Assembly: GCA_003514005.1 (NCBI GenBank)
Contig: DOSJ01000019.1
Span: 22,868 to 86,867, forward strand
DNA length: 64,000 bases
Source of the DNA: Candidatus Falkowbacteria bacterium
GTDB taxonomy: Bacteria; Patescibacteriota; Patescibacteriia; Patescibacteriales; UBA12075
Direction of reading: 5' to 3'
Shown here: in pieces, positions 1-64,000 of the stretch
Layout: each line of letters starts with the position of its first letter
Position numbering within the stretch: position 1 is the stretch's first letter
Position numbers and translations under genes: made by a program
The notes under the pieces: generated by a model
Databases searched by the model: none
What the model was told of the DNA's origin: nothing
Seen by the model: only the letters and a program-made list of their open reading frames with translations

Positions 1-575
1 GGACGGCGCTGTTGATACAAACCGAGCCCGATCATTAATTTTATTTCCGGATCCGGATCGCAAACATTAAACTTGATACCAAGTGCGCCGGACTGACCAA
101 ATGCCTCCAAAAAATCACCGGCAGCGTAGTCAGCGGCATTTTTCAAAAAACCGCCAAAGCTGTCGGTTTGAAACATAGGCGCCTGCCCCTTATCTCCGGT
201 TGCGAGATAAGTAGCTGTGTCATATGCTAATTGATTAAAAAACATTTTAATACCTGACTTAAACGCAAGCGCAGCCGCAGTGTCTTTCCCCCATTTATCC
301 GTCCAGGTAAAAATTTCTTTTACAGAATTTTTTATTGACTCTATCCTTCCGCTCATTGAACTTTTTAAAACCCACTGATCTCCAACTTTTATATAATTAC
401 CAACAACCGATCCGCCCCCCAAAGAATTATACGCATTAAAATCTTCTACGGATTGCGCAAAAACATTTTTTTCTAACACAAAAAAGACATAACTAAAAAT
501 CGACAATACGACAAAGATAGTTGATAAAATTTTAATCAAATTTCCATTTTTCATGTATTTAAAATTAAAAATCAT
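1..575 (-). CDS. hypothetical secreted/membrane protein, C-terminal part beyond window edge (about 190 aa visible)
   Basis: Minus-strand frame stays open to position 1. ATG at 575-573 abuts the TAA (578-576) of the upstream ORF; alternative ATG at 554. N-terminal hydrophobic segment LIKILSTIFVVLSIFSYVFFVL. Absent from the track because no in-window stop. Confidence 0.5.
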   Translation of the reverse strand, partial: MIFNFKYMKNGNLIKILSTIFVVLSIFSYVFFVLEKNVFAQSVEDFNAYNSLGGGSVVGNYIKVGDQWVLKSSMSGRIESIKNSVKEIFTWTDKWGKDTAAALAFKSGIKMFFNQLAYDTATYLATGDKGQAPMFQTDSFGGFLKNAADYAAGDFLEAFGQSGALGIKFNVCDPDPEIKLMIGLGLYQQRR

Positions 576-1262
576 TTATGCTCCGTTTTCGGAAAGTGAT
601 TCCTGAAATGTTTCAAGCAAATCTTTATCGCTTATCTGATCCAACATAGTCTTTTCCATTCCGGCGTCAATAAGCATTTGACGCAAAGTTGCTGCGTCCA
701 TTTCAAGCGGATTAATACCGGTCTCAGTCGTACTGCCAATCATTTTTTCTTCATTTAAAGCTTTTAGCTCTTCTAAGTCAATATTATTAGCCGTACCTGG
801 ATTGGTCAAATCAGCATCTTCGTTTAAAAAAACATTACCCGAGCATTCCAATCCAGTAGGACAATTCGGGTCTTTGCTATTATTAATCTCTTCTTTATCC
901 AAAAAACCATCACTGTCCGAATCCTCGAGGTATGGTGATGTTTTATAAATATACAGCTCATCATAGTCTGATAAGCCGTCTTTGTCCGTGTCTTTGTTTT
1001 TAAGCTGTTCAATGCTAAGGTCATTACAATTTCCATCGGCGCAGGTGTTTGTGTCCATATTGTTTTTGACAATTGTTTTCGGTGTAAATGGAGCGTAGAT
1101 ACCAGAACGCAAACCGGCAATACCATAAATAATTACGATAAACGCAAAAACAGCCAGCACCGCCAAAGCAATCTTCCGACTTTTATCCAAACCGTTAAAA
1201 ATATGGACGTTTTGATTTTCGACCATCTGGTTTGATTCTTGTTCGTTGTTGTTTTCAAGCAT
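576..1262 (-). CDS. membrane-anchored protein with thrombospondin type-3-like Ca-binding repeats
   Basis: 228-aa ORF with one TM helix (IALAVLAVFAFIVIIYGIAGL). Two DxDxDGxxDxxE motifs (DTDKDGLSDYDE, DSDSDGFLDKEE; nt 888-992). Confidence 0.6.
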   Translation of the reverse strand: MLENNNEQESNQMVENQNVHIFNGLDKSRKIALAVLAVFAFIVIIYGIAGLRSGIYAPFTPKTIVKNNMDTNTCADGNCNDLSIEQLKNKDTDKDGLSDYDELYIYKTSPYLEDSDSDGFLDKEEINNSKDPNCPTGLECSGNVFLNEDADLTNPGTANNIDLEELKALNEEKMIGSTTETGINPLEMDAATLRQMLIDAGMEKTMLDQISDKDLLETFQESLSENGA

Positions 1263-1273
1263 GGGGGGGTAGT

Positions 1274-1362
1274 GATTAGTTAATTAGTTAACTGGGGGGT
1301 GAAATTAAATAAAAAATATAATAAAAAATACCCTAATTAACTAATTAACCAATTAACTAATC
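1274..1362. repeat. intergenic hairpin, TTAATTAG word family
   Basis: Imperfect inverted repeat gattagttaattagttaa / ttaactaattaaccaattaactaatc around an A-rich loop. Confidence 0.7.
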
Positions 1363-1383
1363 TTATACACATTATACCATATT

Positions 1384-2304
1384 TCACTCAATAACTCCAA
1401 ATAATCTAATCCAATCGTCAACCGAAAGCTCCTGCGCCCGGATCTTCTCATCAAAACCGCATTCTTTAAACCATTCCCCCACTTTTTCTTGGCCAATCTT
1501 ATAACAACCCGCCAAATTATTCTTAAGCATTTTCCTTCGTGAACCAAACCCAAACTTAACCATCCGAAAAAATGCTTTATTATCAATTTCTAACTTCTTA
1601 CTTCTAACTTCTAGCTTAATTACCGCACTCTCCACCGCCGGCACCGGCCAAAAAGCCACCCTCGGCACATATCCCACAATTTCCGCGTCTGCATAAAACT
1701 GCACCGAAACCGCCAAAAGACTCATTTTACCTGGTTTGGCAACAATTCTCTCAGCCACCTCTTTTTGGAGCATCAGGGTCATTGTCTCTGGTTTATTTTC
1801 GGATTCAAGAAATTTGCGGAGGAAGATTGAGGTGATGTTGTAGGGAAGGTTGGCAACGACTTTGTAATTTTTAATTTTTAATTTTAAATTTTTATTCAAT
1901 TTTAAATTTTCAATTTCTAATTTATCTTTTTTTTCAGATTCATTTATAATTAAATCATTAAAAATTGAATTAAAATTTAAAATTTCAAATTTAAAATTAA
2001 AATCAAGAATATTCTCATTAACAACCTCTACATTCTCGACTTTATCAAACCTCCGTCCAAGCAATCCTGCCAAAACGTCGTCAAGCTCCACCGCCACCAC
2101 TCTCCCCGCCTTCTCTGCCAATTTCTCTGTCAAAAACCCAAGCCCCGGCCCCACTTCCAAAACCGTATCATCTTTATTAATCCTTGCAACCTCAACAATC
2201 CGATCATAAATATTTTCCTCAATTAAAAAATTCTGCCCTTTTGAACGGGAAGGAATGATATTGTTTTTTTTACAAATTTCCTCTGTTTTTTGGAATAGGT
2301 TCAT
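1384..2304 (-). CDS. rsmA: 16S rRNA (adenine1518/1519-N6)-dimethyltransferase RsmA/KsgA
   Basis: Motifs SRSKGQNFL, VLEVGPGLGFLT and VANLPYNITS. ATG 2304 lies 1 nt after the TGA (2308-2306) of the upstream ORF; the track start 2328 would overlap that ORF. Carries a low-complexity insert. Confidence 0.85.
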   Translation of the reverse strand: MNLFQKTEEICKKNNIIPSRSKGQNFLIEENIYDRIVEVARINKDDTVLEVGPGLGFLTEKLAEKAGRVVAVELDDVLAGLLGRRFDKVENVEVVNENILDFNFKFEILNFNSIFNDLIINESEKKDKLEIENLKLNKNLKLKIKNYKVVANLPYNITSIFLRKFLESENKPETMTLMLQKEVAERIVAKPGKMSLLAVSVQFYADAEIVGYVPRVAFWPVPAVESAVIKLEVRSKKLEIDNKAFFRMVKFGFGSRRKMLKNNLAGCYKIGQEKVGEWFKECGFDEKIRAQELSVDDWIRLFGVIE

Positions 2305-2305
2305 A

Positions 2306-5068
2306 TCAATATTTTCCATATATATCATAACAATCCCTATTAATTCTATCTACAGACCAACAAGTCCCACGCGCATAACAATTCCAATGTTCAGGATGTT
2401 TGCTTATGTTTGTTTTTCTTTGAATACAAACATATTCATCATTATTTGGCCACAGATTATATGTATAGTATGTTTTACAATTAGCCGTATCTTTGTCCCA
2501 ATAAAATGACTCTGGACAAGTGCAATCTCCACAATATGTTTTTACTCCACATATTTGATGATAATCACAGACATAACCAAGTGAAGCACAGGTATCAGGA
2601 CAAAATACTACACAATTTCCATTCTTGCAAACATTTCCACCTGTGCAAGGTGTATTTTCCGCTTTATTCGTATGACTTACAATTCCGCTCGCGCAAGTAT
2701 CAATCGTGCACTCATTGCCATCATCCGCGCTTAATGTACCGGCAACTCCGATTTGAGTGCCGACACAGCTGCCAGTTTGAGTAAATGTATCACCAACACA
2801 AACCGTATTTGCCAACGGACTCCAGGTGTTTCCACTGCAACATTCAATGGTGCCACCACAACCATCATTATACGAAGATTTTATTTCAGTTACGGAAAAA
2901 TTCGCACAAGTAGCTGGCACACAGCAAGCAGCGCTTTGCGTATTCGCCCCTTGGCAAGTTTTACCACCACAGACAGGGGCGGAACAAGTTCGCGTTTGTG
3001 TGGTAAAACCATTACCATAGGTGCCGCTGTTCAGTTTGCAAACTCCGTCTACCCAGGCTGACCAAACACCATCAGTCGGATTACAACAAGCATTATTGTC
3101 ATACTGACAATTATCTTTTGTACAGGCAAGCGTACCAAATTTAAATCCAAATTTCTGACATGTTTGTTCGTTCAGCTTGGTACCATCGCATTCTTCACTT
3201 TGTCCATTACCATTCGGTTTCTGAATAATGCCATCACCGCAAAATGTATTTTTACAATTATCATAGCAGGTGTCATTGTTTTTTCCATTCTTACCGTCAT
3301 CACATTCTTCCTGTGGTGCTTCTTTGTTTTTGTTTCCGCAATACCCACCATTATATATACAGCTAGCGTCACAACCATACTGCTTATTAATATTCGAATC
3401 AATCGCATTGTTTGCGATATTGTCAATTGTATCACAGCTCTCAAAGCCATCATCCTTCGGCCCGCCTTTCTTTTCGGTATTGGGTTTTTGGGTTTTACCG
3501 TCACCGCAGTAGTTACTTACGGTTAGACCGTATTTAACATGTTCACTAGTCGCGTTATCCGCAGATACAGCGGTTAATTCAATATTGTATGATCCAGCGG
3601 AATTGATGTCTGGCGTACCATATATTTCTGCTGTTGCTGTTAATCCCGTGCTAATCTGGCGAATGCTCATCCCAGTGGGCAAATTTTTTACGTTAATGAC
3701 TATAACACTATCAAAAAGATGTGTAGCGGTAATTGTGCAGATAGGATAAACACTATTTACTCTGACACTGCGAGTGCAATTTAGAGGCTCGCTTATCTTT
3801 GGTTTTGGTTTGGATACTGTCAGATAAAAATTCTTGCTAGTTCTGCCGCCCCTACCATCATCGATAACGACTGTAAAATCATATTTACCTGGGTCGCCGG
3901 CTTTGGGTGAATAGAGCATCTTTTGTTTGTAAACCGAGGCGGCTTTGAGTATTGGCATATTAATGGCTTCCCAGCCGATCCAGACAGGAGTAACTACAAA
4001 TAGGCTATTCAATGGAAAAAAACTCCAGGTTAGGGAGTCGCCATCGGGATCAATTGCTTCGATATATGCTTTGTATTCGGTTTGAGAATAATTCAATGGA
4101 AAATTGTAGCTGGTAAATTCCGGGGCGCGATTTGGAATTGCTGTGCCGGAACAGCCAACAATATTTACGTATGCTGTTTCCATATTTGCGCACAGGCGGT
4201 ATTTACTGCCATTGGGGCTGGCTGTATACAAAAAAACATTGGCACCGATTGGCAATGTCACAGTTGGCAAAATATCAACACCCGAGGCGGGTGAGGTTAT
4301 GCTGGCAAATTCTTTTTTGTTTTCATCCCAGCAGGTAATCTTATTAAATCGATCATCTTTGCAATCACCAATATTATTTATCGGGTCAACGAACAGATTC
4401 ATTTCCAAGCTTTGCGCAAGCACTTTTTGCCAGCTGGGCCAGACAGATATGGTTATTTGGGGCAGATATGAGCCGGATTTTAGATTGGGATATGTGCCGT
4501 TTACTGTTTTTTGTTCTTCCAGTCTTTGTCTCATATTGGCAATGTCCGAAAGTCTTTTTACATCCCTAACTATCTTGGCTTTGTCGCTGTTGCAGTATTC
4601 CCCGCTTTGGCATTCTGAATCTAGTACACAAACCAACCCAGACACAGAGTCCGGCTTGATACAATTACCCTCTGTATTGATATTGGTATTAAATTTCCAT
4701 TGCTTGATGATACGACCAAAGATATCGATCGTAGCTTGTTCCACTTCTTGATTATATGAAATGATATAGATATTGGTCTGAAGCGTATTGCCGACAATAT
4801 TGGCGGCATTGATATATATTGTGCGTCCATCACGAACGGCTTCATAGCCGTCTACCAAGAGGGCTTGCGGAGAACCAGTGAATTTTTGGAATTTGTACCA
4901 ATCGTTTGGCGAAAAATGTTCCGGGTTTGAGAGAATACGGATGGCAATGGCGTCTTTTGAGAGGGCATGAGTGGGAATTGGGGTGCAAAATATTATTATG
5001 GCATAGCAAAAAAACAATATGAAAAATATTGCTATAAAATTTTTTTGATTATGCAAATTTGCAAGCAT
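2306..5068 (-). CDS. large secreted Cys-rich surface protein (putative adhesin)
   Basis: 920-aa ORF with N-terminal signal/anchor IAIFFILFFCYAIIIFC. Two Ig/cadherin-like (He_PIG-type) segments (AIDPDGDSLTWSF; GTPDINSAGSYNIELTAVSADN). C-terminal third has CGDG..EECDG repeats and a WSAW..TQTRTC..CGGKTC module. Confidence 0.75.
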   Translation of the reverse strand: MLANLHNQKNFIAIFFILFFCYAIIIFCTPIPTHALSKDAIAIRILSNPEHFSPNDWYKFQKFTGSPQALLVDGYEAVRDGRTIYINAANIVGNTLQTNIYIISYNQEVEQATIDIFGRIIKQWKFNTNINTEGNCIKPDSVSGLVCVLDSECQSGEYCNSDKAKIVRDVKRLSDIANMRQRLEEQKTVNGTYPNLKSGSYLPQITISVWPSWQKVLAQSLEMNLFVDPINNIGDCKDDRFNKITCWDENKKEFASITSPASGVDILPTVTLPIGANVFLYTASPNGSKYRLCANMETAYVNIVGCSGTAIPNRAPEFTSYNFPLNYSQTEYKAYIEAIDPDGDSLTWSFFPLNSLFVVTPVWIGWEAINMPILKAASVYKQKMLYSPKAGDPGKYDFTVVIDDGRGGRTSKNFYLTVSKPKPKISEPLNCTRSVRVNSVYPICTITATHLFDSVIVINVKNLPTGMSIRQISTGLTATAEIYGTPDINSAGSYNIELTAVSADNATSEHVKYGLTVSNYCGDGKTQKPNTEKKGGPKDDGFESCDTIDNIANNAIDSNINKQYGCDASCIYNGGYCGNKNKEAPQEECDDGKNGKNNDTCYDNCKNTFCGDGIIQKPNGNGQSEECDGTKLNEQTCQKFGFKFGTLACTKDNCQYDNNACCNPTDGVWSAWVDGVCKLNSGTYGNGFTTQTRTCSAPVCGGKTCQGANTQSAACCVPATCANFSVTEIKSSYNDGCGGTIECCSGNTWSPLANTVCVGDTFTQTGSCVGTQIGVAGTLSADDGNECTIDTCASGIVSHTNKAENTPCTGGNVCKNGNCVVFCPDTCASLGYVCDYHQICGVKTYCGDCTCPESFYWDKDTANCKTYYTYNLWPNNDEYVCIQRKTNISKHPEHWNCYARGTCWSVDRINRDCYDIYGKY

Positions 5069-5133
5069 TAAGAAATTTAAAATTTTAATTTCAACCCCAT
5101 CAACAAATCTTTGACTTTTAATTAAAATAATTG

Positions 5134-5637
5134 TTATTCTTTTTTAAATCCGACAATTATAAACTTAAATTTTTCTTTTATATTTTCTATTATCCCTAAT
5201 TTTGCCAGACAGCCCGAACAACCTGCCGCAGATGCCAAAACGCCCGAGTCCATCAAGACCGGCGACATGCCACCGGCAATCAATTGTCCGCCCGGATATA
5301 GTCCTGCTTGTGATGTTTGCGCGACTGAAAAAAGCGCGTTAGACCCCATACCTCCGGCAGGCATTCCGGACACATCATAATAATTTACGCAGGTAGCCGG
5401 ATCTTTTGTATAGCAAAGAGTGCCGCCATTGCATATCGGCGGTGTACCCGTTGTAAAACATTTTATCATCGTAACGCTTGCAAGCCCAATCTGATAAGGC
5501 ATTGACCCTGCCGCATCCACCGCCATTTTCCATTCCAACCAATTATTTGCTTTTACCCCAGAAAAAAATAACCCAAAAACTATTGCCACACTAAAACAAT
5601 ATTTGAATATTTTTCGATATTTAAATTTATTCAACAT
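5134..5637 (-). CDS. hypothetical secreted protein
   Basis: 167-aa ORF with signal-like N-terminus (FSVAIVFGLFFSGVKA). Gly/Cys-containing mature part; no family recognised. Confidence 0.5.
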   Translation of the reverse strand: MLNKFKYRKIFKYCFSVAIVFGLFFSGVKANNWLEWKMAVDAAGSMPYQIGLASVTMIKCFTTGTPPICNGGTLCYTKDPATCVNYYDVSGMPAGGMGSNALFSVAQTSQAGLYPGGQLIAGGMSPVLMDSGVLASAAGCSGCLAKLGIIENIKEKFKFIIVGFKKE

Positions 5638-5710
5638 ATCTTTATTATAGCAAATTTCCGTAAATATGTTAAACTAATAATAAGAAATAATTTATCTTTT
5701 TTATAAAATT

Positions 5711-6526
5711 ATGCGAAAAATATTTATTTTAGTTACTTTTTTCATTTTTTCTTTAATATTCTGTAAAAACATCACTTTTGCCGCCGATAATCTGGCTGAA
5801 AAACTTTCCGGCCGTATTTTACTTCAAACCGAAAAAAACGGCGAAGCTTGGTATGTTAACCCGATTGATTTAAAAAAATATTATCTCAGTCGCCCCGAAG
5901 ATGCTTTCGCGCTAATGCGTAAACTCGGTATTGGCATAAAAAATTCTGATCTGGAAAAAATTCCAAACGATAAAAATTTTACCAACAAAAATCTTGGTCG
6001 GATTTTCTTGCAAGTGGAAAGCAAAGGCGAGGCTTGGTACCTTGATCCTATCAGTAAAAATCGTTATTATTTAGCACGACCAACCGATGCCTTGTCTATC
6101 ATGCGCCGATTTAGCCTTGGCATTACAAACGCGGATCTGGGTAAAATCGAAACCGGCCTGATCAATATATCCGCTCCAATCATAACCCCATCCAATCCGC
6201 CTGTCTGCACCGATTGTGGCAATACCAATGCGGATGCGGTCATGTCCGGCGCGGCCAGCGCGATCCGCGCAAATAACAAAGAAAAAGCCGCCAGCTATTT
6301 TATTCCGGAAATGAAAAAAGCCATCGAATACACGATGGACTTTTTGGACGCTGATGGACGCTTGACGCTTGGGAATATTTTGTCCGGCTCAATACTAAGC
6401 GATTCAACCGACACAAAAAAAACATATTCCAATGAAGTCTATTTCTCTTTGGGCGGATACAAAGTTCCGTTAAAATTTTATGTCGAGAAACAGGCAGATG
6501 GCAAATGGCTACTAAGCAATCTTTAA
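5711..6526 (+). CDS. secreted protein with two tandem ~52-aa repeats
   Basis: 271-aa ORF with signal peptide ILVTFFIFSLIFCKNITFA. Repeats GRI(L/F)LQ.E..GEAWY..P....YYL.RP.DA...MR...LGI.N.DL.KI span nt 5810-6148. Confidence 0.6.
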   Translation: MRKIFILVTFFIFSLIFCKNITFAADNLAEKLSGRILLQTEKNGEAWYVNPIDLKKYYLSRPEDAFALMRKLGIGIKNSDLEKIPNDKNFTNKNLGRIFLQVESKGEAWYLDPISKNRYYLARPTDALSIMRRFSLGITNADLGKIETGLINISAPIITPSNPPVCTDCGNTNADAVMSGAASAIRANNKEKAASYFIPEMKKAIEYTMDFLDADGRLTLGNILSGSILSDSTDTKKTYSNEVYFSLGGYKVPLKFYVEKQADGKWLLSNL

Positions 6527-6574
6527 TAATTCCTAAGTCCTAAGTACCTAATCCCTAATTAACTAATCCCTAAT

Positions 6575-9148
6575 TCATTTCACCACCACATTCACAAGCT
6601 TCCCTCCCACAAAAATAACTTTCATAATCTCTTTATCATCAATAAATTTTTTCACCTTCTCGCTCTCTAGCGCGATTTTTTTTGCGTCTTCTTCGGATAT
6701 ATTTGCATCAACTTCGATAGTATCACGCAGTTTTCCGTTCACCTGGATAACCATCTGAATCTTTTCGTCTTTGATCAATTCAGGGTCATACTTTGGCCAT
6801 GACTGTTTGAAAATTGATTCAGAATTTCCTAGTCCGCTCCAAATCTCCTCGGTAATATGCGGCGCAAACGGCGCCAAAATAATCAAAAATTTTTCATACG
6901 TATCTCGGCTAATCTCTTTTTCTTTTTCCAGGGCATTAACCAATATCATCATCGCACTAATCGCCGTATTAAACTTAAACTCCAAAATATCCTCTCCAAC
7001 CTTCTTAATGGTTTTATGCAGAAGATTTAATATCGCACTTGTCCCGGCTCCCCCACCGTGTTGCATGTTGCGTGTTGCGTGTTGCATGTTATATATTCTC
7101 TCAAGAAATTTCCTCGCCCCAACCAACCCATTCGTGCTCCAAGCAACCGACTGTGAAAACGGCCCCATAAACATTTCGTAAACACGCAAAGCGTCCGCGC
7201 CGTATTTTTCTACGATATCATTAGGATTAATCACGTTACCCCAACGCTTCGACATCTTGCGCCCGTCTTCGGCCATAATCAAACCGACATGCTGTAAACG
7301 CGTAAACGGCTCTTCGTAGTTGACCGCTCCGATATCAAATAAAAATTTGTGCCAAAAACGCGCGTATATCAAATGACGAGTGGCATGCTCGGCACCGCCG
7401 ACATAAAAATCAACCGGTGACCAGTATTTGTCTTTCTTGATATCGATTAACGCGTTATTATTTTTCGGATCAATAAACCTAAGATAATACCAACTGGATC
7501 CGGCCCACTGCGGCATAGTATTTGTTTCACGCTTGCCCGCACCGCCGCATTTCGGACATTTCGTATTCACCCATTCCGGAATAGTGGCCAAAGGCGACTC
7601 GCCAGTTCCACTTGGTTCATAATGCTCAACATCCGGTAAGCGTAACGGCAATTCCGATTCCGGCACAGGTATCGCACCGCATTTTTCGCAATGCACAATC
7701 GGTATCGGTTCGCCCCAATATCTCTGCCGCGAAAATACCCAATCTTTGATTTTGTAATTCACAGCTCTCTTGCCCAATCCTTTTTCCGTAAGCCAAGCAA
7801 TCATTTTCTCTTTGGCTTCGATAGCATAATACCCATTTAAAAATCCTGAATCAAATAACCATCCATAATCCGTAATAGCATGGGACGGATCTTTATTTAT
7901 GTCTTTTTGGGCTTGTTGTTTTAACAAAGATAATAATTCTTCATCTTCAATTTTATTTCCGCTATTAACACTAGTGGGGTTAACTGTTCTTCGTGTTAAT
8001 GTTTTTTCACTCTCATTCCAAAATTCAAGATAGCTATGAAGAATTGGTTTAATTTTAATATTATACTTCTTCGCAAACTCAAAATCTCTCTCATCATGCG
8101 CCGGCACAGCCATTATTGCCCCTGTTCCATAACCCATCATGACATAATCAGCAACAAAAATAGGCAACTCTTCTCCATTCACCGGATTGATAGCAACCAA
8201 ACCCTCAATCTTAACCCCGGTCTTTTCTTTATTAAGCTCCGTCCGTTCCATGTCCGACTTCGCCCCGGCTTTTTTCATATATTCTTCAACTTCATTAAAA
8301 TTGGAAATCGACAATCGGAAATCGGAAATTAACGGATGTTCTGGCGCAACCACAAAATAAGTCGCCCCAAATAGCGTATCCGGTCGAGTGGTGAATATTT
8401 CTTGTTCAATTTTCTTTTCATTCGGAAATCGACAATCGACAATCGCAAATTTCACAATCGCTCCCGTAGACTTCCCAATCCAATTCCTCTGCATCTCTTT
8501 GATCGAATGCTCCCAATCCGGCAATTTGTCGAGATCCGCAAGCAAGCGATCGGCATAATCCGTAATGCGCAGCACCCATTGCCGCATCGGTTTGCGCTCC
8601 ACTTCGGAATCACAGCGTTCACAACGTCCACCTTCTAGGTCTTCCATGGATAAACCGGTCTTGCAAGAAGGACACCAGATAATCGGCTCAAAAGATTCAA
8701 AAGCTAACCCGCGCTCAAACATTTTCAAAAACGCCCACTGCGTCCATTTATAAAATTCCGGATCAGTCGTATTTATCTCGCGCTCCCAATCATAAGAAAA
8801 ACCGATTTTAAGCAGCTGTTTTTTAAAAGTATCAATATTCTTTGCGGTCGCAATACGTGGATGAACCTTGTGCTTAAGGGCGTAATTCTCGGTCGGCAAC
8901 CCGAACGCATCCCAGCCCATAGGATGAAGAACATTGTAACCCTGCATTTTTTTCAAACGCGCAAAAATATCGGTCGCGATATAACCTTTCGGATGCCCGA
9001 CATGCAACCCTTCACCCGACGGATACGGAAACATATCCAAAATAAAATATTTCGGTTTTGTCGTGTCTTCGCTGGTTTTATACAGCCCGTCTTTCTCCCA
9101 TTTCTCCTGCCATTTTTTTTCTACTTCTTTGTGATTATAGTTTAACAT
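6575..9148 (-). CDS. leuS: leucine--tRNA ligase
   Basis: 857 aa. HIGH-type motif (GLHVGHPKGY), KMSKRWGN (KMSKS), FTTRPDTLFGATY and Zn-finger Cys pairs. Contains three word-repeat insertions. Confidence 0.95.
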   Translation of the reverse strand: MLNYNHKEVEKKWQEKWEKDGLYKTSEDTTKPKYFILDMFPYPSGEGLHVGHPKGYIATDIFARLKKMQGYNVLHPMGWDAFGLPTENYALKHKVHPRIATAKNIDTFKKQLLKIGFSYDWEREINTTDPEFYKWTQWAFLKMFERGLAFESFEPIIWCPSCKTGLSMEDLEGGRCERCDSEVERKPMRQWVLRITDYADRLLADLDKLPDWEHSIKEMQRNWIGKSTGAIVKFAIVDCRFPNEKKIEQEIFTTRPDTLFGATYFVVAPEHPLISDFRLSISNFNEVEEYMKKAGAKSDMERTELNKEKTGVKIEGLVAINPVNGEELPIFVADYVMMGYGTGAIMAVPAHDERDFEFAKKYNIKIKPILHSYLEFWNESEKTLTRRTVNPTSVNSGNKIEDEELLSLLKQQAQKDINKDPSHAITDYGWLFDSGFLNGYYAIEAKEKMIAWLTEKGLGKRAVNYKIKDWVFSRQRYWGEPIPIVHCEKCGAIPVPESELPLRLPDVEHYEPSGTGESPLATIPEWVNTKCPKCGGAGKRETNTMPQWAGSSWYYLRFIDPKNNNALIDIKKDKYWSPVDFYVGGAEHATRHLIYARFWHKFLFDIGAVNYEEPFTRLQHVGLIMAEDGRKMSKRWGNVINPNDIVEKYGADALRVYEMFMGPFSQSVAWSTNGLVGARKFLERIYNMQHATRNMQHGGGAGTSAILNLLHKTIKKVGEDILEFKFNTAISAMMILVNALEKEKEISRDTYEKFLIILAPFAPHITEEIWSGLGNSESIFKQSWPKYDPELIKDEKIQMVIQVNGKLRDTIEVDANISEEDAKKIALESEKVKKFIDDKEIMKVIFVGGKLVNVVVK

Positions 9149-9224
9149 ATTGATATTATAATGTTTTTAAAAAATAATACTAATATTTTACCCAAAATTA
9201 AAACAAAAATCAAGCAAATTATGC

Positions 9225-9253
9225 TTGACATTATCTTGTTTTTGCGTAAAAAT
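9225..9253 (+). promoter_or_regulatory. candidate sigma70-type promoter
   Basis: TTGACA (9225-9230), then 16-17 nt, then TAAAAAT. Lies about 50 nt upstream of the GGAGGG-ATG at 9304. Confidence 0.45.
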
Positions 9254-9303
9254 AGAGTAAATTGCTCATAAAACAATAAAATAACTTAAATTTGGAGGGA
9301 AAA

Positions 9304-9705
9304 ATGATCATTTTATTAAAAGACAAAATACAAAGATTAATATTTGGAATAGTGGTATCTGCTTGTGTCTCGTTTGCTTTTTCAGTTTTTATAAATGCCA
9401 TATTGCTAGTAGCAGATTACATAAACAAAACAAATTCAAAAACAGGATTTACTTCTATTTTTCTAATCACATTTGGCATGCTCTGTATTATTTTATTCGT
9501 TGCATTCATTTGCAATTTCTTTTATTCATTATTTGAAATATACGAACTAAGTGAAAAATGGAATATTTCATCAAATGATATTGCCGACGGAATCTATAAT
9601 TACGAAATTCAAAATTATTGGATGTTGAACGTTAAGCAATTCCAAGATTTTCTAGAAGATGCTCGACGTAAAAACCGATTAAATAAAAATAGAGCATGCG
9701 GTTAA
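9304..9705 (+). CDS. hypothetical membrane protein (orphan unit)
   Basis: ATG 9304 is preceded by GGAGGG; the track start 9292 is TTG. Two or three hydrophobic helices; no family recognised. Confidence 0.55.
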   Translation: MIILLKDKIQRLIFGIVVSACVSFAFSVFINAILLVADYINKTNSKTGFTSIFLITFGMLCIILFVAFICNFFYSLFEIYELSEKWNISSNDIADGIYNYEIQNYWMLNVKQFQDFLEDARRKNRLNKNRACG

Positions 9706-9723
9706 AAACAACAAACACACAAC

Positions 9724-9757
9724 AAACCCGGAAAAAAATTCCGGGTTTATTTTTTTT
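9724..9757 (+). terminator. rho-independent terminator
   Basis: Stem aaacccggaa / ttccgggttt with an A5 loop, followed by a T8 run. Confidence 0.8.
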
Positions 9758-9766
9758 ACAATTAAT

Positions 9767-10573
9767 TCATAATTCAATCCCAACCGGACAATGATCCGAC
9801 CCAAGCACTTTATCCAAAATATACGCGCTTTTAATTTTTTTCATTAAACTATCTGATACGCAAAAATAATCAATCCGCCAACCAACATTATTTCGCCGTG
9901 CGCCGGCGCGATAGCTCCACCAGGAATATTGGATTTTATTCGGATTAAGTTCACGGAAAGTGTCTTTGAAACCGGAAACCAAAAACCTATTCATCCATTC
10001 ACGTTCACGCGGATGAAACCCCGGGTTGCCGATATTTTCTTTAGGCCGCGCCAAATCGATTTCATTATGCGCGACATTAAAATCGCCCGTAACAATTAAC
10101 GGTTTGGTTTTTTCCAATTTTTTAAAATATTTTAACAATTTATCATTAAAATCAATTTTAAAATCCAAGCGCGACAATTCATGATTAGCATTGGGAAAAT
10201 AAATATTGGCCAAATAAAATTTGCCGAGGTCGATTATCTGAACACGCCCTTCATTGTCCCAATCCAATCTATCCAAATCCACAACTTTATAACTTTCAAC
10301 TTTCAAACTTTTTACTTTGTTACTTTCAACTTTCAAACTTTTTACTAAAACCGCCGTCCCCGAATATCCCGGCCGCTGTGCCGAATTCCAAAAAATATCA
10401 TAACCGATTTTTTCTGGATGCAAAATCTCGTCCAACTCTTTCTTGCGCGCCACCTCAGAAATTTTAATCTCCTGCAAACACAAAACATCCGGCTCTTCTT
10501 TTTTCAAAAAACCGAGAAGATCTTTTTTAATTACAGCGCGCAGGCCGTTTATATTCCAAGAGATTATTTTCAT
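9767..10573 (-). CDS. xth: exodeoxyribonuclease III
   Basis: Motifs ISWNINGLRA, LCLQEIK, GYSGTAV and SDHCPV. ATG 10573 (MKIISWN) preferred over the TTG at 10582. Contains a 30-bp tandem duplication. Confidence 0.9.
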   Translation of the reverse strand: MKIISWNINGLRAVIKKDLLGFLKKEEPDVLCLQEIKISEVARKKELDEILHPEKIGYDIFWNSAQRPGYSGTAVLVKSLKVESNKVKSLKVESYKVVDLDRLDWDNEGRVQIIDLGKFYLANIYFPNANHELSRLDFKIDFNDKLLKYFKKLEKTKPLIVTGDFNVAHNEIDLARPKENIGNPGFHPREREWMNRFLVSGFKDTFRELNPNKIQYSWWSYRAGARRNNVGWRIDYFCVSDSLMKKIKSAYILDKVLGSDHCPVGIEL

Positions 10574-10618
10574 ATAATACAAATCTTAAATCGAAAATCT
10601 GAAATCGAAAATCGAAAA

Positions 10619-12337
10619 TCACCAACTCCCTCCCCCACCCCCACCAAATCCACCACCCGAGTCACCTCCGCTAAAACCACTTCCGCCAGACGATGCCGTA
10701 GACGCCATAATAGTATTAGTACTAGATTGAAAACCGCCCAAGCTATTTGTAAAAGCCAGCACGGAAAAATTTCCCATATTCGCATCGCTATACCAAGATG
10801 GATTTGTCTGATAAATATTTTCAAATTGCTTTGCCCAGGCCGCTTCAACACCCAATACCATCGCAAAAGGCAATAATTTTTCAAAAATTTGCGGATTTTT
10901 TTCTGGGGCATTGTGAAAATTAATTCTGTCCTTTTCCGCAATATTCAAATACGTTTTTAAGCCAAGGATATGCTCGCGCGCCAACACGCCTTTCTCTGAT
11001 TTTTTCGGCATAAAATTACCAAAAATCATAATAAGTAATCCTGATAACGCGAAACTAACATAACCGATTATTCCAAAAAATTGTCCAAATAAAAATCCCA
11101 AAAACACAATTACTATGCCAAATACAAAATATTTTATCCGGACAGAATTCGGATTGGAAAGAAAATAACCTTTTTCAACAACCGATTGATATACCTTTTT
11201 TGTTATTAATTGCAAATCTTTAAAAAACTTATTTTTTAAATCCGACAACTTGATTTTGTTGTCATTGCCAAATAAAGCCTGAACTAAAGTTTTTTGATAT
11301 TCGTTTAAACCGGCGCTTTCATTTTTCAATTTTGTTAATTCATAATCATCGGATTGTAAAATATTTTTTTCTTGGATTTTCTCAATTTTCAAATAACCGC
11401 GTACAGCCAAATTTATAATCTCGGCCGAAATATCTTTCTGCTGTGCCTTTTCGTCGACAATCGTTCCGATCTCGGCCGGACTTAAATTATCCGGCGCGTC
11501 GAATTGAGCGACAATAGTCCCTCGACCTTTTGGATCACGTCCATTTTTTTTCCATGAAATAAATAAAAAATAAAACACAAAAAACGGCAATAAAATAATA
11601 TAGTTATCTTTGGCAATCTCAAAAAACGTTTTGAATACTGATGGTTTTTTTACGACCCCTTTCGGCAGTCCGATAACAACGGTAACGCCCTCATGCGCGC
11701 GCAAACTGTCATCGGTAAATACCAGCTTGTCAACCATGTTTTCCGCGCTAAAATTCAAACGGCTGGAAACGCATTCTGCCGTACTGCCGGATACTCCAGT
11801 GTAGCAGATAGAGCGCAAAGATTCTTTGTTGACGCTTTCAGGCAAGGTTACCGTTGTCTTTGATCGGCTGATCGGCGTGATCCAGTTGTTGCCGGTCGCG
11901 TTCCAATAAAGCTCGTCATAATCGGCAAAATAATTGATAGCCCGTTCCACTTTATAGTGCAGTACGTATCGCATCGCTCCGGTAACAAAAACATCAGCAT
12001 CGCCAATCTTGAGACGCTTGTCATTGCCTTTGCTTTCAATCTTAAACTCAACCGCTTTTCCCTCGCCGTCTGTAACGGAAAAATCCGAATAGCGCAGTTT
12101 AAAATTCCCGCCATTATTTTTGTACTTGTACGGCAAATCGCGAAAGATGCCGTGCTTCTGTTCCGTACCAAAATCATAGGCAATGCTTTCGTCAACTTCA
12201 ATCGATGCGTCTTTGTTGATTTTGATATCTACTGTAAAATCATTAATCTGCTCCTCGGCAAATGCCGGCGATGCAAAAAATAAACAAGCTGATATTAATA
12301 GGCAAACTTGAATAAATATTTTTTTTATTTTTGACAT
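10619..12337 (-). CDS. DUF2207-type membrane protein
   Basis: 572 aa. Signal peptide, extracytoplasmic N-domain (KHGIFRDLP), TM helices and a Gly-rich tail SGGSGFSGGDSGGGFGGGGGGSW typical of DUF2207. Confidence 0.8.
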   Translation of the reverse strand: MSKIKKIFIQVCLLISACLFFASPAFAEEQINDFTVDIKINKDASIEVDESIAYDFGTEQKHGIFRDLPYKYKNNGGNFKLRYSDFSVTDGEGKAVEFKIESKGNDKRLKIGDADVFVTGAMRYVLHYKVERAINYFADYDELYWNATGNNWITPISRSKTTVTLPESVNKESLRSICYTGVSGSTAECVSSRLNFSAENMVDKLVFTDDSLRAHEGVTVVIGLPKGVVKKPSVFKTFFEIAKDNYIILLPFFVFYFLFISWKKNGRDPKGRGTIVAQFDAPDNLSPAEIGTIVDEKAQQKDISAEIINLAVRGYLKIEKIQEKNILQSDDYELTKLKNESAGLNEYQKTLVQALFGNDNKIKLSDLKNKFFKDLQLITKKVYQSVVEKGYFLSNPNSVRIKYFVFGIVIVFLGFLFGQFFGIIGYVSFALSGLLIMIFGNFMPKKSEKGVLAREHILGLKTYLNIAEKDRINFHNAPEKNPQIFEKLLPFAMVLGVEAAWAKQFENIYQTNPSWYSDANMGNFSVLAFTNSLGGFQSSTNTIMASTASSGGSGFSGGDSGGGFGGGGGGSW

Positions 12338-12380
12338 AGGGTATAATTTTTAATTTGTAATATAATATACTTAAAAATCT

Positions 12381-12520
12381 TTGTCATTCCCGCGTAGGCG
12401 GGAATCTTGGTGTCAAAATAACAAAATATTTCTACTATAAAGTTTGTTATAAAAACACCTTTTTAAATTTCTTGTTTGTTTATTCTATTACCGAGATTCC
12501 CGCTTTCGCGGGAATGACAA
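12381..12520. mobile_element. MITE-like element, GTCATTCCCGCG hairpin-end family (copy A)
   Basis: Ends ttgtcattcccgcgtaggcgggaatc (12381-12406) and gattcccgctttcgcgggaatgacaa (12495-12520) are inverted. Each end is itself an 8-bp hairpin. Interior is homologous to copy B at 30779-30913. Confidence 0.7.
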
Positions 12521-12527
12521 AAGACAC

Positions 12528-12668
12528 TCAATTCTTATCCTTAATAATTTTTTGTAGCCTCTTCACCCCCGCCCCGCTCACCTTCATCTTTAACTTCTTT
12601 TTCTTAATTCTTTTTTCCACTTTTTTAATAATCCGATCTTCTTCATTGTCCAAATTTTGTTTATTCAT
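12528..12668 (-). CDS. candidate 46-aa Lys-rich small protein
   Basis: ATG 12668 to TGA 12530-12528: MNKQNLDNEEDRIIKKVEKRIKKKKLKMKVSGAGVKRLQKIIKDKN. Sits behind a good promoter; below the track size cut-off; no homology recognised. Confidence 0.3.
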   Translation of the reverse strand: MNKQNLDNEEDRIIKKVEKRIKKKKLKMKVSGAGVKRLQKIIKDKN

Positions 12669-12696
12669 AAAAAAATGTTATAATATACTCATATAT

Positions 12697-12725
12697 ATAA
12701 TACTTTAATTCCCAAAATTTTTCAA
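12697..12725 (-). promoter_or_regulatory. candidate sigma70-type promoter
   Basis: On the minus strand: TTGAAA (12725-12720), 17 nt, TATTAT (12702-12697). Confidence 0.45.
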
Positions 12726-13405
12726 TGAACAATCCCTTAAAACCCTGGTATAAAAAATGGTGGGGCGTATTGGCATTATTAGCGCTTTTGTTTTTTATAA
12801 GCATATTTTTTGCTTTTGTTTTTTTGGTTATCAATTCCCGTGATACTGCGCCTAGCTCTGGCATCAATCCTTTGTTAACGCAAAAAGTTCCGGCGCTGGC
12901 GATCGGTACGGAAAAAAACTATTGGCTCGGAAGCGCAAATCCAAAAATTACGATTGTCGAGTTTGGCGATTTTGCCTGTTCCTACTGTCAAAAATCGTTT
13001 TCCAAAATCCGAGAAATCAGCCAATTATACAAAAACGATATCAAATACATTTACCGCGACTATCCTGTCGTATCCGATTATTCCGCCAAGCTGGCCTTGG
13101 CCGCGCGCTGTGCCGGCGAACAAGGACTTTTTTGGATAATGCATGACAAGTTGTACATCAACCAAGGCATTAGTACGGATCAAGAAATATTAAATCATTT
13201 CAAACAAACCGGAGGCAATGAAGCAAAATTTTCCACCTGTTACGACGCAAACAAATATCTTCCCGAAATCGAAAAAGACTTGAGCGACGGACAATCTCTT
13301 AACATCACCGGCACGCCGACGTGGTTTGTGAATGGACAGAGGCTCGAGGGAGATGTGCCGTATGAGTATTTTATTAACCTAATTTCTAACATATTAGGTA
13401 CTTAG
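12725..13405 (+). CDS. DsbA/thioredoxin-fold thiol:disulfide oxidoreductase, membrane-anchored
   Basis: 226 aa with an N-terminal TM helix. CxxC active site in FGDFACSYCQ and a DsbA-like C-terminal part (ITGTPTWFVNG). Confidence 0.75.
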   Translation: MNNPLKPWYKKWWGVLALLALLFFISIFFAFVFLVINSRDTAPSSGINPLLTQKVPALAIGTEKNYWLGSANPKITIVEFGDFACSYCQKSFSKIREISQLYKNDIKYIYRDYPVVSDYSAKLALAARCAGEQGLFWIMHDKLYINQGISTDQEILNHFKQTGGNEAKFSTCYDANKYLPEIEKDLSDGQSLNITGTPTWFVNGQRLEGDVPYEYFINLISNILGT

Positions 13406-13488
13406 GTGCTTGGGTACTTAGGGGTTTGGTTTATTACAATTTTACCTCAACCCTAAGCACCCAAGCACCTAAGTACCTAAGTACCTAA
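13394..13488. repeat. intergenic hairpin, CCTAAGTA word family
   Basis: ttaggtacttaggtgcttgggtacttagggg vs ccctaagcacccaagcacctaagtacctaa: about 30 bp with 1 mismatch. Left arm contains the dsbA-like stop; right arm ends 4 nt before the porG ATG. Confidence 0.75.
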
Positions 13489-13491
13489 CAA

Positions 13492-14034
13492 ATGAAACAA
13501 ATTCGCATACACGGCCGCGGCGGCCAAGGCGTAGTTACGGCAGCGGAACTTATCGCCATCGCCGCATTTAACAACAACAAAGAAGCGCAGGCCTTTCCGT
13601 CTTTTGGCGTAGAGCGCACTGGCGCACCGATCGAGGCATTCGCGCGCATTGACGACAAACCGATTCGTACGCGCGAGCATGTATACCATCCGGATATTTT
13701 GATTGTCCAAGACGCTTCAGTCATGGCCGCTGTTGATGTTGCCAAGGGCTGTGATGAAAAAACAATCGTAATCATCAACACTTCCCTTTCCAAAGACGCG
13801 ATTAAGCTTAATTTACCAAAAGAAAATATTTTCCCGATCGATGCCACAAAAATTGCTTTGGAAATTCTTGGCAAAAATATCGTCAACACAATTATCCTCG
13901 GCGCCGTCGCCAAATCGACTAACCTTTTTACAATGGACGCTGTCAAAAAAGCCATCAAACAAAAGTTTGGCGGCAAGAGCCAGGAGTTGGTTGATAAGAA
14001 TATTAAGGCGGTGGAGCTGGCCTATAACATGTAA
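13492..14034 (+). CDS. porG: 2-oxoacid (pyruvate):ferredoxin oxidoreductase gamma subunit
   Basis: 180 aa. The N-terminus IRIHGRGGQGVVTAAELIA is typical of POR/VOR gamma subunits. Confidence 0.85.
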   Translation: MKQIRIHGRGGQGVVTAAELIAIAAFNNNKEAQAFPSFGVERTGAPIEAFARIDDKPIRTREHVYHPDILIVQDASVMAAVDVAKGCDEKTIVIINTSLSKDAIKLNLPKENIFPIDATKIALEILGKNIVNTIILGAVAKSTNLFTMDAVKKAIKQKFGGKSQELVDKNIKAVELAYNM

Positions 14035-14060
14035 ACCCTATTTTTGATTAATAGAACAAA

Positions 14061-14128
14061 GTTAATTAGTTGATTAGTTAATTAGGGTATAAATATTTAC
14101 ATCCTAATTAACTAATCAACTAATTAAC
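14061..14128. repeat. hairpin between porG and porD, TTAATTAG word family
   Basis: gttaattagttgattagttaattagg (14061-14086) is the exact reverse complement of cctaattaactaatcaactaattaac (14103-14128). Confidence 0.8.
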
Positions 14129-14144
14129 TAATTAACTAACAAAT

Positions 14145-14402
14145 ATGAACATAACCGCAAACCCCCAATCAACCCCAATCAACAAAACCGGCGGCTGGCG
14201 CACATACATCCCGGCAACCGACTATAACAAATGCATCGGCTGTGGCCGTTGTGCCAAAGTCTGCCCGGAAAACGCGATCAAAATGGTCGCAAAAAACGGT
14301 AAACAAATTCCGATTACAAATTTTGATTTCTGCAAAGGCTGCGGTCTGTGCGCGCTGGAGTGTCCGGTGAAGGCGATTGAGATGAAGCTTGATGTGAAAT
14401 AA
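14145..14402 (+). CDS. porD: 2-oxoacid:ferredoxin oxidoreductase delta subunit (2x[4Fe-4S] ferredoxin)
   Basis: 85 aa with two CxxCxxCxxxCP clusters (CIGCGRCAKVCP, CKGCGLCALECP). Confidence 0.85.
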   Translation: MNITANPQSTPINKTGGWRTYIPATDYNKCIGCGRCAKVCPENAIKMVAKNGKQIPITNFDFCKGCGLCALECPVKAIEMKLDVK

Positions 14403-14408
14403 AGCTGT

Positions 14409-14902
14409 CTTTTTTGTCATCTCGACCGAGCGAAGCGAGCGGAGAGATCTATAATACATCAATAAAGCACGCGCAATGTTCAATAAAAAAAGTTATAATT
14501 TCTATATTTACATTTTAAGCAATTACGACCGCAACTGTCTATACGTTGGATTTTGCAACGATATCGCCAGAAGAATTATCGAACACACACATAGCTTCGG
14601 ATGCGAATACTCAAAAAAGTACAAAACCTTTGATTTATTATATTATGAACATTATCAATATGTTAACGAAGCAATAGCCAGAGAGAAACAAATCAAAAGA
14701 TGGGGAAGAGATAAAAAAATAGCTTTAATAAAAACTAAAAATCCGGAATTAAAAAAATTAACCAAAAATTATTCAATGATTTTAGACTTTCTGAAAAAGA
14801 TATCTCTGAAATAGCTGATATTTTAAAAGAAAAATATTCAGCTAGGGATTAAAGTATTACAGATCTCTCCACTCGCTTCGCTCGGTCGAGATGACAAAAA
14901 AG
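14409..14902. mobile_element. GIY-YIG ORF bracketed by 42-bp terminal inverted repeats (element E)
   Basis: cttttttgtcatctcgaccgagcgaagcgagcggagagatct (14409-14450) matches the reverse complement of 14861-14902 at 41/42 positions. Inserted between porD and porA. Confidence 0.7.
14476..14814 (+). CDS. GIY-YIG nuclease family protein (small stand-alone URI/COG2827 type)
   Basis: 112 aa with NFYIYIL..LYVGFCNDIARRIIEH..YYE...AIAREKQIKRW.RDKK. About 45 percent identical by eye to ORF 16292-16594. Confidence 0.85.
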   Translation: MFNKKSYNFYIYILSNYDRNCLYVGFCNDIARRIIEHTHSFGCEYSKKYKTFDLLYYEHYQYVNEAIAREKQIKRWGRDKKIALIKTKNPELKKLTKNYSMILDFLKKISLK

Positions 14903-14950
14903 AGAAATAATTATTTTAAAATAATCATAATTCAATAAACAACAAATAAC

Positions 14951-16168
14951 ATGTCAACTAATAAATCTAATAGACAAATACTCGAGGGCTCACAGGCCAT
15001 CGCCCAACTAATCAATAACATCAAACCCGGCGTCGTATCCGCTTATCCAATCACTCCACAAACACATATCGTCGAAAACTTGGCAAAGTTCAAAGCCGAT
15101 GGCAAGGCGAAGTATGAATACGTCCGCGCCGAAAGCGAATTTGCTGCCGCTTCGATTGTTCTGGGTGCAAGCGCTACCGGTCTGCGTGTTTATACGGCCA
15201 CAAGCTCGCAAGGACTTTTGCTTATGAACGAAGTGGTATACAACATTGCCGGTATGCGTTTGCCTGTCGTTATGACAGTCGCAAACCGTGGCGTATCTGC
15301 GCCGATTACTATTTGGAACGACCACCAAGACGCTATGTCTGTTCGCGATGCCGGCTGGATTATGCTATTTGCCGAGAATCATCAGGAAGCGATTGAGCAA
15401 CATCTCTTAGCATACAAGATTGCGGAAAAGAAAAAAATTCCGGTCATGGTCAATATCGATGGTTTTGTTCTTACTCATACTTACGAAGGCGTGGAAGTGC
15501 CTTCATCAACAGAAATAAAAAAATTCTTACCTGACTATAAACCAAAAGCCGGTGAATATCTTGACACAGCACACCCCCGAACCTTTGGCGCCTTTGCCGC
15601 TCCGGCGCACTATATGGAGATTCGTCATGAGTTGCACGAGGACTTGCGCAATTGTCAATCGGAAATTTTGGAAGAATATGAAAGCTTAAAAAAACTGGTT
15701 CCAAACGCCATCAAACAAACGGAAAAAAACGCGCAGATAAATAATGGCTTGGTTGAATATTATGGACCAAAAAATCCCAAAATTGTTCTGGTCGCAATGG
15801 GTTCGCTAATCGGCACCATCAAAGACGCAGTTGACAAGCTCAATATCAAAAGCCATGTCAAACACTATGTCTCCCCCACCTCTGTCGGTGTTTTGAAAAT
15901 AAAAACCTTCCGTCCCTTCCCGGATAAAGCGATTGTAGATATTTTAAAAAACGCCAAATACTGCGCCGTTATCGAAAAGGCTGTTTCCCTTGGCGCTACC
16001 GACGGTCCTTTGGCTATAGATATTAAATCAGCCGCAAAAAACAGCATCAAAACCAAAATCCAAAGCTACGTTGTTGGCCTAGGTGGACGCGATATCACGC
16101 AGGACAGAATCGCAAGGATCGTTGTCGATGTGCAAAAAAAGGATGATCGGATGAAGTTTGTGGGATAA
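14951..16168 (+). CDS. porA: 2-oxoacid:ferredoxin oxidoreductase alpha subunit
   Basis: 405 aa. ILEGSQAIAQ..SAYPITPQT..ESEFAA..GA..TATSSQGLLLM is typical of POR alpha. Confidence 0.85.
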   Translation: MSTNKSNRQILEGSQAIAQLINNIKPGVVSAYPITPQTHIVENLAKFKADGKAKYEYVRAESEFAAASIVLGASATGLRVYTATSSQGLLLMNEVVYNIAGMRLPVVMTVANRGVSAPITIWNDHQDAMSVRDAGWIMLFAENHQEAIEQHLLAYKIAEKKKIPVMVNIDGFVLTHTYEGVEVPSSTEIKKFLPDYKPKAGEYLDTAHPRTFGAFAAPAHYMEIRHELHEDLRNCQSEILEEYESLKKLVPNAIKQTEKNAQINNGLVEYYGPKNPKIVLVAMGSLIGTIKDAVDKLNIKSHVKHYVSPTSVGVLKIKTFRPFPDKAIVDILKNAKYCAVIEKAVSLGATDGPLAIDIKSAAKNSIKTKIQSYVVGLGGRDITQDRIARIVVDVQKKDDRMKFVG

Positions 16169-16203
16169 TATACTTTTTACCCCAATGGAAAAAATATTTT
16201 CTT

Positions 16204-16707
16204 TTGTCATTTCGCAGCGAAGCGGAGAAATCCCTTATCCATGAATAATCCTCCTATTAGTTTTTTTAGCAAATACTAAAAAAACCATATTATGGCTACA
16301 AAGAAAGAATATAATTTTTATATCTACATATTGGCAAGCGACACAGGAACGTTATATATCGGTTTTACAAATAATCTTGAAAGACGAATCAAAGAACATA
16401 AAAGTGGAATAATAAAAGGATTCACTCAAAAATATGGTTGCAATAAATTAGTATATTATGAACATTATACTTATGTAAACAATACGCTTGAACGTGAAAA
16501 AGAATTGAAAAAATGGAATAGAAATAAAAAGCAAGATTTAATAAAATCAATGAATCCACACTGGAAAGATATTTCAATCGAATTGTTTACATAATTTTTT
16601 GTCATTCCGTAGCAAGATGAGAAAACCTTTAAACAAGAATTGCGTACAAAATGATCAATTCATTATCAACCGTTAAGGGATCTCTCCGCTTCGCTACGAG
16701 ATGACAA
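16204..16707. mobile_element. GIY-YIG ORF with 34-bp inverted ends plus nested miniature copy (element F)
   Basis: Left end ttgtcatttcgcagcgaagcggagaaatccctta (16204-16237) vs right end 16674-16707: 31/34 as reverse complement. An extra left-end-like copy lies at 16599-16631, just after the ORF stop. Confidence 0.65.
16292..16594 (+). CDS. GIY-YIG nuclease family protein (URI/COG2827 type)
   Basis: 100 aa with NFYIYILAS..GTLYIGFTNNLERRIKEHK..YYE...LEREKELKKWNRNKK..NPHWKD. Confidence 0.85.
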   Translation: MATKKEYNFYIYILASDTGTLYIGFTNNLERRIKEHKSGIIKGFTQKYGCNKLVYYEHYTYVNNTLEREKELKKWNRNKKQDLIKSMNPHWKDISIELFT

Positions 16708-16727
16708 AAACAATTACAGAATAAAAA

Positions 16728-17528
16728 ATGAAAACCAAACTCAAAAAACTAATCTCCCTAATCCTATTCACCCAGATTTTCCTCTGTATATTTTTGCTTT
16801 TCCCAAACCCATCAAACGCTGCCGATTCCTACACATTCAAAATCCCGATTCCCGGCTTTGAATCTGTTAAATTCGACGGCACAACCCGCCCGATTGCCGA
16901 ATTTATTCAAGCCGTTTACAAATACGCCATCGGCATCGTCGCCATCCTTGCCACAGTAGTAATAATGATCGGTGGCGTTGTCTGGATAACAGCAGCCGGC
17001 GACTCCGGCCGCATCGGCGAAGCTAAACAATATATTACCGGTGCCATGACCGGTTTGGTTTTAGCGCTTTGTTCATTTATGATATTGCAGACTGTGAATC
17101 CAGATTTGGTTACGTTTAAGCCGATTGGTGTAAAAACGGTAGACCCAATACCTTCCTCTTTATTATCAGACGACTCCTGTACTTCTCAATTTGGTACTTG
17201 GATTGGGGTATCAAACCAACATGACGAAAACGCAGCCAAAATCAATTGTAACTTAATTTGTGACAACAATTATAGTGAGTTAACTGAATACTCTTCTGGA
17301 TTTAAATATTGTTGTAAATGTGCTGTTTCATTAACTCAAAATCTAACTGGAAATCCTGATGACATTGGTTGTTGCGCATATTTTGACTTAACAAGCTTAA
17401 ACTGTTCTGGCCCTCATACGAATGTGACAAGACAATGGTGTAATGCAAATATACCTAATTCAAATTTTCAACCAGGCTTTAGCACAACGCTAACAACATG
17501 CGATTGTAATTTAATGAATTATAAATAA
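16728..17528 (+). CDS. TrbC/VirB2-like two-TM pilin-type protein with Cys-rich C-terminal domain
   Basis: 266 aa. Signal peptide, then a conserved hairpin module AIGIVAILATVVIMIGGVVWITAAGDSGRIGEAKQYITGA..VNPDLV (nt 16899-17132), then a 15-Cys tail. Family assignment is from memory of CPR T4SS-pilin-like proteins. Confidence 0.5.
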   Translation: MKTKLKKLISLILFTQIFLCIFLLFPNPSNAADSYTFKIPIPGFESVKFDGTTRPIAEFIQAVYKYAIGIVAILATVVIMIGGVVWITAAGDSGRIGEAKQYITGAMTGLVLALCSFMILQTVNPDLVTFKPIGVKTVDPIPSSLLSDDSCTSQFGTWIGVSNQHDENAAKINCNLICDNNYSELTEYSSGFKYCCKCAVSLTQNLTGNPDDIGCCAYFDLTSLNCSGPHTNVTRQWCNANIPNSNFQPGFSTTLTTCDCNLMNYK

Positions 17529-17530
17529 TT

Positions 17531-18553
17531 ATGTATAGAGTAATAAAATTAAATTTTATAATCTGTTTTATTTTTTTTGCCATTACTCCATTACTTGTTT
17601 CCGCCGAAGCCAATTGGACAATGCCTGACCCCAAAATACCTATTCCCGGCATGAAAGTTTTAAAAGATTTGCAGCCTGACTGCACTGAAACAGATTCAAA
17701 TGGTAAATCAATCTGCACCATGCCTTGGCTAAATGAATACATTGCCGGAATTTACAAATACGTTATCGGCATCGTAGCAATTCTCGCCACAATCGTAATG
17801 ATGATCGGTGGAGTAATTTGGATTACAGCCGCCGGCGACTCCGGGCGTATCGGCGAAGCCAAGCAATGGATAACCGGAGCGGTTACCGGCATGGTATTAG
17901 TTTTTTCTTCTTATACGATTCTATATTTTGTAAATCCGGATTTGGTGAAGTTAAAGCCGATTAAAGTGGAAAGAATTGTTAAAATGGAGCCGTTAAAACC
18001 CGCAAATATTTCTACAAATGCCTTTGTGAGCAATGCCTGCAAAGATACCGGAAGCAATAAAGTAATTTACTTTAACAATTATTCGGAAAAAACACCTATT
18101 CCAAGCGCATGCAGTGCGTACAGCGCAGAATTTGCAAAATATGGAGTTGACAAAAAAATATTGACTGCTATAGCTTCCCAGGAGTCGGGATGTAATCCAG
18201 GCTTAACAAGCTCGGCGGGCGCCTGTGGTATAATGCAATTGATGCCAGACACTGCCAAGATATATAATAAAGATGCTAGTTGCGAATGGTTAATACAGCA
18301 TCCTGAAGAAAGTATTAAAATTGCATCTTACTACATTATTGCAAATACTAATTTAAACACAAAAACATCTGATATTTTTGCTGGATATAATAGCGGTTAT
18401 GGAACCGGGGTAGTGAATGGGAAAGTCGGCGGTCTTGCCCCGAGTAGCGATTGCAAAGGATTTAAGGCATACGAATGCTGTATCAACCCCGGTGGACTAG
18501 TTGAAACACAAGATTATGTAATGAAAACTTTAGGGTATTATAATAGTCAATAA
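17531..18553 (+). CDS. TrbC/VirB2-like two-TM module fused to lytic transglycosylase (SLT) domain
   Basis: 340 aa. Paralogous N-terminal module (nt 17735-17968). C-terminal SLT motifs AIASQESGCNP, GIMQLMPDTA and AGYNSGYG. Confidence 0.65.
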   Translation: MYRVIKLNFIICFIFFAITPLLVSAEANWTMPDPKIPIPGMKVLKDLQPDCTETDSNGKSICTMPWLNEYIAGIYKYVIGIVAILATIVMMIGGVIWITAAGDSGRIGEAKQWITGAVTGMVLVFSSYTILYFVNPDLVKLKPIKVERIVKMEPLKPANISTNAFVSNACKDTGSNKVIYFNNYSEKTPIPSACSAYSAEFAKYGVDKKILTAIASQESGCNPGLTSSAGACGIMQLMPDTAKIYNKDASCEWLIQHPEESIKIASYYIIANTNLNTKTSDIFAGYNSGYGTGVVNGKVGGLAPSSDCKGFKAYECCINPGGLVETQDYVMKTLGYYNSQ

Positions 18554-18561
18554 AACACTTT

Positions 18562-18805
18562 ATGCCAAAAAAACTAAAACCAATCCACCCTGGAGAAATA
18601 TTAATGGAAGAGTTCTTGCTACCTGAATATCAGTCAATATCGTGTAGCAAAGGATATTAATGTTCCCGCGCGTCGAATTAACGAAATTGTACATGGAAAA
18701 AGAGCAATCAGCGCGGATACCGCTCTGCGACTTGGAAAATATTTTAAAGTTTCTCCGCAGTTCTGGCTAAATTTACAATCTCGCTATATAAATAGTGGCA
18801 CTTGA
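18562..18805 (+). pseudogene. frameshifted HigA-type (XRE HTH) antitoxin
   Basis: MPKKLKPIHPGEILMEEFLLP stops at 18660. The expected continuation ISQYRVAKDINVPARRINEIVHGKRAISADTALRLGKYFKVSPQFWLNLQSRY is intact in another frame up to TGA 18803-18805. No higB is adjacent. Confidence 0.7.
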
Positions 18806-18830
18806 CATTGTATTACAATTGTAATACAAT
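18802..18830 (+). promoter_or_regulatory. sigma70 promoter with overlapping 22-bp palindromic operator
   Basis: TTGACA (18802-18807), 17 nt, TACAAT (18825-18830). The spacer plus -10 is the perfect palindrome ttgtattacaa|ttgtaatacaa (18808-18829). Sits 27 nt upstream of the antitoxin ATG. Confidence 0.7.
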
Positions 18831-18857
18831 AATACCATAACTATTAACATTAAAATT

Positions 18858-19082
18858 ATGCGACAAGTATTAAGCATTTCAATGCCAGGACAACTAATAA
18901 GCAAGGTAAAAGAACGAATCGAAAACAGGGGTTTTAAATCTGTTAGCGATTATATCAAGTTCTTGATCAAAGAAGATGATGATTTTTTAACTGATGACGA
19001 GATATTAACGGCAGTGAAAGAAGCTGATCGTGATTACAAACTTGGTAAATTAAAAGTACTTAAATCATTAGATGACCTATAA
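18858..19082 (+). CDS. ribbon-helix-helix type antitoxin (RelB/ParD-like)
   Basis: 74 aa, acidic. Directly upstream (5-nt gap) of a RelE/YafQ-like toxin ORF, behind the palindromic operator. Confidence 0.55.
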   Translation: MRQVLSISMPGQLISKVKERIENRGFKSVSDYIKFLIKEDDDFLTDDEILTAVKEADRDYKLGKLKVLKSLDDL

Positions 19083-19087
19083 CAAGT

Positions 19088-19366
19088 ATGATAGTAGGAG
19101 AAATATTATATTCTAATACTTTTTGTAATTGCTACAAAAAAATATCTGTGGAATTGCAAAATATTACGAAAAAAAAAGTAGAAATTTTCAAAACCAACCC
19201 CCTGCATCCTTCACTTCGCCTTCATGAATTACATGGCAAATTGTCTGGCTTATGGTCCATTTCTATAAACACTAATTACAGAATTATTTTTAAAAGAAAA
19301 GAAAATGGTGATATTATTTTTGTAATAATCGGCAAACACGATACCTACAAAAATCTAAATAATTAA
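19088..19366 (+). CDS. RelE/YafQ-family mRNA interferase toxin
   Basis: 92 aa with NPLHPSLRLHELHGKLSGLWSISINTNYRIIF....GDIIFVIIGKHD, typical of RelE/YafQ toxins. Confidence 0.7.
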   Translation: MIVGEILYSNTFCNCYKKISVELQNITKKKVEIFKTNPLHPSLRLHELHGKLSGLWSISINTNYRIIFKRKENGDIIFVIIGKHDTYKNLNN

Positions 19367-19368
19367 AA

Positions 19369-19399
19369 CCTGGATTCCCGCCTCCGCGGGAATGACAAG
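19369..19399. repeat. solo hairpin end of the GTCATTCC MITE family
   Basis: cctggattcccgcctccgcgggaatgacaag closely matches the right end of copy D (37638-37667). No partner end nearby. Confidence 0.6.
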
Positions 19400-19403
19400 A
19401 TGA

Positions 19404-19622
19404 ATGATTTATTTTACAAAATACTCCGAACAAAAATTTGAAATCCTGAACAAGTACCAGGTGTTTTTTCGTAAGGAAGAGATTTGTGACGCGGTTTTAA
19501 ATCCGGACAAAATTTCAAAAAAAGGGAAATATTTGTCAGCGCGGAAAGACGGGATTAAGGTTGTTTATGATAAGAAGGCGGGTGTTATTCGCGTTATTAC
19601 TTTTTATCCAATTAAAATATAA
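19404..19622 (+). CDS. small DUF4258-like protein (putative toxin)
   Basis: 72 aa. Resembles the DUF4258 pattern (..NPDKISKKGKYLSARK...KVVYDKKAGVIRVITFYP) and is followed by a DUF2283-like ORF. Weak assignment. Confidence 0.4.
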   Translation: MIYFTKYSEQKFEILNKYQVFFRKEEICDAVLNPDKISKKGKYLSARKDGIKVVYDKKAGVIRVITFYPIKI

Positions 19623-19624
19623 TA

Positions 19625-19708
19625 CGAATACTACAAATAACATTCAAATACTACAAAAATTTTTCAATTCAACATTTTGTAGTATTTGAATATCATTTGT
19701 AGCATTTG
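19625..19708. repeat. intergenic hairpin, TACTACAAA word family
   Basis: cgaatactacaaataacattcaaatactacaaaa vs ttttgtagtatttgaatatcatttgtagcatt. The same words occur at 45563-45640 and 49455-49490. Confidence 0.7.
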
Positions 19709-19732
19709 AATTATAAGTTTTTACACAAAAAC

Positions 19733-19954
19733 ATGCTCTACGACCCCGAAGCCAACATAATATCCCTGCCAATCGGCAAAGGAAAGATTACTCATACGAG
19801 TGAATTCGGTAATTTTATTATCCACCTATCCGACGCGAAAAAACCGATACTGATCGAGATTTTAGATGCGTCAAAGTTTATGGGGCAGTTTGATAAGATT
19901 AAGAATGTTGGGGATATTAAAAAAATGTTACCGACAATCAACCAATTGAATTAA
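19733..19954 (+). CDS. DUF2283-like protein (putative antitoxin partner)
   Basis: MLYDPEANIISLPIGKGKI..IIHLSDAKKPILIEILDASKF fits DUF2283. ATG 19733 preferred; the track TTG start 19706 lies inside the hairpin. Confidence 0.6.
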   Translation: MLYDPEANIISLPIGKGKITHTSEFGNFIIHLSDAKKPILIEILDASKFMGQFDKIKNVGDIKKMLPTINQLN

Positions 19955-19970
19955 AATTTTTTTAAAAAAA

Positions 19971-20036
19971 GTTAATTAGTTAATTAGTGATTAGGAGCAT
20001 AATCCACTCGGCCTAATCACTAATTAACTAATCAAC
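19971..20036. repeat. hairpin upstream of porB, TTAATTAG word family
   Basis: gttaattagttaattagtgattagg vs cctaatcactaattaactaatcaac, a near-perfect 25-bp inverted repeat. Confidence 0.75.
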
Positions 20037-20050
20037 TAATAACATATTAT

Positions 20051-20995
20051 ATGCCAATAACCACAGAACAAAAAACAATCACAAAACCAAAACCCACCCC
20101 CTCCCTCTTCGCCGCCGGCCACCGGGGTTGTGCGGGATGCGGACAGATGCTGGCCGCGCGCACTGTTATCAATGCGCTAGGGACCAATACGATTATTGCG
20201 AACGCGACCGGGTGTTTGGAAGTTACCACCACGCCTTATCCGGAAAGCGCATGGGGTGTGCCGTGGATACATTCACTTTTTGAAAATCCGGCCGCGGTTG
20301 CGTCTGGAATATTGGCGGGACTTAAACAAAAAGGCAAGGACAAAAAAGTAAAAATCCTTGTACAGGGCGGCGACGGCGGTACTTTTGATATCGGTTTTGG
20401 GCTGATCAGCGGTATGTGGGAACGAGGCGAAAATATTCTTTATGTTTGCTACGACAATGAAGCCTACTCCAATACCGGCATGCAGGCATCAGGCGCAACA
20501 CCTTGGGCATCCAATACCACGACCACCCCGGCCGGAAGCGGAACAACGATAGACGCAATCGGCTCGCATCAAAGCAAAAAAGACATGATCGCGATCGCTT
20601 TGGCGCACGGTGTCAAATACGTCGCACAATGTACAACCGGCTACCTGGAAGACATCGAGGCCAAAGTAAAAAAAGCGGCAACAATCGAAGGTCCGTCATA
20701 TATCCAGATCCTTGCTCCCTGCATACCCGGCTGGCACATAAAACCGGACCAGGCCATGAGCCTAAGCCGTCTTGCCACCCAAACCGGCCTTTATCCCCTT
20801 TTGGAATATACTGACGGAGCGTTAACCAAAGTTATGCCGGTCCCAGCTAATACGCCGCGCGTCGAAGAATATCTAAAACCGCAAGGACGCTTTTCTCATC
20901 TATTCAAAGGCGACCACGGCAAAGAATTGATCGCGCAAGTACAGGCTTTGGCGGATGGGAATATTTTGAAGTATGGATTGAAAAAAGTGACTTAA
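20051..20995 (+). CDS. porB: 2-oxoacid:ferredoxin oxidoreductase beta subunit (TPP-binding)
   Basis: 314 aa with GHRGCAGCG, GGDGGTFDIGF and YVCYDNEAYSNTG, typical of POR beta. Confidence 0.85.
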   Translation: MPITTEQKTITKPKPTPSLFAAGHRGCAGCGQMLAARTVINALGTNTIIANATGCLEVTTTPYPESAWGVPWIHSLFENPAAVASGILAGLKQKGKDKKVKILVQGGDGGTFDIGFGLISGMWERGENILYVCYDNEAYSNTGMQASGATPWASNTTTTPAGSGTTIDAIGSHQSKKDMIAIALAHGVKYVAQCTTGYLEDIEAKVKKAATIEGPSYIQILAPCIPGWHIKPDQAMSLSRLATQTGLYPLLEYTDGALTKVMPVPANTPRVEEYLKPQGRFSHLFKGDHGKELIAQVQALADGNILKYGLKKVT

Positions 20996-21042
20996 GTTAA
21001 TTAGTAATTAGTTAATTAGGGAATAAAAAATAATCCTCTTTT

Positions 21043-21153
21043 TTGTCATCTCGCAGCGAAGCGGAGAGATCCCTTAACGATTAATTATATATAGATTATT
21101 TTATTTTTTGAACCATGTTTAAGAGATTCCTCCGCTTCGCTACGGAATGACAA
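21043..21153. mobile_element. ORF-less miniature of the GIY-YIG-element ends (element G)
   Basis: ttgtcatctcgcagcgaagcggagagatccctta (21043-21076) and taagagattcctccgcttcgctacggaatgacaa (21120-21153) are inverted (about 28/34), separated by 43 nt. Confidence 0.65.
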
Positions 21154-21170
21154 AAAAAGTGAAATAACAA

Positions 21171-21208
21171 AAAATAAAAATCGGTTATTAAAACCGATTT
21201 TTATTTTA
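21171..21208. terminator. bidirectional terminator between convergent porB and rpoC
   Basis: Stem aaatcggtt / aaccgattt flanked by an A-run on the left and a T-run on the right. Confidence 0.65.
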
Positions 21209-21261
21209 TTATCTAAACAATTATCAAATCCCTATTCCCTAAGTACCTATGCCCTAATTAC

Positions 21262-24200
21262 CTAATAAATCTTCCTCTCCCGATTCCCCTTATACCCTGT
21301 CCCTGCCGGTATCAAGCGGCCGATAATAACATTCTCTTTCAATCCTTCCAGATAATCGATCTTGCCCGTAACCGCGGATTCGATCAAAACGCGAGCGGTT
21401 TCTTGGAATGATGCGGCGGATAGGAAACTGTCGGTTGACAAAGATGCTTTGGTAATACCCATAAGCAAACGAGTAGCTTTGATCTCTTTATTATTCTTGC
21501 GTCGTGCGCGCGCCAATACGCTGCCCTCGACTATTTCACCGGGCAAAAGATCAGAGTCGATCGTTTCGCTGATATAGAAGCGCGAGAACATCTGCTTGGC
21601 AATAATCTCAATATGTTTATCATTCAAAGGCTGACCTTGTGATGAATAAACGTTTTGAATTTCTTTGATAATATAGCGCTGTGTGCTTAAGCGGTCTTTG
21701 AGCGTGAATAACTGCTGTAAATCCATACTGCCGTCAGTCAATTGGTCGCCTTTCTTAACCTCTTCGCCCGCCTGCACCATAATCGACATTCCTTTGGGAA
21801 CGATAAATTCTTTTACTTTTTTCGTTTCCACCTTAATCTTTACGGACTTTTCATCAATCTCGACAACGCCGCCGTTATTCGCGATCACAACAATGTCTCC
21901 AGCCGTAAACAAGCGTGTACCGGCGCTGACTTTATCGCCTTCTTTCACTTCAATCTTCGGTTCAAAAGCTTCGGCAGATTTTTTGCCTTTGGTTTTAATA
22001 CCACTGTTTTTCTTATCACTGGCGGCTTTTTGCTGAGCTTCTTTTATGGTTTCCGCGAAATAATATTTATCAACGTCAATGCCGTCATAATTAATCTTGA
22101 GTATTTTTACCTGTGGGTTGCTGACTGTGGTTTTTCCGGTTTCATCCTCAATCGTCCGCTGTCCGGCTTCGATCGAAACCAAGCCGTCTACATCCGAAAT
22201 AAAGGCTTTGCGCTTTGGCGGCCGGCATTCGAATATTTCTTCCACGCGAGGCAAACCTTGGGTAATATCTTCACCGCCGGCAACACCACCCGAATGGAAG
22301 GTTCTCATAGTCAGCTGTGTTCCCGGCTCACCGATCGATTGCGCGGCAATAATTCCGACTGCGGTACCCAAAGAAACTTCTTTGTTGTGACCAAGATCCC
22401 AGCCATAGCAATGTGTACAAACACCGCGATCAAGTTTGCAGCTAAGCACGGAACGGATACAAGCTTCATTAACTTCTTCGTCCTGAATGGATTCAATAGT
22501 ATCTTCCACCATCAACGTGCCTTTTGGCACCAGAACCTTGCCTTTGACATTTTTCAAATCATCCGCCAAATAACGTCCGAGAATCCGATCCATTAAAGTC
22601 GTACCCATATTCTCGCTATCAATTTTTGTAAATACCAAACCTTCGGTATCGCCGCAATCATCGTCTGTGATAATAATATCTTGTGAAACATCCACCAAAC
22701 GTCTAGTCAAATAACCGGCATTAGCGGTACGCAAGGCAGTATCGGACAAACCTTTACGCACGCCATGGCTGGAAATAAAGTACTCCAAAACATCAAAACC
22801 GCGTTTGAAGTTTCCTTTGACAGGCAATTCGATAATATCACCCGAAGGAGAAGTCACAAGGCCCTTCATGCCCAGAATCTGCGTCAACTGTGCCCAGCTT
22901 CCACGGGCGCCGGAATCGATCATAGAAAATACCGGACCGTCTTTTGGCAAGCCCTTTTTACAAATATCCGTCACTCTTTCTTTTACACCTGACCAAAGCT
23001 CAATAACCTTGGCATAACGCTCGGAGTCGGTCAAAAGACCTTCGTCGTATTGATCTTGGATTTTTTCAACCATCTCTTGCGTATCAGAAATCAAAACATC
23101 TTTTTCCTCAAAGCGCGGCAAATCGCCCATACCCCAAGAAAGTCCGCTTTTTGTAATATAGCTAAAGCTTTTTTCTTTCAAATCATCCAAAAATTCACCG
23201 GTCTGTTTCGGACCATAATAGCGATAGCACAATTTTACCAAATTTTTCAATTTTCCTTTATCAACGACATGATTAACAAAGCGCAATTTTTCCGGCAAGA
23301 TATCATTAAAAATAATTCGTCCAACCGTAGTCTTGGTAACGCCGATATTTTCAAGTTTTACGAATATCGGATCATGCAGTTTGATGACTTTTGATTCATA
23401 AGCCAAGCGCGCTTCTTCACCAGATGAAAAACGCTTGATGTTTTTTTCTTCAATACTGCTTTTTACTTCGTTGGTAATATAATAAGTTCCCCAAACAATA
23501 TCTTGACCGGGCGCGACCACCGGGTCACCAGTAGCCGGCTTCAGCAGGTTCTTTGCAGAAAGCATGATGTTTTTTGCTTCATCCACCGCTTCTTTTGTCA
23601 ATGGAACATGTACGGCCATTTGATCACCATCAAAGTCAGCGTTAAACGCACTGCAAACCAAAGGGTGAATCTGAATCGCCTTGCCCTCAATCAAGATCGG
23701 CTTGAAGGCTTGGATACCCAAGCGATGAAGCGTTGGCGCACGGTTTAACATAACATAAGCGCCGTCAATGATTTTTTCCAAAATATCCCAAACAATATCT
23801 GCGCCGGATTCGATAAAACGCGAAGCACTGCGTACATTGTGTACTACTTCTTTTTCAATCAATTTGCTTATGATAAAAGGTTTGAAAAGCTCGATAGCCA
23901 TCAATTTTGGCAAACCGCATTGATCAAGTTTCAGTTTCGGATTTACCACGATAACGCTACGTCCGGAATAATCAATACGTTTCCCAAGCAAGTTCTGACG
24001 GAAACGGCCTTGTTTTCCTTTGAGCGAATCAGCCAAAGATTTTAACATGCGTTTCTGTCCAGTAGACGCGATAACGGTCTTGCCATGACGAGCAGAGTTG
24101 TCAATCAAAGCATCGACCGCTTCCTGCAACATTCTTTTCTCATTGCGCTGAATAACTTCCGGTGCGTTCAGGTCAATCAGCTGGCGAAGACGATTGTTAC

Positions 24201-25245
24201 GGTTAATAACCCTGCGATACAGATCGTTCAAATCGCTGGTCGCAAATCGTCCGCCGTCCAAAGCCACCATCGGTCGCAAATCCGGAGGGATAACCGGCAG
24301 AACCGTCAAAATCATCCATTCCGGCTTGATATCATTCGCGCGCAAGCTCTTGCAAAGCTTTAAGCGGCGCATCAATTTTTCTTTTTTAGAATCAATCGCT
24401 TCGATTAATTCGTTTTCCAGCCGAGTAATGGTCTTTTCGATATCAATCTTTTCCAAAAGCTTGCGAATCGCTTCCGCGCCGATACCAGCTTCAAAAATAT
24501 GCCCGTACTTAAGACTAAGATTCTGATAAGCGGTTTCCGAAATTATCAAAAGTGGTTTTAATTCTTTTAATTCACGCTGGGCGGTTTCCAAAGCATCCTG
24601 TAAATTCTCCATCTTCTCTTCTTTTACCTTGTCCAAAGCCTCGATATCCGCGGCAATTTTGGCATCCGCTTCGATTGCCGACATGCCTTCGTGCATCAAT
24701 TTTGCCTTGTGGTCTTTGATTGCCCGTGTTTGATTGGCAAAATCAGATTCGATTGATTTTTTCTTCTGTTTGAATTCATTCTTGATCTGTTCAACTGTCG
24801 CGTTTTTCAGATCTTCATCAACCGCGGTAACAATAAAGCTGGCAAAATAAACCACTTTTTCCAAAGCTTGCATGGACAAATCCAAAATCAACCCGACCTT
24901 CGAGGACAAACCGCGCAAAAACCAGATATGCGTGCATGGCGATTCCAAAACAATGTGTCCCATGCGTTCGCGGCGCACTTGACTGCGGGTTACTTCTACT
25001 CCGCATTTGTCGCAAATAATGCCTTTATAGCGGATTTTTTTATATTTTCCACAATAACATTCCCAGTCTTTTGAGGGACCGAAAATTTTCTCGCAGAACA
25101 AGCCGTCTTTTTCCGGCTTTTGCGTGCGATAATTGATGGTTTCCGGACGGACGACATGTCCATACGACCATTTTGTTATGACCTCCGGTGAAGCAAGCTT
25201 CAGCTTGATCGCATCAAAATCCGTTGTCTTTATCGGGTTAAGCAT
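21262..25245 (-). CDS. rpoC: DNA-directed RNA polymerase subunit beta prime
   Basis: 1327 aa with a Zn-binding CYCGKYKKIRYKGIICDKCG, the catalytic NADFDGDQMAVH, and trigger-loop and bridge-helix regions. Confidence 0.97.
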   Translation of the reverse strand: MLNPIKTTDFDAIKLKLASPEVITKWSYGHVVRPETINYRTQKPEKDGLFCEKIFGPSKDWECYCGKYKKIRYKGIICDKCGVEVTRSQVRRERMGHIVLESPCTHIWFLRGLSSKVGLILDLSMQALEKVVYFASFIVTAVDEDLKNATVEQIKNEFKQKKKSIESDFANQTRAIKDHKAKLMHEGMSAIEADAKIAADIEALDKVKEEKMENLQDALETAQRELKELKPLLIISETAYQNLSLKYGHIFEAGIGAEAIRKLLEKIDIEKTITRLENELIEAIDSKKEKLMRRLKLCKSLRANDIKPEWMILTVLPVIPPDLRPMVALDGGRFATSDLNDLYRRVINRNNRLRQLIDLNAPEVIQRNEKRMLQEAVDALIDNSARHGKTVIASTGQKRMLKSLADSLKGKQGRFRQNLLGKRIDYSGRSVIVVNPKLKLDQCGLPKLMAIELFKPFIISKLIEKEVVHNVRSASRFIESGADIVWDILEKIIDGAYVMLNRAPTLHRLGIQAFKPILIEGKAIQIHPLVCSAFNADFDGDQMAVHVPLTKEAVDEAKNIMLSAKNLLKPATGDPVVAPGQDIVWGTYYITNEVKSSIEEKNIKRFSSGEEARLAYESKVIKLHDPIFVKLENIGVTKTTVGRIIFNDILPEKLRFVNHVVDKGKLKNLVKLCYRYYGPKQTGEFLDDLKEKSFSYITKSGLSWGMGDLPRFEEKDVLISDTQEMVEKIQDQYDEGLLTDSERYAKVIELWSGVKERVTDICKKGLPKDGPVFSMIDSGARGSWAQLTQILGMKGLVTSPSGDIIELPVKGNFKRGFDVLEYFISSHGVRKGLSDTALRTANAGYLTRRLVDVSQDIIITDDDCGDTEGLVFTKIDSENMGTTLMDRILGRYLADDLKNVKGKVLVPKGTLMVEDTIESIQDEEVNEACIRSVLSCKLDRGVCTHCYGWDLGHNKEVSLGTAVGIIAAQSIGEPGTQLTMRTFHSGGVAGGEDITQGLPRVEEIFECRPPKRKAFISDVDGLVSIEAGQRTIEDETGKTTVSNPQVKILKINYDGIDVDKYYFAETIKEAQQKAASDKKNSGIKTKGKKSAEAFEPKIEVKEGDKVSAGTRLFTAGDIVVIANNGGVVEIDEKSVKIKVETKKVKEFIVPKGMSIMVQAGEEVKKGDQLTDGSMDLQQLFTLKDRLSTQRYIIKEIQNVYSSQGQPLNDKHIEIIAKQMFSRFYISETIDSDLLPGEIVEGSVLARARRKNNKEIKATRLLMGITKASLSTDSFLSAASFQETARVLIESAVTGKIDYLEGLKENVIIGRLIPAGTGYKGNRERKIY

Positions 25246-25256
25246 ATATTTTATTA

Positions 25257-25329
25257 AATTCTAATTTCTAATTTCTAAAGCCTAAATTTATGATTAAATT
25301 TAGAAATTAGAAATTAGAAATTAGAAATT
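25257..25329. repeat. rpoB-rpoC intergenic hairpin, TTAGAAA word family
   Basis: aattctaatttctaatttctaaagcctaaattt vs aaatttagaaattagaaattagaaattagaaat. The right arm is 4 units of a 7-nt period. Confidence 0.8.
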
Positions 25330-25346
25330 TTATTTAATTTTATTTA

Positions 25347-28300
25347 TTATTTATTGCTCTCTGCTTCTGAATTCTCAACATCTTCAACCGCACCAGCCAC
25401 ATACCCTTCTTCATCTTTCGCGCCCAAAAGCTCAACGTCCAGGCACAGGCCTTTTAATTCGCGCACGAGTACGTTGAATGATTCCGGCACGTTCATTTTT
25501 CTGATGGTTTCACCCTTAATAATCGCTTCATATGCTTTACTGCGTCCAGGAACATCGTCGGATTTGATGGTTAAAATTTCCTGCAAAGTATGGGATGCGC
25601 CATATGCTTCAAGCGCCCACACTTCCATTTCTCCGAAACGCTGTCCGCCGAACTGTGCTTTTCCGCCCAAAGGCTGCTGGGTAATCAGCGAATAAGGACC
25701 GATGGACCTCTGATGGATTTTGTCATCCACCATATGGTTCAGCTTTAGCATGTATTTATACCCAACCGTAATCGCGTTATCAAAAACATCACCGGTTTTT
25801 CCATTATACAAGGATACTTTGCCGTTTTCAGGCAATCCGGCTTTGACCAGTTCTTCTTTGATCTGCTCTTCGAATAAACCATCAAGCACAGGCGTCGCAA
25901 CCTTGTAGCCAAGCTTGTGTGCGGCAAAACCCAAATGGGTTTCCAAAAGCTGTCCCAAGTTCATACGGGAAATAATACCCAAAGGCGATAAAATAATATC
26001 AATCGGCGTGCCGTCTTCCATATATGGCATATCTTCTACCGGTACGATTTTGGAAATAACACCTTTGTTGCCATGGCGTCCGGCCATCTTGTCACCGGCT
26101 TGGATTTTTCTTAGATTCGCGACCGTAACTTGGATAGATTGTAAAACACCAGCCGCTAGCTTATCGCCGGCTTCACGTGAAAATATCTTGATATCAACCA
26201 CTTTGCCGTGCTCGCCATGCTCCAAGTACAGCGAAGAATCGCGCACGTCTTTGGCTTTTTCACCAAAGATGGCGCGCAAAAGCTTTTCTTCCGCCGATAA
26301 TTCGGTTTCACCTTTCGGCGTAATTTTTCCAACCAAAATATCACCTGAAGATACTTCCGCGCCGATGCGGATAATGCCTCTTTCATCCAAATCTTTTAAT
26401 TTTTCTTCACCGATATTCGGAATATCGCTCGTAACCACCTCGGAACCGAGCTTGGTATCGCGCACGTCAATTTTATAATCTTCAATATGAATCGAGGAAT
26501 ACACGTCATTCTGCACAACCTTTTCCGAAACGATAATAGCGTCTTCATAGTTAAAGCCTTCCCAGGTCATAAACGCGACCAAGACATTTTTTCCCAAAGC
26601 CAATTCGCCTTTATCAATCGAAGGACCATCGGTCAATACATCGCCGGCTTTGATCTGATCGCCAACATTGACAAGCGGCCGTTGGTTAATGCAGGTCGAA
26701 GCGTTGGAACGCAAAAATTTTGTAAGCTGATGAACCTTGGTTTTGCCTTCCGTGTTCCGTATCTCAATCGTTGCGGCATCAGCCTTGATAACCGTACCGT
26801 CTTCTTCCGCAATGATAATGTGTCCTGAATCGCGCGCGGCTCTGGCCTCTACGCCCGTACCGACAATCGGCGAGTCCGCTTTGATCAAAGGTACGGCTTG
26901 GCGCTGCATGTTCGTACCCATAAGCGAGCGCTGTCCGTCGTTATGCTCTGCAAATGGAATCAAAGACGTCGCAACCGAAAATATCTGATTCGCGGCCACA
27001 CCCATAAAATCAATCATATTCGCCTCGGCAGTCGCGGGTTGTCCGTATTTTCTTACTTCGCATTTATTTTGTAAAAAATAACCGTTTTCATCTATCGGAA
27101 TAGTCGCCGCAGTTGTTATGTATTTTTCTTCTTCAAAAGCGTCAAGATAAACGATTTCATCCGTAACAACCGGTTTTATCGGAATCAAAGTTTCTTTTCC
27201 CAATTTTTCCTGCAAACTTTTCGCGATTTTTTCATTAATCAATTCGCCGGCTTTTACTATAATATTGTCTTTTGTATCTTTTATATCTTCACGCGTAATT
27301 TTTCCAATCGTAATTTCCGGATTATTTTCGATATCATGCAAAACGCGCCGATAAGCAGCTTCCAAAAAGCCGTATTTATTCAATTTGGAATAACTAGCCA
27401 AATGTCCGACCAAACCGATATTCGGACCTTCGGGAGTAGCAATCGGACAGATGCGGCCATAGTGGGTTGTGTGCACATCACGCACGTCAAAACCGGCGCG
27501 TTCGCGAGTCAAACCGCCCGGACCCATAGCTGACAAGCGTCGTTTATGTTCAAGCTCGGCCAAAGGATTGGTCTGGTCCATGAACTGCGACAGCTGTGAT
27601 GACATAAAAAACTCCTTAACCACACTGATAACCGGCCGCGCGTTAATCAATTTATTCGGCGTAATCGCGTTAATATCGGCCGTGCTCATGCGATCTTTGA
27701 TAATTCTTTCCATACGAGCCAAACCGACGCGGAATTTATTCTGTACCAATTCGCCTATCGCGCGAACACGGCGATTGCCCAAGTGATCAATATCATCTTC
27801 TTTGTCTTGAGTTATATTCAATCGGATAACTTCTTTTATAATAGCAATCAAATCATCGATTCTTAATATTCTGGTTTCTTTGTTATTCGGGGTATCAAAT
27901 CCGAATTTTCGATTCAATTTATAGCGTCCGACTCGGTCAAAGTCATAACGGTCAAAACGGAAAAACATCGCGTAAATAAGCTGGCGGGCATTGTCAGTCG
28001 TAGCCAAATCGCCCGGACGGATTCTTTTGTATACTTCTTTCAAGCCTTCCGCTTCGTTTTTTGCCAAATCCTTTCCGATCGTCGCGTCAATATATCCGCC
28101 TTCATCAGAGTCTAATGCTCCCGGCACGTCTTTGAATCTTTCTTTGATATCTTCGTCCGTGGCAATACCAAAAGCGCGCAAAAGCGATGTAATCGCCACT
28201 TTGCGCTTGCGGTCGATGCGTACCCAGATAACTTTGTTAACATCGGTTTCGATTTCAAGCCAAGCGCCGCGGTTTGGAATAATCTTCGCGCCATAATATT

Positions 28301-28772
28301 TTTTTCCTTTGATAAATTCCGAGGTAAAAATAACACCAGCACTACGGATTAGCTGAGAAACAACCACGCGTTCAATTCCGTTAACGATAAAAGTTCCGTT
28401 CTTTGTCATCAAAGGAAAATCACCAAGAAATACTTCCTGCGAGCTGGATTCGCCGGTACGCTTGTTTTCCAAGCGGACTTTAACGCGCAAAGGAGCTTCG
28501 TAGGTGGTGTTCTTCGCACGACTCTCTACTTCGTCAAATTTCGGCTCGTCCAAATAATATTTTTCAAAATACAGGCCAAGATCGCGCCCAATAAAATCCG
28601 TTACTGGTGATATTTCATCAAAAAGATCAGCCAGCCCTTCTTCCAAAAACCAATTATACGAATTTTTCTGAACCTCGATCAAATCGGGCATGGGCATAAA
28701 ATTGTGAAACCCGGTAAAAAATTTTCTTTTTGATATTGTCCCCACTGCAATATCTTTTGATTTATTGGCCAT
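25347..28772 (-). CDS. rpoB: DNA-directed RNA polymerase subunit beta
   Basis: 1141 aa with conserved blocks FMDQTNPLAELEHKRRLSA, GRHGNKGV and FGEMEVWALEAYGA. Confidence 0.97.
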   Translation of the reverse strand: MANKSKDIAVGTISKRKFFTGFHNFMPMPDLIEVQKNSYNWFLEEGLADLFDEISPVTDFIGRDLGLYFEKYYLDEPKFDEVESRAKNTTYEAPLRVKVRLENKRTGESSSQEVFLGDFPLMTKNGTFIVNGIERVVVSQLIRSAGVIFTSEFIKGKKYYGAKIIPNRGAWLEIETDVNKVIWVRIDRKRKVAITSLLRAFGIATDEDIKERFKDVPGALDSDEGGYIDATIGKDLAKNEAEGLKEVYKRIRPGDLATTDNARQLIYAMFFRFDRYDFDRVGRYKLNRKFGFDTPNNKETRILRIDDLIAIIKEVIRLNITQDKEDDIDHLGNRRVRAIGELVQNKFRVGLARMERIIKDRMSTADINAITPNKLINARPVISVVKEFFMSSQLSQFMDQTNPLAELEHKRRLSAMGPGGLTRERAGFDVRDVHTTHYGRICPIATPEGPNIGLVGHLASYSKLNKYGFLEAAYRRVLHDIENNPEITIGKITREDIKDTKDNIIVKAGELINEKIAKSLQEKLGKETLIPIKPVVTDEIVYLDAFEEEKYITTAATIPIDENGYFLQNKCEVRKYGQPATAEANMIDFMGVAANQIFSVATSLIPFAEHNDGQRSLMGTNMQRQAVPLIKADSPIVGTGVEARAARDSGHIIIAEEDGTVIKADAATIEIRNTEGKTKVHQLTKFLRSNASTCINQRPLVNVGDQIKAGDVLTDGPSIDKGELALGKNVLVAFMTWEGFNYEDAIIVSEKVVQNDVYSSIHIEDYKIDVRDTKLGSEVVTSDIPNIGEEKLKDLDERGIIRIGAEVSSGDILVGKITPKGETELSAEEKLLRAIFGEKAKDVRDSSLYLEHGEHGKVVDIKIFSREAGDKLAAGVLQSIQVTVANLRKIQAGDKMAGRHGNKGVISKIVPVEDMPYMEDGTPIDIILSPLGIISRMNLGQLLETHLGFAAHKLGYKVATPVLDGLFEEQIKEELVKAGLPENGKVSLYNGKTGDVFDNAITVGYKYMLKLNHMVDDKIHQRSIGPYSLITQQPLGGKAQFGGQRFGEMEVWALEAYGASHTLQEILTIKSDDVPGRSKAYEAIIKGETIRKMNVPESFNVLVRELKGLCLDVELLGAKDEEGYVAGAVEDVENSEAESNK

Positions 28773-29171
28773 ATAATTTATATTATTTTTATTATTAATA
28801 TTTTGTTATAATATTTGCCCAATTCTTTCCAGTACACAAAAAAACCTCAATCACTTTGAGTTCTATCAGTTTCGTATTAAATTTACTTCAGAAAAATAAT
28901 TCCCACCTAAATTCGTTTATTAATAAACAGCATGGAGATTTTCTATTTTTTTTCTAATATCAGCAAAACAAAAGAACAACACAGATACGCATTTTTCTAT
29001 ACGTTGCTTTCTTATTCACCTTATTATTGCTTATATTATTTACAATAAGAGATATACACAGTAAATATTCGTATTGATATATTAACAAGCTTAAAAATAT
29101 TTGTCAAGTGCAGTTTTTACAATAAAATTTTATATTTTTTTATATTTCCGAAATTCTCACTAACCCGTTCC

Positions 29172-29287
29172 GTAAGGACTTGAATTAGTTATTATCTCAC
29201 TGCGGAACTCGACTTTTTTCTTTATTATTTATTTTGGAAGCGTCTCTAACAGTCCTCGCTTCGATAATAACTAATTCAAGTCCTTAC
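29172..29287. repeat. 24-bp perfect inverted repeat with 68-nt interior
   Basis: gtaaggacttgaattagttattat (29172-29195) is the exact reverse complement of ataataactaattcaagtccttac (29264-29287). Lies in the 570-bp non-coding gap upstream of rpoB. Confidence 0.8.
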
Positions 29288-29342
29288 TACACTACCATTT
29301 TATATTTCTAAAACTAATCCTATTCCCGCACCTATGCCCTAA

Positions 29343-30737
29343 TCACCTTTTTAGCTCATTCAAAAGCCCTCTCACCACCGCCCGATCATCCCAAGGAATT
29401 TTCTCGCCGTTTGCGATACAAATCGCTTGTTCACTACCCTTGCCGGTAATAAGTACAATGTCATTTTCAGTCGCCAATTCCAGCGCCTTTTTAATCGCTT
29501 CGCGTCTGTCCAAAATCTTGAATAAATTTTCGCCGATTTTCTTTCCGGCATGTTCCGCGCCCAAAGCGACTTGATCGATTATTATCTCTGGGTCATCATC
29601 ATAAGGGTCTTCATTGGCAACTATTACATAGTCAGCATTCATTCCAGCTAGCTTGCCCAAAACAGGCCGGCGCGCGACATCGCGTCCGCCGCCGGTCGAA
29701 CCAAGGACATGGATTATTTTTCCATGAGGAATATACTTTAGCGCGCCATATAATTTTTCTACGGCATTCGGTTCAAAGGCATAATCGACAATCACGGCAA
29801 ATGGCTGGCCTTCCTCGATTTTTTCCAACCGGCCGTCAATCCCCTTTATTTTTTCCAAACCGCTTTTGATTATGGTCATATCCAAACCGATTGCCTGCCC
29901 GACGCTAACGGCATTCATGGCATTAACCGCGTTAAACTCTCCGAGCAATCCAAGATTGATAACAGCCCCGTCTACCACAAAGCTGGTACCCTTACCGCTT
30001 GCTTTTATATCGCCAAATATAATTTTTTTCAAATTCTTTATTGCCAACTGTAAATCATTATTTTTCGTATAGGCAATCTTTTTTACAGCGCTAAAGCCCA
30101 AAAAATACTCTGCCTGCTCATCATCGCCGTTCGCGATAATTACTTTTTCGATTTGTTGTAGCTCAATCTTTCTAATGCCGGATTCGGATTTTATAATCCG
30201 CCCGCTGTCATCCATTCGTTTGATTTTACAATTTTTTAGATGCGCGAACAATCTGCCCTTTGCTTCTTTATATTTTTCAAAACTGCCGTGCGAATCAATA
30301 TGCTCCGGATACAACCCGGTAAAAACCAAAATATCAAAATTAATAAAGCGATGACGATATTGCACTATCCCCTCGGACGTTGTTTCAATAACGGTATAAC
30401 GACAGCCGTTTTTCACCATATGCCGGAGCATCTTCTGCGTAAAAAAACGGCCGACCATTGTCATCTTTTTATCATTCAACCATTCTTTCTTGCCATCATT
30501 AAAAGCCGCGGTCGAAGTAAACCCGGTCTTAAGTCCCGCCTCTTCCAACATTTTTGCAATCAAATATACGCTCGTTGTTTTGCCAGTCGTTCCAGTCACG
30601 CCGATAACGATTATATCTTCGCTCGGATGCCGATACACAAAAGCCGAAAACCAGCTCATAAAGAAATGGTATGGAGGTTGGAGCGTTTTAAAAAGTTTTT
30701 TTGGGATTAGTTTTTTTATTTTGAAAATTATACTCAT
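29343..30737 (-). CDS. murE: Mur ligase, MurE-like (UDP-MurNAc-L-Ala-D-Glu:diamino-acid ligase)
   Basis: GVTGTTGKTT P-loop, VDYAFEPNA and GSTGGGRDVARRP...ADYVIVANEDP resemble MurE. ATG 30737 preferred, because the track start 30785 is the CAT of a MITE end. Confidence 0.7.
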   Translation of the reverse strand: MSIIFKIKKLIPKKLFKTLQPPYHFFMSWFSAFVYRHPSEDIIVIGVTGTTGKTTSVYLIAKMLEEAGLKTGFTSTAAFNDGKKEWLNDKKMTMVGRFFTQKMLRHMVKNGCRYTVIETTSEGIVQYRHRFINFDILVFTGLYPEHIDSHGSFEKYKEAKGRLFAHLKNCKIKRMDDSGRIIKSESGIRKIELQQIEKVIIANGDDEQAEYFLGFSAVKKIAYTKNNDLQLAIKNLKKIIFGDIKASGKGTSFVVDGAVINLGLLGEFNAVNAMNAVSVGQAIGLDMTIIKSGLEKIKGIDGRLEKIEEGQPFAVIVDYAFEPNAVEKLYGALKYIPHGKIIHVLGSTGGGRDVARRPVLGKLAGMNADYVIVANEDPYDDDPEIIIDQVALGAEHAGKKIGENLFKILDRREAIKKALELATENDIVLITGKGSEQAICIANGEKIPWDDRAVVRGLLNELKR

Positions 30738-30778
30738 AATTAAATTACAAATTTGAAATTTAAAAAGTATTTTTAACT

Positions 30779-30913
30779 TTGTCATTCCCGCGAAGGCGGG
30801 AATCTTGGTTAAAAAATAACAATATATTTTTCCGTTATGTAGTTTTAAAACATTTTATATTAATCTTATTTATCTATTTTAGCACCGAGATTCCCGCCTT
30901 CGCGGGAATGACA
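30779..30913. mobile_element. MITE-like element, GTCATTCCCGCG hairpin-end family (copy B)
   Basis: ttgtcattcccgcgaaggcgggaatc (30779-30804) and gattcccgccttcgcgggaatgaca (30889-30913). Interior aligns with copy A. Confidence 0.7.
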
Positions 30914-30938
30914 GAAAAAAAGTTGTCTCAATTTGTAA

Positions 30939-31976
30939 TCACTTTATCTTCCTTCTCACCCACCTAAGCCAATTATACATCTTATACAAAACCGAATCAA
31001 ACACCGCATCAAAAGTCCCCGGATAGTCAACTTCTTCTCCGCCATAACCTTTTTTAAACCGCGTAACTCCCGGCCATTTACTCTCGTCAATGCCAAAAAA
31101 ATCATAATATCGACAACCACGCGCCTTTGCTTCGCGAATACTCTGCCACTGCAAAGCATAAGTCGCCATCAAATTCCGATATTCATTTGAAGAAGCGCCA
31201 TGCACATAGGTCACGGTATCGCCAAAAAACGCAACAATATTTCCGGCAATAATTTTGTTTTGATATTTTGCAATAAATAATTTAATAGACAAACCTGATA
31301 TTGAATATTGATTATTGGAAATTGAATTATTATTGGATATTGAATGATTATTGAGTATTGAATATTGAACATTAAAAAGCATTTTCCAATAATACTCCTT
31401 ACCATGCAAGCGAAACCCATCACGCTCATTCGTTTCCCGCATAATCTCCCAAAACTCTTCAAAATCCTCTTTCTTAGCCTCACTAATTTCTATCCCCTTC
31501 TTTTCTGTCAAACGAATATTATAACGAGTCTTCGGATGCATCTGTTTCAATATTTCATCTTCTGATTTTGAAATATCAAGTATCAATGTCTTTTTCGGCT
31601 GCAAAGAAATTGTTTCTATAATTTTATACTTCTTACTTCTAACTTCTAACTTCACAACCGGTTCAAAACGCAAAAATATACATTTTTCTTTTTTCGCAAT
31701 TTTTTTTATCTCCAAAAACAAATCGGAAATCGCAAATCGCAAATCGCAAATCCCCACCCTTGGCGCATAAAAATACCCCAACCCCAAAAACAATCTTTTT
31801 CTAATCAAAGTAACCACGCCAACCAACTCTCCGTTTTCCTCAATCCCAAACCGAAAAACCTTATTCCCAGCCGCTTCCTGAAATTCTCCCCACTCGAAAG
31901 ACTGCAAAAATTGGCTTTGTTTTTGTTTAGTTAAATAATTATTTAATTGTTCTTTAGTTATATCTATTAATCTCAT
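30939..31976 (-). CDS. FemAB-family peptidoglycan interpeptide-bridge aminoacyltransferase
   Basis: 345 aa with FLQSFEWGEFQ, HGASSNEYRNLMATYALQW and RYYDFFGI, typical of the FemAB/FemX family. Three word-repeat insertions. Confidence 0.75.
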   Translation of the reverse strand: MRLIDITKEQLNNYLTKQKQSQFLQSFEWGEFQEAAGNKVFRFGIEENGELVGVVTLIRKRLFLGLGYFYAPRVGICDLRFAISDLFLEIKKIAKKEKCIFLRFEPVVKLEVRSKKYKIIETISLQPKKTLILDISKSEDEILKQMHPKTRYNIRLTEKKGIEISEAKKEDFEEFWEIMRETNERDGFRLHGKEYYWKMLFNVQYSILNNHSISNNNSISNNQYSISGLSIKLFIAKYQNKIIAGNIVAFFGDTVTYVHGASSNEYRNLMATYALQWQSIREAKARGCRYYDFFGIDESKWPGVTRFKKGYGGEEVDYPGTFDAVFDSVLYKMYNWLRWVRRKIK

Positions 31977-31977
31977 C

Positions 31978-32006
31978 TTGACTTAATTTTAATATTTTTA
32001 TATAAT
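31978..32006 (+). promoter_or_regulatory. near-consensus sigma70 promoter (plus strand, antisense to neighbours)
   Basis: TTGACT (31978-31983), exactly 17 nt, TATAAT (32001-32006). Confidence 0.6.
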
Positions 32007-32013
32007 ATTAACA

Positions 32014-32413
32014 TATATTGGGTAAGAGCGTATCTTGCCAGTGGTGATGCATTATAACCGTCAAACCGGAATTCTGCTTAGCCAACGCCTGTGCAGATTC
32101 CAAAAAGGAGAAACGCCTATGTTTGCACTAACCATTAATTGTACGGGGATGTTCGCTTGCTGAATTATTGACGTAACCAAAAAAAACGCGAACGCAAAAA
32201 GTTAACCGCTTATATTAAAAGGAGACATCGCCTATGTATACGTCAAAAGATAACACCATGTAATGCAGAGGGCTTAGGCACAGGAAAGCCGCTTACACGC
32301 GAATGTCTTTCGCCTAAAGACGCTTTATTCGCGTGTAAGCGCAACCCCACTTTGTTCTTTTTCAAAAAAGTTTTCAAGTATCAACTGGTATTCAAACACC
32401 AGTTTTTATTTTA
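32014..32413 (+). ncRNA. candidate ~400-nt orphan RNA with two SD-led micro-ORFs
   Basis: Bounded by the promoter above and terminator 32383-32413. Micro-ORFs at 32119-32163 (MFALTINCTGMFAC) and 32234-32263 (MYTSKDNTM), each behind AAAAGGAGA-N7-ATG. Hairpin of 15+6 bp at 32290-32341. Visibly more GC-rich than other spacers. Confidence 0.4.
32383..32413 (+). terminator. rho-independent terminator (plus strand)
   Basis: Stem aactggt / accagtt with an 8-nt loop, followed by tttttatttta. The minus-strand reading has no U-run. Confidence 0.7.
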
Positions 32414-32463
32414 TTCTTAATTCTAACTTCTTACTTCTTCCTTCTAACTTCTAACTTCTCACT

Positions 32464-33048
32464 TCATCTCCCAATCAACCGCAACGCCGCTCGAATTCTC
32501 TCACCCGAACCCTTAATACTCGGATCAACCTGCCGCAAAACATCACGCGCTTCAAACATGGAATAACCCAGGGCCATCAAAGCGTCAATCTCTTCCCCCG
32601 AAGTAATCATCCCTTTACCATCTGTCGCTTGCAGTACGCCATGTGAAATATGCGCAATCTTGTCACGCAAATCTAAAACCACACGCTCGGCAGTCTTCTT
32701 ACCGATCCCTGAAACTTTTATCAAAAGCGAAGAATCACCACGCGATATCGAATCCTTGATATCATCGACACTCGCGATGCCAATAACAGCAAGCGCCGAT
32801 TTCGGCCCAATACCGCTAATCGTCAAAAGTAATTCAAACATCTCTAATTGTTCTAATGATTTAAAACCGTACAGGGTGTGGGCATCCTCACGAATATGCT
32901 GATGAATATACAGCTCTATTTCCTGTCCGATTTCAAGGTCAACAAAAATAGTTTCACTGACAAAAACCAGGTAACCAATGTCACGCACGTTCAAAATAAT
33001 ATAATTCTTTTGTTTGTTTTGAATTTTTCCTCGTAAATACGCTATCAT
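32464..33048 (-). CDS. ruvA: Holliday junction DNA helicase subunit RuvA
   Basis: 194 aa with MIAYLRGK.., HhH motifs (ISGIGPKSALAV, VSGIGKKTAERV) and a C-terminal domain III. Confidence 0.9.
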   Translation of the reverse strand: MIAYLRGKIQNKQKNYIILNVRDIGYLVFVSETIFVDLEIGQEIELYIHQHIREDAHTLYGFKSLEQLEMFELLLTISGIGPKSALAVIGIASVDDIKDSISRGDSSLLIKVSGIGKKTAERVVLDLRDKIAHISHGVLQATDGKGMITSGEEIDALMALGYSMFEARDVLRQVDPSIKGSGERIRAALRLIGR

Positions 33049-33122
33049 AAATTTCTAAATCCTAAATTATAATTTCTAAATTAATGCATTTATTAGACAT
33101 TAGAAATTATAATTTAGAAATT
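33049..33122. repeat. hairpin, TTAGAAA word family
   Basis: Right arm 33093-33122 is the reverse complement of a 30-mer (aatttctaaattataatttctaatgtctaa) found identically at 39613-39642. The right arm supplies the last 5 codons and stop of the U32 ORF. Confidence 0.8.
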
Positions 33123-34399
33123 TTTCTTCTTATCACACTAAACTCCACCACCATCTCATCCAACTCCAACCACACCAAAGCCCCCTGCCCACCATGCGCC
33201 TCTGCAATTTCCGCCCCGGTTTTAGCGTCCCAAAGCCTTTCCACCTTCAGCTTAATTATATCATACTTCGGCTTCACAATCTCAATCTCATCGCCAACTC
33301 TAATTGAATTATGAACTTTAATTAAAACCTTCTCACTTCTTGCTTTGAACTTCTTACTTCTAACTTCTAACTTCTTACTTACCACAACTCCGCAAAACTC
33401 CCACTCACTTTTCTCATGCGAATTATCCAAATTCTGATCCGCCTTATCTCCCAACAAAAACCCGGTCGTATAACCACGATGCACAAGTTTTGTTTCCAGC
33501 TCTTTTTGTAAATATTCCATTTCAACGATCTGATTTTTTTTATTTTTAATACCAAGCAATTCTATCGCCCGTGAATAAATACCCGCAACTACCGCCTGAT
33601 AATAAACGCTCTTTGCTCGTCCCTCGATCTTAAAACTTGAAATCCCAGCTTCTTGAAGTTCCTTTAAATATTTCACCAAACACAAATCCTTCGAATTCAA
33701 AATATACGACCCATGTTCTTCTTCAACAATTTCAAACTCATCACCTTTCTCATTTCTTACTTCTAACTTCTCACTTCTCACATCCCCCTTCCATCTACAA
33801 GGCTGCACGCAATCCCCCAAATTCGCGCTCCTATCCGCATAATATTTTGACAAAAAACAACGCCCTGAATAAGCCATGCACATCGCGCCATGCACGAAAT
33901 ATTCTAATTCCAAATCAGGACATTTTTTATGAATCATTTTGATTTCCGGCAAAGTCGTTTCACGACCCAGAATAATTCTTTTCACTCCTTGCGCTTGCCA
34001 AAATTTTGCCGCCTGCCAATTTGTGCAATTAGCCTGCGTGGAAAGATGAATTTCAACTTCTGGCCAAATTTCTTTTACAATCTCAATCACGCCAGGGTCA
34101 GAAATAATCAAAGCATCGACTTTTATTTTTTTTAATTTTTTAATATATACTGGCAATTTTTCCAAATGTCGATTATGCGCAAAAATATTTACGGTGATAT
34201 AAATCTTCTTACCGATTTTATGGCAATATTCAGTAGCCTCCTTAATTTTCTCCAAATCAAAATCATTAATCCTCACCCGTAAAGAAAAATCCGGAATCCC
34301 GGCATAAACCGCATCCGCCCCAAAAACAAGAGCCGTCTTCATCTTCTCCATATTCCCAGCCGGAGCAAGCAATTCAATTTTACTAAATTTTTTATCCAT
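33107..34399 (-). CDS. peptidase U32 family protein
   Basis: 430 aa with ELLAPAGN, YFVHGAMCMAYSGRCFLS, CVQPCRW and FKIEGR, typical of U32. Confidence 0.85.
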   Translation of the reverse strand: MDKKFSKIELLAPAGNMEKMKTALVFGADAVYAGIPDFSLRVRINDFDLEKIKEATEYCHKIGKKIYITVNIFAHNRHLEKLPVYIKKLKKIKVDALIISDPGVIEIVKEIWPEVEIHLSTQANCTNWQAAKFWQAQGVKRIILGRETTLPEIKMIHKKCPDLELEYFVHGAMCMAYSGRCFLSKYYADRSANLGDCVQPCRWKGDVRSEKLEVRNEKGDEFEIVEEEHGSYILNSKDLCLVKYLKELQEAGISSFKIEGRAKSVYYQAVVAGIYSRAIELLGIKNKKNQIVEMEYLQKELETKLVHRGYTTGFLLGDKADQNLDNSHEKSEWEFCGVVVSKKLEVRSKKFKARSEKVLIKVHNSIRVGDEIEIVKPKYDIIKLKVERLWDAKTGAEIAEAHGGQGALVWLELDEMVVEFSVIRRKISKL

Positions 34400-34535
34400 A
34401 TATTATTACCCTAAATATAACCCTAAACAAAGAAAAAATCAACCAAAAAACCGACTCAAAAAAAGTCGATTTTTTTAAAATTAATAATAATATAAATCCT
34501 ATTCCCTAAGTACCTAATTACCTAATCCCTAACCC

Positions 34536-35366
34536 CTATTTCCCCAATATCTTCTTAATCTTCGCCACTATTTCCTCAGTCGTAAAATGCGCTTTTACCA
34601 GATAATCATTCGCCCCCATATCCATCGCTTTTTTAATATCATCGTCTTGTCCAAGATTCGAAAGCATGATTACCGGCACTTTGGCGATTTTTTCTTCTGT
34701 GCTTGTCCTGATTTGATTCAGTACTTGGAATCCATCAATCGCCGGCAAAATTATGTCCAAAAGCACAATGTCAGGCTTTATCGCTTTCACACCATCAATC
34801 GCTTGACTACCGTCAACCGCCTCAAAAACCGTATAACCCTCTTTAGTCAATTTTTTGCTCGAAATTTCACGCAAAAAAGAATCGTCTTCAACCAACAAAA
34901 CTTTAACACCCAAATTTCTTACCTTTGGATCTTCACGCGGTATCAAAACCTGCATATCCGCGTCGCTCTTCAGCGCCTTGCCGTCATTGCTTAGACATAA
35001 CTGCACTTTCTTTAAAACATCCAATGGGCTGAATTCGGTTTTGATAAGATGATCAACCGCTCCTAGCATTTTTGTTTTTTCAATTTCCACCGGCTGTCCA
35101 GAATTGGATATGATGATGACCGGAATTTTAACATTGTTCATGTTCATCTTCTCTAGGACTTCATACCCATCCATCTTGGGCATAACAATATCCAAAAGGA
35201 TTAAATTCGGCTGCCAATCAATAATTTTTTTATAACCGTCTTCGCCGTCATAAGCCGCTTCAACGATAAACCCTTCCTTTTTTAATTTTGTCACTAAAAG
35301 ATCAATCAAAGAACGCTCGTCTTCAATGATCAAAATCTTGATTTCGCTATTGATTATTTCTGTCAT
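34536..35366 (-). CDS. response regulator with two tandem receiver domains, no output domain
   Basis: 276 aa. REC1 (ILIIEDE..LILLDIVMPKMDG) and REC2 (VLLVEDD..IVLLDIILPAIDG). Confidence 0.8.
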   Translation of the reverse strand: MTEIINSEIKILIIEDERSLIDLLVTKLKKEGFIVEAAYDGEDGYKKIIDWQPNLILLDIVMPKMDGYEVLEKMNMNNVKIPVIIISNSGQPVEIEKTKMLGAVDHLIKTEFSPLDVLKKVQLCLSNDGKALKSDADMQVLIPREDPKVRNLGVKVLLVEDDSFLREISSKKLTKEGYTVFEAVDGSQAIDGVKAIKPDIVLLDIILPAIDGFQVLNQIRTSTEEKIAKVPVIMLSNLGQDDDIKKAMDMGANDYLVKAHFTTEEIVAKIKKILGK

Positions 35367-35459
35367 ATGATTTAATAATTTGAGACTTAAAAAAAACTCT
35401 TTTATTTCTTAAAAAATATAGTTTTTCTCAGATCTCAATTTATATTAAAATTAACATTA

Positions 35460-37361
35460 TTACTCAGGTTTTTCCAAAGGAATCGTAAAAACAAACTCAG
35501 TGCCAATGCCTTCCTTGCTATCAAAGGTAATCTCGCCGCCGTGCTTTCGGACAACATTTTTGACGATAAATAGTCCAAGACCCGAGCCTTCAGTTTGCAT
35601 ACGGATTACATTATCAGCTCTGAAAAATTTTGAAAACAGCTTGCTTTGATCCTTTTCCGGAATACCGACGCCGTTATCCTTTATCCTGACTTTCAAAAAT
35701 GTGCTTCCCAAAGCCAAAGTCACTTCAATCTTGCCAAACTCCGGAGTATACTTAACCGCGTTTTCCAAGATATTCTGCAAAACCAAAATCATTTTACTTC
35801 GATCAAAATATATCTTTGGTAAATTGCCAGGCTTATTCAAAATATATTTGATTTTCTTTGTCTTTATCTGATTCTCTAGACTTTCCATAACAATATTCAA
35901 TACATCTGAAAAATCATCAAGAACAAAAGCATACCCAAAGCGCCCTTCCTCAATACGGGATACATTTAACATATCATTCACAAGACCGATAATCCTTTCA
36001 TTGCTCTGATAGCCCTTAAACAGCATCTTTTTCTGTTCTTCGTTCAATTTACCCAAATCCCCGTCTATTACCATCTTGATAATCCATTTAACGGCAGACA
36101 AAGGTGTACGCAGTTGATGGGCGGCAATAGAAATAAAATCTGACTTAAGCTTATCAATCATCTTTTCTCTAGTCAAGTTATAAAAAATCTTCATGACCCC
36201 CAAATACTCATGTCGGACATCGACTACTTCGGCGGTAATGACTTTGTAGGTCAATTCTTGGTTGGCAAAATTTATCACCAGCTCCTCCTCGTTCAAAGGC
36301 GCTTTCAAATCCTTGGAAGTCTTTACCGTAAAATCCTGTTTGATAACTGACTTGAAATTTATCATCGAGTAGTTATCACTCTTATTTATTTCTTTTCCAA
36401 TATCCGCAGTCAGAAAGCCGAACATCTGCCTGGCCGCGGGATTAATCAAATTCAAACGGCTGTCTTTATCGATTACGATAATCGGATCAACAAAATTTGA
36501 AATAATCGCATTGGTTTTTTCTTTTTCCTTGTCCGCCAGCTGTCTCGCGACTTGCAAATCGCTAAAAGCGCGGAACAATGACTTTTCTGAATTCTCCAAT
36601 TGCTTGATTTTTTTATTCAACTGTTCGTTGATATTCATTATCAAACGATCATGCTTGGCTAATTTAGCAGAATCTTCGCCCAGCTTTTCTACGTTCTTTT
36701 CTTCTTGCTTTTTTTCTTCAAGCAAGTGCGCGGTTTGAATTATCAATCTTTGTTCGCGGCGCAATAAAAGCTTGGAACTATAACCGGATACAACGGCAAT
36801 CACCAGATAAAAATTAGACGTAATTAATATTTTTATCATGGAAAAAGTCGCTTGGCGTAATTCTAAAATTTCTTCACGCAAAAAACTTTTTTGATCAGTC
36901 AAAAACCGAAAAACCACGTTGATGTATTCCAAAACAAAAAGCCCGTTGACCAAAGCAGCTGAGATTAAGGCTGTAATGACTGCGCCTCTTATCCCAAAAA
37001 TTATAGATGAAGAAATTATCGGCAAAAAGAAAAAAACACTGGCAACCGGCTTATCACCGATCAGATAAAAAATCGAAGTAAATATTATAAGTTCCAAAAC
37101 GATCTGCCAAATGCTAAGCAGTCTTAATTTTTCCCGGGAGCCCGTTTTTTTAATAAGCGTTAGATAATGGTAGAGAAAAGCGTTGGAAATCAGGAATAAT
37201 AAAAGCAAAATCCCGATATAAAAAAAAGACGAACGCAAAGAAAAAAGACTCAGAAGCGAATTACCCAAAATCCCAATCAAAAACACCGCCACCATATAAA
37301 ACCAGCGGGTAGTAATTATCCATTCGTTTATCTCCAGCTTACGATCGTAGTTATAATCCAT
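35460..37361 (-). CDS. sensor histidine kinase (multi-TM, PAS-like, HisKA, HATPase_c)
   Basis: 633 aa with about 6 N-terminal TM helices, a coiled coil, the H-box FISIAAHQLRTPL, an N-box and G-boxes (DNGVGIP, GSGLGL). Confidence 0.85.
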   Translation of the reverse strand: MDYNYDRKLEINEWIITTRWFYMVAVFLIGILGNSLLSLFSLRSSFFYIGILLLLFLISNAFLYHYLTLIKKTGSREKLRLLSIWQIVLELIIFTSIFYLIGDKPVASVFFFLPIISSSIIFGIRGAVITALISAALVNGLFVLEYINVVFRFLTDQKSFLREEILELRQATFSMIKILITSNFYLVIAVVSGYSSKLLLRREQRLIIQTAHLLEEKKQEEKNVEKLGEDSAKLAKHDRLIMNINEQLNKKIKQLENSEKSLFRAFSDLQVARQLADKEKEKTNAIISNFVDPIIVIDKDSRLNLINPAARQMFGFLTADIGKEINKSDNYSMINFKSVIKQDFTVKTSKDLKAPLNEEELVINFANQELTYKVITAEVVDVRHEYLGVMKIFYNLTREKMIDKLKSDFISIAAHQLRTPLSAVKWIIKMVIDGDLGKLNEEQKKMLFKGYQSNERIIGLVNDMLNVSRIEEGRFGYAFVLDDFSDVLNIVMESLENQIKTKKIKYILNKPGNLPKIYFDRSKMILVLQNILENAVKYTPEFGKIEVTLALGSTFLKVRIKDNGVGIPEKDQSKLFSKFFRADNVIRMQTEGSGLGLFIVKNVVRKHGGEITFDSKEGIGTEFVFTIPLEKPE

Positions 37362-37513
37362 AATTAACAGGCAATATTTATATATTTATTATACCATTTT
37401 TCAATAAAAAAAAATAGCTTTTTGCAAAAACCATTTTTTTATATAAGTCTATTTACCTCAAAGTTTTCTTGCCTTTTTATAATTATTTGGTTTGTTATAC
37501 TGTTTATATTATT

Positions 37514-37667
37514 TTGTCATTCCTGACACACAATAGCCCCGCAGGGAAATAAATATTAAATGATCAGGAATCCAGGGGAAATAAATTTGAATATTTTTAA
37601 ACGTCAGAATGTTTAATAACGCATACGCCATTTTCACCTGGATTCCTGCCTTCGCAGGAATGACAAA
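37514..37667. mobile_element. MITE-like element, GTCATTCC family (copy D, left end disrupted)
   Basis: ttgtcattcctga...tcaggaatccagg on the left vs cctggattcctgccttcgcaggaatgacaa on the right (37638-37667). Confidence 0.55.
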
Positions 37668-37678
37668 GTAATAGATAA

Positions 37679-38620
37679 TCAACGTTTAAAACGTGTAAGC
37701 CCAGAACAAACTTCAACCTTAACACCCTTTTCTTCCAATTTATCCAAAAACAAATTCATACCAAGTGAATCAGACGACATGTGTCCGGCGATTACGACAT
37801 TCAGATGATATTTTTCCGCTTCTTTTCGATGTTCTTCGCTCATATGCATGCCGATAATCGTACCAATTCCGGCTTGCGCCATTTTCTCATAGATTTCTTT
37901 AGCACCCGATGTTCCACCGGTAAATTCGGTAACAACAATCTTGCCACAACTGTTATCAGGTGCGCCAACAAATATTTTTGGTCCCGCATTGTATTCAACC
38001 GCACTTTTGTATTCCGGGATTTTTTTTAGCATCGCAATTAAATCAGAAACAAATTCGGGCTTTTCTTTTTTAATTGCTTTAACTAAAAAATCCGCGCCAA
38101 GATTATCGGCGATAGTATGTGTACACATATAATCCAGCTTAAGGTGGCGGGCAAAATCAACACTGCGGTTATGATTGATAGGTGATACTCCGCGTCCGAC
38201 CTCGGATATGCGCGGACGCAAAACCGATTCGGCAATATTGATCGGCACGCCATAGTCTGCCAAAACTTGCGCCTGCAGATCCATCACACTATGCAAGTCC
38301 GCTAGCGCTTTTCCGCTCGGATGATGTGATATCACCAAATCAATATCCCCCATCTCTTTCGCCAAAAGCATTTCCGAACCATCAATATCAATCCCAGCCA
38401 AAACTTTTTTGATCACTTTTTTCTTATTATCAACGAGAACGCGCGTATCACTATACGGATTTATCATTTTCTCTTTATCAAATTCCGCCTGCGCATTTTT
38501 GTCCAGTCTTTCAAACTGTTTTTTCGCCCGTTCCAAATATTTTTTCACGCCATTCTCCCCACGCAAATCAGATTTCATTCCCATGTTTACCGCTAATTCA
38601 TAGATTTGTTTTGTTGTCAT
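37679..38620 (-). CDS. NIF3-family (dinuclear metal centre) protein
   Basis: 313 aa with DLVISHHP, MCTHTIADN and VIAGHMSSD resembling NIF3/YbgI metal ligands. Moderate confidence. Confidence 0.55.
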   Translation of the reverse strand: MTTKQIYELAVNMGMKSDLRGENGVKKYLERAKKQFERLDKNAQAEFDKEKMINPYSDTRVLVDNKKKVIKKVLAGIDIDGSEMLLAKEMGDIDLVISHHPSGKALADLHSVMDLQAQVLADYGVPINIAESVLRPRISEVGRGVSPINHNRSVDFARHLKLDYMCTHTIADNLGADFLVKAIKKEKPEFVSDLIAMLKKIPEYKSAVEYNAGPKIFVGAPDNSCGKIVVTEFTGGTSGAKEIYEKMAQAGIGTIIGMHMSEEHRKEAEKYHLNVVIAGHMSSDSLGMNLFLDKLEEKGVKVEVCSGLTRFKR

Positions 38621-38688
38621 ATTGTTGAATTTAAATATTTTTTATAATAGTTTTTTACTATAAATTTAGTACCGGATTTTTTCTTTTA

Positions 38689-39603
38689 TCAAATCTCAAT
38701 CCCTCGCAAAGCCGCAATTCTCTCCTCAACCGGCGGATGGGTCATAAACGCTTTTTTGAAAAAACTTTTTTTATCGCGCTCGTCGCTTTTGCCTTCAAAG
38801 GGTGATGCGATATATAAATGCGCGGTTGCGCGATTGGCGACTTCAAGCGGCTCGGTATCGGCCGAAATTTTTTCCAAAGCGCGCGCCAATCCTTCCGGAT
38901 AGCGCGTCAAAAGCGCGCCGTCGGCGTCAGCGGCAAATTCGCGCTTGCGGGAAATGGCAAATTGCATCATGTAGGCAAAAAACGGAGCAAGGATCGAAAG
39001 CAATACCGCCGCGATCATAATGACGACTTGCAGTTGTCCGCCACCTTCACTATTGCGTTTCCGGCCCCAAAATGTCCAACGACGAAACCAATCAGCCAAA
39101 AGTACGATTACACCGACAAGTACGGTTACGATTGTCGCAAGCAAAATATCACGATTGCCAATATGCGAAAGTTCGTGCGCGATTACGCCCTCTAGTTCAC
39201 TCTTGTCAAGTTTTTGTAAAAGTCCGGCTGTAACCGCAACCACGGCATGCTCCGGGTCGCGCCCTGTGGCAAATGCGTTTGGAGCAGTATCATTAATGAT
39301 ATATATTTTCGGCACAGGTAAACCGGCGGTAATACAAAGATTTTCAACCAAACGATATAGCTCCTTATTATCCTCAAAAGAGACTTGCTTGGCATCGGAC
39401 ATCGCAAGAACAATCTTGTCGCTCCACCAATAGCTGATGAAGCTAGAAACAATACTAAAAGCCACGGCAAAATAAAGAACTTCCGGCGAATCCATTGCTG
39501 TACCAAATACGAAACCGGCAAGCATTATAAACACAAAAAACCCGGACAAAAGCAACCAAGTTTTTCGTTTGTTTGAGTCTGAGTGGTTGTAGAGAGTGGG
39601 CAT
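38689..39603 (-). CDS. htpX: zinc metalloprotease HtpX (M48)
   Basis: 304 aa with 4 TM segments and the HELSHIGNRD HExxH motif. Confidence 0.9.
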   Translation of the reverse strand: MPTLYNHSDSNKRKTWLLLSGFFVFIMLAGFVFGTAMDSPEVLYFAVAFSIVSSFISYWWSDKIVLAMSDAKQVSFEDNKELYRLVENLCITAGLPVPKIYIINDTAPNAFATGRDPEHAVVAVTAGLLQKLDKSELEGVIAHELSHIGNRDILLATIVTVLVGVIVLLADWFRRWTFWGRKRNSEGGGQLQVVIMIAAVLLSILAPFFAYMMQFAISRKREFAADADGALLTRYPEGLARALEKISADTEPLEVANRATAHLYIASPFEGKSDERDKKSFFKKAFMTHPPVEERIAALRGIEI

Positions 39604-39612
39604 AGATTTTTT

Positions 39613-39696
39613 AATTTCTAAATTATAATTTCTAATGTCTAAAGATTTATTAAATATGCAAAAATTTAGACATTAGAAATTAATAATTTAGAAATT
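39613..39696. repeat. hairpin, TTAGAAA word family
   Basis: aatttctaaattataatttctaatgtctaaa vs tttagacattagaaattaataatttagaaatt. Lies between htpX and the tRNA. Confidence 0.8.
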
Positions 39697-39708
39697 CATA
39701 AAAAACTG

Positions 39709-39780
39709 TGCTCTCGATAGGAATCGAACCTATATTACAAGTTCCGGAAACTTGCGTTCTATCCATTGAACTACGAAAGC
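39709..39780 (-). tRNA. tRNA-Arg (anticodon CCG)
   Basis: Hand-folded cloverleaf: GCTTTCG/CGAGAGC acceptor, GTTC/GAAC D-stem, CAAGT-TTCCGGA-ACTTG anticodon arm, ATAGG-TTCGATT-CCTAT T-arm, discriminator A. CCA is not encoded. Confidence 0.9.
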
Positions 39781-39785
39781 TAAAA

Positions 39786-39853
39786 AATTTCTAAGTTCTA
39801 ATTCCTAATTTCTAATCTTTTATTTAGAAATTATAATTTAGGACTTAGAAATT
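39786..39853. repeat. hairpin, TTAGAAA word family
   Basis: aatttctaagttctaattcctaatttctaa vs ttagaaattataatttaggacttagaaatt. Confidence 0.8.
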
Positions 39854-39940
39854 TATATTAATATAATATCTTATTTTAAATAAAAAAACAATAAAAAAAC
39901 ACCCATCTTTTAAAGACGGGCATTTTAAATATATTCGTAA

Positions 39941-41647
39941 TCAAGCGGGATTTTTTCCTAGTTTTTCAAGATAAAGCTCTTTGACCGCAAAATAAGTCCG
40001 CATATATATCTTGTTTTCTTCAAACTTTTTACAATAAAAGCTTTCGTTCTGCAATCTTTGCTTGATAACCGGATTAACACCTGATAAATACACTTGGCAA
40101 CCGTTTTGTTTTAAAATACCGATCAATTCTTCCAAATATTTAACACCGTCGGTATCGATATAATATGCATGTCTTAAAGAAATGATTACGATATTTCCGG
40201 ATTTAATCTTTTCAATTGCTTCGATATGCGCCGGCATATTGATGTAGGTCAAGGCTCCGGAAATTTTATATACGACTAAATCGGAATGAATATCTGATTT
40301 TTTAATAAAATCGTCTTTCAGCAAGCTTTCAAACATTTTTCCGTCTTTCCAAAGCAGCACCTCTGTTTGTCCCTTGGAAACGTTTTGCACAAAAATCAAC
40401 AAAGCCAAAATTGACCCAACCATTATTCCAATAATCGGGTCCTCGGCAACCGTTATCACCGCCACCAAGACTGAAAGCCAAAACGCGGTTTTTTCATTTT
40501 CAATCAAATAAATAAAATGCTCTTTTTCAAGCATGGAAATCGCGACATAAACCAAGATAGACGCAACAACCACCAAAGGCAAAAATTGGAAAAAATTTAT
40601 CAAAAGTAGGATAATCAGCATAATAAAAAACGAGCTGATAACGGCCGAAGTTTTATGCGTTGCCTTGCTTTTGATATTCAAAGAAGTTCTGGCCAGCGCC
40701 GCTGTTGCCGGAATTCCTCCGGCCAGTCCGGAAAAAACATTAGCCAGACCAAGTCCAAAAACTTCTTTTTGGCGATTAAATTTCACTTTGGTCATATTTT
40801 CGGCAATCTGGCCGGAAAGCAATGTTTCCAAAATAGAAATCATAGCTGTCGCCGCGGCAATAACCCACAATTGTTTTGAATATAAGATTGTCCAGGAAAA
40901 AGATGACCAAACATTAAGAAATACTTGTCCGCTTAGATCATGATATTTATCAGCCAAGGTCAAAACATTGGGTAATGGCAAAAGACCGCTGTGCTGTGAC
41001 CACGCCGCGCCGATACCGATTGCGGTCAAGACAATAGCACCCGGCAATTTGGGAAATTTTTTATTCCAAGCAAAAATAAATACCGTGCCGATCAAAAATA
41101 TCAAGAATGTCCCCCACTGAAATTCGGAAATACGGCTAAAAATTGTAATTATATTTTCTATGTTATTGTCGGTTTTGTGAACGTCCGCCAGTCCGAAAAT
41201 ATTATCAAGCTGACCAAGCCCGATGATCATGGCAACGCCGAGCGTAAACCCGTGGACTACGCTTCTAGGAATAAAGATTATATAGCGATCCAGATGAAAA
41301 TAATAAGCGAAAAGAATCATCAGCCCCGATATTATCGCCAACAACGGCAAATAAATCGAGCCGTTTGCCAAGGCAAAAACTATTAATATTCCCGACAAAG
41401 CCCCGGTCGGTCCGATGATGTTAAAATGGCTGCCACCAAAAATAGCCCCGATTAATCCCGCCCACAAAGCGGTAATCACTCCTTGAGTTGGAGTCGCGCC
41501 GCTCGCAATTGCCAAAGCGATTGAGAGAGGAATACTGACCAAAGCGACGGTCAATCCTGATTTCCAGTTAAAGCGGATTAATTGGCCAAAGTTTTTTGAA
41601 TTAAACATACTTGCGAAATGCTCCCAAACCAAAAAAGCGGCAATCAT
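39941..41647 (-). CDS. SulP-family anion transporter with C-terminal STAS domain
   Basis: 568 aa with about 11 TM helices. N-terminal GLTVALVSIPLSIALAIASG is typical of SulP, followed by a STAS-like tail. Confidence 0.85.
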   Translation of the reverse strand: MIAAFLVWEHFASMFNSKNFGQLIRFNWKSGLTVALVSIPLSIALAIASGATPTQGVITALWAGLIGAIFGGSHFNIIGPTGALSGILIVFALANGSIYLPLLAIISGLMILFAYYFHLDRYIIFIPRSVVHGFTLGVAMIIGLGQLDNIFGLADVHKTDNNIENIITIFSRISEFQWGTFLIFLIGTVFIFAWNKKFPKLPGAIVLTAIGIGAAWSQHSGLLPLPNVLTLADKYHDLSGQVFLNVWSSFSWTILYSKQLWVIAAATAMISILETLLSGQIAENMTKVKFNRQKEVFGLGLANVFSGLAGGIPATAALARTSLNIKSKATHKTSAVISSFFIMLIILLLINFFQFLPLVVVASILVYVAISMLEKEHFIYLIENEKTAFWLSVLVAVITVAEDPIIGIMVGSILALLIFVQNVSKGQTEVLLWKDGKMFESLLKDDFIKKSDIHSDLVVYKISGALTYINMPAHIEAIEKIKSGNIVIISLRHAYYIDTDGVKYLEELIGILKQNGCQVYLSGVNPVIKQRLQNESFYCKKFEENKIYMRTYFAVKELYLEKLGKNPA

Positions 41648-41787
41648 TGTCCAATTCGTTCTTGAATTCGTTCATATTGGCATACACGAATATAAACTGG
41701 TCAAAAACGAATAACAGCCAACTTTTGCCTATTTCTTGATTTAAAAATTAATAATTAGTTTTTGTTATTAAAACATTTTGTGAATTA

Positions 41788-41950
41788 GGCCGAAAATAAA
41801 TAATTGATTTTTATTAAATTACTGCTTGAAGCGGATCATATTACCTACTCGAATGTTTATGTATGAATCTAACTAATATCCAATTCTCTACTTCTGCGCT
41901 TTTGCTGAGCTGAGCTTAATTTAATAAAAATCAATTATTTATTTTCGGCC
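41788..41950. mobile_element. 163-bp element with perfect 34-bp terminal inverted repeats (copy 1)
   Basis: ggccgaaaataaataattgatttttattaaatta (41788-41821) is the exact reverse complement of 41917-41950. A second copy lies at 55027-55190 in the same orientation. Confidence 0.75.
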
Positions 41951-42086
41951 GATACGAATCTATAATTTTCCACAAAATAAGTTAATTAACCAAATTTTTA
42001 AACAAAAAAAACACGCGATTGCGTTTCTTGATTATATCTTAATCCTTTAAAATAATTTTGTAAAGTCCGATTTTCAAACCAACACA

Positions 42087-42109
42087 AAGCCCGCCGAAAA
42101 GGCGGGCTT
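42087..42109 (-). terminator. GC-rich hairpin terminator after the ABC/DUF4340 operon
   Basis: Stem aagcccgcc / ggcgggctt with a GAAAA loop. The minus-strand tail TTGTGTTGGTTTG is only partly U-rich. Confidence 0.55.
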
Positions 42110-42124
42110 AAATTAAAAAATGAT

Positions 42125-43057
42125 TTACCGCAAATCCCAAATATTCTTGTCCAAAGCCTGACGATTGCTTTTTGTAACCAAATAAATATTGTCGCTCACG
42201 CCTTTTTTTGCATAGTAATATTCCTGCTCGCCGGCATCTTCTCCTTTGTAAATATTGCCGATCATGATCGTGTTATCAATGCCTTCGCCGGTAGCCTGGA
42301 CAATAACGCCGGATTTTTCCAGTCCGGTACCCGCAAAGCTTTGCTCTGGAATTTTTGCCGACAAAATACCGGACATCAAAGTCAAGATTTCAGAAAGTTT
42401 TTCCGCATTGACCGTAAACTTGCTCGGCGCGACTCCTGTCCAAACATCATCTTTCTTTTCAATCGTAAATTCCCGATTCGGATATTGGAATCGGATTTTC
42501 GTTATTCTATCCTTATCCGAAGAGAATATTTTTTTATCATGCCAATCTTCGTGCGCGAACAATCCGTTAAGCGGCGACTTTAGCAAATATGTTTTGTCAT
42601 CACCAACCGGACTGATGTATGCGGCTGAAAAATTATTTGAGGCCTTGCCGATAAAGAACTCGCTTAAAGCCTTGTCGCCTTGGCGCAATTTTACCAAAAT
42701 TCCGCCTGCCTCATCAGTCTCAAAATCAGCTTTCTTATCCTTGTTTTCACTGGCAAGCTCCATGTCCGCTTTCTGCGCCTCTGCCAATCCGCTTGTAAGC
42801 GTAGTTACCAAAGCATCTTCTACATAAAAATCTTTCGTGCCGCCGATCTTCCAACGATCACCGTTCTTTTCCAAAACAATCGTCTTGCCCAAAGCGCTAA
42901 CATCGATAAAATCAATGTCTTCAACATTTATTTTTGACAAAAAATTTTTCACCTTGCCTTTATCCGCCTGCATTTTTTGCCATGGACCGTTGTAGAAATA
43001 TGCGGCAATAACCAATACGATTAACAGACCTCCTAAGTATAGATTTTTTTTAGACAT
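42125..43057 (-). CDS. DUF4340-like protein (last gene of gldA/F/G-like operon)
   Basis: 310 aa with an N-terminal TM. Position after a GldG-like gene and the repeated beta-rich pattern fit DUF4340. Confidence 0.55.
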   Translation of the reverse strand: MSKKNLYLGGLLIVLVIAAYFYNGPWQKMQADKGKVKNFLSKINVEDIDFIDVSALGKTIVLEKNGDRWKIGGTKDFYVEDALVTTLTSGLAEAQKADMELASENKDKKADFETDEAGGILVKLRQGDKALSEFFIGKASNNFSAAYISPVGDDKTYLLKSPLNGLFAHEDWHDKKIFSSDKDRITKIRFQYPNREFTIEKKDDVWTGVAPSKFTVNAEKLSEILTLMSGILSAKIPEQSFAGTGLEKSGVIVQATGEGIDNTIMIGNIYKGEDAGEQEYYYAKKGVSDNIYLVTKSNRQALDKNIWDLR

Positions 43058-43095
43058 AGTTGTAAATTTCTAAATTATAATTTCTAATTCCTAAA

Positions 43096-43137
43096 AATCC
43101 GCGTTAATCCGCGTTAATCCGCGTTTGAATCCGCGTC
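43096..43137. repeat. 10-bp direct repeats AATCCGCGTT x3 plus one degenerate unit
   Basis: aatccgcgtt at 43096, 43106 and 43116, then aatccgcgtc at 43128. Lies between the GldG-like stop and the DUF4340 start. Confidence 0.75.
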
Positions 43138-43148
43138 CATACGCGTTT

Positions 43149-44702
43149 TTACAGGTCATCAGCGAAACGGCTTTTGCGGCGCAAATAGTATCTGACAAGA
43201 CCGAAAACGATTACCACGAAAGTTATTCCAAAAATATTAAAATAACGAATCGCGACCCGTCCACTGTCAGACAGCTCTTTGATCGGCCGGCTGGAAACGC
43301 CCTTGGAACGGATATTGATCAAGTCTTCGTCAAGACTTAGACTGTCTACCAAATTCTGGAACATAACTAGATTATCCGGAGTATTGCGGACAAAATTATC
43401 ATTGACAAAATCGCTGTCCCCGACCACTACCAAGCGTCCGCTAAACTTATCCGGCGCGTCATCCTTGCTCTCCGGATACGCGTTTGCAAGTAAACCGTTG
43501 ACTGCGACCGCTATCGTATACTCATCTTGCGCGCCTTTGGCAGTATTGGCATTATTGGGCGTTACGTCAAAATTGCTTTTAACGAGCCAAGCTTTGGGCG
43601 TAGTAAACGCCAATGCTTTATATTCGCCCTCGTCAATTTTTCCGGCATCAATATTGATACTGCTTGCCCAAGGGAAAATTACGTTCTCCAAACTGGAAAC
43701 CGCGCTGTGGTCTTTGGCAAATCCTTCGCTGGTAACTTTTGGCCAAAAAGAATAGTTGCTGGAAAAGGTAAAAAATCCCTGGGAAAAAGAAGCCATGCCG
43801 CTACGCGTATCCGCCACCAAGTCTTTATTAACGGTTACGCCGTATTTTTTCAAAAGTTCCGGCAAGTTCGATTTGTTCTCACTGGCCGCAAGCCCTTGTC
43901 CGATATTTACGCCATCAAACAAAACCAAAAGCGATCCGCCATGCGCGACAAATTTGTTTATTGCCTTAAACTGGTCTTCATTAAAATTTTCTTTTGGACC
44001 GACGATGATTAATGTATTGATATTTTCCGGAATTTTCGGATCCTTTTCTGCAAGCTGAACGTTAGATATCGTATAAATCTCGGCCAACTCCGTACTTGCC
44101 AGTTTGAGGGCGCTTTCCATGTCTGTAGTCCCGTGCGAAGTCAAAAAACCAATACTCGCAATCTGATCAGCAGTAATTTTTTTAATCGCGGTAGTCAGTT
44201 GGTATTCAAGATCTCCCGTACTTTGCTTAACCGCGGGAATCGCCTCGACTTTGTCGCCAAAACTGATCGCAATCCCCATATAGCCGTTGACCAACTGGGT
44301 TTTGTCTTTTTCATAAACCTCAAACGTCAATTGCGGAATACCGATCGACATTAGTTCGCGCTTCAATGCTTCGTCATTCGCAGGGTCAATAAATTCCACG
44401 CGCAATTTACCGTTGGAAAATGCTTGATATTCATCCAGAATATCTTTTACTTCTTGGCGCGCGCCAATAAATTGGCTTGGCAAGTTCTCGCTAAAATACG
44501 CCTTTACCGTAACAACATCGGATAATTCAGAAACCGTTTTCTTGCTTGCTTTGGAAATCGAAAATTCCTTGCCGTCCGTCAAATCCCAACGATAAAAAAT
44601 CTGATAAGAAAAAAAGTTTACTACGATCAAGATGCCAATCAAAAGAATCACTGTAATCGATAAATCTGCTTTTTTTATTTTTTTAGTTATTTTTTCGTTC
44701 AT
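43149..44702 (-). CDS. GldG-like ABC-transporter auxiliary protein
   Basis: 517 aa with terminal TM anchors. N-terminal YRWDLTDGKEFSISKASKKTVSELSDVVTVKAYFS is typical of the GldG family. Confidence 0.75.
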   Translation of the reverse strand: MNEKITKKIKKADLSITVILLIGILIVVNFFSYQIFYRWDLTDGKEFSISKASKKTVSELSDVVTVKAYFSENLPSQFIGARQEVKDILDEYQAFSNGKLRVEFIDPANDEALKRELMSIGIPQLTFEVYEKDKTQLVNGYMGIAISFGDKVEAIPAVKQSTGDLEYQLTTAIKKITADQIASIGFLTSHGTTDMESALKLASTELAEIYTISNVQLAEKDPKIPENINTLIIVGPKENFNEDQFKAINKFVAHGGSLLVLFDGVNIGQGLAASENKSNLPELLKKYGVTVNKDLVADTRSGMASFSQGFFTFSSNYSFWPKVTSEGFAKDHSAVSSLENVIFPWASSINIDAGKIDEGEYKALAFTTPKAWLVKSNFDVTPNNANTAKGAQDEYTIAVAVNGLLANAYPESKDDAPDKFSGRLVVVGDSDFVNDNFVRNTPDNLVMFQNLVDSLSLDEDLINIRSKGVSSRPIKELSDSGRVAIRYFNIFGITFVVIVFGLVRYYLRRKSRFADDL

Positions 44703-44813
44703 AAGTTTTAGTTGAAAGTTGAAAGTTAAAAGTTATAAAGTATAAAGTTATAAAGTTAATAAATTTAAAGTTTAAAAATTACTTTCAACTTTATAACTTT
44801 AAACTTTTTACTT
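44703..44813. repeat. hairpin, AGTTGAAAGT word family
   Basis: agttgaaagttgaaagttaaaagttataaagt... vs actttcaactttataactttaaactttttactt. The same words lie inside xth (10292-10346). Confidence 0.75.
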
Positions 44814-44820
44814 AGTGATA

Positions 44821-45552
44821 TTATTTCCATCCCCTGCTCTCAATCACGCGTGCATTCAACCAGAGGAACAGAAAAATAAAAGACCCATAATAGATAATAT
44901 CTTTAGAATCAATCACACCTTTGGCAATATTATAGAAATGACTGCCAAGGCCCAAGAATTTAAAAAATGGAACAATAAATTTTGGCACGCCGATCAAAAC
45001 GAATTCCGTTCCGATTATAAAAAAAACAAAACACGCGACCAATCCCAAAACAAAAGCAATAATCTGGTTTTTTGTCAGACTGGAAATAAACAAACCTAGT
45101 GCAAGATACGAACCGCCCAAAAGAAGCGAGCCCAGGTAACTGCCGATAACAGGGCCAAGCTCCAAATTACCAAGAAGCGCCAAGCTAATCGGCAAAGAAA
45201 TGCTTAAAAGCAAAGCGATAAACATAAAGCTGAGCGCACCCAAAAATTTTGCCCAAACAACCTGCCAGTCAGTTACCGGCAAGGTTAATAAAAACTCGAT
45301 CGTTCCGCTCTTTTTTTCCTCTGCCCACAGGCGCATCGTCAAAGCCGGCGATAAGAATAAAAATATCCAAGGCAGTAGGTCAAAATATCCGCGCATGGAG
45401 ATCTGGCCGATCAGAAAAAAGCTCTTAAAAAACATCCAATTGCCGACAACCAAAAAAACCCCGATAAAAATATAAGCAATCGGAGAATTAAAATAAGACA
45501 TTAATTCTTTTTTAAATAAGACGTAAATTGTTCTAAGGTATTCTTTACTCAT
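44821..45552 (-). CDS. ABC-2 type permease (GldF-like)
   Basis: 243 aa with 6 TM helices, located between the ATPase and the GldG-like gene. Confidence 0.7.
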   Translation of the reverse strand: MSKEYLRTIYVLFKKELMSYFNSPIAYIFIGVFLVVGNWMFFKSFFLIGQISMRGYFDLLPWIFLFLSPALTMRLWAEEKKSGTIEFLLTLPVTDWQVVWAKFLGALSFMFIALLLSISLPISLALLGNLELGPVIGSYLGSLLLGGSYLALGLFISSLTKNQIIAFVLGLVACFVFFIIGTEFVLIGVPKFIVPFFKFLGLGSHFYNIAKGVIDSKDIIYYGSFIFLFLWLNARVIESRGWK

Positions 45553-45562
45553 AAAAATTATA

Positions 45563-45640
45563 ATTCAAATCTACAAATGATATTCGAATACTACAAATAA
45601 TATTTTTGTAGTATTTGAATATCATTTGTAGTATTCGTAT
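45563..45640. repeat. hairpin, TACTACAAA word family
   Basis: attcaaatctacaaatgatattcgaatactacaaa vs tttgtagtatttgaatatcatttgtagtattcg. Confidence 0.75.
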
Positions 45641-45651
45641 TAATTTATCAT

Positions 45652-46581
45652 TTATTTTGTCAATTCCCGAAACACATCCTCCAAACTCATACTCTTCTTG
45701 GAAAATTCCAATATACTCCAATTTTTATTCATGACAGTCTGCGAAAGCGCTTCGCGCAAATCAACTCCGGCTTTCGGCTCGATTTCATATCCAAAAATAT
45801 TTTCGCTTTCACGGTCTTTGCTTTCAACTTTTTCTACGTTTTCCAGATCTCGCAACGCTGTTTCCACTTCTGCTTTCGGCCCTTTGATTTTAACATAAAT
45901 CAACTCTTTGGAACCGATCTTTTGCGCCAGTTCGTTCGGATTGCCCTCGCCGACTATTTTTCCGTTATTAATAATAACAACGCGGTCGCAAGTCGCGCTG
46001 ACTTCGCCCAAGATATGCGTGGAAAAAATAACGGTTTTTTCTTTGCCGATTTTTTTGATCAAATCGCGGATTTCCGTGATCTGATTCGGATCCAAACCGG
46101 TAGTTGGCTCGTCCAAAATCAGGATATCCGGCTTATGCATAATCGCTTGCGCCAAACCGACTCTTTGCCGATAACCTTTTGACAGCTCTTCAATCGGCTT
46201 GCGGATGACTTTGGAAAGACCACAATCACTAACTACTTCCTTGATTCTTTCACGGATTTTATCCTTTGCGATTCCGCGCACTTCAGCAATGAATTTTAAA
46301 TATTCATAAACGCGCATATCCTCGTACAAAGGCACAGTTTCCGGCAGATAGCCGATTTTTGCGCGTGACACTAGTGTGTCTTGGGTAATGTTTACTCCAT
46401 CAATCAAAACACTACCGCTGGTCGGAGTCCAAAAAGATGTGATAATTTTCATGGTTGTGGATTTACCGGCGCCATTTGGCCCAAGAAAACCCAAAATTTC
46501 ACCTTTTTTCACTTCTAGACTAATGTCATCAAGAATAGTGGTATTACCAAATTTTTTTGTTAAGTTTTTTATTTCTATCAT
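45652..46581 (-). CDS. ABC transporter ATP-binding protein (GldA-like)
   Basis: Walker A GPNGAGKST, signature LSKGYRQR and Walker B ILILDEPT. ATG 46581 preferred over the TTG at 46587. Confidence 0.9.
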   Translation of the reverse strand: MIEIKNLTKKFGNTTILDDISLEVKKGEILGFLGPNGAGKSTTMKIITSFWTPTSGSVLIDGVNITQDTLVSRAKIGYLPETVPLYEDMRVYEYLKFIAEVRGIAKDKIRERIKEVVSDCGLSKVIRKPIEELSKGYRQRVGLAQAIMHKPDILILDEPTTGLDPNQITEIRDLIKKIGKEKTVIFSTHILGEVSATCDRVVIINNGKIVGEGNPNELAQKIGSKELIYVKIKGPKAEVETALRDLENVEKVESKDRESENIFGYEIEPKAGVDLREALSQTVMNKNWSILEFSKKSMSLEDVFRELTK

Positions 46582-46592
46582 ATACAAATTTT

Positions 46593-46673
46593 AATTTCTA
46601 ATTTCTAAATTATAATTTCTAATAAATATAATTAAAAAATAATTTAGAAATTAGTAATTATAATTTAGAAATT
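46593..46673. repeat. hairpin in 5-prime leader of the ABC operon, TTAGAAA word family
   Basis: aatttctaatttctaaattataatttctaa vs ttagaaattagtaattataatttagaaatt. Lies between candidate promoter 46687-46714 and the ATG. Confidence 0.8.
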
Positions 46674-46686
46674 ATTAATTAATAAA

Positions 46687-46714
46687 ATTATAGTAAATTC
46701 TCCACATCTGACAA
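46687..46714 (-). promoter_or_regulatory. candidate sigma70 promoter of the ABC operon
   Basis: On the minus strand: TTGTCA (46714-46709), 16 nt, TATAAT (46692-46687). Confidence 0.5.
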
Positions 46715-46743
46715 GACCCGCACTGTGGATAAATAACAACCAT

Positions 46744-47883
46744 TTATTTCATCTCTCCCAACTCAACGATCTTGACTATCACCTTGTCACCACGTAATAT
46801 TTTTAGTCCGATTTTTTTGCCGGGTGAAAAACGCTGGACAATTGATAACAAAGTATTTCGGCCTTCGATTTTTATGGTGTCAACTTCGTAAATAATGTCT
46901 CCGGGTAAGAGGCCGGCCTTCTCCGCCGGTGAGCCGGGAATAACCGCCGGTATTTTTCTTTCTCCATCTGTCGTAATCCAGGCTCCGCTTTCGCGCTTCA
47001 GTTTGTTGTCGATAGCGACTTGCGGCGTCAACATAGTGTATTGGATACCCAAAAACGGACGGCTGATTTTTCCATTTTTAATAATGCTTTCAATCGTAAC
47101 TTTCGCGTCATTGATCGGTATCGCAAATCCGATCAAAGAACCGCTTTCCTCGGTTGCCGTATTGATTCCGATAACTTTTCCATAAAGATCGACAAGCGGG
47201 CCACCGGAATTGCCGCGATTAATCTTTGCGTCGGTCTGAATGACATTGTCCAGCTGTTCAAAAGTATCACTGCCGTCGCTCGCCGACACGCTTCGGTCAA
47301 GCGCGCTCACAATCCCCTTTGTTACACTGTTTTCATATCGCCCCAGGGCATTGCCAATCGCCAGCACAGTCGTGCCGACTTCCAGCTTATTGCTATCGCC
47401 AAGCTCAACACTGGGCAGATTTTTGTCATATATTTTCAAAACTGCCAAATCAAATATCGGATCTTCGGCAATAAATTGCGCGTAATATTCTTTTCCGGAA
47501 TTTAATATCACTCTGTATTCTCCGGTTTTTCTATCAATACCGCTGACAACATGGCGATTTGTCAAAATATAGCCGGCAGAAGAAATAATAAATCCAGTCC
47601 CTCTTTGTTTTTCCACGCGCTTTTTCGGCGTCTTGATGCTTCCCTGCGCGGTTTCGATTTCGATTATTGAATCAAGGTCATAAACAATAATACTGACAAC
47701 CGCGGGTTTGATTTTTTTTATCGCCCTGATCGTCGCTTCTTGGTCATCCAAACGAAAATCTTCCGCTGTCGCTTCCCTGTAAATTTTCTCTTTTGCAAAA
47801 AATAAAAAACCGCCACTAATAAAAAATACTAAAAAAATCATTAATATAATTTTATCAATTCGGTTTTTTAACATATGCGACAA
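46744..47883 (-). CDS. htrA: HtrA/DegP-family serine protease with PDZ domain
   Basis: 379 aa with an N-terminal TM and the catalytic triad context TNRHVV, DLAVLK and GNSGGPL, plus a C-terminal PDZ domain. Confidence 0.9.
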   Translation of the reverse strand: MSHMLKNRIDKIILMIFLVFFISGGFLFFAKEKIYREATAEDFRLDDQEATIRAIKKIKPAVVSIIVYDLDSIIEIETAQGSIKTPKKRVEKQRGTGFIISSAGYILTNRHVVSGIDRKTGEYRVILNSGKEYYAQFIAEDPIFDLAVLKIYDKNLPSVELGDSNKLEVGTTVLAIGNALGRYENSVTKGIVSALDRSVSASDGSDTFEQLDNVIQTDAKINRGNSGGPLVDLYGKVIGINTATEESGSLIGFAIPINDAKVTIESIIKNGKISRPFLGIQYTMLTPQVAIDNKLKRESGAWITTDGERKIPAVIPGSPAEKAGLLPGDIIYEVDTIKIEGRNTLLSIVQRFSPGKKIGLKILRGDKVIVKIVELGEMK

Positions 47884-47904
47884 GCATTAACAAGTTTTAA
47901 AATC

Positions 47905-48309
47905 TTATACGTAATTTGCTAATTTTTCCATCTCTACTTCGGATAATTCATTGTACGGCCTTCCAAAAATCCGCATCGCTTCTTCGTCGATCTTTTTTTG
48001 CGCGCCTTGCATTTGTGCTTGCTGATTCGCGCGATAAGAATCAAAAGCGGCACTTTCTTTATTTAATAAAAATTTAATCGTTTTGGCAGGTAATTTCGTT
48101 TCGTATCTATCGCTACCTTCATTATGCTGGCTGATTAATATCAGCTTAGTTCCGGAAAAATCAAAACATACTACCCAATTCTCATCAACCACTTCAATCT
48201 GTTTCTTGTTTTTATCCAAAAAAATATTTTCTGCGATTTGAATTGGTTTTTCAGTATTATTTTCAATTTTCTCTGAATAAAAATTTTGTTCGCCAATCAT
48301 AATTTTCAT
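47905..48309 (-). CDS. hypothetical protein
   Basis: 134-aa ORF between dnaJ and htrA. No recognisable motifs. Confidence 0.5.
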   Translation of the reverse strand: MKIMIGEQNFYSEKIENNTEKPIQIAENIFLDKNKKQIEVVDENWVVCFDFSGTKLILISQHNEGSDRYETKLPAKTIKFLLNKESAAFDSYRANQQAQMQGAQKKIDEEAMRIFGRPYNELSEVEMEKLANYV

Positions 48310-48338
48310 TTTAGCTTGCGTTTATATCTAGAAAATAA

Positions 48339-49445
48339 CTACAAATCTAGGTCTTCTAATAATTTCTTTTGCTTCCGGCTAATTGATGTCGGAATTTTGA
48401 CTTTTATCTCAACATAATGATCACCTTTACCGCTTTCTCTTAGCCTGCTAATACCCTTACCCTTCAGCTTAAAAACCGTTTCCGATTGAGTGCCGGCCGG
48501 TACTTTCAGCTCTACTTCGCCGTCAACGGTTTCTATATCAATCTTAGCACCCAAAACTGCCTCTGTAAAGCTAATAAATTTTTGCGATTTGACATCATAG
48601 CCTTCGCGCGCGAATTTTTTACTGCCTCGGACTTGAAGCTTGATATACAAATCGCCGGCTCCGGCGCCTTGTTCACCGGCCTCGCCATGGCCGCTCAAAC
48701 GAATACTTTCGCCATTATCAATTCCCGCGGGAATTTTCACATTCAACTTAACACTATCCATTGCTACGCCGCTACCTTTGCATTTTTTGCATTTTTGCGT
48801 ATAGGTCTTGCCTTCACCGTCACAATTGTCGCAAGGCGCCTGTACCTGCATATTGCCAAGTATCGTCCTTTGTATGCGCGTAACTCTTCCTGTCCCTTTG
48901 CAAACTCCGCAAGTATCGATTTTTGTACCAGGCTCGGCCAGATTGCCATGACAATGGTCGCAAACAACCTTTTTTTCAATATTAATCTCTTTTTCCACGC
49001 CAAAAACCGCTTCTTCAAAATCGATAGTTAAAAGCACCTGCAAATCCCGTCCTCGCTGTTTCTGCCGTCTTTGTCCGCGGCCGCCGGAAAAGCCGAAGAT
49101 ATCGCCAATACCGCTAAAGATATCGCCCAAATCTTCATACTCAACTCCGCCTTGTGCGCCGCTAAAACCGCTCGCAAAGCCGGAAAAATCGCGAAAACCT
49201 TCAAAGCCGCTGAATCCGCCCTGTCCCCTGGCTTGTTCAAAGGTCGAGCCGTATTGATCATATTGCGCCCGTTTTTCTTTGTTACCCAAAACCTGATAAG
49301 CCTCGTTCAGCTCCTTGAATTTCGCTTCATCGCCACCGCTCTTGTCCGGATGATATTGATGCGCCTTTTTCCGAAATGCCTGTTTAATCTCTTCTTCACT
49401 GGCACCCTTGGATACGCCGAGAGTATTGTAATAGTCTTTACCCAT
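48339..49445 (-). CDS. dnaJ: molecular chaperone DnaJ
   Basis: J-domain (DYYNTLGV..HPD), G/F region and four CxxCxGxG zinc motifs. ATG 49445 (MGKDYY) preferred; the track extension to 49478 translates the TACTACAAA repeat. Confidence 0.93.
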   Translation of the reverse strand: MGKDYYNTLGVSKGASEEEIKQAFRKKAHQYHPDKSGGDEAKFKELNEAYQVLGNKEKRAQYDQYGSTFEQARGQGGFSGFEGFRDFSGFASGFSGAQGGVEYEDLGDIFSGIGDIFGFSGGRGQRRQKQRGRDLQVLLTIDFEEAVFGVEKEINIEKKVVCDHCHGNLAEPGTKIDTCGVCKGTGRVTRIQRTILGNMQVQAPCDNCDGEGKTYTQKCKKCKGSGVAMDSVKLNVKIPAGIDNGESIRLSGHGEAGEQGAGAGDLYIKLQVRGSKKFAREGYDVKSQKFISFTEAVLGAKIDIETVDGEVELKVPAGTQSETVFKLKGKGISRLRESGKGDHYVEIKVKIPTSISRKQKKLLEDLDL

Positions 49446-49520
49446 AAATATAATGCAAATACTACAAATGTAATTCAAATGCTACAAATAAATAATTTCT
49501 TACTTCTAACTTCTCACTTC

Positions 49521-51431
49521 TTATTTATTCTTCTTTTCCGTAAACACCCCTTCCAACGGATCATCTTTCTTGTCAGCCTTTTGTTCACCCTCCGCCGCGC
49601 CTTCCGTCTTCCCGGCCGCATCCGCTTGCGCCTGCGCTGAATACATAGCCGCGCCGATGCGCTGAGCCACCTGACTCATCTCTTCCATCTTCTTTTTGAT
49701 ATCTTCCGCGTCATCGCCGTCTTTGATTTTTTTCAATGCTTCGAGCTTTTCTTCCAGCTCTTTTTTGTCTTCCGCTTTCATCTTATCGCCAGATTCTTTC
49801 AGGAGTTTTTCCGTGGTAAAGACTACGGTCTCGGCTTGATTCTTTATTTCAATATTCTCTTTTTTCTTTTTATCTTCTTCGGCATGCGCTTCCGCTTCTT
49901 TTTTCATGCGCTCGATTTCTTCTTTACTTAATCCGGATGATGCTGTAATTGAAATGCTTTGCTGTTTGCCGGTCGCTTTGTCTTTTGCACTTACGTTCAA
50001 TATGCCATTTGCGTCGATATTGAAAGAAACTTCAATCTGCGGAACACCGCGCGGTGCCGGCGGAATGCCATCGAGCATAAATCTTCCCAAGGTCTTATTA
50101 TCTGCCGCCATCCCGCGTTCGCCTTGAACAATGTGGATTTCCACGCTGGTCTGACTGTCAGCCGCAGTTGAAAATACTTGTGATTTACCGGTCGGAATGG
50201 TTGTATTGCGCTCAATCAAAGCGGTTGAAATACCGCCAAGTGTTTCAATACCAAGTGACAAGGGTGTAACATCCAAAAGCAAAACGTCCTTAACCTCCCC
50301 GCGCAATACACCGGCCTGCACAGCCGCGCCAATCGCAACCACTTCATCCGGATTAACGCTCAAATTCGGCTCTTTGCCAAAAAATTCTTTTACCTTTTGC
50401 TGAACCAAGGGCATGCGTGTCATACCACCGACCAAAATAACTTCTTCAATGTCGCTCGTTTTAAAACCGGCATCACGCAAAGCCTCACGACAAGGATGCA
50501 TGGTTTTTTCTACCAAATGTCCGACCAATTCTTCCAATTTCGCCCGTGTAATTTTCATCACCAAATGCTTCGGACCGTTTTCGTCAGTCGTAATAAACGG
50601 CTGATTGATTTCCGATTCCATAGTGGTGGAAAGCTCGATTTTCGCTTTTTCCGCCGCTTCTTTGATTCTTTGCAAAGCCAATTTGTCATTGCCAAGATTT
50701 AGACCAGTGTCTTTCTTAAATTCTTCAATAATCCATTTGATGATAATCTGGTCAAAATCTTCTCCGCCCAAATGCGTATCGCCGTTTGTGGCTTTCACTT
50801 CAACCGTATCTTCGGATACATCCAAAATCGAAACATCAAAAGTACCGCCACCAAGGTCATACACAGCAATCTTCTGTCCTTTCTTTTTTTCAAAACCATA
50901 AGCCAAGGCCGCGGCTGTCGGCTCATTGATAATGCGCAAAACATCCAAGCCGGCAATCTTGCCCGCGTCCTTTGTCGCTTGACGCTGTGAATCATTAAAA
51001 TATGCGGGAACGGTAATTACCGCTTCAGTAATTTTTTCTCCGATTTTCGCTTCGACGTCTGCCTTGATTTTTGACAAAATCATAGCCGACACTTCTTGCG
51101 GCGAATAATCTTTATCATTCATCTTAACGCTAACGCCTTCACCGGTTTTTACGATCTTGTAAGGCACGTGATTAATATCGCGCTGTACTTCTTCGTCTTC
51201 AAACTTTCTGCCAATCAAGCGCTTAACAGCATAAACCGTATTTTCCGGATTGGTAACAGCCTGACGCTTCGCAGTTTGCCCGATCAATCTTTCGCCATTT
51301 TTAGAAATAGCAACAATCGAAGGCGTCGTGCGATTGCCTTCCACATTCTCAATTATCTTCGGCTGTCCGCCTTCCATTATCGCGACAGCACTATTAGTGG
51401 TACCCAAATCGATACCAATTATTTTTGACAT
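49521..51431 (-). CDS. dnaK: molecular chaperone DnaK
   Basis: 636 aa with [18 protein letters not shown] and [11 protein letters not shown]. Confidence 0.97.
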
Positions 51432-51496
51432 ATTTTTTGTTGTTAGTTAATTATTTATAATAATATATTTATTATTTTACACTTGATGAATCAACT

Positions 51497-51602
51497 CGTT
51501 CATCAGGTACTTAGGTACTTAGGGCTTAGGGATTTTTAAAATAATATTTGACTATAAATCCCTATTCCCCAAGTACCTAAGTACCTAAGTACCTGATGAA
51601 CG
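51497..51602. repeat. hairpin upstream of dnaK, CCTAAGTA word family
   Basis: cgttcatcaggtacttaggtacttagggcttagggattt vs aaatccctattccccaagtacctaagtacctaagtacctgatgaacg. Confidence 0.75.
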
Positions 51603-51651
51603 TCTATTCTTTCACGAACGATATATACGAAATCTTCTTACTTCTAAATTC

Positions 51652-52611
51652 TTACTTAACCTCCACTGATTTTAACATCTCTTCAAAACCCTCCATCGGC
51701 ATCAATCCAAAATCCATATTAACAAACGCCACTCCCTTGTATTTTTCTTTTTTCAAATTAAGCAATGCCCCGACATTTTCACCGATATCAACGAATGGTT
51801 TTCCGGCGTTTTTGCTAAAGTCATCTTGGCCGATAAAACTTTTTTTATTTATCACGAGCGCTTCACCGCCACGATAACCGATTATCTTGGCTGGTTGAAT
51901 TTCAAATTTGGTTGAATCTCTTTTTCCTGGTTCTTCAAAATAGTATTTATTCTTTTGGTCCAAAAATCCCAAAGTCTCTTTAAAGTCATAAATGCTTGAT
52001 GTTGCTTCCCGTACAAAATTTGTGCTCACTCCGCCAAAAACCAACTTATCATTCAAAGAAAATTTGCCGTTAAAAATCGTGCTCGAGGCTTTTTCGGTAA
52101 ATTCAACCGTAACTTCGCCGAATACCGCCGGATACAAAAACGATAAACCTAAATCATTATTCGTATATTGTTTTTTAGCGGATTTTAACAATTCCGCCTT
52201 TTCTTCAAGCTCTTTTTTCGATGCCAAAAGATCTTCTTTCTCCTTTTCCGTTCCGCTTAATTTTTCCTTAAGATTTTCCAAGCGCTTTTCAAACTCTTCT
52301 TTGCTCGCGGTCGCCTCCGCGCTGATTTTTTTAAGATTCTTTCCGGTCGTACTGTTCTGCCAAAAATATATTCCACCGCCGACGATTATCGCGGTAACAA
52401 CAACTGAAGTTATCAAAGACATTAGTCCGCCAGAATCCTTTGCGCGCTCAAAATTTCTTGATTCATCTTTTTTTTCACTTACGCTTTTTTTGCGAAGCGT
52501 TGTTTTCTTTTTCGCAGCCGGCTTTGCTTCTTTTTTTTCAACTTCATTCACAGTATCGTTTTCACTTTCATCATTCACTAATATTTTTACTCCGTCCATT
52601 TTTGTATTCAT
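51652..52611 (-). CDS. hypothetical membrane-anchored coiled-coil protein
   Basis: ATG 52611 (MNTKMDGV) preferred over 52647, which overlaps a conserved upstream block. Lys/Glu-rich N-terminus, one TM (LITSVVVTAIIVGGGIYF), a coiled coil and a C-terminal domain. Confidence 0.5.
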   Translation of the reverse strand: MNTKMDGVKILVNDESENDTVNEVEKKEAKPAAKKKTTLRKKSVSEKKDESRNFERAKDSGGLMSLITSVVVTAIIVGGGIYFWQNSTTGKNLKKISAEATASKEEFEKRLENLKEKLSGTEKEKEDLLASKKELEEKAELLKSAKKQYTNNDLGLSFLYPAVFGEVTVEFTEKASSTIFNGKFSLNDKLVFGGVSTNFVREATSSIYDFKETLGFLDQKNKYYFEEPGKRDSTKFEIQPAKIIGYRGGEALVINKKSFIGQDDFSKNAGKPFVDIGENVGALLNLKKEKYKGVAFVNMDFGLMPMEGFEEMLKSVEVK

Positions 52612-52648
52612 ATATTTTTTTATTAATAAATAGCTTATACACTTCAAA

Positions 52649-52751
52649 GTTTTCTTGTCTTTTTATTTTTTTTATCGGGAGGCAGCCTCTTTATTGTATT
52701 TTGTTATAAAGGCATTGCAAGGAGATAAAAAAAATAAAAAGACAAGAAAAC
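52649..52751. repeat. 28-bp perfect inverted repeat with 47-nt loop
   Basis: gttttcttgtctttttattttttttatc (52649-52676) is the exact reverse complement of 52724-52751. Confidence 0.8.
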
Positions 52752-52850
52752 AGGTTGTATGCGATTTAAACGGGTAAATCAAAAATTGTTAAATCGTCAT
52801 ATTGTTATACTTTCCAAAAAGTATAACAATATAGCTATCCAGCAATCGCT

Positions 52851-53279
52851 TTATTTTTTCTTAGTTTCAATTTTAATAGTCTTCGGCTTCGCTTCCGGTG
52901 CCTTGGGGATGAATATTTTCAAAACCCCATCAACCGCCTCGGCGCGCGCCTTATCGCTTTCGACATGCGTCGGCAAAGGAATACTCCGATAAAAACTGCC
53001 ACGCCGGATTTCTTTGCGGTAATAATTCTTATCCTCCACCTCGCTCTTCTTTTCACTCTCACCACGAACGCATAGTACGTCATTTTCAATCGAAATATCT
53101 ACTTTCTCCGGATCAATTCCGGCTAATTGCGTTTCCACAATTACATTATCATTGTCTTCATAAACATCTACAGCCGGCATAAAGCCTGTTTGATTGCCCC
53201 GCATAACAGGCCAATCAGATAACATTTTGTCCATTTCCTCGAATGGCTCAAGGAACGGACTCCATTTTATTAAAGCCAT
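52851..53279 (-). CDS. Hsp20/alpha-crystallin small heat-shock protein
   Basis: 142 aa with an alpha-crystallin domain (PAVDVYEDNDNVIVETQLAGI..F.RSIPLP..V....A....GVL.I.IPK). Confidence 0.9.
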   Translation of the reverse strand: MALIKWSPFLEPFEEMDKMLSDWPVMRGNQTGFMPAVDVYEDNDNVIVETQLAGIDPEKVDISIENDVLCVRGESEKKSEVEDKNYYRKEIRRGSFYRSIPLPTHVESDKARAEAVDGVLKIFIPKAPEAKPKTIKIETKKK

Positions 53280-53355
53280 ACGCTTTTTGTGCCGAATCAG
53301 CTATTTCATATATATAGATATGTACGAAAAAGCTGAATTGGCAAATTACTATATT

Positions 53356-53452
53356 AATATTCAATTTTCAATATTCAATATACAATTTTCAACAATTATT
53401 ATTTTTTATAATTGATCATTGAAAATTTATTGAAAATTGATTATTGATTATT
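53356..53452. repeat. hairpin, ATTGAATATTG word family
   Basis: aatattcaattttcaatattcaatatacaattttcaacaat vs attgatcattgaaaatttattgaaaattgattattgattatt. The right arm overlaps the grpE stop. The same words lie inside femAB (31297-31370). Confidence 0.75.
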
Positions 53453-53945
53453 GGTTATTATCCTGCTCTCCCACCTCCACCCTCGCCGCCATCACAACCC
53501 GTCCATTCAAACAATACCCCGGTTTCAAATCCTTAACGACAATCTCGCCTTGTCCGGAAATCGCTTCCATAGTATTCGGGTCGAATTTCTCGCCTACGGT
53601 TTTAATTTCCGTAACACCAAAATTATCCAAGACTTCTTTAAATTGTTTAACAATAAATTTGATACCCTCGCCCCATCCGCTCGTCTGCGCTGTTTCATCA
53701 ATATGAGACAAAGAAATTTTTAAATTATCGTAAACGGGTATTATCTCATGAAGCATCCTTTCATTCGCGTACTTGATATATTCCATTTTTTCGCTTGCTG
53801 TCTGTTTCGCCAAGTTTTGATAATCCGCTAAAGCGCGCATATATTTGTTGTTTAGCTCTTCACAACAATTCTCTTCATGTTTTTCTTCTGTCTCAACTTT
53901 TTCAACTTTTTCCTCTTCAATTTTTTTTGTTTTTTTTGACATCAT
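53448..53945 (-). CDS. grpE: nucleotide exchange factor GrpE
   Basis: 165 aa with RALADYQN, a coiled-coil N-terminus and a C-terminal beta domain (GYCLNGRVVMAARV). Confidence 0.9.
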   Translation of the reverse strand: MMSKKTKKIEEEKVEKVETEEKHEENCCEELNNKYMRALADYQNLAKQTASEKMEYIKYANERMLHEIIPVYDNLKISLSHIDETAQTSGWGEGIKFIVKQFKEVLDNFGVTEIKTVGEKFDPNTMEAISGQGEIVVKDLKPGYCLNGRVVMAARVEVGEQDNNQ

Positions 53946-53980
53946 AAAATTCTTTTTTAAAACGTTTTCAAGACCTCTGA

Positions 53981-54121
53981 GCTTTCGAAATTAGATATAT
54001 TTTTGTGCATACATAATTGTAGCTATTTTTTAAAAAATTATTCCTTATTTTATCATAATTCATAATTTTTTAAAAAATGCACAAATTCTGTCAGCACAAA
54101 AATATATCTAATTTCGAAAGC
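53981..54121. repeat. 28-bp perfect inverted repeat in the hrcA-grpE spacer
   Basis: gctttcgaaattagatatatttttgtgc (53981-54008) is the exact reverse complement of 54094-54121. Nested smaller palindromes lie inside. Confidence 0.8.
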
Positions 54122-54144
54122 GGTGGTGATTTAAAATATATAGC

Positions 54145-54831
54145 TTAAGCATTATTTATCTTATTATAAACAAAATCGATCAAGGCTAAATTCCTTTCAT
54201 AATCCATGCGCATCGGCCCAAGCAAGCCAAATAAACCTTCATGTTCGCCAAACTTGTATTTGGCCATAATCGAACCACTAAAATCACCGAACGGGCTTTT
54301 TGTTCCGATTTTCGTATCAAGCCCATTTGGAATATCTGAAAAAACTTCATTAATAATCTCGTCAATGCGGTCTATAATCGCGGAAATATCAAAGATAATA
54401 TTCAAACGGGAAAACTCGGGTTGCTGAAACAGATTGGATATACCCGTGTAATAAAGATTGTGCCGATGAAAAGCCCAGAAAACCGCGACTCCGGATAACT
54501 GTGAAAGATGCTTGGCAACATTTTTAAAACTCTCTTCCGTATTTTCTTTTAATATTTCTTCCAAGCTGTCTTTGTCTGATTTGCTGATTTTTTTCATCTG
54601 CATTTTTTGCAGATAATAATTATACGCAATCTCGGTCGGAATCCTTCCGGCGGAAGTATGCGGCTGGACAATATAGCCTTCGGCTTCCAAATCCGCCATT
54701 TCGTTCCGTGCTGTTGCCGGAGAAATATCCAGCTTATACTTTTCCACCAAAATGCCTGATCCGACGGGCGCTCCGGTCTTTATATGCTCTTTAATAATCG
54801 TATTTAATATCAATTCTTTTCTCGGGTCCAT
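54145..54831 (-). CDS. hrcA: heat-inducible transcription repressor HrcA (short form)
   Basis: N-terminal wHTH ILNTIIKEHIKTGAPVGSG...SPATARNEMADLEAEGYI.QPHTSAGRIPT. ATG 54831 preferred over the TTG at 54846. Only about 228 aa. Confidence 0.8.
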   Translation of the reverse strand: MDPRKELILNTIIKEHIKTGAPVGSGILVEKYKLDISPATARNEMADLEAEGYIVQPHTSAGRIPTEIAYNYYLQKMQMKKISKSDKDSLEEILKENTEESFKNVAKHLSQLSGVAVFWAFHRHNLYYTGISNLFQQPEFSRLNIIFDISAIIDRIDEIINEVFSDIPNGLDTKIGTKSPFGDFSGSIMAKYKFGEHEGLFGLLGPMRMDYERNLALIDFVYNKINNA

Positions 54832-54885
54832 AGCTTTTATCCACAAATATAAAAAAATCTTTTTTACTTTTATATTTTATACTAT

Positions 54886-54912
54886 TTAGCACTCAAGTGT
54901 CAAGAGTGCTAA
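54886..54912. promoter_or_regulatory. CIRCE operator overlapping the hrcA promoter
   Basis: TTAGCACTC-N9-GAGTGCTAA exactly. On the minus strand the N9 spacer contains TTGACA (54903-54898), followed 16 nt later by TATAAA (54881-54876). Confidence 0.9.
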
Positions 54913-54940
54913 TAATAAATTAATTTTGTTTTATTTTAGC

Positions 54941-54978
54941 AAAAAAACATTCAGTCAAAATGACTGAATGTTTGGTTT
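54941..54978. terminator. bidirectional-looking terminator downstream of mrdA
   Basis: Stem cattcagtc / gactgaatg flanked by A7 on the left and tttggttt on the right. Confidence 0.6.
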
Positions 54979-55026
54979 ATAAAAAATAATTTTATTTTTC
55001 CAGTTCTTCAAAACATTCCGTGGCTA

Positions 55027-55190
55027 GGCAGAAAATAAATAATTGATTTTTGTTAAATTACCAGCTTGAAGCGGATCATATTACCTACTCGAATGTTTAT
55101 GTGTGTATCTAACTATTATTTAACTCGCAACTTCTGCGCTTTTGCTGAGCTGAGCTTAATTTAATAAAAATCAATTATTTATTTTCGGCC
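55027..55190. mobile_element. 163-bp TIR element (copy 2)
   Basis: The right 70 nt are identical to copy 1. The left TIR differs at 2 positions (ggcAgaaa.., ..ttttGtt..). Confidence 0.75.
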
Positions 55191-55238
55191 GATACGGCCT
55201 TGAAATACCCACAAAAGGATGTTAAAGATCCATTTTTC

Positions 55239-57245
55239 TCAATCCAACGCTTTCCGATATTCCCCAAAATACCATTCCAAAAATTCCTTGGCGATGGGGA
55301 CGGCGACGGAACTGCCTTCTCCGCCTTCTTCGACCAAAACCGTAATCACAAGCTCCGGATTGTCATATGGCGCGAAGCCGGTAAACCAGGCGTGCGTATT
55401 TTTTTTGCTTGACCATTGCGCCGTACCGGTCTTGCCCGCTACCGGAACCGGCACCGATTGCATACTGCGTGCTGAACCGTCGCTAACCGTCTGACGCATC
55501 CCCTCCCGAACAACGTGGACATTGTAGCTATCGATAAAATCCGCGCGAATCGGATCATCTGCGACCATGCTGATAACCTCGTCCTCGCTAGACAAGATTT
55601 CACGAATGAAATGCGGGCGATAAAGTTTTCCGCCATTGGCAAAAACGCCGGTAAAAGCCGCTACTTGCAAAGGCGTAACCGAAAGATCACCCTGGCCGAT
55701 CGACAAATGATATGTATCACCGATATACCATCTTTCCCCTTTTGCTTCTTCTTTCCATTCACGCGTCGGCAAAAAGCCACTAGCCTCGCCGGCAATATCC
55801 ACGCCTAGCTGTGAGCCAAGCCCGAACAAACGCTCATACTCGACAATCTTGTCGACTCCCAAACCCTGAAAATCTTCATAGCCACCGCCGATGTAGTAAA
55901 AAAAGGTGTTGACCGATTGCGCGATCGCTTTTTTTACATTTGTGCGGCCATGTCCACCCGACTGCCAATCGGGAAAAAACCACTCGCCGATACGGATACC
56001 GCCCGTACTGAGAAAAGCCGTATTCTCGCTGATAACTTTTTCCTGCAAAGCCGCCACCGCCATTACCGGCTTGATTGTAGAGCCGGACGGATACTCTCCG
56101 CTCACGGACCGATTGAACAAAGGCTTGTCCGGATGGTTGATTAGGATATCATATTCGTTTTTTGATATGCCACGCGCAAAGGTATTATTGTCAAAGGCCG
56201 GCAAACTGACCATAGACAAAATCTCGCCGTTACCCGGGTCCAATATTATCGCCGAAGCCTTGCTCAATCCCAGCTTTTCCAAATGCTTTTTTAAAATCTC
56301 TTCCAACTTGATCTGCGCCATCGCGTCCAATGACAAAACCAGATTATGCCCGTCTTCCGGCGCGCTAACGCCGATAATCTTTTTTTCTTTGCCCAAAGCA
56401 TCAACTTCAATCTGCTTGATCCCGCTTTTTCCCTTAAGCTCATTTTCCCAAAAATACTCGATCCCCATCTTTCCGATATAATCAATCGGTAAATATTCTT
56501 GCCCGAATCGCTTTAATTCATCTTGATTTATCTTTCCCGTATAGCCCATCACATGCGACAGAGAATAATAAAAATTTTCCTGTTTTTCTTTGTCTGGAAG
56601 CCCATATACCAAATAATCACGATTTGTGCGATTTGACAAAACAACACCCGGCCAATAATCCGAAAGCAGATAAAGCTTCATGGCTTTTTCGTATTCAATA
56701 TTATCGGCAATAAACAAAGGCTGATAAGCCTCAAGCGAATCTTGCGAAATAGCGCCATACATTTTTTCCAAATCATCCGGCACAATACCGCCTAAAATTT
56801 CGCTTAATTCGGAAAAAATCCGATTACGTTCTGTATAATCGTCGGGAAGATCAAAAGGAATAAAATACAGCATGAAATTCGCGCGATTCCTTACTAAGGG
56901 AAGATGGAATCGGTCATAAATAACGCCACGTTTCGGCTCTATCCGTTCTGTCCGGATGCGATTTCCCTCGGCCGCGGAATAATAATAATCGCCCTTGACA
57001 ATCTGCAACCAGACTGTCTTTGCCATAAGCATGGAAAGGAAAAATACGACAAAAACGCCGACCACGATCAATTTGGAATCTTCAAAACTTTTACCGATCA
57101 ACTCGCGTTCTTTCGTGTCGGCAATAAAAACATCCTCCGCCCAAGCCGAACGAAAAGCCGGATTGATATGCCCGTCTTTTATTTTTCCGCTCTGGATTAC
57201 AAACGGATTACTGACATTATTTTTTATTTTTTTATTATTTAGCAT
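55239..57245 (-). CDS. mrdA: penicillin-binding protein 2 (elongasome transpeptidase)
   Basis: 668 aa with an N-terminal TM, a dimerisation domain, SGSTIKP (SxxK) and KTGTAQ. Located downstream of mreBCD. Confidence 0.9.
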   Translation of the reverse strand: MLNNKKIKNNVSNPFVIQSGKIKDGHINPAFRSAWAEDVFIADTKERELIGKSFEDSKLIVVGVFVVFFLSMLMAKTVWLQIVKGDYYYSAAEGNRIRTERIEPKRGVIYDRFHLPLVRNRANFMLYFIPFDLPDDYTERNRIFSELSEILGGIVPDDLEKMYGAISQDSLEAYQPLFIADNIEYEKAMKLYLLSDYWPGVVLSNRTNRDYLVYGLPDKEKQENFYYSLSHVMGYTGKINQDELKRFGQEYLPIDYIGKMGIEYFWENELKGKSGIKQIEVDALGKEKKIIGVSAPEDGHNLVLSLDAMAQIKLEEILKKHLEKLGLSKASAIILDPGNGEILSMVSLPAFDNNTFARGISKNEYDILINHPDKPLFNRSVSGEYPSGSTIKPVMAVAALQEKVISENTAFLSTGGIRIGEWFFPDWQSGGHGRTNVKKAIAQSVNTFFYYIGGGYEDFQGLGVDKIVEYERLFGLGSQLGVDIAGEASGFLPTREWKEEAKGERWYIGDTYHLSIGQGDLSVTPLQVAAFTGVFANGGKLYRPHFIREILSSEDEVISMVADDPIRADFIDSYNVHVVREGMRQTVSDGSARSMQSVPVPVAGKTGTAQWSSKKNTHAWFTGFAPYDNPELVITVLVEEGGEGSSVAVPIAKEFLEWYFGEYRKALD

Positions 57246-57274
57246 TTTTTTAATTTTTCAAAAACTTTTACCGA

Positions 57275-57814
57275 TTAAATCAACTTCCTTTTCCTTAAAA
57301 ATACCGGCTTGAAATTTGCGCCAAAATGATTAAGCGCGTACAGGGTAATGCCGACTAATACCAGATTGATTCCTAATCCGTAAAATTTATATAGCAAAGC
57401 ATGACCATCGATCGCGGATGCAAAACTGCGAAAAAATATGTAATCATAAGTATTTATAATCAAAAATGAAAAAACCTCATAACTAATTATTGCAAAACTA
57501 ATCAAAACCAAAAAAGAGTACAACGAACGGTTAGTAAGAAAATTCGCCAATAAAAAATTGCTAAACACGACCGTAATCAAAAGACTTGCAATGTTTACGC
57601 CAAAAGGCACGAACAGATAAATATCAAGCATCACGCCCAAGCCGAAACCCCACCAATACGCAATCCGCGAACCGCTAAAACCAAGCAACAGTATCAAAGC
57701 TATAATCATCAGATTGATTTCGCGAAACCAAACAGGCAAACCGCTGACAAAAGCAATCTGGACAATGCCCAGAATAACGATTGCTATCAAATTTGCGATT
57801 ATTTTTAAATACAT
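57275..57814 (-). CDS. mreD: rod shape-determining protein MreD
   Basis: 179 aa with 5 TM helices, positioned between mreC and mrdA. Confidence 0.6.
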   Translation of the reverse strand: MYLKIIANLIAIVILGIVQIAFVSGLPVWFREINLMIIALILLLGFSGSRIAYWWGFGLGVMLDIYLFVPFGVNIASLLITVVFSNFLLANFLTNRSLYSFLVLISFAIISYEVFSFLIINTYDYIFFRSFASAIDGHALLYKFYGLGINLVLVGITLYALNHFGANFKPVFLRKRKLI

Positions 57815-57833
57815 ATCAACTTAACAATAAATT

Positions 57834-57923
57834 TTTTCGTTAATTTCGTATATATTCGTTTTTTTCGTGTCTTTGTTATAAACAGAAACACAAAAAAAAC
57901 GAATATATACGAAATAACGAAAA
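57834..57923. repeat. hairpin between mreC and mreD, CGTATATATTCG word family
   Basis: ttttcgttaatttcgtatatattcgtttttttcgtgtctttg vs cagaaacacaaaaaaaacgaatatatacgaaataacgaaaa. Confidence 0.75.
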
Positions 57924-57948
57924 CACTGAATTCTATAATAATATTTAC

Positions 57949-58764
57949 TTACTGGTTATCCGGCAAAACCACGGAAACAATGATCAAATCACCAAGATCC
58001 TGAATCGGTTCAATGGTCGCGGTCTGCCAAAGATCGTTATTTTCTTTTTGGATTTCGGTAACCTTGCCGATAACCAGTCCGCGCGGAATCGGCTGTTCCA
58101 AACCGGATGTCGCAACCATATCTCCAGCTTTGATGATAGTCGCCTGCGGGATATAGCCCATCTTTATCACAAGCCCCAGACTGCCTTGCGCAATGCCGCT
58201 GGTATGTTCTTCACCCAAAACTGTAGCCGCAAACTTACATTTATCGCTGTTCACAAGATGAACTTGCGCGCTATTTTCTTTCACTTCCGCGATCTTACCG
58301 ATTACTACGCCCTGCTTGTTGATAACGGCAAGTCCGCTGTAAAGCCCATCTTTGCCGCCTTTGTCAATGATAATACTTTCCGTCTGTCCACTGACATTAA
58401 GCACATCCTCGCGGGAAATAACGTTCGCCATTACATATTTATATTTATTGCGTTCCAAAAAACCAAGATGCTCGCGCAAAATTTCATTCTCATTTTTTAT
58501 GGACAAAAGGCTGGCATTCTCCTCGCTCAAACGCCCGACTTCCGTTTCCAAGTCTTTCACAATCTGAGCAAAATCGCTTTTTGCCGTCTGTTTCTGAAAA
58601 GCAACCCTGATTTTCGTACTTGCCAAAAACAATTTTCCCGCCAACGGATTCAAAATTTTTACAGCAGAATTTTCCAATGGTCGAAGTACGCCGATTGCAT
58701 GCAAAAAAACAAGCAGCCCCAGTGCTGCCAGCCAGAATACTTTTTTTCGGTGTTTGATTAACAT
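57949..58764 (-). CDS. mreC: rod shape-determining protein MreC
   Basis: 271 aa with an N-terminal TM, a coiled coil (ENASLLSIKNENEILRE) and beta-barrel repeats (GLVIGKV). Confidence 0.85.
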   Translation of the reverse strand: MLIKHRKKVFWLAALGLLVFLHAIGVLRPLENSAVKILNPLAGKLFLASTKIRVAFQKQTAKSDFAQIVKDLETEVGRLSEENASLLSIKNENEILREHLGFLERNKYKYVMANVISREDVLNVSGQTESIIIDKGGKDGLYSGLAVINKQGVVIGKIAEVKENSAQVHLVNSDKCKFAATVLGEEHTSGIAQGSLGLVIKMGYIPQATIIKAGDMVATSGLEQPIPRGLVIGKVTEIQKENNDLWQTATIEPIQDLGDLIIVSVVLPDNQ

Positions 58765-58774
58765 AATATATAAA

Positions 58775-58844
58775 AATTTCTAATGTCTAAATTATAATTT
58801 CTAATTCTTTGGTTTAGAAATTAGAAATTATAATTTAGACATTA
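58775..58844. repeat. hairpin between mreB and mreC, TTAGAAA word family
   Basis: aatttctaatgtctaaattataatttctaatt vs tttagaaattagaaattataatttagacatta. Confidence 0.8.
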
Positions 58845-58847
58845 AAT

Positions 58848-59891
58848 CTAATATTCTTCACTCGCCGGTGTCAAAACTTTGCGCAAAAGCTCTTCGTCTT
58901 CCAAGAGCATGCCGGCGCCGCGGACAACGCAGGTCAGGGCATCGTCGGCAACGCGGACCGGGATTTTCGTGGCTTGGGCGATTTCTTTGTCTAGTCCGCG
59001 AAGCAAAGCGCCGCCGCCGGTCAACGTAATACCATGTTCGTAAATATCGGAAACCAACTCGGGCGGAGTCGTCTCCAAGGTTGTTTTGATATTATCGATT
59101 ATCAGATGGATGGTACGGCTAATCGCTTCACGGATCTGGATATCACTGACTTTAACTGCTTTCGGCAATCCGTTTATTAGGTCGCGCCCGCGCACTTCCA
59201 TCTCCATCGGCTCTTTTAACGGTCCGGCGGATCCGATTTTGATTTTTACCTGTTCCGCTACCTGTTCGCCAATCAAGATGCTAAATTCATCTCGAAAATA
59301 TTGAATAATATTATTATCCAACTGATTGCCCGCGTGCCTTAGCGATTTCCAGGCCACAACACCGCCCAAAGAGATTACGGAAATTTCTGTCGTACCGCCG
59401 CCGATATCAACGATCATAGTCGCGGTCGGGTCTGCCACCGGCAAATGCGCCCCGATAGCGGCCGCCATGGATTCTTCGATCAAAAAAACTTGGCGCGCGC
59501 CTGCGGATTTGGCGGCGTCTTCCACGGCCTTTTTTTCCACTTCGGTAATATCCAAAGGAATGCCGATAACCACGCGCGGACGCGGAATCAAGGTAAAGCT
59601 TTCGGCATGGACCTTGTCAATAAAATACTTCAACATTTTCTCAGTAACCTCAAAATCGGAAATAACCCCGTCCACCAAAGGCTTAATCGCCTGAATATGC
59701 CCCGGCGTTTTTCCGATCATCTTTTTCGCCTCTTCACCTACCGCCAACACTTCGTTTGTCCTGGTATTCACAGCCACCACCGAAGGCTCGTTAATCACAA
59801 TCCCTTTTTCCGTAGTATAAACCAAGGTATTTTTCGTACCTAGGTCTATGCCTAAATCTTTACTGAATTTTCCTAAAAACTTATTGAACAT
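58848..59891 (-). CDS. mreB: rod shape-determining actin homologue MreB
   Basis: 347 aa with GIDLGTKNT, DIGGGTTE and TLTGGGALLRGLD. Confidence 0.95.
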   Translation of the reverse strand: MFNKFLGKFSKDLGIDLGTKNTLVYTTEKGIVINEPSVVAVNTRTNEVLAVGEEAKKMIGKTPGHIQAIKPLVDGVISDFEVTEKMLKYFIDKVHAESFTLIPRPRVVIGIPLDITEVEKKAVEDAAKSAGARQVFLIEESMAAAIGAHLPVADPTATMIVDIGGGTTEISVISLGGVVAWKSLRHAGNQLDNNIIQYFRDEFSILIGEQVAEQVKIKIGSAGPLKEPMEMEVRGRDLINGLPKAVKVSDIQIREAISRTIHLIIDNIKTTLETTPPELVSDIYEHGITLTGGGALLRGLDKEIAQATKIPVRVADDALTCVVRGAGMLLEDEELLRKVLTPASEEY

Positions 59892-59930
59892 TAATATTAG
59901 AATTTAATAAATCATCTTGCGTAGGTTACA

Positions 59931-61367
59931 TTAATAACTTTTTGCAAATAGCCAATCATGTTTCGCTTCTGCGCCTGTAATAAAACATTTTTTATTTTTT
60001 GACTCTTTTTCCATATTCGCAAATGGTAATACGCGGGAAACCATGGAAAACTTTTCTTTTAATAATTTTTCCGATTCTTTTGATTCGCACCAACTTGCTT
60101 CAAAAAAACCAACCTGGTCTTTTATTTCGTCAATACTTTCGATTCTATGGATATGCTTTTCTGAAAAATCTTTTGCCTGATCATAAAGACTAATATGAAT
60201 TTCTTTAAACAATTCCGGAATCATATTTTTCAATTCTGATCTATTTATTTTTATTTTTGTTTCATTATCTCTTCGAAAAATCGTAATCTCGTTATTATCT
60301 TTTTCTTTCTGACCGATTTCAAGGCGTACTGGCACGCCCTTCACTTCCCAATGATTAAATTTAAAGCCAGGTGTCATGCCATCTCGTGCATCTAGTTTTA
60401 CACGATAAGGTGTTAACTCTTTTTTCAATTCCTCGGCATATGCTATAACTTCTTGTTTATTTTCATCTTTGTATATCGGTACGATAACAATCTGGATCGG
60501 CGCGATATTTGGAGGCAAACGAAGACCGTTGTCATCACCATGAGCCATAATTACTGCGCCAACCGATCGCCAAGAAAAACCCCAGCTATTTTGATGGCAA
60601 AAATGACGCTCACCATCATCACCAAGATATGTTACATCAAAAACTTTGGCAAAATTTGTACCCAAATAATGACTAGTTCCGCCTTGTATTGCCTTGCCAT
60701 CTTTAACCATTATCTCTGCGGTTGTCGTCATAACTGCACCAGCAAATTTTTCTGCTTCAGATTTTTTTCCCTTCATGACCGGCAATGCCATAAATTGATA
60801 TGTTTTTTCATAAACATCTAGCATTTGCCACATTTCTGCTTCAGCTTCAGCCTGTTTTGCAAAAACCGTATGTCCTTCTTGCCACAAAAATTCACTCCAA
60901 CGCAAGAAAGGTCTTGGTCTTTTTTCCCAGCGTACAACATTATTCCATTGGTTCAATCGCAAAGGCAGGTCTTTATAGCTTTGGATCCACTTTGCATAAG
61001 TCTTGTACATGGATGTTTCCGACGTAGGTCTGACCGCCAGCTTATTCACCAATTTTTCTCCGCCGCCATGAGTTACAACAGCAAGCTCCGGTGAAAATCC
61101 TTCAACATGATCTTTCTCTGCTTCCAAGTTTTCCATTGGAATAAAAATTGGAAAATAAACATTTTCAACCCCGGTTTCTTCAATCAAACGCGAAAGCTCG
61201 GCTTTTATCAATTCCCATATTTTATAACCATAGGGCCTTACAATACCGCAACCTCGTACTTCTGAATTTTCTGCCAATTCGGCTTCTTTTACAACATCCT
61301 GATACCATTCCGAAAAGTTTTCTTTTTGTGGTGTAATATTTTTTTTCACATTCATATAGTTGTACAA
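59931..61367 (-). CDS. proS: proline--tRNA ligase (archaeal/eukaryote-like type)
   Basis: 478 aa with class II motifs (FSPELAVVT.., RPTSET, FRWE-type), no INS editing domain, and a C-terminal Zn-type domain ending in ..FAKSY. Alternative start at 61355. Confidence 0.9.
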   Translation of the reverse strand: MYNYMNVKKNITPQKENFSEWYQDVVKEAELAENSEVRGCGIVRPYGYKIWELIKAELSRLIEETGVENVYFPIFIPMENLEAEKDHVEGFSPELAVVTHGGGEKLVNKLAVRPTSETSMYKTYAKWIQSYKDLPLRLNQWNNVVRWEKRPRPFLRWSEFLWQEGHTVFAKQAEAEAEMWQMLDVYEKTYQFMALPVMKGKKSEAEKFAGAVMTTTAEIMVKDGKAIQGGTSHYLGTNFAKVFDVTYLGDDGERHFCHQNSWGFSWRSVGAVIMAHGDDNGLRLPPNIAPIQIVIVPIYKDENKQEVIAYAEELKKELTPYRVKLDARDGMTPGFKFNHWEVKGVPVRLEIGQKEKDNNEITIFRRDNETKIKINRSELKNMIPELFKEIHISLYDQAKDFSEKHIHRIESIDEIKDQVGFFEASWCESKESEKLLKEKFSMVSRVLPFANMEKESKNKKCFITGAEAKHDWLFAKSY

Positions 61368-61402
61368 ATTATTTGAACACTAAATTATTGATTTATGAAT
61401 AT

Positions 61403-61432
61403 ATAATACAGTATATCCCCCCTCTTTGTCAA
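61403..61432 (-). promoter_or_regulatory. candidate proS promoter
   Basis: On the minus strand: TTGACA (61432-61427), 18 nt, TATTAT (61408-61403). Confidence 0.45.
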
Positions 61433-61456
61433 AGCGATTTTTGCCGCCTCAAATTA

Positions 61457-61518
61457 CAAAAAAGGCTAAAATTTCCAAATCATTCAAATATTTGATAGGG
61501 AAATTTTAGCCTCTTTTT
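61457..61518. terminator. terminator after secDF
   Basis: 14-bp stem aggctaaaatttcc / ggaaattttagcct, flanked by A-runs and T-runs on both sides. Confidence 0.7.
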
Positions 61519-61537
61519 ATATTTTCTTTCGCAATTT

Positions 61538-62467
61538 TTAGTCTTTCTTAAATTTCTCCCAAATAACAATAATCGGACTGGCAACAAATATCGAGGAATA
61601 TGTACCGACAAAAACACCGATAGTCAGAGCCAAAACAAAGTCGCGAATCGTGCTACCGCCAAATATTATAATAGCGACTAGGGCCAAGATAACTGTCATA
61701 GAAGTATTGATTGAGCGGCCCCATGTTTGATTGATGCTTGTATTTACCGTGTTTTCAAAATCTTCATGGCTTTTTGGCAGATTCTCACGAATACGATCAA
61801 ACACCACGATAGTATCATTGACGCTATAACCCAAAAGTGTCAAAATCGCAGCCACAAAAGGCGTGTTAATTTCCATGTTATAAAAATGACCCAATACCGC
61901 AAATACGCCCAATGTAATAATAACATCATGAAACAAGGCAACAGTCGCCGCAACACCGTATTTCCAGGAAGCAACCGGTTTGGAAACCTTGCTGAATGTC
62001 CAAGCGATAAAAAGGACAATAGCGATCAGAACAATTATGATTGCCCAAAAAGATTTTGACTTTAACTCTTGACCAATGCTCGGGCCAACAGAGTCAAAAC
62101 GCAATTCTTCAACATTGTTTTGCGCGTTTTCGGTTTTTTCTTTTTCATCTGCCTCATTTTTACCAATGCCGTTCAAGCGCTTAATTGCTTCCACGTGTTT
62201 ATCCTCGCTAGTTTCTTTAAACCGGATAATCATGTTTTTTTCATCAATCGGTTGTACGGTCAAACTGCCCAAATCCAAATCTGCCAACGCCACTTGCACG
62301 TCATTAACCGCCGGACGCTCACCCAAAAAACGCACTTCCAAAAGACTGCCGCCGGTAAAATCGATACCAAAATTCAATCCCCAAACGAATAGTGCGACAA
62401 TCGATAGCGCCACTAACACTCCGGAAATAGAAAGCCAAATTTTTCTTGTTTGAATAAATGGATACAT
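61538..62467 (-). CDS. secF: protein translocase subunit SecF
   Basis: 309 aa with GIDFTGGS and 6 TM helices, the last ones containing SVNDTIVVFDRIRE. Confidence 0.9.
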   Translation of the reverse strand: MYPFIQTRKIWLSISGVLVALSIVALFVWGLNFGIDFTGGSLLEVRFLGERPAVNDVQVALADLDLGSLTVQPIDEKNMIIRFKETSEDKHVEAIKRLNGIGKNEADEKEKTENAQNNVEELRFDSVGPSIGQELKSKSFWAIIIVLIAIVLFIAWTFSKVSKPVASWKYGVAATVALFHDVIITLGVFAVLGHFYNMEINTPFVAAILTLLGYSVNDTIVVFDRIRENLPKSHEDFENTVNTSINQTWGRSINTSMTVILALVAIIIFGGSTIRDFVLALTIGVFVGTYSSIFVASPIIVIWEKFKKD

Positions 62468-62494
62468 ATGTATGAATTATTAATTTTTAAATGA

Positions 62495-64000
62495 TTAATT
62501 TTTAGTTTTGGATCCGATCAACCAAAGCCTTTTTTCCAACATTTTTACAGGCAAAAGGTTTAAAAGATTTTTTGTAATAATAATTGCCGAAAACATGGAA
62601 ACCAAAATACCAAGGCTAAGGGTGATCGCAAAACCTTTGATCGTACTGGTAGAGAACCAGATTAGAACCAAGCAAGTTATCAGGGTGGAAAGATTGCCAT
62701 CGCGAATAGACGGCCAAGCGCGTGTAAACGAATTCTCGATAGCTGAGCCCATTGGCCGGCCGGAACGAAGTTCGTCTTTTAGGCGTTCAAATATCAGAAC
62801 ATTTGCGTCCACGGCCATACCAATCGACAGGATAAAGCCGGCAATACCGGACAATGTTAGCGTAACTGGCCAGATTTTGAATATTGCCAAAACCAAAATG
62901 CCATAAGCTATCAAAGAGATAACCGATAAAACGCCAGGCAGACGATAAAAAATAATCATAAAAATCGCAATCAATAGTACGCCATATATTCCGGCTCTAA
63001 GACTGGAATCCATAGATGTTTTACCAAGGCTGGCGCCGACTGTCTGCTGGTTGGCAAGCGCAATCGGTACCGGCAGGGCGCCGGCATTTAGGCGCTGGAC
63101 CAATTGTTTTGCTTCTTGAATATTAAAATTGCCGTTAATCACAGCTTTGCCGCCGCTGATTTTTTCATTTACATTTGGCGTGCTGATCGGTTCGCCATCC
63201 AAAAATATCGCAACCGGTTTGCCGACATTGCGTCCGGTAATCTCGGCAAAAAGTTCACCGCCTTCGCTGTCAAATTCCAGTCCGACTTCCGGCATATTAT
63301 CGTTCGGGTTAAATTGCACGACTGAACGCTTTAAATATTTTCCGGTAAGCTTGGTGTTTGTCCAATCTTTTTGATCTTGGGTAATATCTTTTTCGGTCAT
63401 GGCGCGAACAATCAAGCGGCTAACTTTATATTCAGTAATATCACGTTCGTCTTGCTTGTATATCAAGTGGTATCCAAACTGTGTTTCCACTACGTAAGAA
63501 ATCGTTCCTTTTTCTTGCGCAAATACCGCGTCCTCAAAAGGTTTGACCATGTCGCCAGTTCCAAACCAGCCCAAATCACCGTTTCGCTCTGCCGCGCCCG
63601 GTTCGGTTGAAAACTCTTTTACCAAAGCGGCAAAGTTTTTCGTTGTTGCTTTGGCTTTTATTTCCTTGATTTTTGCATAAGCTTCGTCTTTGCTCAAATC
63701 ATTTGTACAGCCCTCTATATCTTTGTAGCACAAAAGCAGATGTGAAGCTTTCACTTCTTTCTCGGTTTTCGTATCATCAAAAGAATTTTTCTTTATTCTT
63801 TTTTCAAAGAGTTTATAGATAGAAAAGCCTTGTTCTTCTTTTACCAAGTCTTTCGTGATCTGTCCGTCTTTAAGGTCTTTGACGCTCGCGATTATTTGCG
63901 GCGCGTCTTTTTCCGTAATCCAGCCAAGATCTCCGCCGGTTTCTTTGGTGTTCTGATCATCGCTAAATTCTTTTACCAAAGCCGCGAAATCACCCCCTGA
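62495..64000 (-). CDS. secD: SecD with N-terminal/periplasmic parvulin (PpiC) repeats, 5-prime end beyond window
   Basis: SecD core (LTLSGIAGFILSIGMAVDANVLIFERLKDE). Upstream lie two parvulin units (GGDLGW.., ASHLLL, FGYHLIYK). The frame stays open past 63979 to the window edge (..GGDFAALVKEF), so the track start is not the true start. Confidence 0.85.
   Translation of the reverse strand, partial: SGGDFAALVKEFSDDQNTKETGGDLGWITEKDAPQIIASVKDLKDGQITKDLVKEEQGFSIYKLFEKRIKKNSFDDTKTEKEVKASHLLLCYKDIEGCTNDLSKDEAYAKIKEIKAKATTKNFAALVKEFSTEPGAAERNGDLGWFGTGDMVKPFEDAVFAQEKGTISYVVETQFGYHLIYKQDERDITEYKVSRLIVRAMTEKDITQDQKDWTNTKLTGKYLKRSVVQFNPNDNMPEVGLEFDSEGGELFAEITGRNVGKPVAIFLDGEPISTPNVNEKISGGKAVINGNFNIQEAKQLVQRLNAGALPVPIALANQQTVGASLGKTSMDSSLRAGIYGVLLIAIFMIIFYRLPGVLSVISLIAYGILVLAIFKIWPVTLTLSGIAGFILSIGMAVDANVLIFERLKDELRSGRPMGSAIENSFTRAWPSIRDGNLSTLITCLVLIWFSTSTIKGFAITLSLGILVSMFSAIIITKNLLNLLPVKMLEKRLWLIGSKTKN

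Follow-up and report, generated by a model that had tools for sequence, protein, structure and literature searches.

The E. coli RNA GadY is a cis-antisense sRNA that lies in the intercistronic spacer of the gadX-gadW operon. In layout it is close to the candidate described here, a unit found in the ~400-base spacer between ruvA and femAB of an uncultured groundwater Candidatus Falkowbacteria, within a stretch of 64 kb that was analysed as a whole (hereafter the window). Both RNAs have their own promoter and terminator and lie between two co-directional genes on the opposite strand, fully complementary to the polycistronic transcript, and the three elements of the GadY layout (a spacer-antisense position, own signals, and a gene pair that is tight in relatives) are all present at our locus. 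There is, however, no similarity in sequence or structure; our unit is about four times longer and, unlike GadY, has SD-AUG modules as well as a fold of several helices under selection on its own strand. The spacer itself is in our case an insertion, and the effect on the sense transcript is putative.

Other known systems share some of its traits. SgrS/SgrT, RNAIII/hld and SR1/SR1P are likewise stand-alone structured RNAs with ribosome-binding sites and small ORFs, but each encodes one peptide of 26-43 aa conserved in frame, whereas the unit has two or three ORFs of 9-23 codons whose frames are unconserved. CsrB and RsmZ have in common with it a repeated GGA-containing motif in a non-coding transcript that has a promoter and a terminator of its own; in the unit, by contrast, GGA is unenriched, the two or three repeats are not predicted to lie in hairpin loops, and a start codon at the spacing usual for an SD is part of the motif. 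Finally, the ermA, ermC, cat-86 and cmlA leaders resemble it by their tandem SD-led ORFs of ~9-17 codons, by an SD sequestered downstream and by mutually exclusive helices (P4 and P5 in our case, the first SD and its AUG being in P4 with P5 as the alternative). Unlike these attenuators, the unit has no regulated gene downstream (from 21262 to 63550 the plus strand is without genes), its terminator looks constitutive and faces the convergent 3' end of ruvA, and a conserved link between ORF and terminator was not found in it.

We think that the unit is very probably a functional RNA gene of the plus strand, as judged from its sequence and that of its relatives. Our main reading, to which we give a probability of roughly 0.45, is more specific: a lineage-specific, independently transcribed, structured RNA gene, inserted in the ruvA-femAB operon, that would be an antisense and ribosome-engaging regulator in cis. 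Regulatory RNAs of the Candidate Phyla Radiation (CPR) are almost unexplored, and the locus is a well-delimited candidate that can be tested with existing groundwater metatranscriptomes. The unit splits a conserved operon joining recombination (ruvA) to cell-wall cross-bridge synthesis (femAB), so it may serve as a case study of a reduced genome rewiring an operon by an inserted antisense unit, and canonical SD-AUG modules in an SD-less genome provide a handle on SD/anti-SD pairing in Parcubacteria; the weight of all this is limited by a narrow distribution (three species-level variants).

The spacer, its signals and its insertion into the ruvA-femAB operon

The left flank is a femAB-family gene (30939-31976, minus strand; PF02388, E = 3e-55) and the right flank is ruvA (32464-33048, minus strand), whose product is 100% identical to the RuvA of Candidatus Falkowbacteria GW2011_GWC2. 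Every ORF of at least 120 aa between 21262 and 63550 is on the minus strand, and the signals of the unit are all on the plus strand. A preliminary description of this DNA, made from the letters alone, had pointed to a unit oriented against its neighbours and more GC-rich than other spacers; both observations hold, with more than 40 kb of minus-strand genes around it and a GC content of 0.40-0.50 against 0.19-0.26 in adjacent spacers. All the features which that description listed were found where it had placed them; it was silent on the insertion into the operon, on the position of the first SD in a bistable helix and on a third module present in the relatives.

The rightward promoter proposed there (31978-32006, plus strand) is of the sigma-70 type, with TTGACT (31978-31983) and TATAAT (32001-32006) separated by 17 nt, and it agrees with the consensus at 11 of 12 positions. 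Seven sites of at least 11/12, this one included, occur on the two strands of the window, against 2.7 +/- 1.6 in shuffles. The -35 box is 1 nt away from the start codon of femAB on the opposite strand, and, from the femAB ATG to the end of the -10 box, the two relatives that carry the unit (loci L081 and L086) have an identical sequence, barring a single -10 base (TATAAT vs TAAAAT). About 400 nt downstream, the intrinsic terminator (32383-32413, plus strand) has a 7-bp stem and an 8-nt loop, then UUUUUAUUUU; its stem-loop covers 32383-32404 and is followed by TTTTTATTTT. It has the form of a terminator on the plus strand only, as had been claimed, it is the sole terminator-like site within 31000-33500 (predicted energy -8.2 kcal/mol), and it ends ~50 nt short of the ruvA stop codon. 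L081 and L086 retain the U-tract and differ at both bases of four of the seven stem pairs. From the terminator to the ruvA stop codon run tandem heptamer repeats (TTCTAAC/TTCTTAC, 32414-32465), which form the right-hand border of the unit. From promoter and terminator we infer a transcript of ~400 nt (32013-32413, plus strand), its start being placed ~7 nt past the -10 box.

No promoter or terminator of the minus strand scored in the ruvA-femAB spacer. A ruvA-to-femAB transcript must therefore cross it, in which case the plus-strand RNA would be perfectly complementary to the intercistronic region of the operon. By our own reading, a TAAAAT lies on the minus strand 9 nt upstream of the femAB ATG, below the threshold of the scan, and femAB may have a weak promoter of its own within the invariant 36 nt; such a promoter, if real, would weaken the argument from read-through.

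Orthologues of the unit, each spanning promoter to terminator, occupy the spacers of L081 (600 nt) and L086 (584 nt). Between the window and L081, the core at 32057-32156 is 95% identical, and the third codon positions of ruvA, U32 and femAB are 65-77% identical. The ruvA-femAB gap is 2-14 nt in relatives at 69-70% RuvA identity and less than 100 nt at about 25 of the roughly 35 syntenic loci; since the two genes are 2-70 nt apart in most relatives, the unit is an insertion into the operon. Neither nhmmer nor blastn matched it in the ruvA loci of 80 relatives, and a covariance model of its 5' domain (R1), run over 710 kb of relatives' loci, retrieved the window itself only. The two-module DNA pattern found 11 stretches in the JGI metagenome collection, from which the window's own contig is absent, and all were unrelated coding repeats; two patterns searched over IMG/VR, and blastn against plasmids and phages, gave no match. 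The unit is present once in the window, with no other copy in the 710 kb of relatives' loci.

One could argue from such a distribution that the unit is non-functional inserted DNA, either a relic of a mobile element or a foreign fragment, with fortuitous signals. The insertion is indeed confined to one small clade, unrelated insertions occupy the same junction in other relatives, and its GC content is closer to that of coding DNA than to that of spacers. We nevertheless regard this as very improbable, considering that six helices are maintained by compensatory changes (see below), as are the long hairpin and the terminator, that synonymous sites are less conserved than the core, that the searches of phages, plasmids, viruses and metagenomes were without match, and that the window contains no second copy and the borders no terminal inverted repeats such as would mark a MITE or small mobile element.

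Known families, RNA structure and covariation

Rfam 15 at the gathering threshold recovers from the window only a tRNA (39709-39780). Under permissive settings, the best scores over 31900-32500 are 23.7 bits for mir-9456 (threshold 80) and 20.6 bits for L20_leader (threshold 58.7). Both of these sub-threshold scores come from the hairpin or the terminator. The same search on the orthologous units of L081 and L086 returned nothing, and ARAGORN did not find a tmRNA. The unit thus matches no Rfam family, whether RNase P, tmRNA, 6S, SRP, a riboswitch, an r-protein leader or any other. A reading as RNase P, prompted by the strings GGUAAGAGCG and CAGGAAAGUCGC, was dropped because L081 lacks the latter and no covariance model fits. 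A type I toxin-antitoxin pair would need an antisense RNA that overlaps the ORF of a hydrophobic toxin of ~20-60 aa; here the SD-led ORFs that are conserved measure 9-14 aa and do not look transmembrane.

The spacers of the relatives were aligned for covariation, and it was found in the helices of the 5' domain, in the long hairpin P6 and in the terminator of L081 and L086; compensatory changes uphold six helices besides P6 and the terminator. All helices are given on the plus strand. P1 (helix 1, 32021-32039) joins GGUAAGA and UCUUGCC around the loop GCGUA, with 7 pairs, 2 of them changed on both sides, and 95% of cells paired. The neighbouring hairpin P2 (helix 2, 32040-32053) is variable in sequence and has 3 of 5 pairs changed on both sides. 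In the short hairpin P2b (helix 3, 32058-32069), CCG..CGG of the window becomes CUGG/CCGG in L081 and CUGA/UCAG in L086 (4 pairs, 2 changed on both sides). P3 (helix 4, 32068-32101) reads GGAAUUCUGC ... GCAGAUUCC in the window and, from the alignment, GGGUUUUG ... CAAAACCC in L086, with a different loop.

Helix P4 (helix 5, 32105-32161) is predicted to pair the strand formed by the first SD and AACGCCU (32105-32118) with GGGGAUGUUCGCUUGCU (32146-32161), a 3' strand that doubles as the 3' part of micro-ORF 1. It has 13 pairs, with 2 double and 4 one-sided changes and 95% of cells paired. Its loop bears the invariant AUUAAUUGUA; we propose no target for this loop because its complement is not over-represented in the window. 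The alternative helix P5 (32151-32193) pairs GUUCGC (32151-32156) with GCGAAC (32188-32193), or UUCGUUUCCU with AGGAAACGAA in L086. In the latter, a C to U change at 32156 is accompanied by G to A changes both at its P4 partner (32110) and at its P5 partner (32188). It is this covariation of one nucleotide with its two alternative partners that suggests a switch, and we predict P4/P5 to be a bistable element that would either sequester the first SD-AUG module (P4) or release it (P5).

The 21-bp hairpin of the preliminary description, P6 (32290-32341), also stands. Its 15-bp outer stem (32290-32304 with 32327-32341) is 100% complementary, its 6-bp inner stem (32305-32310 with 32316-32321) closes a 5-nt loop, and its predicted energy is -28.6 kcal/mol. 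Across the three sequences, 9 of the 15 outer pairs are held through changes on both sides, and in L081 there are 3 G.U pairs, which can pair only on the plus strand. In the 5' domain as a whole, 94.7% of cells are paired, versus 37-49% once the partners are displaced by 1-3 columns, and 10 of 38 pairs are changed on both sides; such counts are small, coming from only three distinct and mutually related sequences (window, L081 and L086), and the shuffle control overstates significance where sequences are related. The domain has 17 G.U cells versus 1 A.C cell, and the fold z-score is -3.30 on the plus strand and -1.66 on the minus strand, so the plus strand is favoured on both grounds. Together with the negative Rfam search and the covariation in two relatives, this supports the orphan plus-strand transcription unit, or structured sRNA, that had first been suggested.

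SD-AUG modules and micro-ORFs

Module 1 (32105-32121, plus strand) consists of AAGGAGA (32105-32111), AAC, GCCU and AUG (32119-32121), and lies within the 95%-identical core; module 2 (32219-32263, plus strand), preceded by an AU-rich tract, has AAGGAGA (32219-32225), CAUC, GCCU and an AUG at 32234. The duplicated block reported earlier is thus real, although the formula given for it was one base off for the first copy, since a 1-nt indel separates the two (GGAGA-AAC-GCCTATG versus GGAGA-CATC-GCCTATG). Each AAGGAGA precedes a micro-ORF, MFALTINCTGMFAC (32119-32163, plus strand) and MYTSKDNTM (32234-32263, plus strand), again as first described. The consensus AAGGA(G/A)A-N3/4-(G/A)CCUAUG is kept in 8 of 8 modules from three genomes (two in the window and three in each relative), with AAGGA(G/A)A, the 7-8-nt spacing and the AUG retained in every case. 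By chance, 0.04 occurrences of AAGGAGANNNNGCCTATGT with at most two mismatches would be expected in the window, and GGAG-N4-6-CCTATG is absent from 85 other loci (~700 kb). The claimed rarity of SD sequences is also correct, a 5-mer SD being found at 1 of 45 gene starts of the window (at 9304).

Are the peptides the product? The preliminary description had considered a dual-function RNA encoding micropeptides, and in its strongest form this explanation makes the unit a small polycistronic mRNA for functional peptides of 9-17 aa (e.g. M[FN]AL[TI]INC... and MxxSKxNT[MI]), its structure only controlling translation. The SD-AUG starts are conserved, the SDs and AUGs of the modules being invariant, with optimal spacing and AU-rich tracts upstream. 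Residues 1-8 of ORF1 are in frame in all three sequences, and in the window and L081 alike this ORF runs for 14 codons, ending at one position with a different stop codon in each. Similarly, the module-2 ORF has 9 codons in the window and L086 although 10 of its 30 nt differ, with synonymous changes at Lys, Thr and Asn codons. The frames themselves, however, are broken by indels, in two of three orthologous ORF comparisons: micro-ORF 1 is MFALTINCKGMFAF in L081 but MNALIINCKDVRFLAIC in L086, where a 2-nt deletion shifts its tail, and module 2, whose L086 orthologue encodes MRVSKTNTI, is shifted by 1 nt in L081 (MFVQRGTL...). Moreover, one nucleotide motif, CAAAGAnnAACAC, occurs in two reading frames, the differences in ORF1 (1, 3 and 3 at codon positions 1, 2 and 3) are without third-position excess, the conserved nucleotides of the ORF1 tail are accounted for by the P4/P5 pairing, and 9-23 codons is the length expected by chance after an AUG at such a base composition. 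The comparison with L081 and L086 thus does not bear out the conservation of frame and length, or the coding-type substitutions, of a small-protein gene. Because of these broken frames we consider functional micropeptides unlikely, and a polycistronic mRNA for them rather improbable as an account of the whole unit. ORFs of greater length (42, 39, 44 and 31 aa) that cross the unit were rejected as genes, being unconserved; that of 42 aa, started by TTG (32035-32163), is broken by a TAA in L081.

Another early suggestion was a protein sponge exposing GGA motifs, which may be widened to a decoy whose AAGGAGA...GCCUAUG modules would titrate a CsrA-like protein, or else the 16S 3' tail or 30S subunits. 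A 14-nt invariant module repeated two or three times per RNA would suit a decoy, as would the conserved element (A/G)GGAUGU, which resembles a CsrA site. In addition, csrA is reported to be highly expressed in ultra-small prokaryotes from groundwater (PMC9938205). Against this, GGA is not enriched over composition (5, 6 and 9 occurrences in the three units for 4.9, 4.8 and 5.9 in shuffles), which leaves a CsrB-like sponge unsupported; there are 2-3 modules compared with 5-22 sites in known sponges; and the modules are not predicted to lie in hairpin loops, the first SD being in P4. Their predicted accessibility is no higher than the average of the RNA, partition functions giving a probability of being unpaired of 0.05-0.59 for the SD motifs and a mean of 0.44 for the RNA. 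We see little chance for a decoy, and the sponge as first suggested is not upheld.

A candidate mechanism in cis

The reading that we prefer, an antisense and ribosome-engaging regulator in cis, would work as follows. RNA polymerase would start at ~32013, transcribe away from femAB and stop at the intrinsic terminator, producing an RNA made of a four-hairpin 5' domain, the P4/P5 bistable element, one more AU-rich SD-AUG module (or two more in the relatives) and the long covarying hairpin. The modules would be loading sites for 30S subunits at the head of short ORFs, the peptides not being the product. The RNA would act in cis, as antisense to the ruvA-femAB transcript that would cross the spacer, and its promoter overlaps the 5' end of femAB; the expression of femAB could thereby be uncoupled from, or tuned relative to, that of ruvA, by transcriptional interference and/or antisense pairing. 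The sequence signals, their conservation, the covariation, the strand bias and the insertion are observations, whereas transcription, ribosome loading and the regulatory outcome in cis are deduced. This precise mechanism is put forward tentatively, and we would give it somewhat less than an even chance. A purely cis-antisense role does not explain the strong retention of the SD-N4-GCCUAUG modules and of the folds of the plus strand.

The part given to ribosomes depends on the host. About half of the 16S genes of Parcubacteria showed no detected anti-SD motif (PMC9297842), and if it were absent from the 16S of this host, the modules could not be ribosome-loading sites. Here SDs are found at 1 of 45 genes, in a phylum-level group often devoid of anti-SD. 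An unlikely variant takes the transcript as an SD array, in which two or three perfect SD-AUG modules gated by P4/P5 might trap 30S subunits, or else the free 16S 3' tail, making the RNA either a ribosome-directed regulator or a specialised template for SD-dependent mini-translation.

If ribosomes do load, they might also stall. The unit could then be a sensor of the erm/cat/cmlA leader type, reading through antisense into ruvA, or the relic of a leader whose resistance gene has been lost; ribosomes stalled on the mini-ORFs by a drug or a metabolite would remodel the hairpins and permit read-through of the terminator. Besides the tandem SD-led ORFs, SD sequestration and alternative helices already compared with these leaders, the class-A peptides MYTSKDNTM, MRVSKTNTI and MIKMKENTI resemble the 9-codon cmlA leader, a resemblance that is only a lead. 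For the cmlA leader itself, a chloramphenicol-dependent arrest motif, KNAD, has been described (PMC10192921). On the other hand, the plus strand has no gene downstream over more than 30 kb, the mini-ORF stop and the long hairpin are 12 to 27 nt apart depending on the sequence, and no conserved pairing links an ORF to the terminator, the C:E pairing of the window being missing, by our own reading, in L081 and L086. We therefore find a stalling sensor quite unlikely, and keep to the regulator in cis as our preferred reading.

The ruvA-femAB junction is also occupied in other relatives. An antisense unit in the relative L003 occupies the same position, shares ACGCCUAUGnUUGC and a P1-like hairpin loop, and is reached by the module HMM at E = 0.013; as R1 gives it only 6.3 bits and the profile of its clade does not match that of the window, we rejected it as a homologue and treat it as a positional analogue. 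A second clade has at this site a non-homologous unit, for whose ORF no homologue was found in the protein database, and which contains an invariant 11-nt complement of the anti-SD, AAAGGAGGUGA; this hints that such units may be a recurrent device in Falkowbacteria-like genomes.

The putative transcription unit and its orthologues

The unit housed in the 487-nt spacer between the FemAB-family gene (30939-31976) and ruvA (32464-33048), both on the minus strand, is very probably a real, functional plus-strand RNA gene, new to databases. The preliminary description had proposed an orphan structured RNA here, and this holds: all its elements were found in place, the unit has a promoter and a terminator, its helices covary and its fold is biased towards the plus strand. 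All ORFs of at least 120 aa within 21262-63550 lie on the minus strand. The promoter (TTGACT-17-TATAAT, 31978-32006, plus strand) agrees with 11 of 12 consensus positions, a score reached by seven sites on both strands of the window and by 2.7 +/- 1.6 in shuffles; the plus-strand terminator (32383-32404, then a U-tract) is the sole terminator-like site in 31000-33500. The long hairpin has perfectly complementary 15-nt arms (32290-32304/32327-32341) and, with its inner 6-bp stem, a predicted energy of -28.6 kcal/mol, and the higher GC content noticed earlier is borne out (0.40-0.50 versus 0.19-0.26 in nearby spacers).

The two SD-led micro-ORFs are also there, with AAGGAGA before ATG 32119 (MFALTINCTGMFAC) and ATG 32234 (MYTSKDNTM). 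Each begins in a module (AAGGA(G/A)A, a short spacer, (G/A)CCU, AUG; module 1 at 32105-32121, module 2 from 32219) with 0.04 chance occurrences expected in the window, and absent from 85 other loci searched. The block had been described as duplicated; two copies do exist, but a 1-nt indel separates them and the earlier consensus was one base off for copy 1.

Contigs with close relatives of RuvA or FemAB yielded two further copies, at L081:3108-3707 (minus strand of the locus; RuvA 92% identical) and L086:198-781 (FemAB 74% identical, RuvA C-terminus 82%). Aligning such femAB-ruvA spacers had been suggested as a check, and the unit proves conserved, with covarying helices in both relatives. Between the femAB ATG and the end of the -10 box the three sequences differ at a single base (the window has TATAAT, L081 and L086 have TAAAAT). 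All three share a conserved 5' half, modules are shared by all (three copies each in L081 and L086), and the relative positions of long hairpin and terminator are unchanged. The core (32057-32156) is, judging from this comparison, under purifying selection at the nucleotide level, since it is 95% identical between the window and L081, whereas at third codon positions identity is only 65-77% for ruvA, the U32 peptidase gene and femAB.

The unit matches no known family in the Rfam covariance scan that had also been suggested: the sole Rfam 15 match in the window is a tRNA, and a permissive search of 31900-32500 gave just sub-threshold matches, artefacts of hairpin or terminator. ARAGORN found no tmRNA. 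No additional members were found in relatives' loci, in IMG/VR, among plasmids and phages, or in JGI metagenome contigs, a collection evidently without the window's own contig. The distribution is narrow, and the host clade is itself small, since RuvA variants with at least 83% identity number only about five in the protein database. The window RuvA is 100% identical to that of Candidatus Falkowbacteria bacterium GW2011_GWC2, and the ruvA-femAB locus is present on LBUC01000003.1 of GCA_000992375.1. The unit falls into a familiar broad class, that of bacterial small RNAs or leader-like transcripts restricted to one lineage. Curious about it are the presence of SD-AUG modules when the genome is SD-less, the bistable SD trap with its covariation, and the position as an insert within an operon.

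Predicted RNA structure and the micro-ORFs

When six helices were modelled for the 5' domain on the alignment of the window, L081 and L086, 94.7% of cells were paired, versus 37-49% after sliding the partners by 1-3 columns; double-sided changes in 10 of 38 pairs were reached by none of 500 shuffles, which with three related sequences is indicative only. G.U cells number 17, against a single A.C cell, and the helices therefore form on the plus strand, not its complement; the fold z-score is -3.3 on the plus strand and -1.7 on the minus strand. In the manually aligned 3' part of the three sequences, double changes maintain 9 of the long hairpin's 15 outer pairs (the L081 stem is almost entirely different in sequence, with three G.U pairs) and 4 of 7 terminator pairs, and both relatives have a covarying extra hairpin between modules 2 and 3.

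Helix P4 (plus strand), in which AAGGAGAAACGCCU (32105-32118) pairs with GGGGAUGUUCGCUUGCU (32146-32161), would sequester the SD of module 1, its second strand doubling as the 3' part of micro-ORF 1. The mutually exclusive P5 (plus strand) pairs GUUCGC (32151-32156) with GCGAAC (32188-32193). Both appear to be under selection, because a C-to-U change at 32156 in L086 is matched by G-to-A in the P4 partner and G-to-A in the P5 partner. P4 would be transcribed first, and P5 is favoured by 2-6 kcal/mol in predicted energies, a layout that could work as a kinetic switch controlling access to this SD.

Across the three genomes, each of the eight modules retains AAGGA(G/A)A, a 3-4 nt spacer plus (G/A)CCU, and AUG, and each follows an AU-rich tract. 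Contrary to the suggestion of a dual-function RNA, the peptides seem not to be the product. That micropeptides are the functional product would agree with the equal lengths of two orthologous ORF pairs and the few synonymous changes, but we consider it improbable: a 2-nt deletion in L086 shifts the ORF1 tail (MNALIINCKDVRFLAIC versus MFALTINC(T/K)GMFA(C/F)), the motif CAAAGAnnAACAC is read in different frames by the two classes of module-2/3 ORFs (MYTSKDNTM / MRVSKTNTI / MIKMKENTI and MFVQRGTL... / MYVQRGTLRA), and a longer TTG-started ORF of the window is broken in L081.

The first class (the MYTSKDNTM type) may resemble the cmlA leader. The unit differs from cmlA and attenuator leaders in having no co-oriented gene downstream, which makes an attenuator unlikely. 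The arrest motif KNAD of the cmlA leader is documented (PMC10192921). A CsrB-like version of the protein sponge with exposed GGA that was also suggested earlier lacks its defining feature, since GGA is neither enriched nor specially exposed in the prediction; for ultra-small prokaryotes of groundwater, high expression of csrA is reported (PMC9938205). A mobile element is not supported, as neither inverted terminal repeats nor extra copies were found in the window.

The ruvA-femAB junction

The ruvA-femAB gap is 2-14 nt in relatives with 69-70% RuvA identity, and the spacer is below 100 nt in about 25 of about 35 loci that keep the pair, among 80 species-representative loci; on this comparison the unit has been inserted. 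In the window's ruvA-femAB spacer neither a promoter nor a terminator scored on the minus strand, and in the simplest reading the ruvA-to-femAB transcript would still cross the unit and have the unit's RNA as its perfect complement. Because of this, and because the -35 box lies 1 nt from the femAB ATG, we infer from the anatomy that the unit may act in cis on ruvA-femAB, by antisense and/or transcriptional interference.

Among relatives this junction is a hot spot for insertions: L084:5583-5758 (an ORF beginning MQKDYNFYVYIV, which we take to be GIY-YIG-like), L038:4562-5166 (an ORF of 167 aa), L027:4574-6170 (199 and 253 aa), L020:4577-5574 (243 aa) and L080:1441-1999 (169 aa). In the unrelated spacers L016:4577-4870 and L038:4562-4680 (minus strand of locus), a TTGACA-17-TAnnnT promoter lies within 4-8 nt of the femAB start codon and is directed away from that gene, and a short hairpin-terminator RNA comes after it; a divergent promoter at femAB may be a recurrent arrangement.

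A second clade (L003, L107/L108, L109, L110-L112; RuvA ~64% identical to the window's, 85-100% among themselves) carries a different antisense unit at this site (L003:3428-3757(-), L107:3146-3562(-), L110:3145-3631(-), L109:1057-1366(-)). Its promoter is of consensus type, and it carries an invariant stretch perfectly complementary to the anti-SD (...GUGUCCUGUUUGGGCAAnUGAAAGGAGGUGA, 11 nt of which exactly complement a canonical 16S 3' tail; AAAGGAGGUGA), after which L107 and L110 have no start codon. An ORF rich in Thr, Lys and Ala spans 12, 31, 36 or 46 codons, its indels keeping the frame and including 15-nt duplications, and GGCCUAUG lies within the 21-bp hairpin of the terminator. We report it as a positional, non-homologous analogue, because sequence profiles and a covariance model gave no link between the clades and the module HMM only E = 0.013. 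Upstream of the L003 unit lies another small antisense unit (L003:3758-4012(-)), without an Rfam match: TTGACA-17-TATATT, a ~90-nt hairpin RNA (GUACUUGUGGGCGCAAGCCCC...ACAAGUAC) and a terminator.

SD usage and repeats

Among 16S genes of Parcubacteria, only 48% had a detected anti-SD motif (PMC9297842), and whether the modules could act as ribosome-binding sites depends on its retention in the host genome. The rarity of SDs was rightly noted: a 5-mer occurs at one of 45 gene starts (9304). As TATAAT-like hexamers also lie 4-6 nt upstream of many ATGs (e.g. 5637, 9148, 17531, 28772, 45552), widespread leaderless mRNAs are suggested. The sole SD-led gene (9304-9705, plus strand; GGAGGG, 5 nt, ATG; TTGACA-like promoter region ~9226) encodes 133 aa without a Pfam match.

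Short tandem repeats of period 7-8 nt (TTCTAAC, CAAATCG, AAATCGA, TGTTGCA, CTAATTAA and others; 85 TRF rows) occupy spacers, gene ends and in-frame coding positions throughout the window, for instance in femAB (31628-31653, 31719-31752), in the U32 peptidase gene (33329-33380, 33747-33781) and at 32414-32465, 10581-10620 and 7059-7090. FemAB (30939-31976, minus strand), called as the same 345-aa gene in the NCBI record, has a best protein match of 74% and none at 100%; its low-complexity inserts (SILNNHSISNNNSISNNQYSIS) are encoded by tandem repeats at 31298-31373. Other heptamers occupy the same post-ruvA place in relatives (CCTAATA in L083, ATTCGCG in L107 and L110), and recurrent palindromic spacer elements of the type (G)TCATTCCCGCGAAAGCGGGAAT...GATGACAAA (L083:777-943, L001:3771-4067, L101:2246-2500) look like REP-like intergenic repeats.

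What the first reader, a model, noticed from the sequence alone, without database searches (positions are those of the whole stretch)
33329..33380. One hexamer-period DNA word (GAAGTTAGAAGTAAGAAG) occurs in frame in three conserved genes and in two spacers
Seen, plus-strand coordinates: 1588-1617 (rsmA, read as LEVRSKKLE); 31629-31653 (femAB, LEVRSKKYK); 33329-33380 (U32, KKLEVRSKKFKARSEK); 33746-33781 (U32, [12 protein letters not shown]); and non-coding copies at 32416-32465 and 49496-49522. All copies share one orientation, and all genic copies use the same reading frame; a second frame also reads through (KLEVR) and only the third hits TAG. Inference: a dispersed repeat is inserting into, or converting, variable surface loops, and only frame-compatible events survive. 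In U32 the word occupies a loop that homologues also possess, so replacement rather than pure insertion is possible.
Basis: partly seen in the sequence, partly recalled or inferred. Interest (0 to 1): 0.65.

Follow-up and report, generated by a model that had tools for sequence, protein, structure and literature searches.

The report
Seven-base repeats filling protein loops
The repeated "word" is one family of seven-base tandem repeats that are scattered through this small groundwater bacterium's genome, lying just after stop codons and, read in frame, forming variable loops of otherwise conserved enzymes; this is a known kind of bacterial microsatellite in an unusual place.

Summary
The sequences are real and far beyond chance: 21 hits versus 0.04 expected, and 12 in-gene hits versus 0.45 when proteins are kept and synonymous codons redrawn. 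It is 7 nt (unit GAAGTWA, minus strand), not 6. Three units make 21 nt, or 7 amino acids, so every frame gives the same LEVRSKK-type peptide.

The window comes from Candidatus Falkowbacteria GW2011_GWC2_38_22 (Patescibacteria). It holds 37 period-7 and 26 period-8 arrays against about 3 expected of each, in several unit families. These arrays cover 16% of intergenic bases and 1.6% of coding bases.

GAAGTWA arrays occupy seven loci. Four lie in variable loops of RsmA, FemAB and U32. Three start at the stop codons of ruvA, dnaK and a hypothetical gene.

Orthologous U32 genes from four other Parcubacteria carry period-7 arrays in the same two loops, each lineage with its own unit. Loop 2 shows 7-residue periodicity across 112 homologues. 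In genes the arrays replace native loop sequence without adding length, and only the gene's frame is free of stops.

Best reading: dispersed heptanucleotide simple-sequence repeats (LSSR/STRR-like), made by slippage, kept alike within a genome by an unknown process, and filtered by selection. I rate this a new variant of a known kind, of moderate interest.

The parts
1588..1617 (-). GAAGTWA array (about 4.3 units) in rsmA, read as KLEVRSKKLE (aa 238-247): the end of the last beta-strand of the methyltransferase domain plus the linker.
   Evidence: Aligns without a length change to B. subtilis KsgA IRLILRDGPAVD. The site is variable among homologues. Relative L133 encodes KLEVR with non-array codons and L130 with array codons.
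31628..31653 (-). GAAGTWA array (3.7 units) in femAB, read as VKLEVRSKKY (aa 108-117).
   Evidence: The loop is variable among orthologues (L125 has KAQIINHKSQ, same length; L123 is 6 aa longer) and is 10 aa longer in S. aureus FmhB. One public scaffold breaks into Ns exactly inside this array.
32414..32465 (-). GAAGTNA array (about 7.4 units), non-coding, beginning at the TGA stop of ruvA.
   Evidence: Unstructured as RNA (MFE 0). Orthologues have no array here (L123) or a different heptamer array across the stop (L125, L127).
33329..33380 (-). GAAGTWA array (about 7.4 degenerate units) in the U32 peptidase, read as VSKKLEVRSKKFKARSEK (aa 340-357): the tip of a beta-hairpin in the U32_C domain (variable loop 2).
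   Evidence: AlphaFold2 model: strands 333-344 and 356-362 with a low-confidence turn. Four orthologues have period-7 arrays of other units at this loop. Period-7 residue autocorrelation has z = 5.9 over 112 homologues.
33747..33781 (-). GAAGTKA array (5 units) in the U32 peptidase, read as [12 protein letters not shown] (aa 207-218; variable loop 1). It is read in the other open frame of the 18-mer.
   Evidence: Period-7 arrays of other units sit at this loop in orthologues L123, L125 and L127.
49493..49521 (-). GAAGTNA array (about 4 units), non-coding, beginning right after the TAA stop of dnaK, in the dnaK-dnaJ spacer.
51634..51651 (-). Short GAAKTWA array (about 2.6 units) directly after the TAA stop of hypothetical ORF 51652-52647.
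10283..10346 (-). Related AAAGTNN array (period 7-8) in the Exo_endo_phos gene, read as LVKSLKVESNKVKSLKVESYKV. The unit is one base away from GAAGTTA.
31719..31752 (-). Second heptamer family (GATTTSC) in femAB, read as GICDLRFAISDL. The same family occurs in LeuRS (8298-8329, 8427-8445) and directly after the DUF2207 stop (10588-10620).
   Evidence: Orthologue L123 has (ATTTCAG)4.3 at the same FemAB position. The array after the DUF2207 stop is absent in the ~93% nucleotide-identical relative L128.
31298..31373 (-). TCAATAT-type heptamer array in femAB, read as NVQYSILNNHSISNNNSISNNQYSIS. This one is a net insertion.
   Evidence: It is 18-25 aa longer than both orthologues.
33045..33125 (-). 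Inverted pair of AATTTCT/TTAGAAA arrays filling the U32-ruvA spacer. It also encodes the last residues and the stop of U32 (ISKL*).
   Evidence: Hairpin z = -4.8.

Best explanation
The word is a stretch of a heptanucleotide tandem-repeat array with unit GAAGTWA on the sense strand. It is one of several dispersed 7- and 8-nt simple-sequence-repeat families in this Falkowbacteria genome.

Shown:
- Arrays of this kind are heavily over-represented.
- They fill much of the spacer DNA, running right up to and across stop codons.
- They also occupy structurally permissive loops, linkers and C-terminal tips of conserved proteins.
- Because 7 and 3 share no factor, three units encode a 7-residue peptide (K-L-E-V-R-S-K) in any frame.
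- A pure GAAGTTA or GAAGTAA array has a stop in every frame within 21 nt.
- The genic copies carry exactly the T/A/G variants at the sixth unit position that keep the gene's frame open. They leave the other two frames closed.
- So the genic copies are translated and have been filtered by selection.

Inferred:
- Arrays grow and shrink by slipped-strand mispairing. A 7-nt loop is not expected to be corrected by mismatch repair (my own knowledge).
- They start from sites that already resemble the unit, as with the native KLEVR strand of RsmA.
- They are kept alike among loci of one genome by some form of ectopic copying or template switching between arrays.
- Selection keeps only versions with length divisible by three, no stops, and a hydrophilic strand-and-turn peptide in soluble-protein loops.
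- I infer no function for the peptide itself; it is tolerated loop filler.
For: Period and family:
- Hits are spaced by 7 nt and TRF reports period 7.
- The window has 37 period-7 and 26 period-8 arrays, against 3.0 and 3.25 in local dinucleotide shuffles.
- The arrays fall into unit families, each at several loci.
- They cover 16% of intergenic and 1.6% of coding bases.

DNA level, not protein level:
- 12 in-CDS hits against 0.45 with proteins fixed and codons resampled.
- Non-coding copies exist.
- L133 encodes KLEVR with unrelated codons.

Translation and selection:
- Only the gene frame is open in each genic array.

Permissive sites and replacement:
-.

Generality and turnover:
- Four orthologous U32 genes carry period-7 arrays in the same loops, with lineage-specific units.
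- In three of those four loci the unit recurs nearby. It is in both U32 loops in L123, in RuvA in L125, and in three spacers in L126.
- Loop 2 shows a period-7 residue signal with z = 5.9.
- An array directly after a stop codon is present in the window but absent in a ~93% nucleotide-identical relative.
- In another Falkowbacteria genome the same unit in antisense encodes a transmembrane-like LLLTSYF segment.

No mobile-element machinery:
- No transposase, reverse transcriptase or RAYT is encoded in about 100 kb.

Precedent:
- Heptanucleotide LSSRs are the most abundant class in many bacteria, and slippage has been proposed as their origin (Mrazek et al. 2007, as summarised in PMC4679880 and PMC4692102).
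- Genome-specific heptamer families near or overlapping stop codons, and in inverted arrangement, are described in PMC4692102.
Against: - No slippage event was observed directly. Every array-bearing protein checked is identical on 10-14 contigs and in at least 24 assemblies, and an independent assembly is 100% identical over 11.4 kb. These probably sample one aquifer population, so the test is weak.
- Slippage alone does not explain why one unit occurs at seven loci, and the process that keeps loci alike is inferred, not shown. Shared 26-27-nt blocks between loci are about what pooled unit variants would give by chance (my estimate).
- (GAAGTWA)n arrays occur in many unrelated phyla. This could mean the unit is intrinsically favoured, or functional, rather than copied.
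- Genic arrays are degenerate (75-94% unit matches), so they may be old and no longer dynamic.
Confidence: 0.65

Rival explanations
1. The arrays are functional cis-elements. A lineage-specific RNA- or DNA-binding factor recognises the heptamer, or a molecular drive of the DNA-uptake-signal type spreads it. Either would maintain and spread the unit across the genome, including into tolerant coding sites.
For: - Each genome has its own favoured units, which recur at several loci.
- Orientation is strictly consistent: 7 of 7 copies are sense.
- The non-coding copies are placed exactly at stop codons.
- The same unit is seen in several Parcubacteria/Falkowbacteria MAGs.
- The GAAGTWA arrays are unstructured, purine-rich RNA, which suits single-strand binders.
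- Precedents: PMC4679880 proposes S1, Csp or Csr binding for TAACTGA repeats. From my own knowledge, uptake sequences also occur as inverted pairs after genes and in permissive coding sites.
Against: - At least eight different unit families coexist in 64 kb, which does not fit a single recognition motif.
- Orthologous sites carry unrelated units in sister lineages, and an array is simply absent in a ~93% nucleotide-identical relative.
- No candidate factor was identified.
- Orientation is confounded with gene and replication strand, because almost all genes here are on the minus strand.
Confidence: 0.17
2. A small non-autonomous mobile element (MITE- or REP-like) is inserting copies of a fixed sequence into genes and spacers.
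For: - The copies are dispersed, near-identical and in one orientation.
- An assembly breaks at a copy.
- The window does contain one true MITE-like repeat elsewhere.
Against: - Copies have no fixed length (18-52 nt), no terminal inverted repeats and no target-site duplications. Their internal structure is purely tandem 7-mers.
- In RsmA, FemAB and LeuRS they replace native residues without adding length.
- No transposase or RAYT is present in about 100 kb.
Confidence: 0.06
3. Convergence at the protein level. E/K/R/S-rich amphipathic strand-and-turn peptides are selected in these loops, and biased codon usage makes the DNA look alike.
For: - KLEVR is a native strand motif in RsmA of several species.
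- Codon identity for identical residues between relatives is already about 46-50%.
Against: - With proteins fixed and codons resampled, only 0.45 hits are expected against 12 observed.
- Three copies are non-coding.
- Homologues do not share the peptide at the FemAB and U32 sites.
Confidence: 0.03
4. Phase-variable contingency loci. Gain or loss of a unit frameshifts the host gene and switches it on or off.
For: A 7-nt unit would shift the frame with each step. Heptanucleotide phase variation is known in other bacteria (e.g. neuO; PMC13001214).
Against: - The hosts are housekeeping genes (RsmA, FemAB, U32, LeuRS).
- The arrays are short and degenerate.
- No length variants were found in any assembly.
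Confidence: 0.03

Closest known systems
Long simple sequence repeats (LSSR), heptanucleotide class (Mrazek, Guo and Shah 2007, as summarised in PMC4679880 and PMC4692102)
   Same: Tandem head-to-tail 7-nt units. Heptamers are the most over-represented class. Arrays are mostly intergenic and genome-specific. Polymerase slippage is the proposed origin.
   Different: Here over half of the copies of one family (4 of 7) are translated inside conserved housekeeping enzymes. Several unit families coexist. The host is a small-genome Patescibacteria organism, whereas by my recollection LSSRs were reported mainly from larger genomes.
Cyanobacterial STRR heptamers (Calothrix/Nostoc; cited in PMC4692102) and GGGAATC / GGGGAYT repeats of Xanthomonas and Nostoc (PMC4692102)
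   Same: Dispersed heptamer families with a genome-specific unit. [quoted passage not shown] Some are arranged as inverted pairs. Length and sequence vary between close relatives.
   Different: [quoted passage not shown] GAAGTWA is A/G-rich, unstructured and frequent inside genes. The unit sequences differ.
TAACTGA heptamer direct repeats of Beggiatoaceae, Cyanobacteria and Bacteroidetes (PMC4679880)
   Same: One heptamer dominates as tandem sets at many loci. Orientation relative to genes is strong. The authors note that stops in the unit limit overlap with genes, and that the reverse strand translates to a 7-residue repeat. The spreading mechanism is unknown.
   Different: TAACTGA sets sit mostly just upstream of start codons. 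Here the non-coding sets sit at stop codons and the rest are intragenic. The unit is different (TAACTTC on the opposite strand).
Borg tandem repeats and amino-acid tandem repeats (PMC9879509)
   Same: Nucleotide tandem repeats occur both in spacers (often starting within a gene end) and inside ORFs, where they create repeat peptides. They evolve fast and are lineage-specific.
   Different: Borg ORF repeats have unit lengths divisible by three and are perfect. Here the unit is 7 nt, the arrays are short and imperfect, and the 21-nt super-period is imposed by stop avoidance.
DNA uptake signal sequences (USS/DUS) - comparison from my own knowledge
   Same: Lineage-specific short motifs. They occur as inverted pairs after genes and in the less conserved parts of coding regions, and are spread by a molecular drive rather than by transposition.
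   Different: USS/DUS are single 9-12-nt motifs with one type per genome, not tandem arrays of many unit types. No uptake bias is known for this organism.

Membership tests
Heptanucleotide LSSR / dispersed heptamer SSR family | Head-to-tail tandem copies of a 7-nt unit, at least about 3 copies. | tested here: met
   TRF gives period 7, 3.7-7.4 copies and 75-94% matches at six loci. The seventh locus has 2.6 units.
Heptanucleotide LSSR / dispersed heptamer SSR family | Over-representation relative to composition-matched random sequence, with period 7 the leading class. | tested here: met
   37 period-7 arrays against a mean of 3.0 (maximum 7) in 20 local dinucleotide shuffles; period 8 gives 26 against 3.25.
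Heptanucleotide LSSR / dispersed heptamer SSR family | Unit-number instability (slippage) between strains or populations. | tested here: inconclusive
   No length variants among 10-14 contigs or at least 24 assemblies. However, an array is present or absent between ~93% nucleotide-identical relatives, and array lengths and units differ among orthologues. The two metagenome scans found nothing.
Cyanobacterial STRR | The specific units (my recollection: CCCCAGT, TTGGTCA, CAACAGT) in heterocystous cyanobacteria. | tested here: not met
   The unit is GAAGTWA and the host is Falkowbacteria. (GAAGTWA)n does also occur in Calothrix, Rivularia, Okeania and others.
MITE / REP-type mobile element | Fixed-length element with terminal inverted repeats and target-site duplication. 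| tested here: not met
   Copies vary from 18 to 52 nt and are purely tandem, with no TIR or TSD in the flanks. They replace sequence in place without adding length.
MITE / REP-type mobile element | A cognate transposase or RAYT in the genome. | tested here: inconclusive
   None in about 100 kb of the contig. The rest of the genome was not available.
Phase-variable contingency locus | Population polymorphism in unit number that toggles the reading frame of a surface or host-interaction gene. | tested here: not met
   The hosts are housekeeping genes, and the proteins are identical in all assemblies.
Borg-type amino-acid tandem repeats | ORF repeats with unit length divisible by three and perfect copies. 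| tested here: not met
   The unit is 7 nt and the arrays are imperfect.
Diversity-generating retroelement target | A template/variable repeat pair with adenine-specific differences, plus a reverse transcriptase. | tested here: not met
   Differences among copies are at one T/A/G unit position, not adenine-specific. No reverse transcriptase is present in about 100 kb.

The most novel reading that the evidence does not exclude
The loops of conserved housekeeping enzymes in Parcubacteria are continually overwritten by a genome-wide, sequence-specific homogenising process. This could be a trans-acting factor or a recombination- or uptake-driven molecular drive. It would keep a lineage-specific 'vocabulary' of heptamer arrays uniform across spacers and genes. 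Protein loop sequence would then be dictated by repeat dynamics rather than by descent, and the arrays (stop-adjacent single-stranded tracts and spacer hairpins) would have a regulatory role.
Probability: 0.18. Interest if true: 0.75.

Novelty: new variant of a known kind. Interest (0 to 1): 0.5.

Why it matters
Dispersed heptamer repeat families have been known in bacteria for decades, but how they spread and whether they do anything is unresolved.

This case offers a natural experiment in a very small genome. The same arrays sit in spacers, at stop codons and inside alignable, structurally understood enzymes. Orthologous loops in sister lineages carry different units.

That makes three questions testable by comparative genomics: the rate of array turnover, whether arrays at different loci evolve in concert, and how selection filters them by frame, stops and hydrophobicity.

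It also has practical consequences:
- Low-complexity 7-residue-periodic stretches in Patescibacteria proteins are microsatellite DNA read in frame, not conserved motifs.
- They inflate apparent protein divergence.
- They break assemblies.
- They can shift annotated stop codons.

Tried and rejected
- Genome-wide mapping of the word. It showed only that (GAAGTWA)n arrays occur in many phyla. By my estimate about 70 chance hits are expected for the degenerate 18-mer in 596 Gb, so single hits mean nothing. The arrays of 3-16 units are real.
- Copy-number polymorphism. Two metagenome-contig scans, one with the flanks and a variable gap and one with the flank plus the array start, found nothing. That collection does not hold this organism. 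Cluster look-ups found only point variants. The apparent FemAB 'variant' P0124 is a fragment caused by a scaffold gap inside the array.
- Extending the contig by 18 kb gave no further copies.
- Block sharing between loci. U32 site 1 and the dnaK 3' copy share 27 nt; FemAB and U32 site 2 share 26 nt. I considered this as evidence of copy-and-paste and dropped it, because with few unit variants such matches are expected among about 400 pairwise registers (my estimate).
- RNA pairing of (AGAAGUU)n with (AAUUUCU)n arrays through G-U pairs. I considered this for ruvA, but there are no partners near the RsmA or FemAB copies, and the arrays fold to nothing on their own.
- Read-through of the ruvA TGA into the array (SEKLEVRRKK*). 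This is no longer than chance allows, and I assumed the standard genetic code for Falkowbacteria.
- Rfam and tRNA scans found only tRNA-Arg.
- Literature searches found no description of heptamer arrays in Patescibacteria.
- The AlphaFold2 model did not resolve U32 loop 1 (pLDDT < 50 for residues 176-235).
Full report
**What is in the sequence**

A seventh copy lies at 51634-51651.

Matches at <=3 mismatches number 21, against 0.04 in dinucleotide shuffles. Successive hits are 7 nt apart and Tandem Repeats Finder reports period 7 at each locus. The object is therefore a tandem array of the heptamer GAAGTWA, not a hexamer-period word.

ORF and Pfam analysis confirms the hosts: RsmA (RrnaAD), FemAB, and a U32 peptidase holding two arrays. 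The 'spacer' copies follow ruvA, dnaK and a hypothetical gene.

The window is contig LBUC01000003.1 of Candidatus Falkowbacteria bacterium GW2011_GWC2_38_22, a member of the Patescibacteria/Parcubacteria.

**Is it more than composition?**

I applied three controls:
- Protein sequences kept, synonymous codons redrawn from the window's usage: 0.45 in-gene matches expected, against 12 observed.
- Codons shuffled within genes: 0.06 expected.
- Codons shuffled within 30-codon blocks: 0.06 expected.

None of 300 replicates reached 12 in any control. The signal is at the DNA level.

**The frame question**

Seven and three share no factor, so three units (21 nt) encode seven residues, and each frame of a pure array gives the same peptide in a shifted register.

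A pure (GAAGTTA)n array reads GAA GTT AGA AGT TAG and is closed in every frame within 21 nt. So is (GAAGTAA)n.

In each genic array the sixth unit base follows a rule set by its codon phase. It is T where the codon is TNA (Leu). It is A or G where the codon is NAG (Lys or Glu). It is free where the codon is GTN (Val).

As a result, only the gene's frame is open over each whole array, and the other two frames carry 2-4 stops. This shows that the arrays are translated and have been filtered.

Relative to the 18-mer, U32 site 1 uses a different frame from the other three genic copies. The 'second open frame' exists only for the bare 18-mer.

**It is one family among many**

The window holds 37 period-7 and 26 period-8 arrays, against about 3 of each in locally shuffled sequence. 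They fall into unit families:
- TTAGAAA/AATTTCT and the octamers AGTTAATT and AGGTACTT occur as inverted pairs in spacers.
- CGATTTN occurs in LeuRS (twice), in FemAB, and directly after the DUF2207 stop.
- TCAATAT occurs in FemAB and in a spacer.
- AAAGTTN occurs in an Exo_endo_phos gene and in a spacer hairpin.

Period-7/8 arrays cover 16% of intergenic and 1.6% of coding bases.

Spacer arrays run right up to gene ends. The three non-coding GAAGTWA arrays start 0-2 nt from a stop codon. The last residues and the stop of U32 (ISKL*) are themselves encoded by an AATTTCT array. Two short spacers are array from end to end.

**Where the genic copies sit in the proteins**

- RsmA: KLEVRSKKLE aligns residue for residue with B. 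subtilis KsgA IRLILRDGPAVD, which is the end of a strand plus the linker. Among 22 Parcubacteria homologues the linker is variable in length, and some carry their own 7-residue repeats, such as ELRIKNE x3 in P0195.
- FemAB: the array lies in a loop that is 10 residues longer in S. aureus FmhB. It differs in both orthologues examined, one of which has the same length.
- U32: both arrays fall in the two hypervariable loops of the family. In an AlphaFold2 model (mean pLDDT 79), site 2 is the tip of a beta-hairpin in the C-terminal barrel. Site 1 lies in an unresolved region.
- The window's two U32 loops are about the median length of 112-114 homologues.
- LeuRS: two of its three arrays likewise replace native segments with little or no added length, and the third adds six residues.
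- The TCAATAT array of FemAB is a clear net insertion of 18-25 residues.

**Relatives**

I retrieved the orthologous U32 loci of four other Parcubacteria (68-75% protein identity). All carry period-7 arrays in the same U32 loops, but with different units:

| Locus | Units in the U32 gene | Where the unit recurs nearby |
|---|---|---|
| L123 | CGAATGN / CGAGCGG | both U32 loops |
| L125 | AACATTC and GCACGCA | GCACGCA in RuvA |
| L126 | AATTAAG at loop 2; CGCATAA at a third site | AATTAAG in three spacers |
| L127 | AAAGTMA and AATCAGG | not seen |

Over 112 homologues, loop 2 shows a residue autocorrelation peak at period 7 only (0.112 against 0.073, z = 5.9).

At the RsmA site three relatives differ:
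- L130 has the same unit, AAGTTAGAAGTTAGAAGTAA.
- L129, another Falkowbacteria, has (AAAGTKA)5.
- L133 encodes the same KLEVR peptide with unrelated codons, AAA CTG GAG GTC CGG.

KLEVR is therefore a native strand motif. With common codons it already resembles 2.6 units, which makes it a plausible seed.

A ~93% nucleotide-identical relative (L128) lacks the CGATTTN-family array (TTTTCGA in that register) that begins at the DUF2207 stop in the window. Arrays are therefore gained or lost on short timescales. The ruvA 3' end carries no array in L123 and a different heptamer array in L125 and L127.

**Other phyla**

Nearly all hits lie in arrays of 3-16 units. They come from Cyanobacteria, Bacteroidota, Planctomycetota, Acidobacteriota, Chloroflexota and others, as well as Falkowbacteria, Roizmanbacteria and Parcubacteria. 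Most are intergenic, and 11 begin at an ORF stop.

In Falkowbacteria L057 the same unit lies antisense inside an O-antigen-ligase-like (my reading of the sequence) membrane protein and encodes LLLTSYFLLLTSLFF. This fits a hydrophobicity filter: the hydrophilic reading is tolerated in soluble loops and the hydrophobic reading in membrane segments.

**Stability**

The array-bearing proteins are identical on 10-14 contigs and in at least 24 assemblies. Their 90% clusters hold only point variants. An independent ENA assembly is 100% identical over 11.4 kb.

These assemblies probably sample one aquifer population, so this argues only weakly against ongoing slippage. One public scaffold breaks into Ns inside the FemAB array, as expected for a dispersed repeat.

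**Mechanism**

No transposase, reverse transcriptase or RAYT is encoded in about 100 kb. The copies have no fixed ends or target duplications. This argues against a mobile element.

The best-supported account is that these are dispersed heptanucleotide simple-sequence repeats, the LSSR class. The literature describes such repeats as the most abundant long SSRs in many bacteria, attributes them to polymerase slippage, and documents genome-specific units, placement at stop codons on the coding strand, and inverted pairs (PMC4679880, PMC4692102).

What remains inferred is how one unit comes to occupy many loci. Within-genome recurrence of units, contrasted with different units at orthologous sites, is the signature expected of copying or homogenisation between arrays. 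I could not show the events themselves. A functional or drive-based explanation keeps about 0.17 probability.

**Comparison and novelty**

Against the heptamer-LSSR definition, two features are met (tandem 7-nt units; over-representation with period 7 leading) and unit-number instability is inconclusive. It is not an STRR by unit or host, and it fails the tested MITE/REP criteria (no fixed ends, inverted repeats or target duplications). It also fails the criteria for a contingency locus, a Borg-type repeat and a DGR target.

Three things are new relative to the descriptions I could find:
- The host group; no paper in the searchable library describes heptamer arrays in Patescibacteria.
- The high share of translated copies inside conserved housekeeping enzymes.
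- The finding that the same loops in sister lineages are built from different heptamer arrays.

I rate it a new variant of a known kind, of moderate interest.

Noticed in passing
window 25250-25335; 33045-33125; 51500-51600; 58770-58848 (also 1275-1361, 13394-13488, 14060-14139, 19970-20040, 44722-44807, 46587-46685): Many spacers consist of an inverted pair of tandem 7- or 8-mer arrays that fold into long, almost perfect hairpins (MFE -19 to -53 kcal/mol; z -4.8 to -10.3). They are AT-rich and are not followed by a clear T-run, so they are not classical terminators. Relatives L123, L125 and L126 have the same arrangement with other units.
   Followed up: partly
window 39655-39825 (tRNA-Arg CCG at 39708-39780, minus strand): The only tRNA in the window is enclosed by a roughly 35-bp stem formed by the flanking (ATTAGAA)n and (AATTTCT)n arrays (z -4.5). 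It resembles an RNase III-type processing stem.
   Followed up: partly
window 41742-41956 and 54980-55196: Two copies, same orientation, of a roughly 170-nt non-coding element with about 35-nt terminal inverted repeats (GGCCGAAAATAAATAATTGATTTTTATTAAATTA ... TAATTTAAYAAAAATCAATTATTTATTTTCGGCC). BLAST gives 88% identity over 219 nt; the core looks closer to 92% by my estimate. One copy lies upstream of a SulP/STAS transporter gene and the other upstream of hrcA. It is MITE-like or a structured RNA; there is no Rfam match at gathering score.
   Followed up: partly
window 1861-2003 (rsmA aa 109-156): RsmA carries a second insertion, A/T-rich with period 7 (DFNFKFEILNFNSIFNDL...KLEIENLKLNKNLKLKIKNYK), in a region that is hypervariable in all Parcubacteria homologues. 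Several of those homologues show their own periodic peptides there, e.g. NFQFPISNFQKISNFQIP.
   Followed up: partly
L057 4402-4436 (Candidatus Falkowbacteria isolate S3_17): (GAAGTAA)5 lies antisense inside a 519-aa membrane protein that I read as O-antigen-ligase-like (no family search run) and encodes the transmembrane-like LLLTSYFLLLTSLFF. The same protein has other repeat-derived stretches (QISNY..., QITNYQLPITSIKY).
   Followed up: partly
L124 527-678 (ENA scaffold covering window 31473-31635): A public scaffold of this organism has a run of Ns starting exactly inside the FemAB GAAGTTA array. The gene caller consequently produced a truncated 167-aa FemAB, which became the cluster representative.
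   Followed up: yes
L131 10688-19486 (same contig, just upstream of window position 1): A 2932-aa ORF with no Pfam hit on record directly precedes the window.
   Followed up: no
window 31977-32463, 28773-29342, 41648-42124, 54847-55238: Four unusually long spacers (390-570 nt) for such a compact genome. Two hold the roughly 170-nt repeat above. The other two were not examined for small ORFs or RNAs.
   Followed up: no
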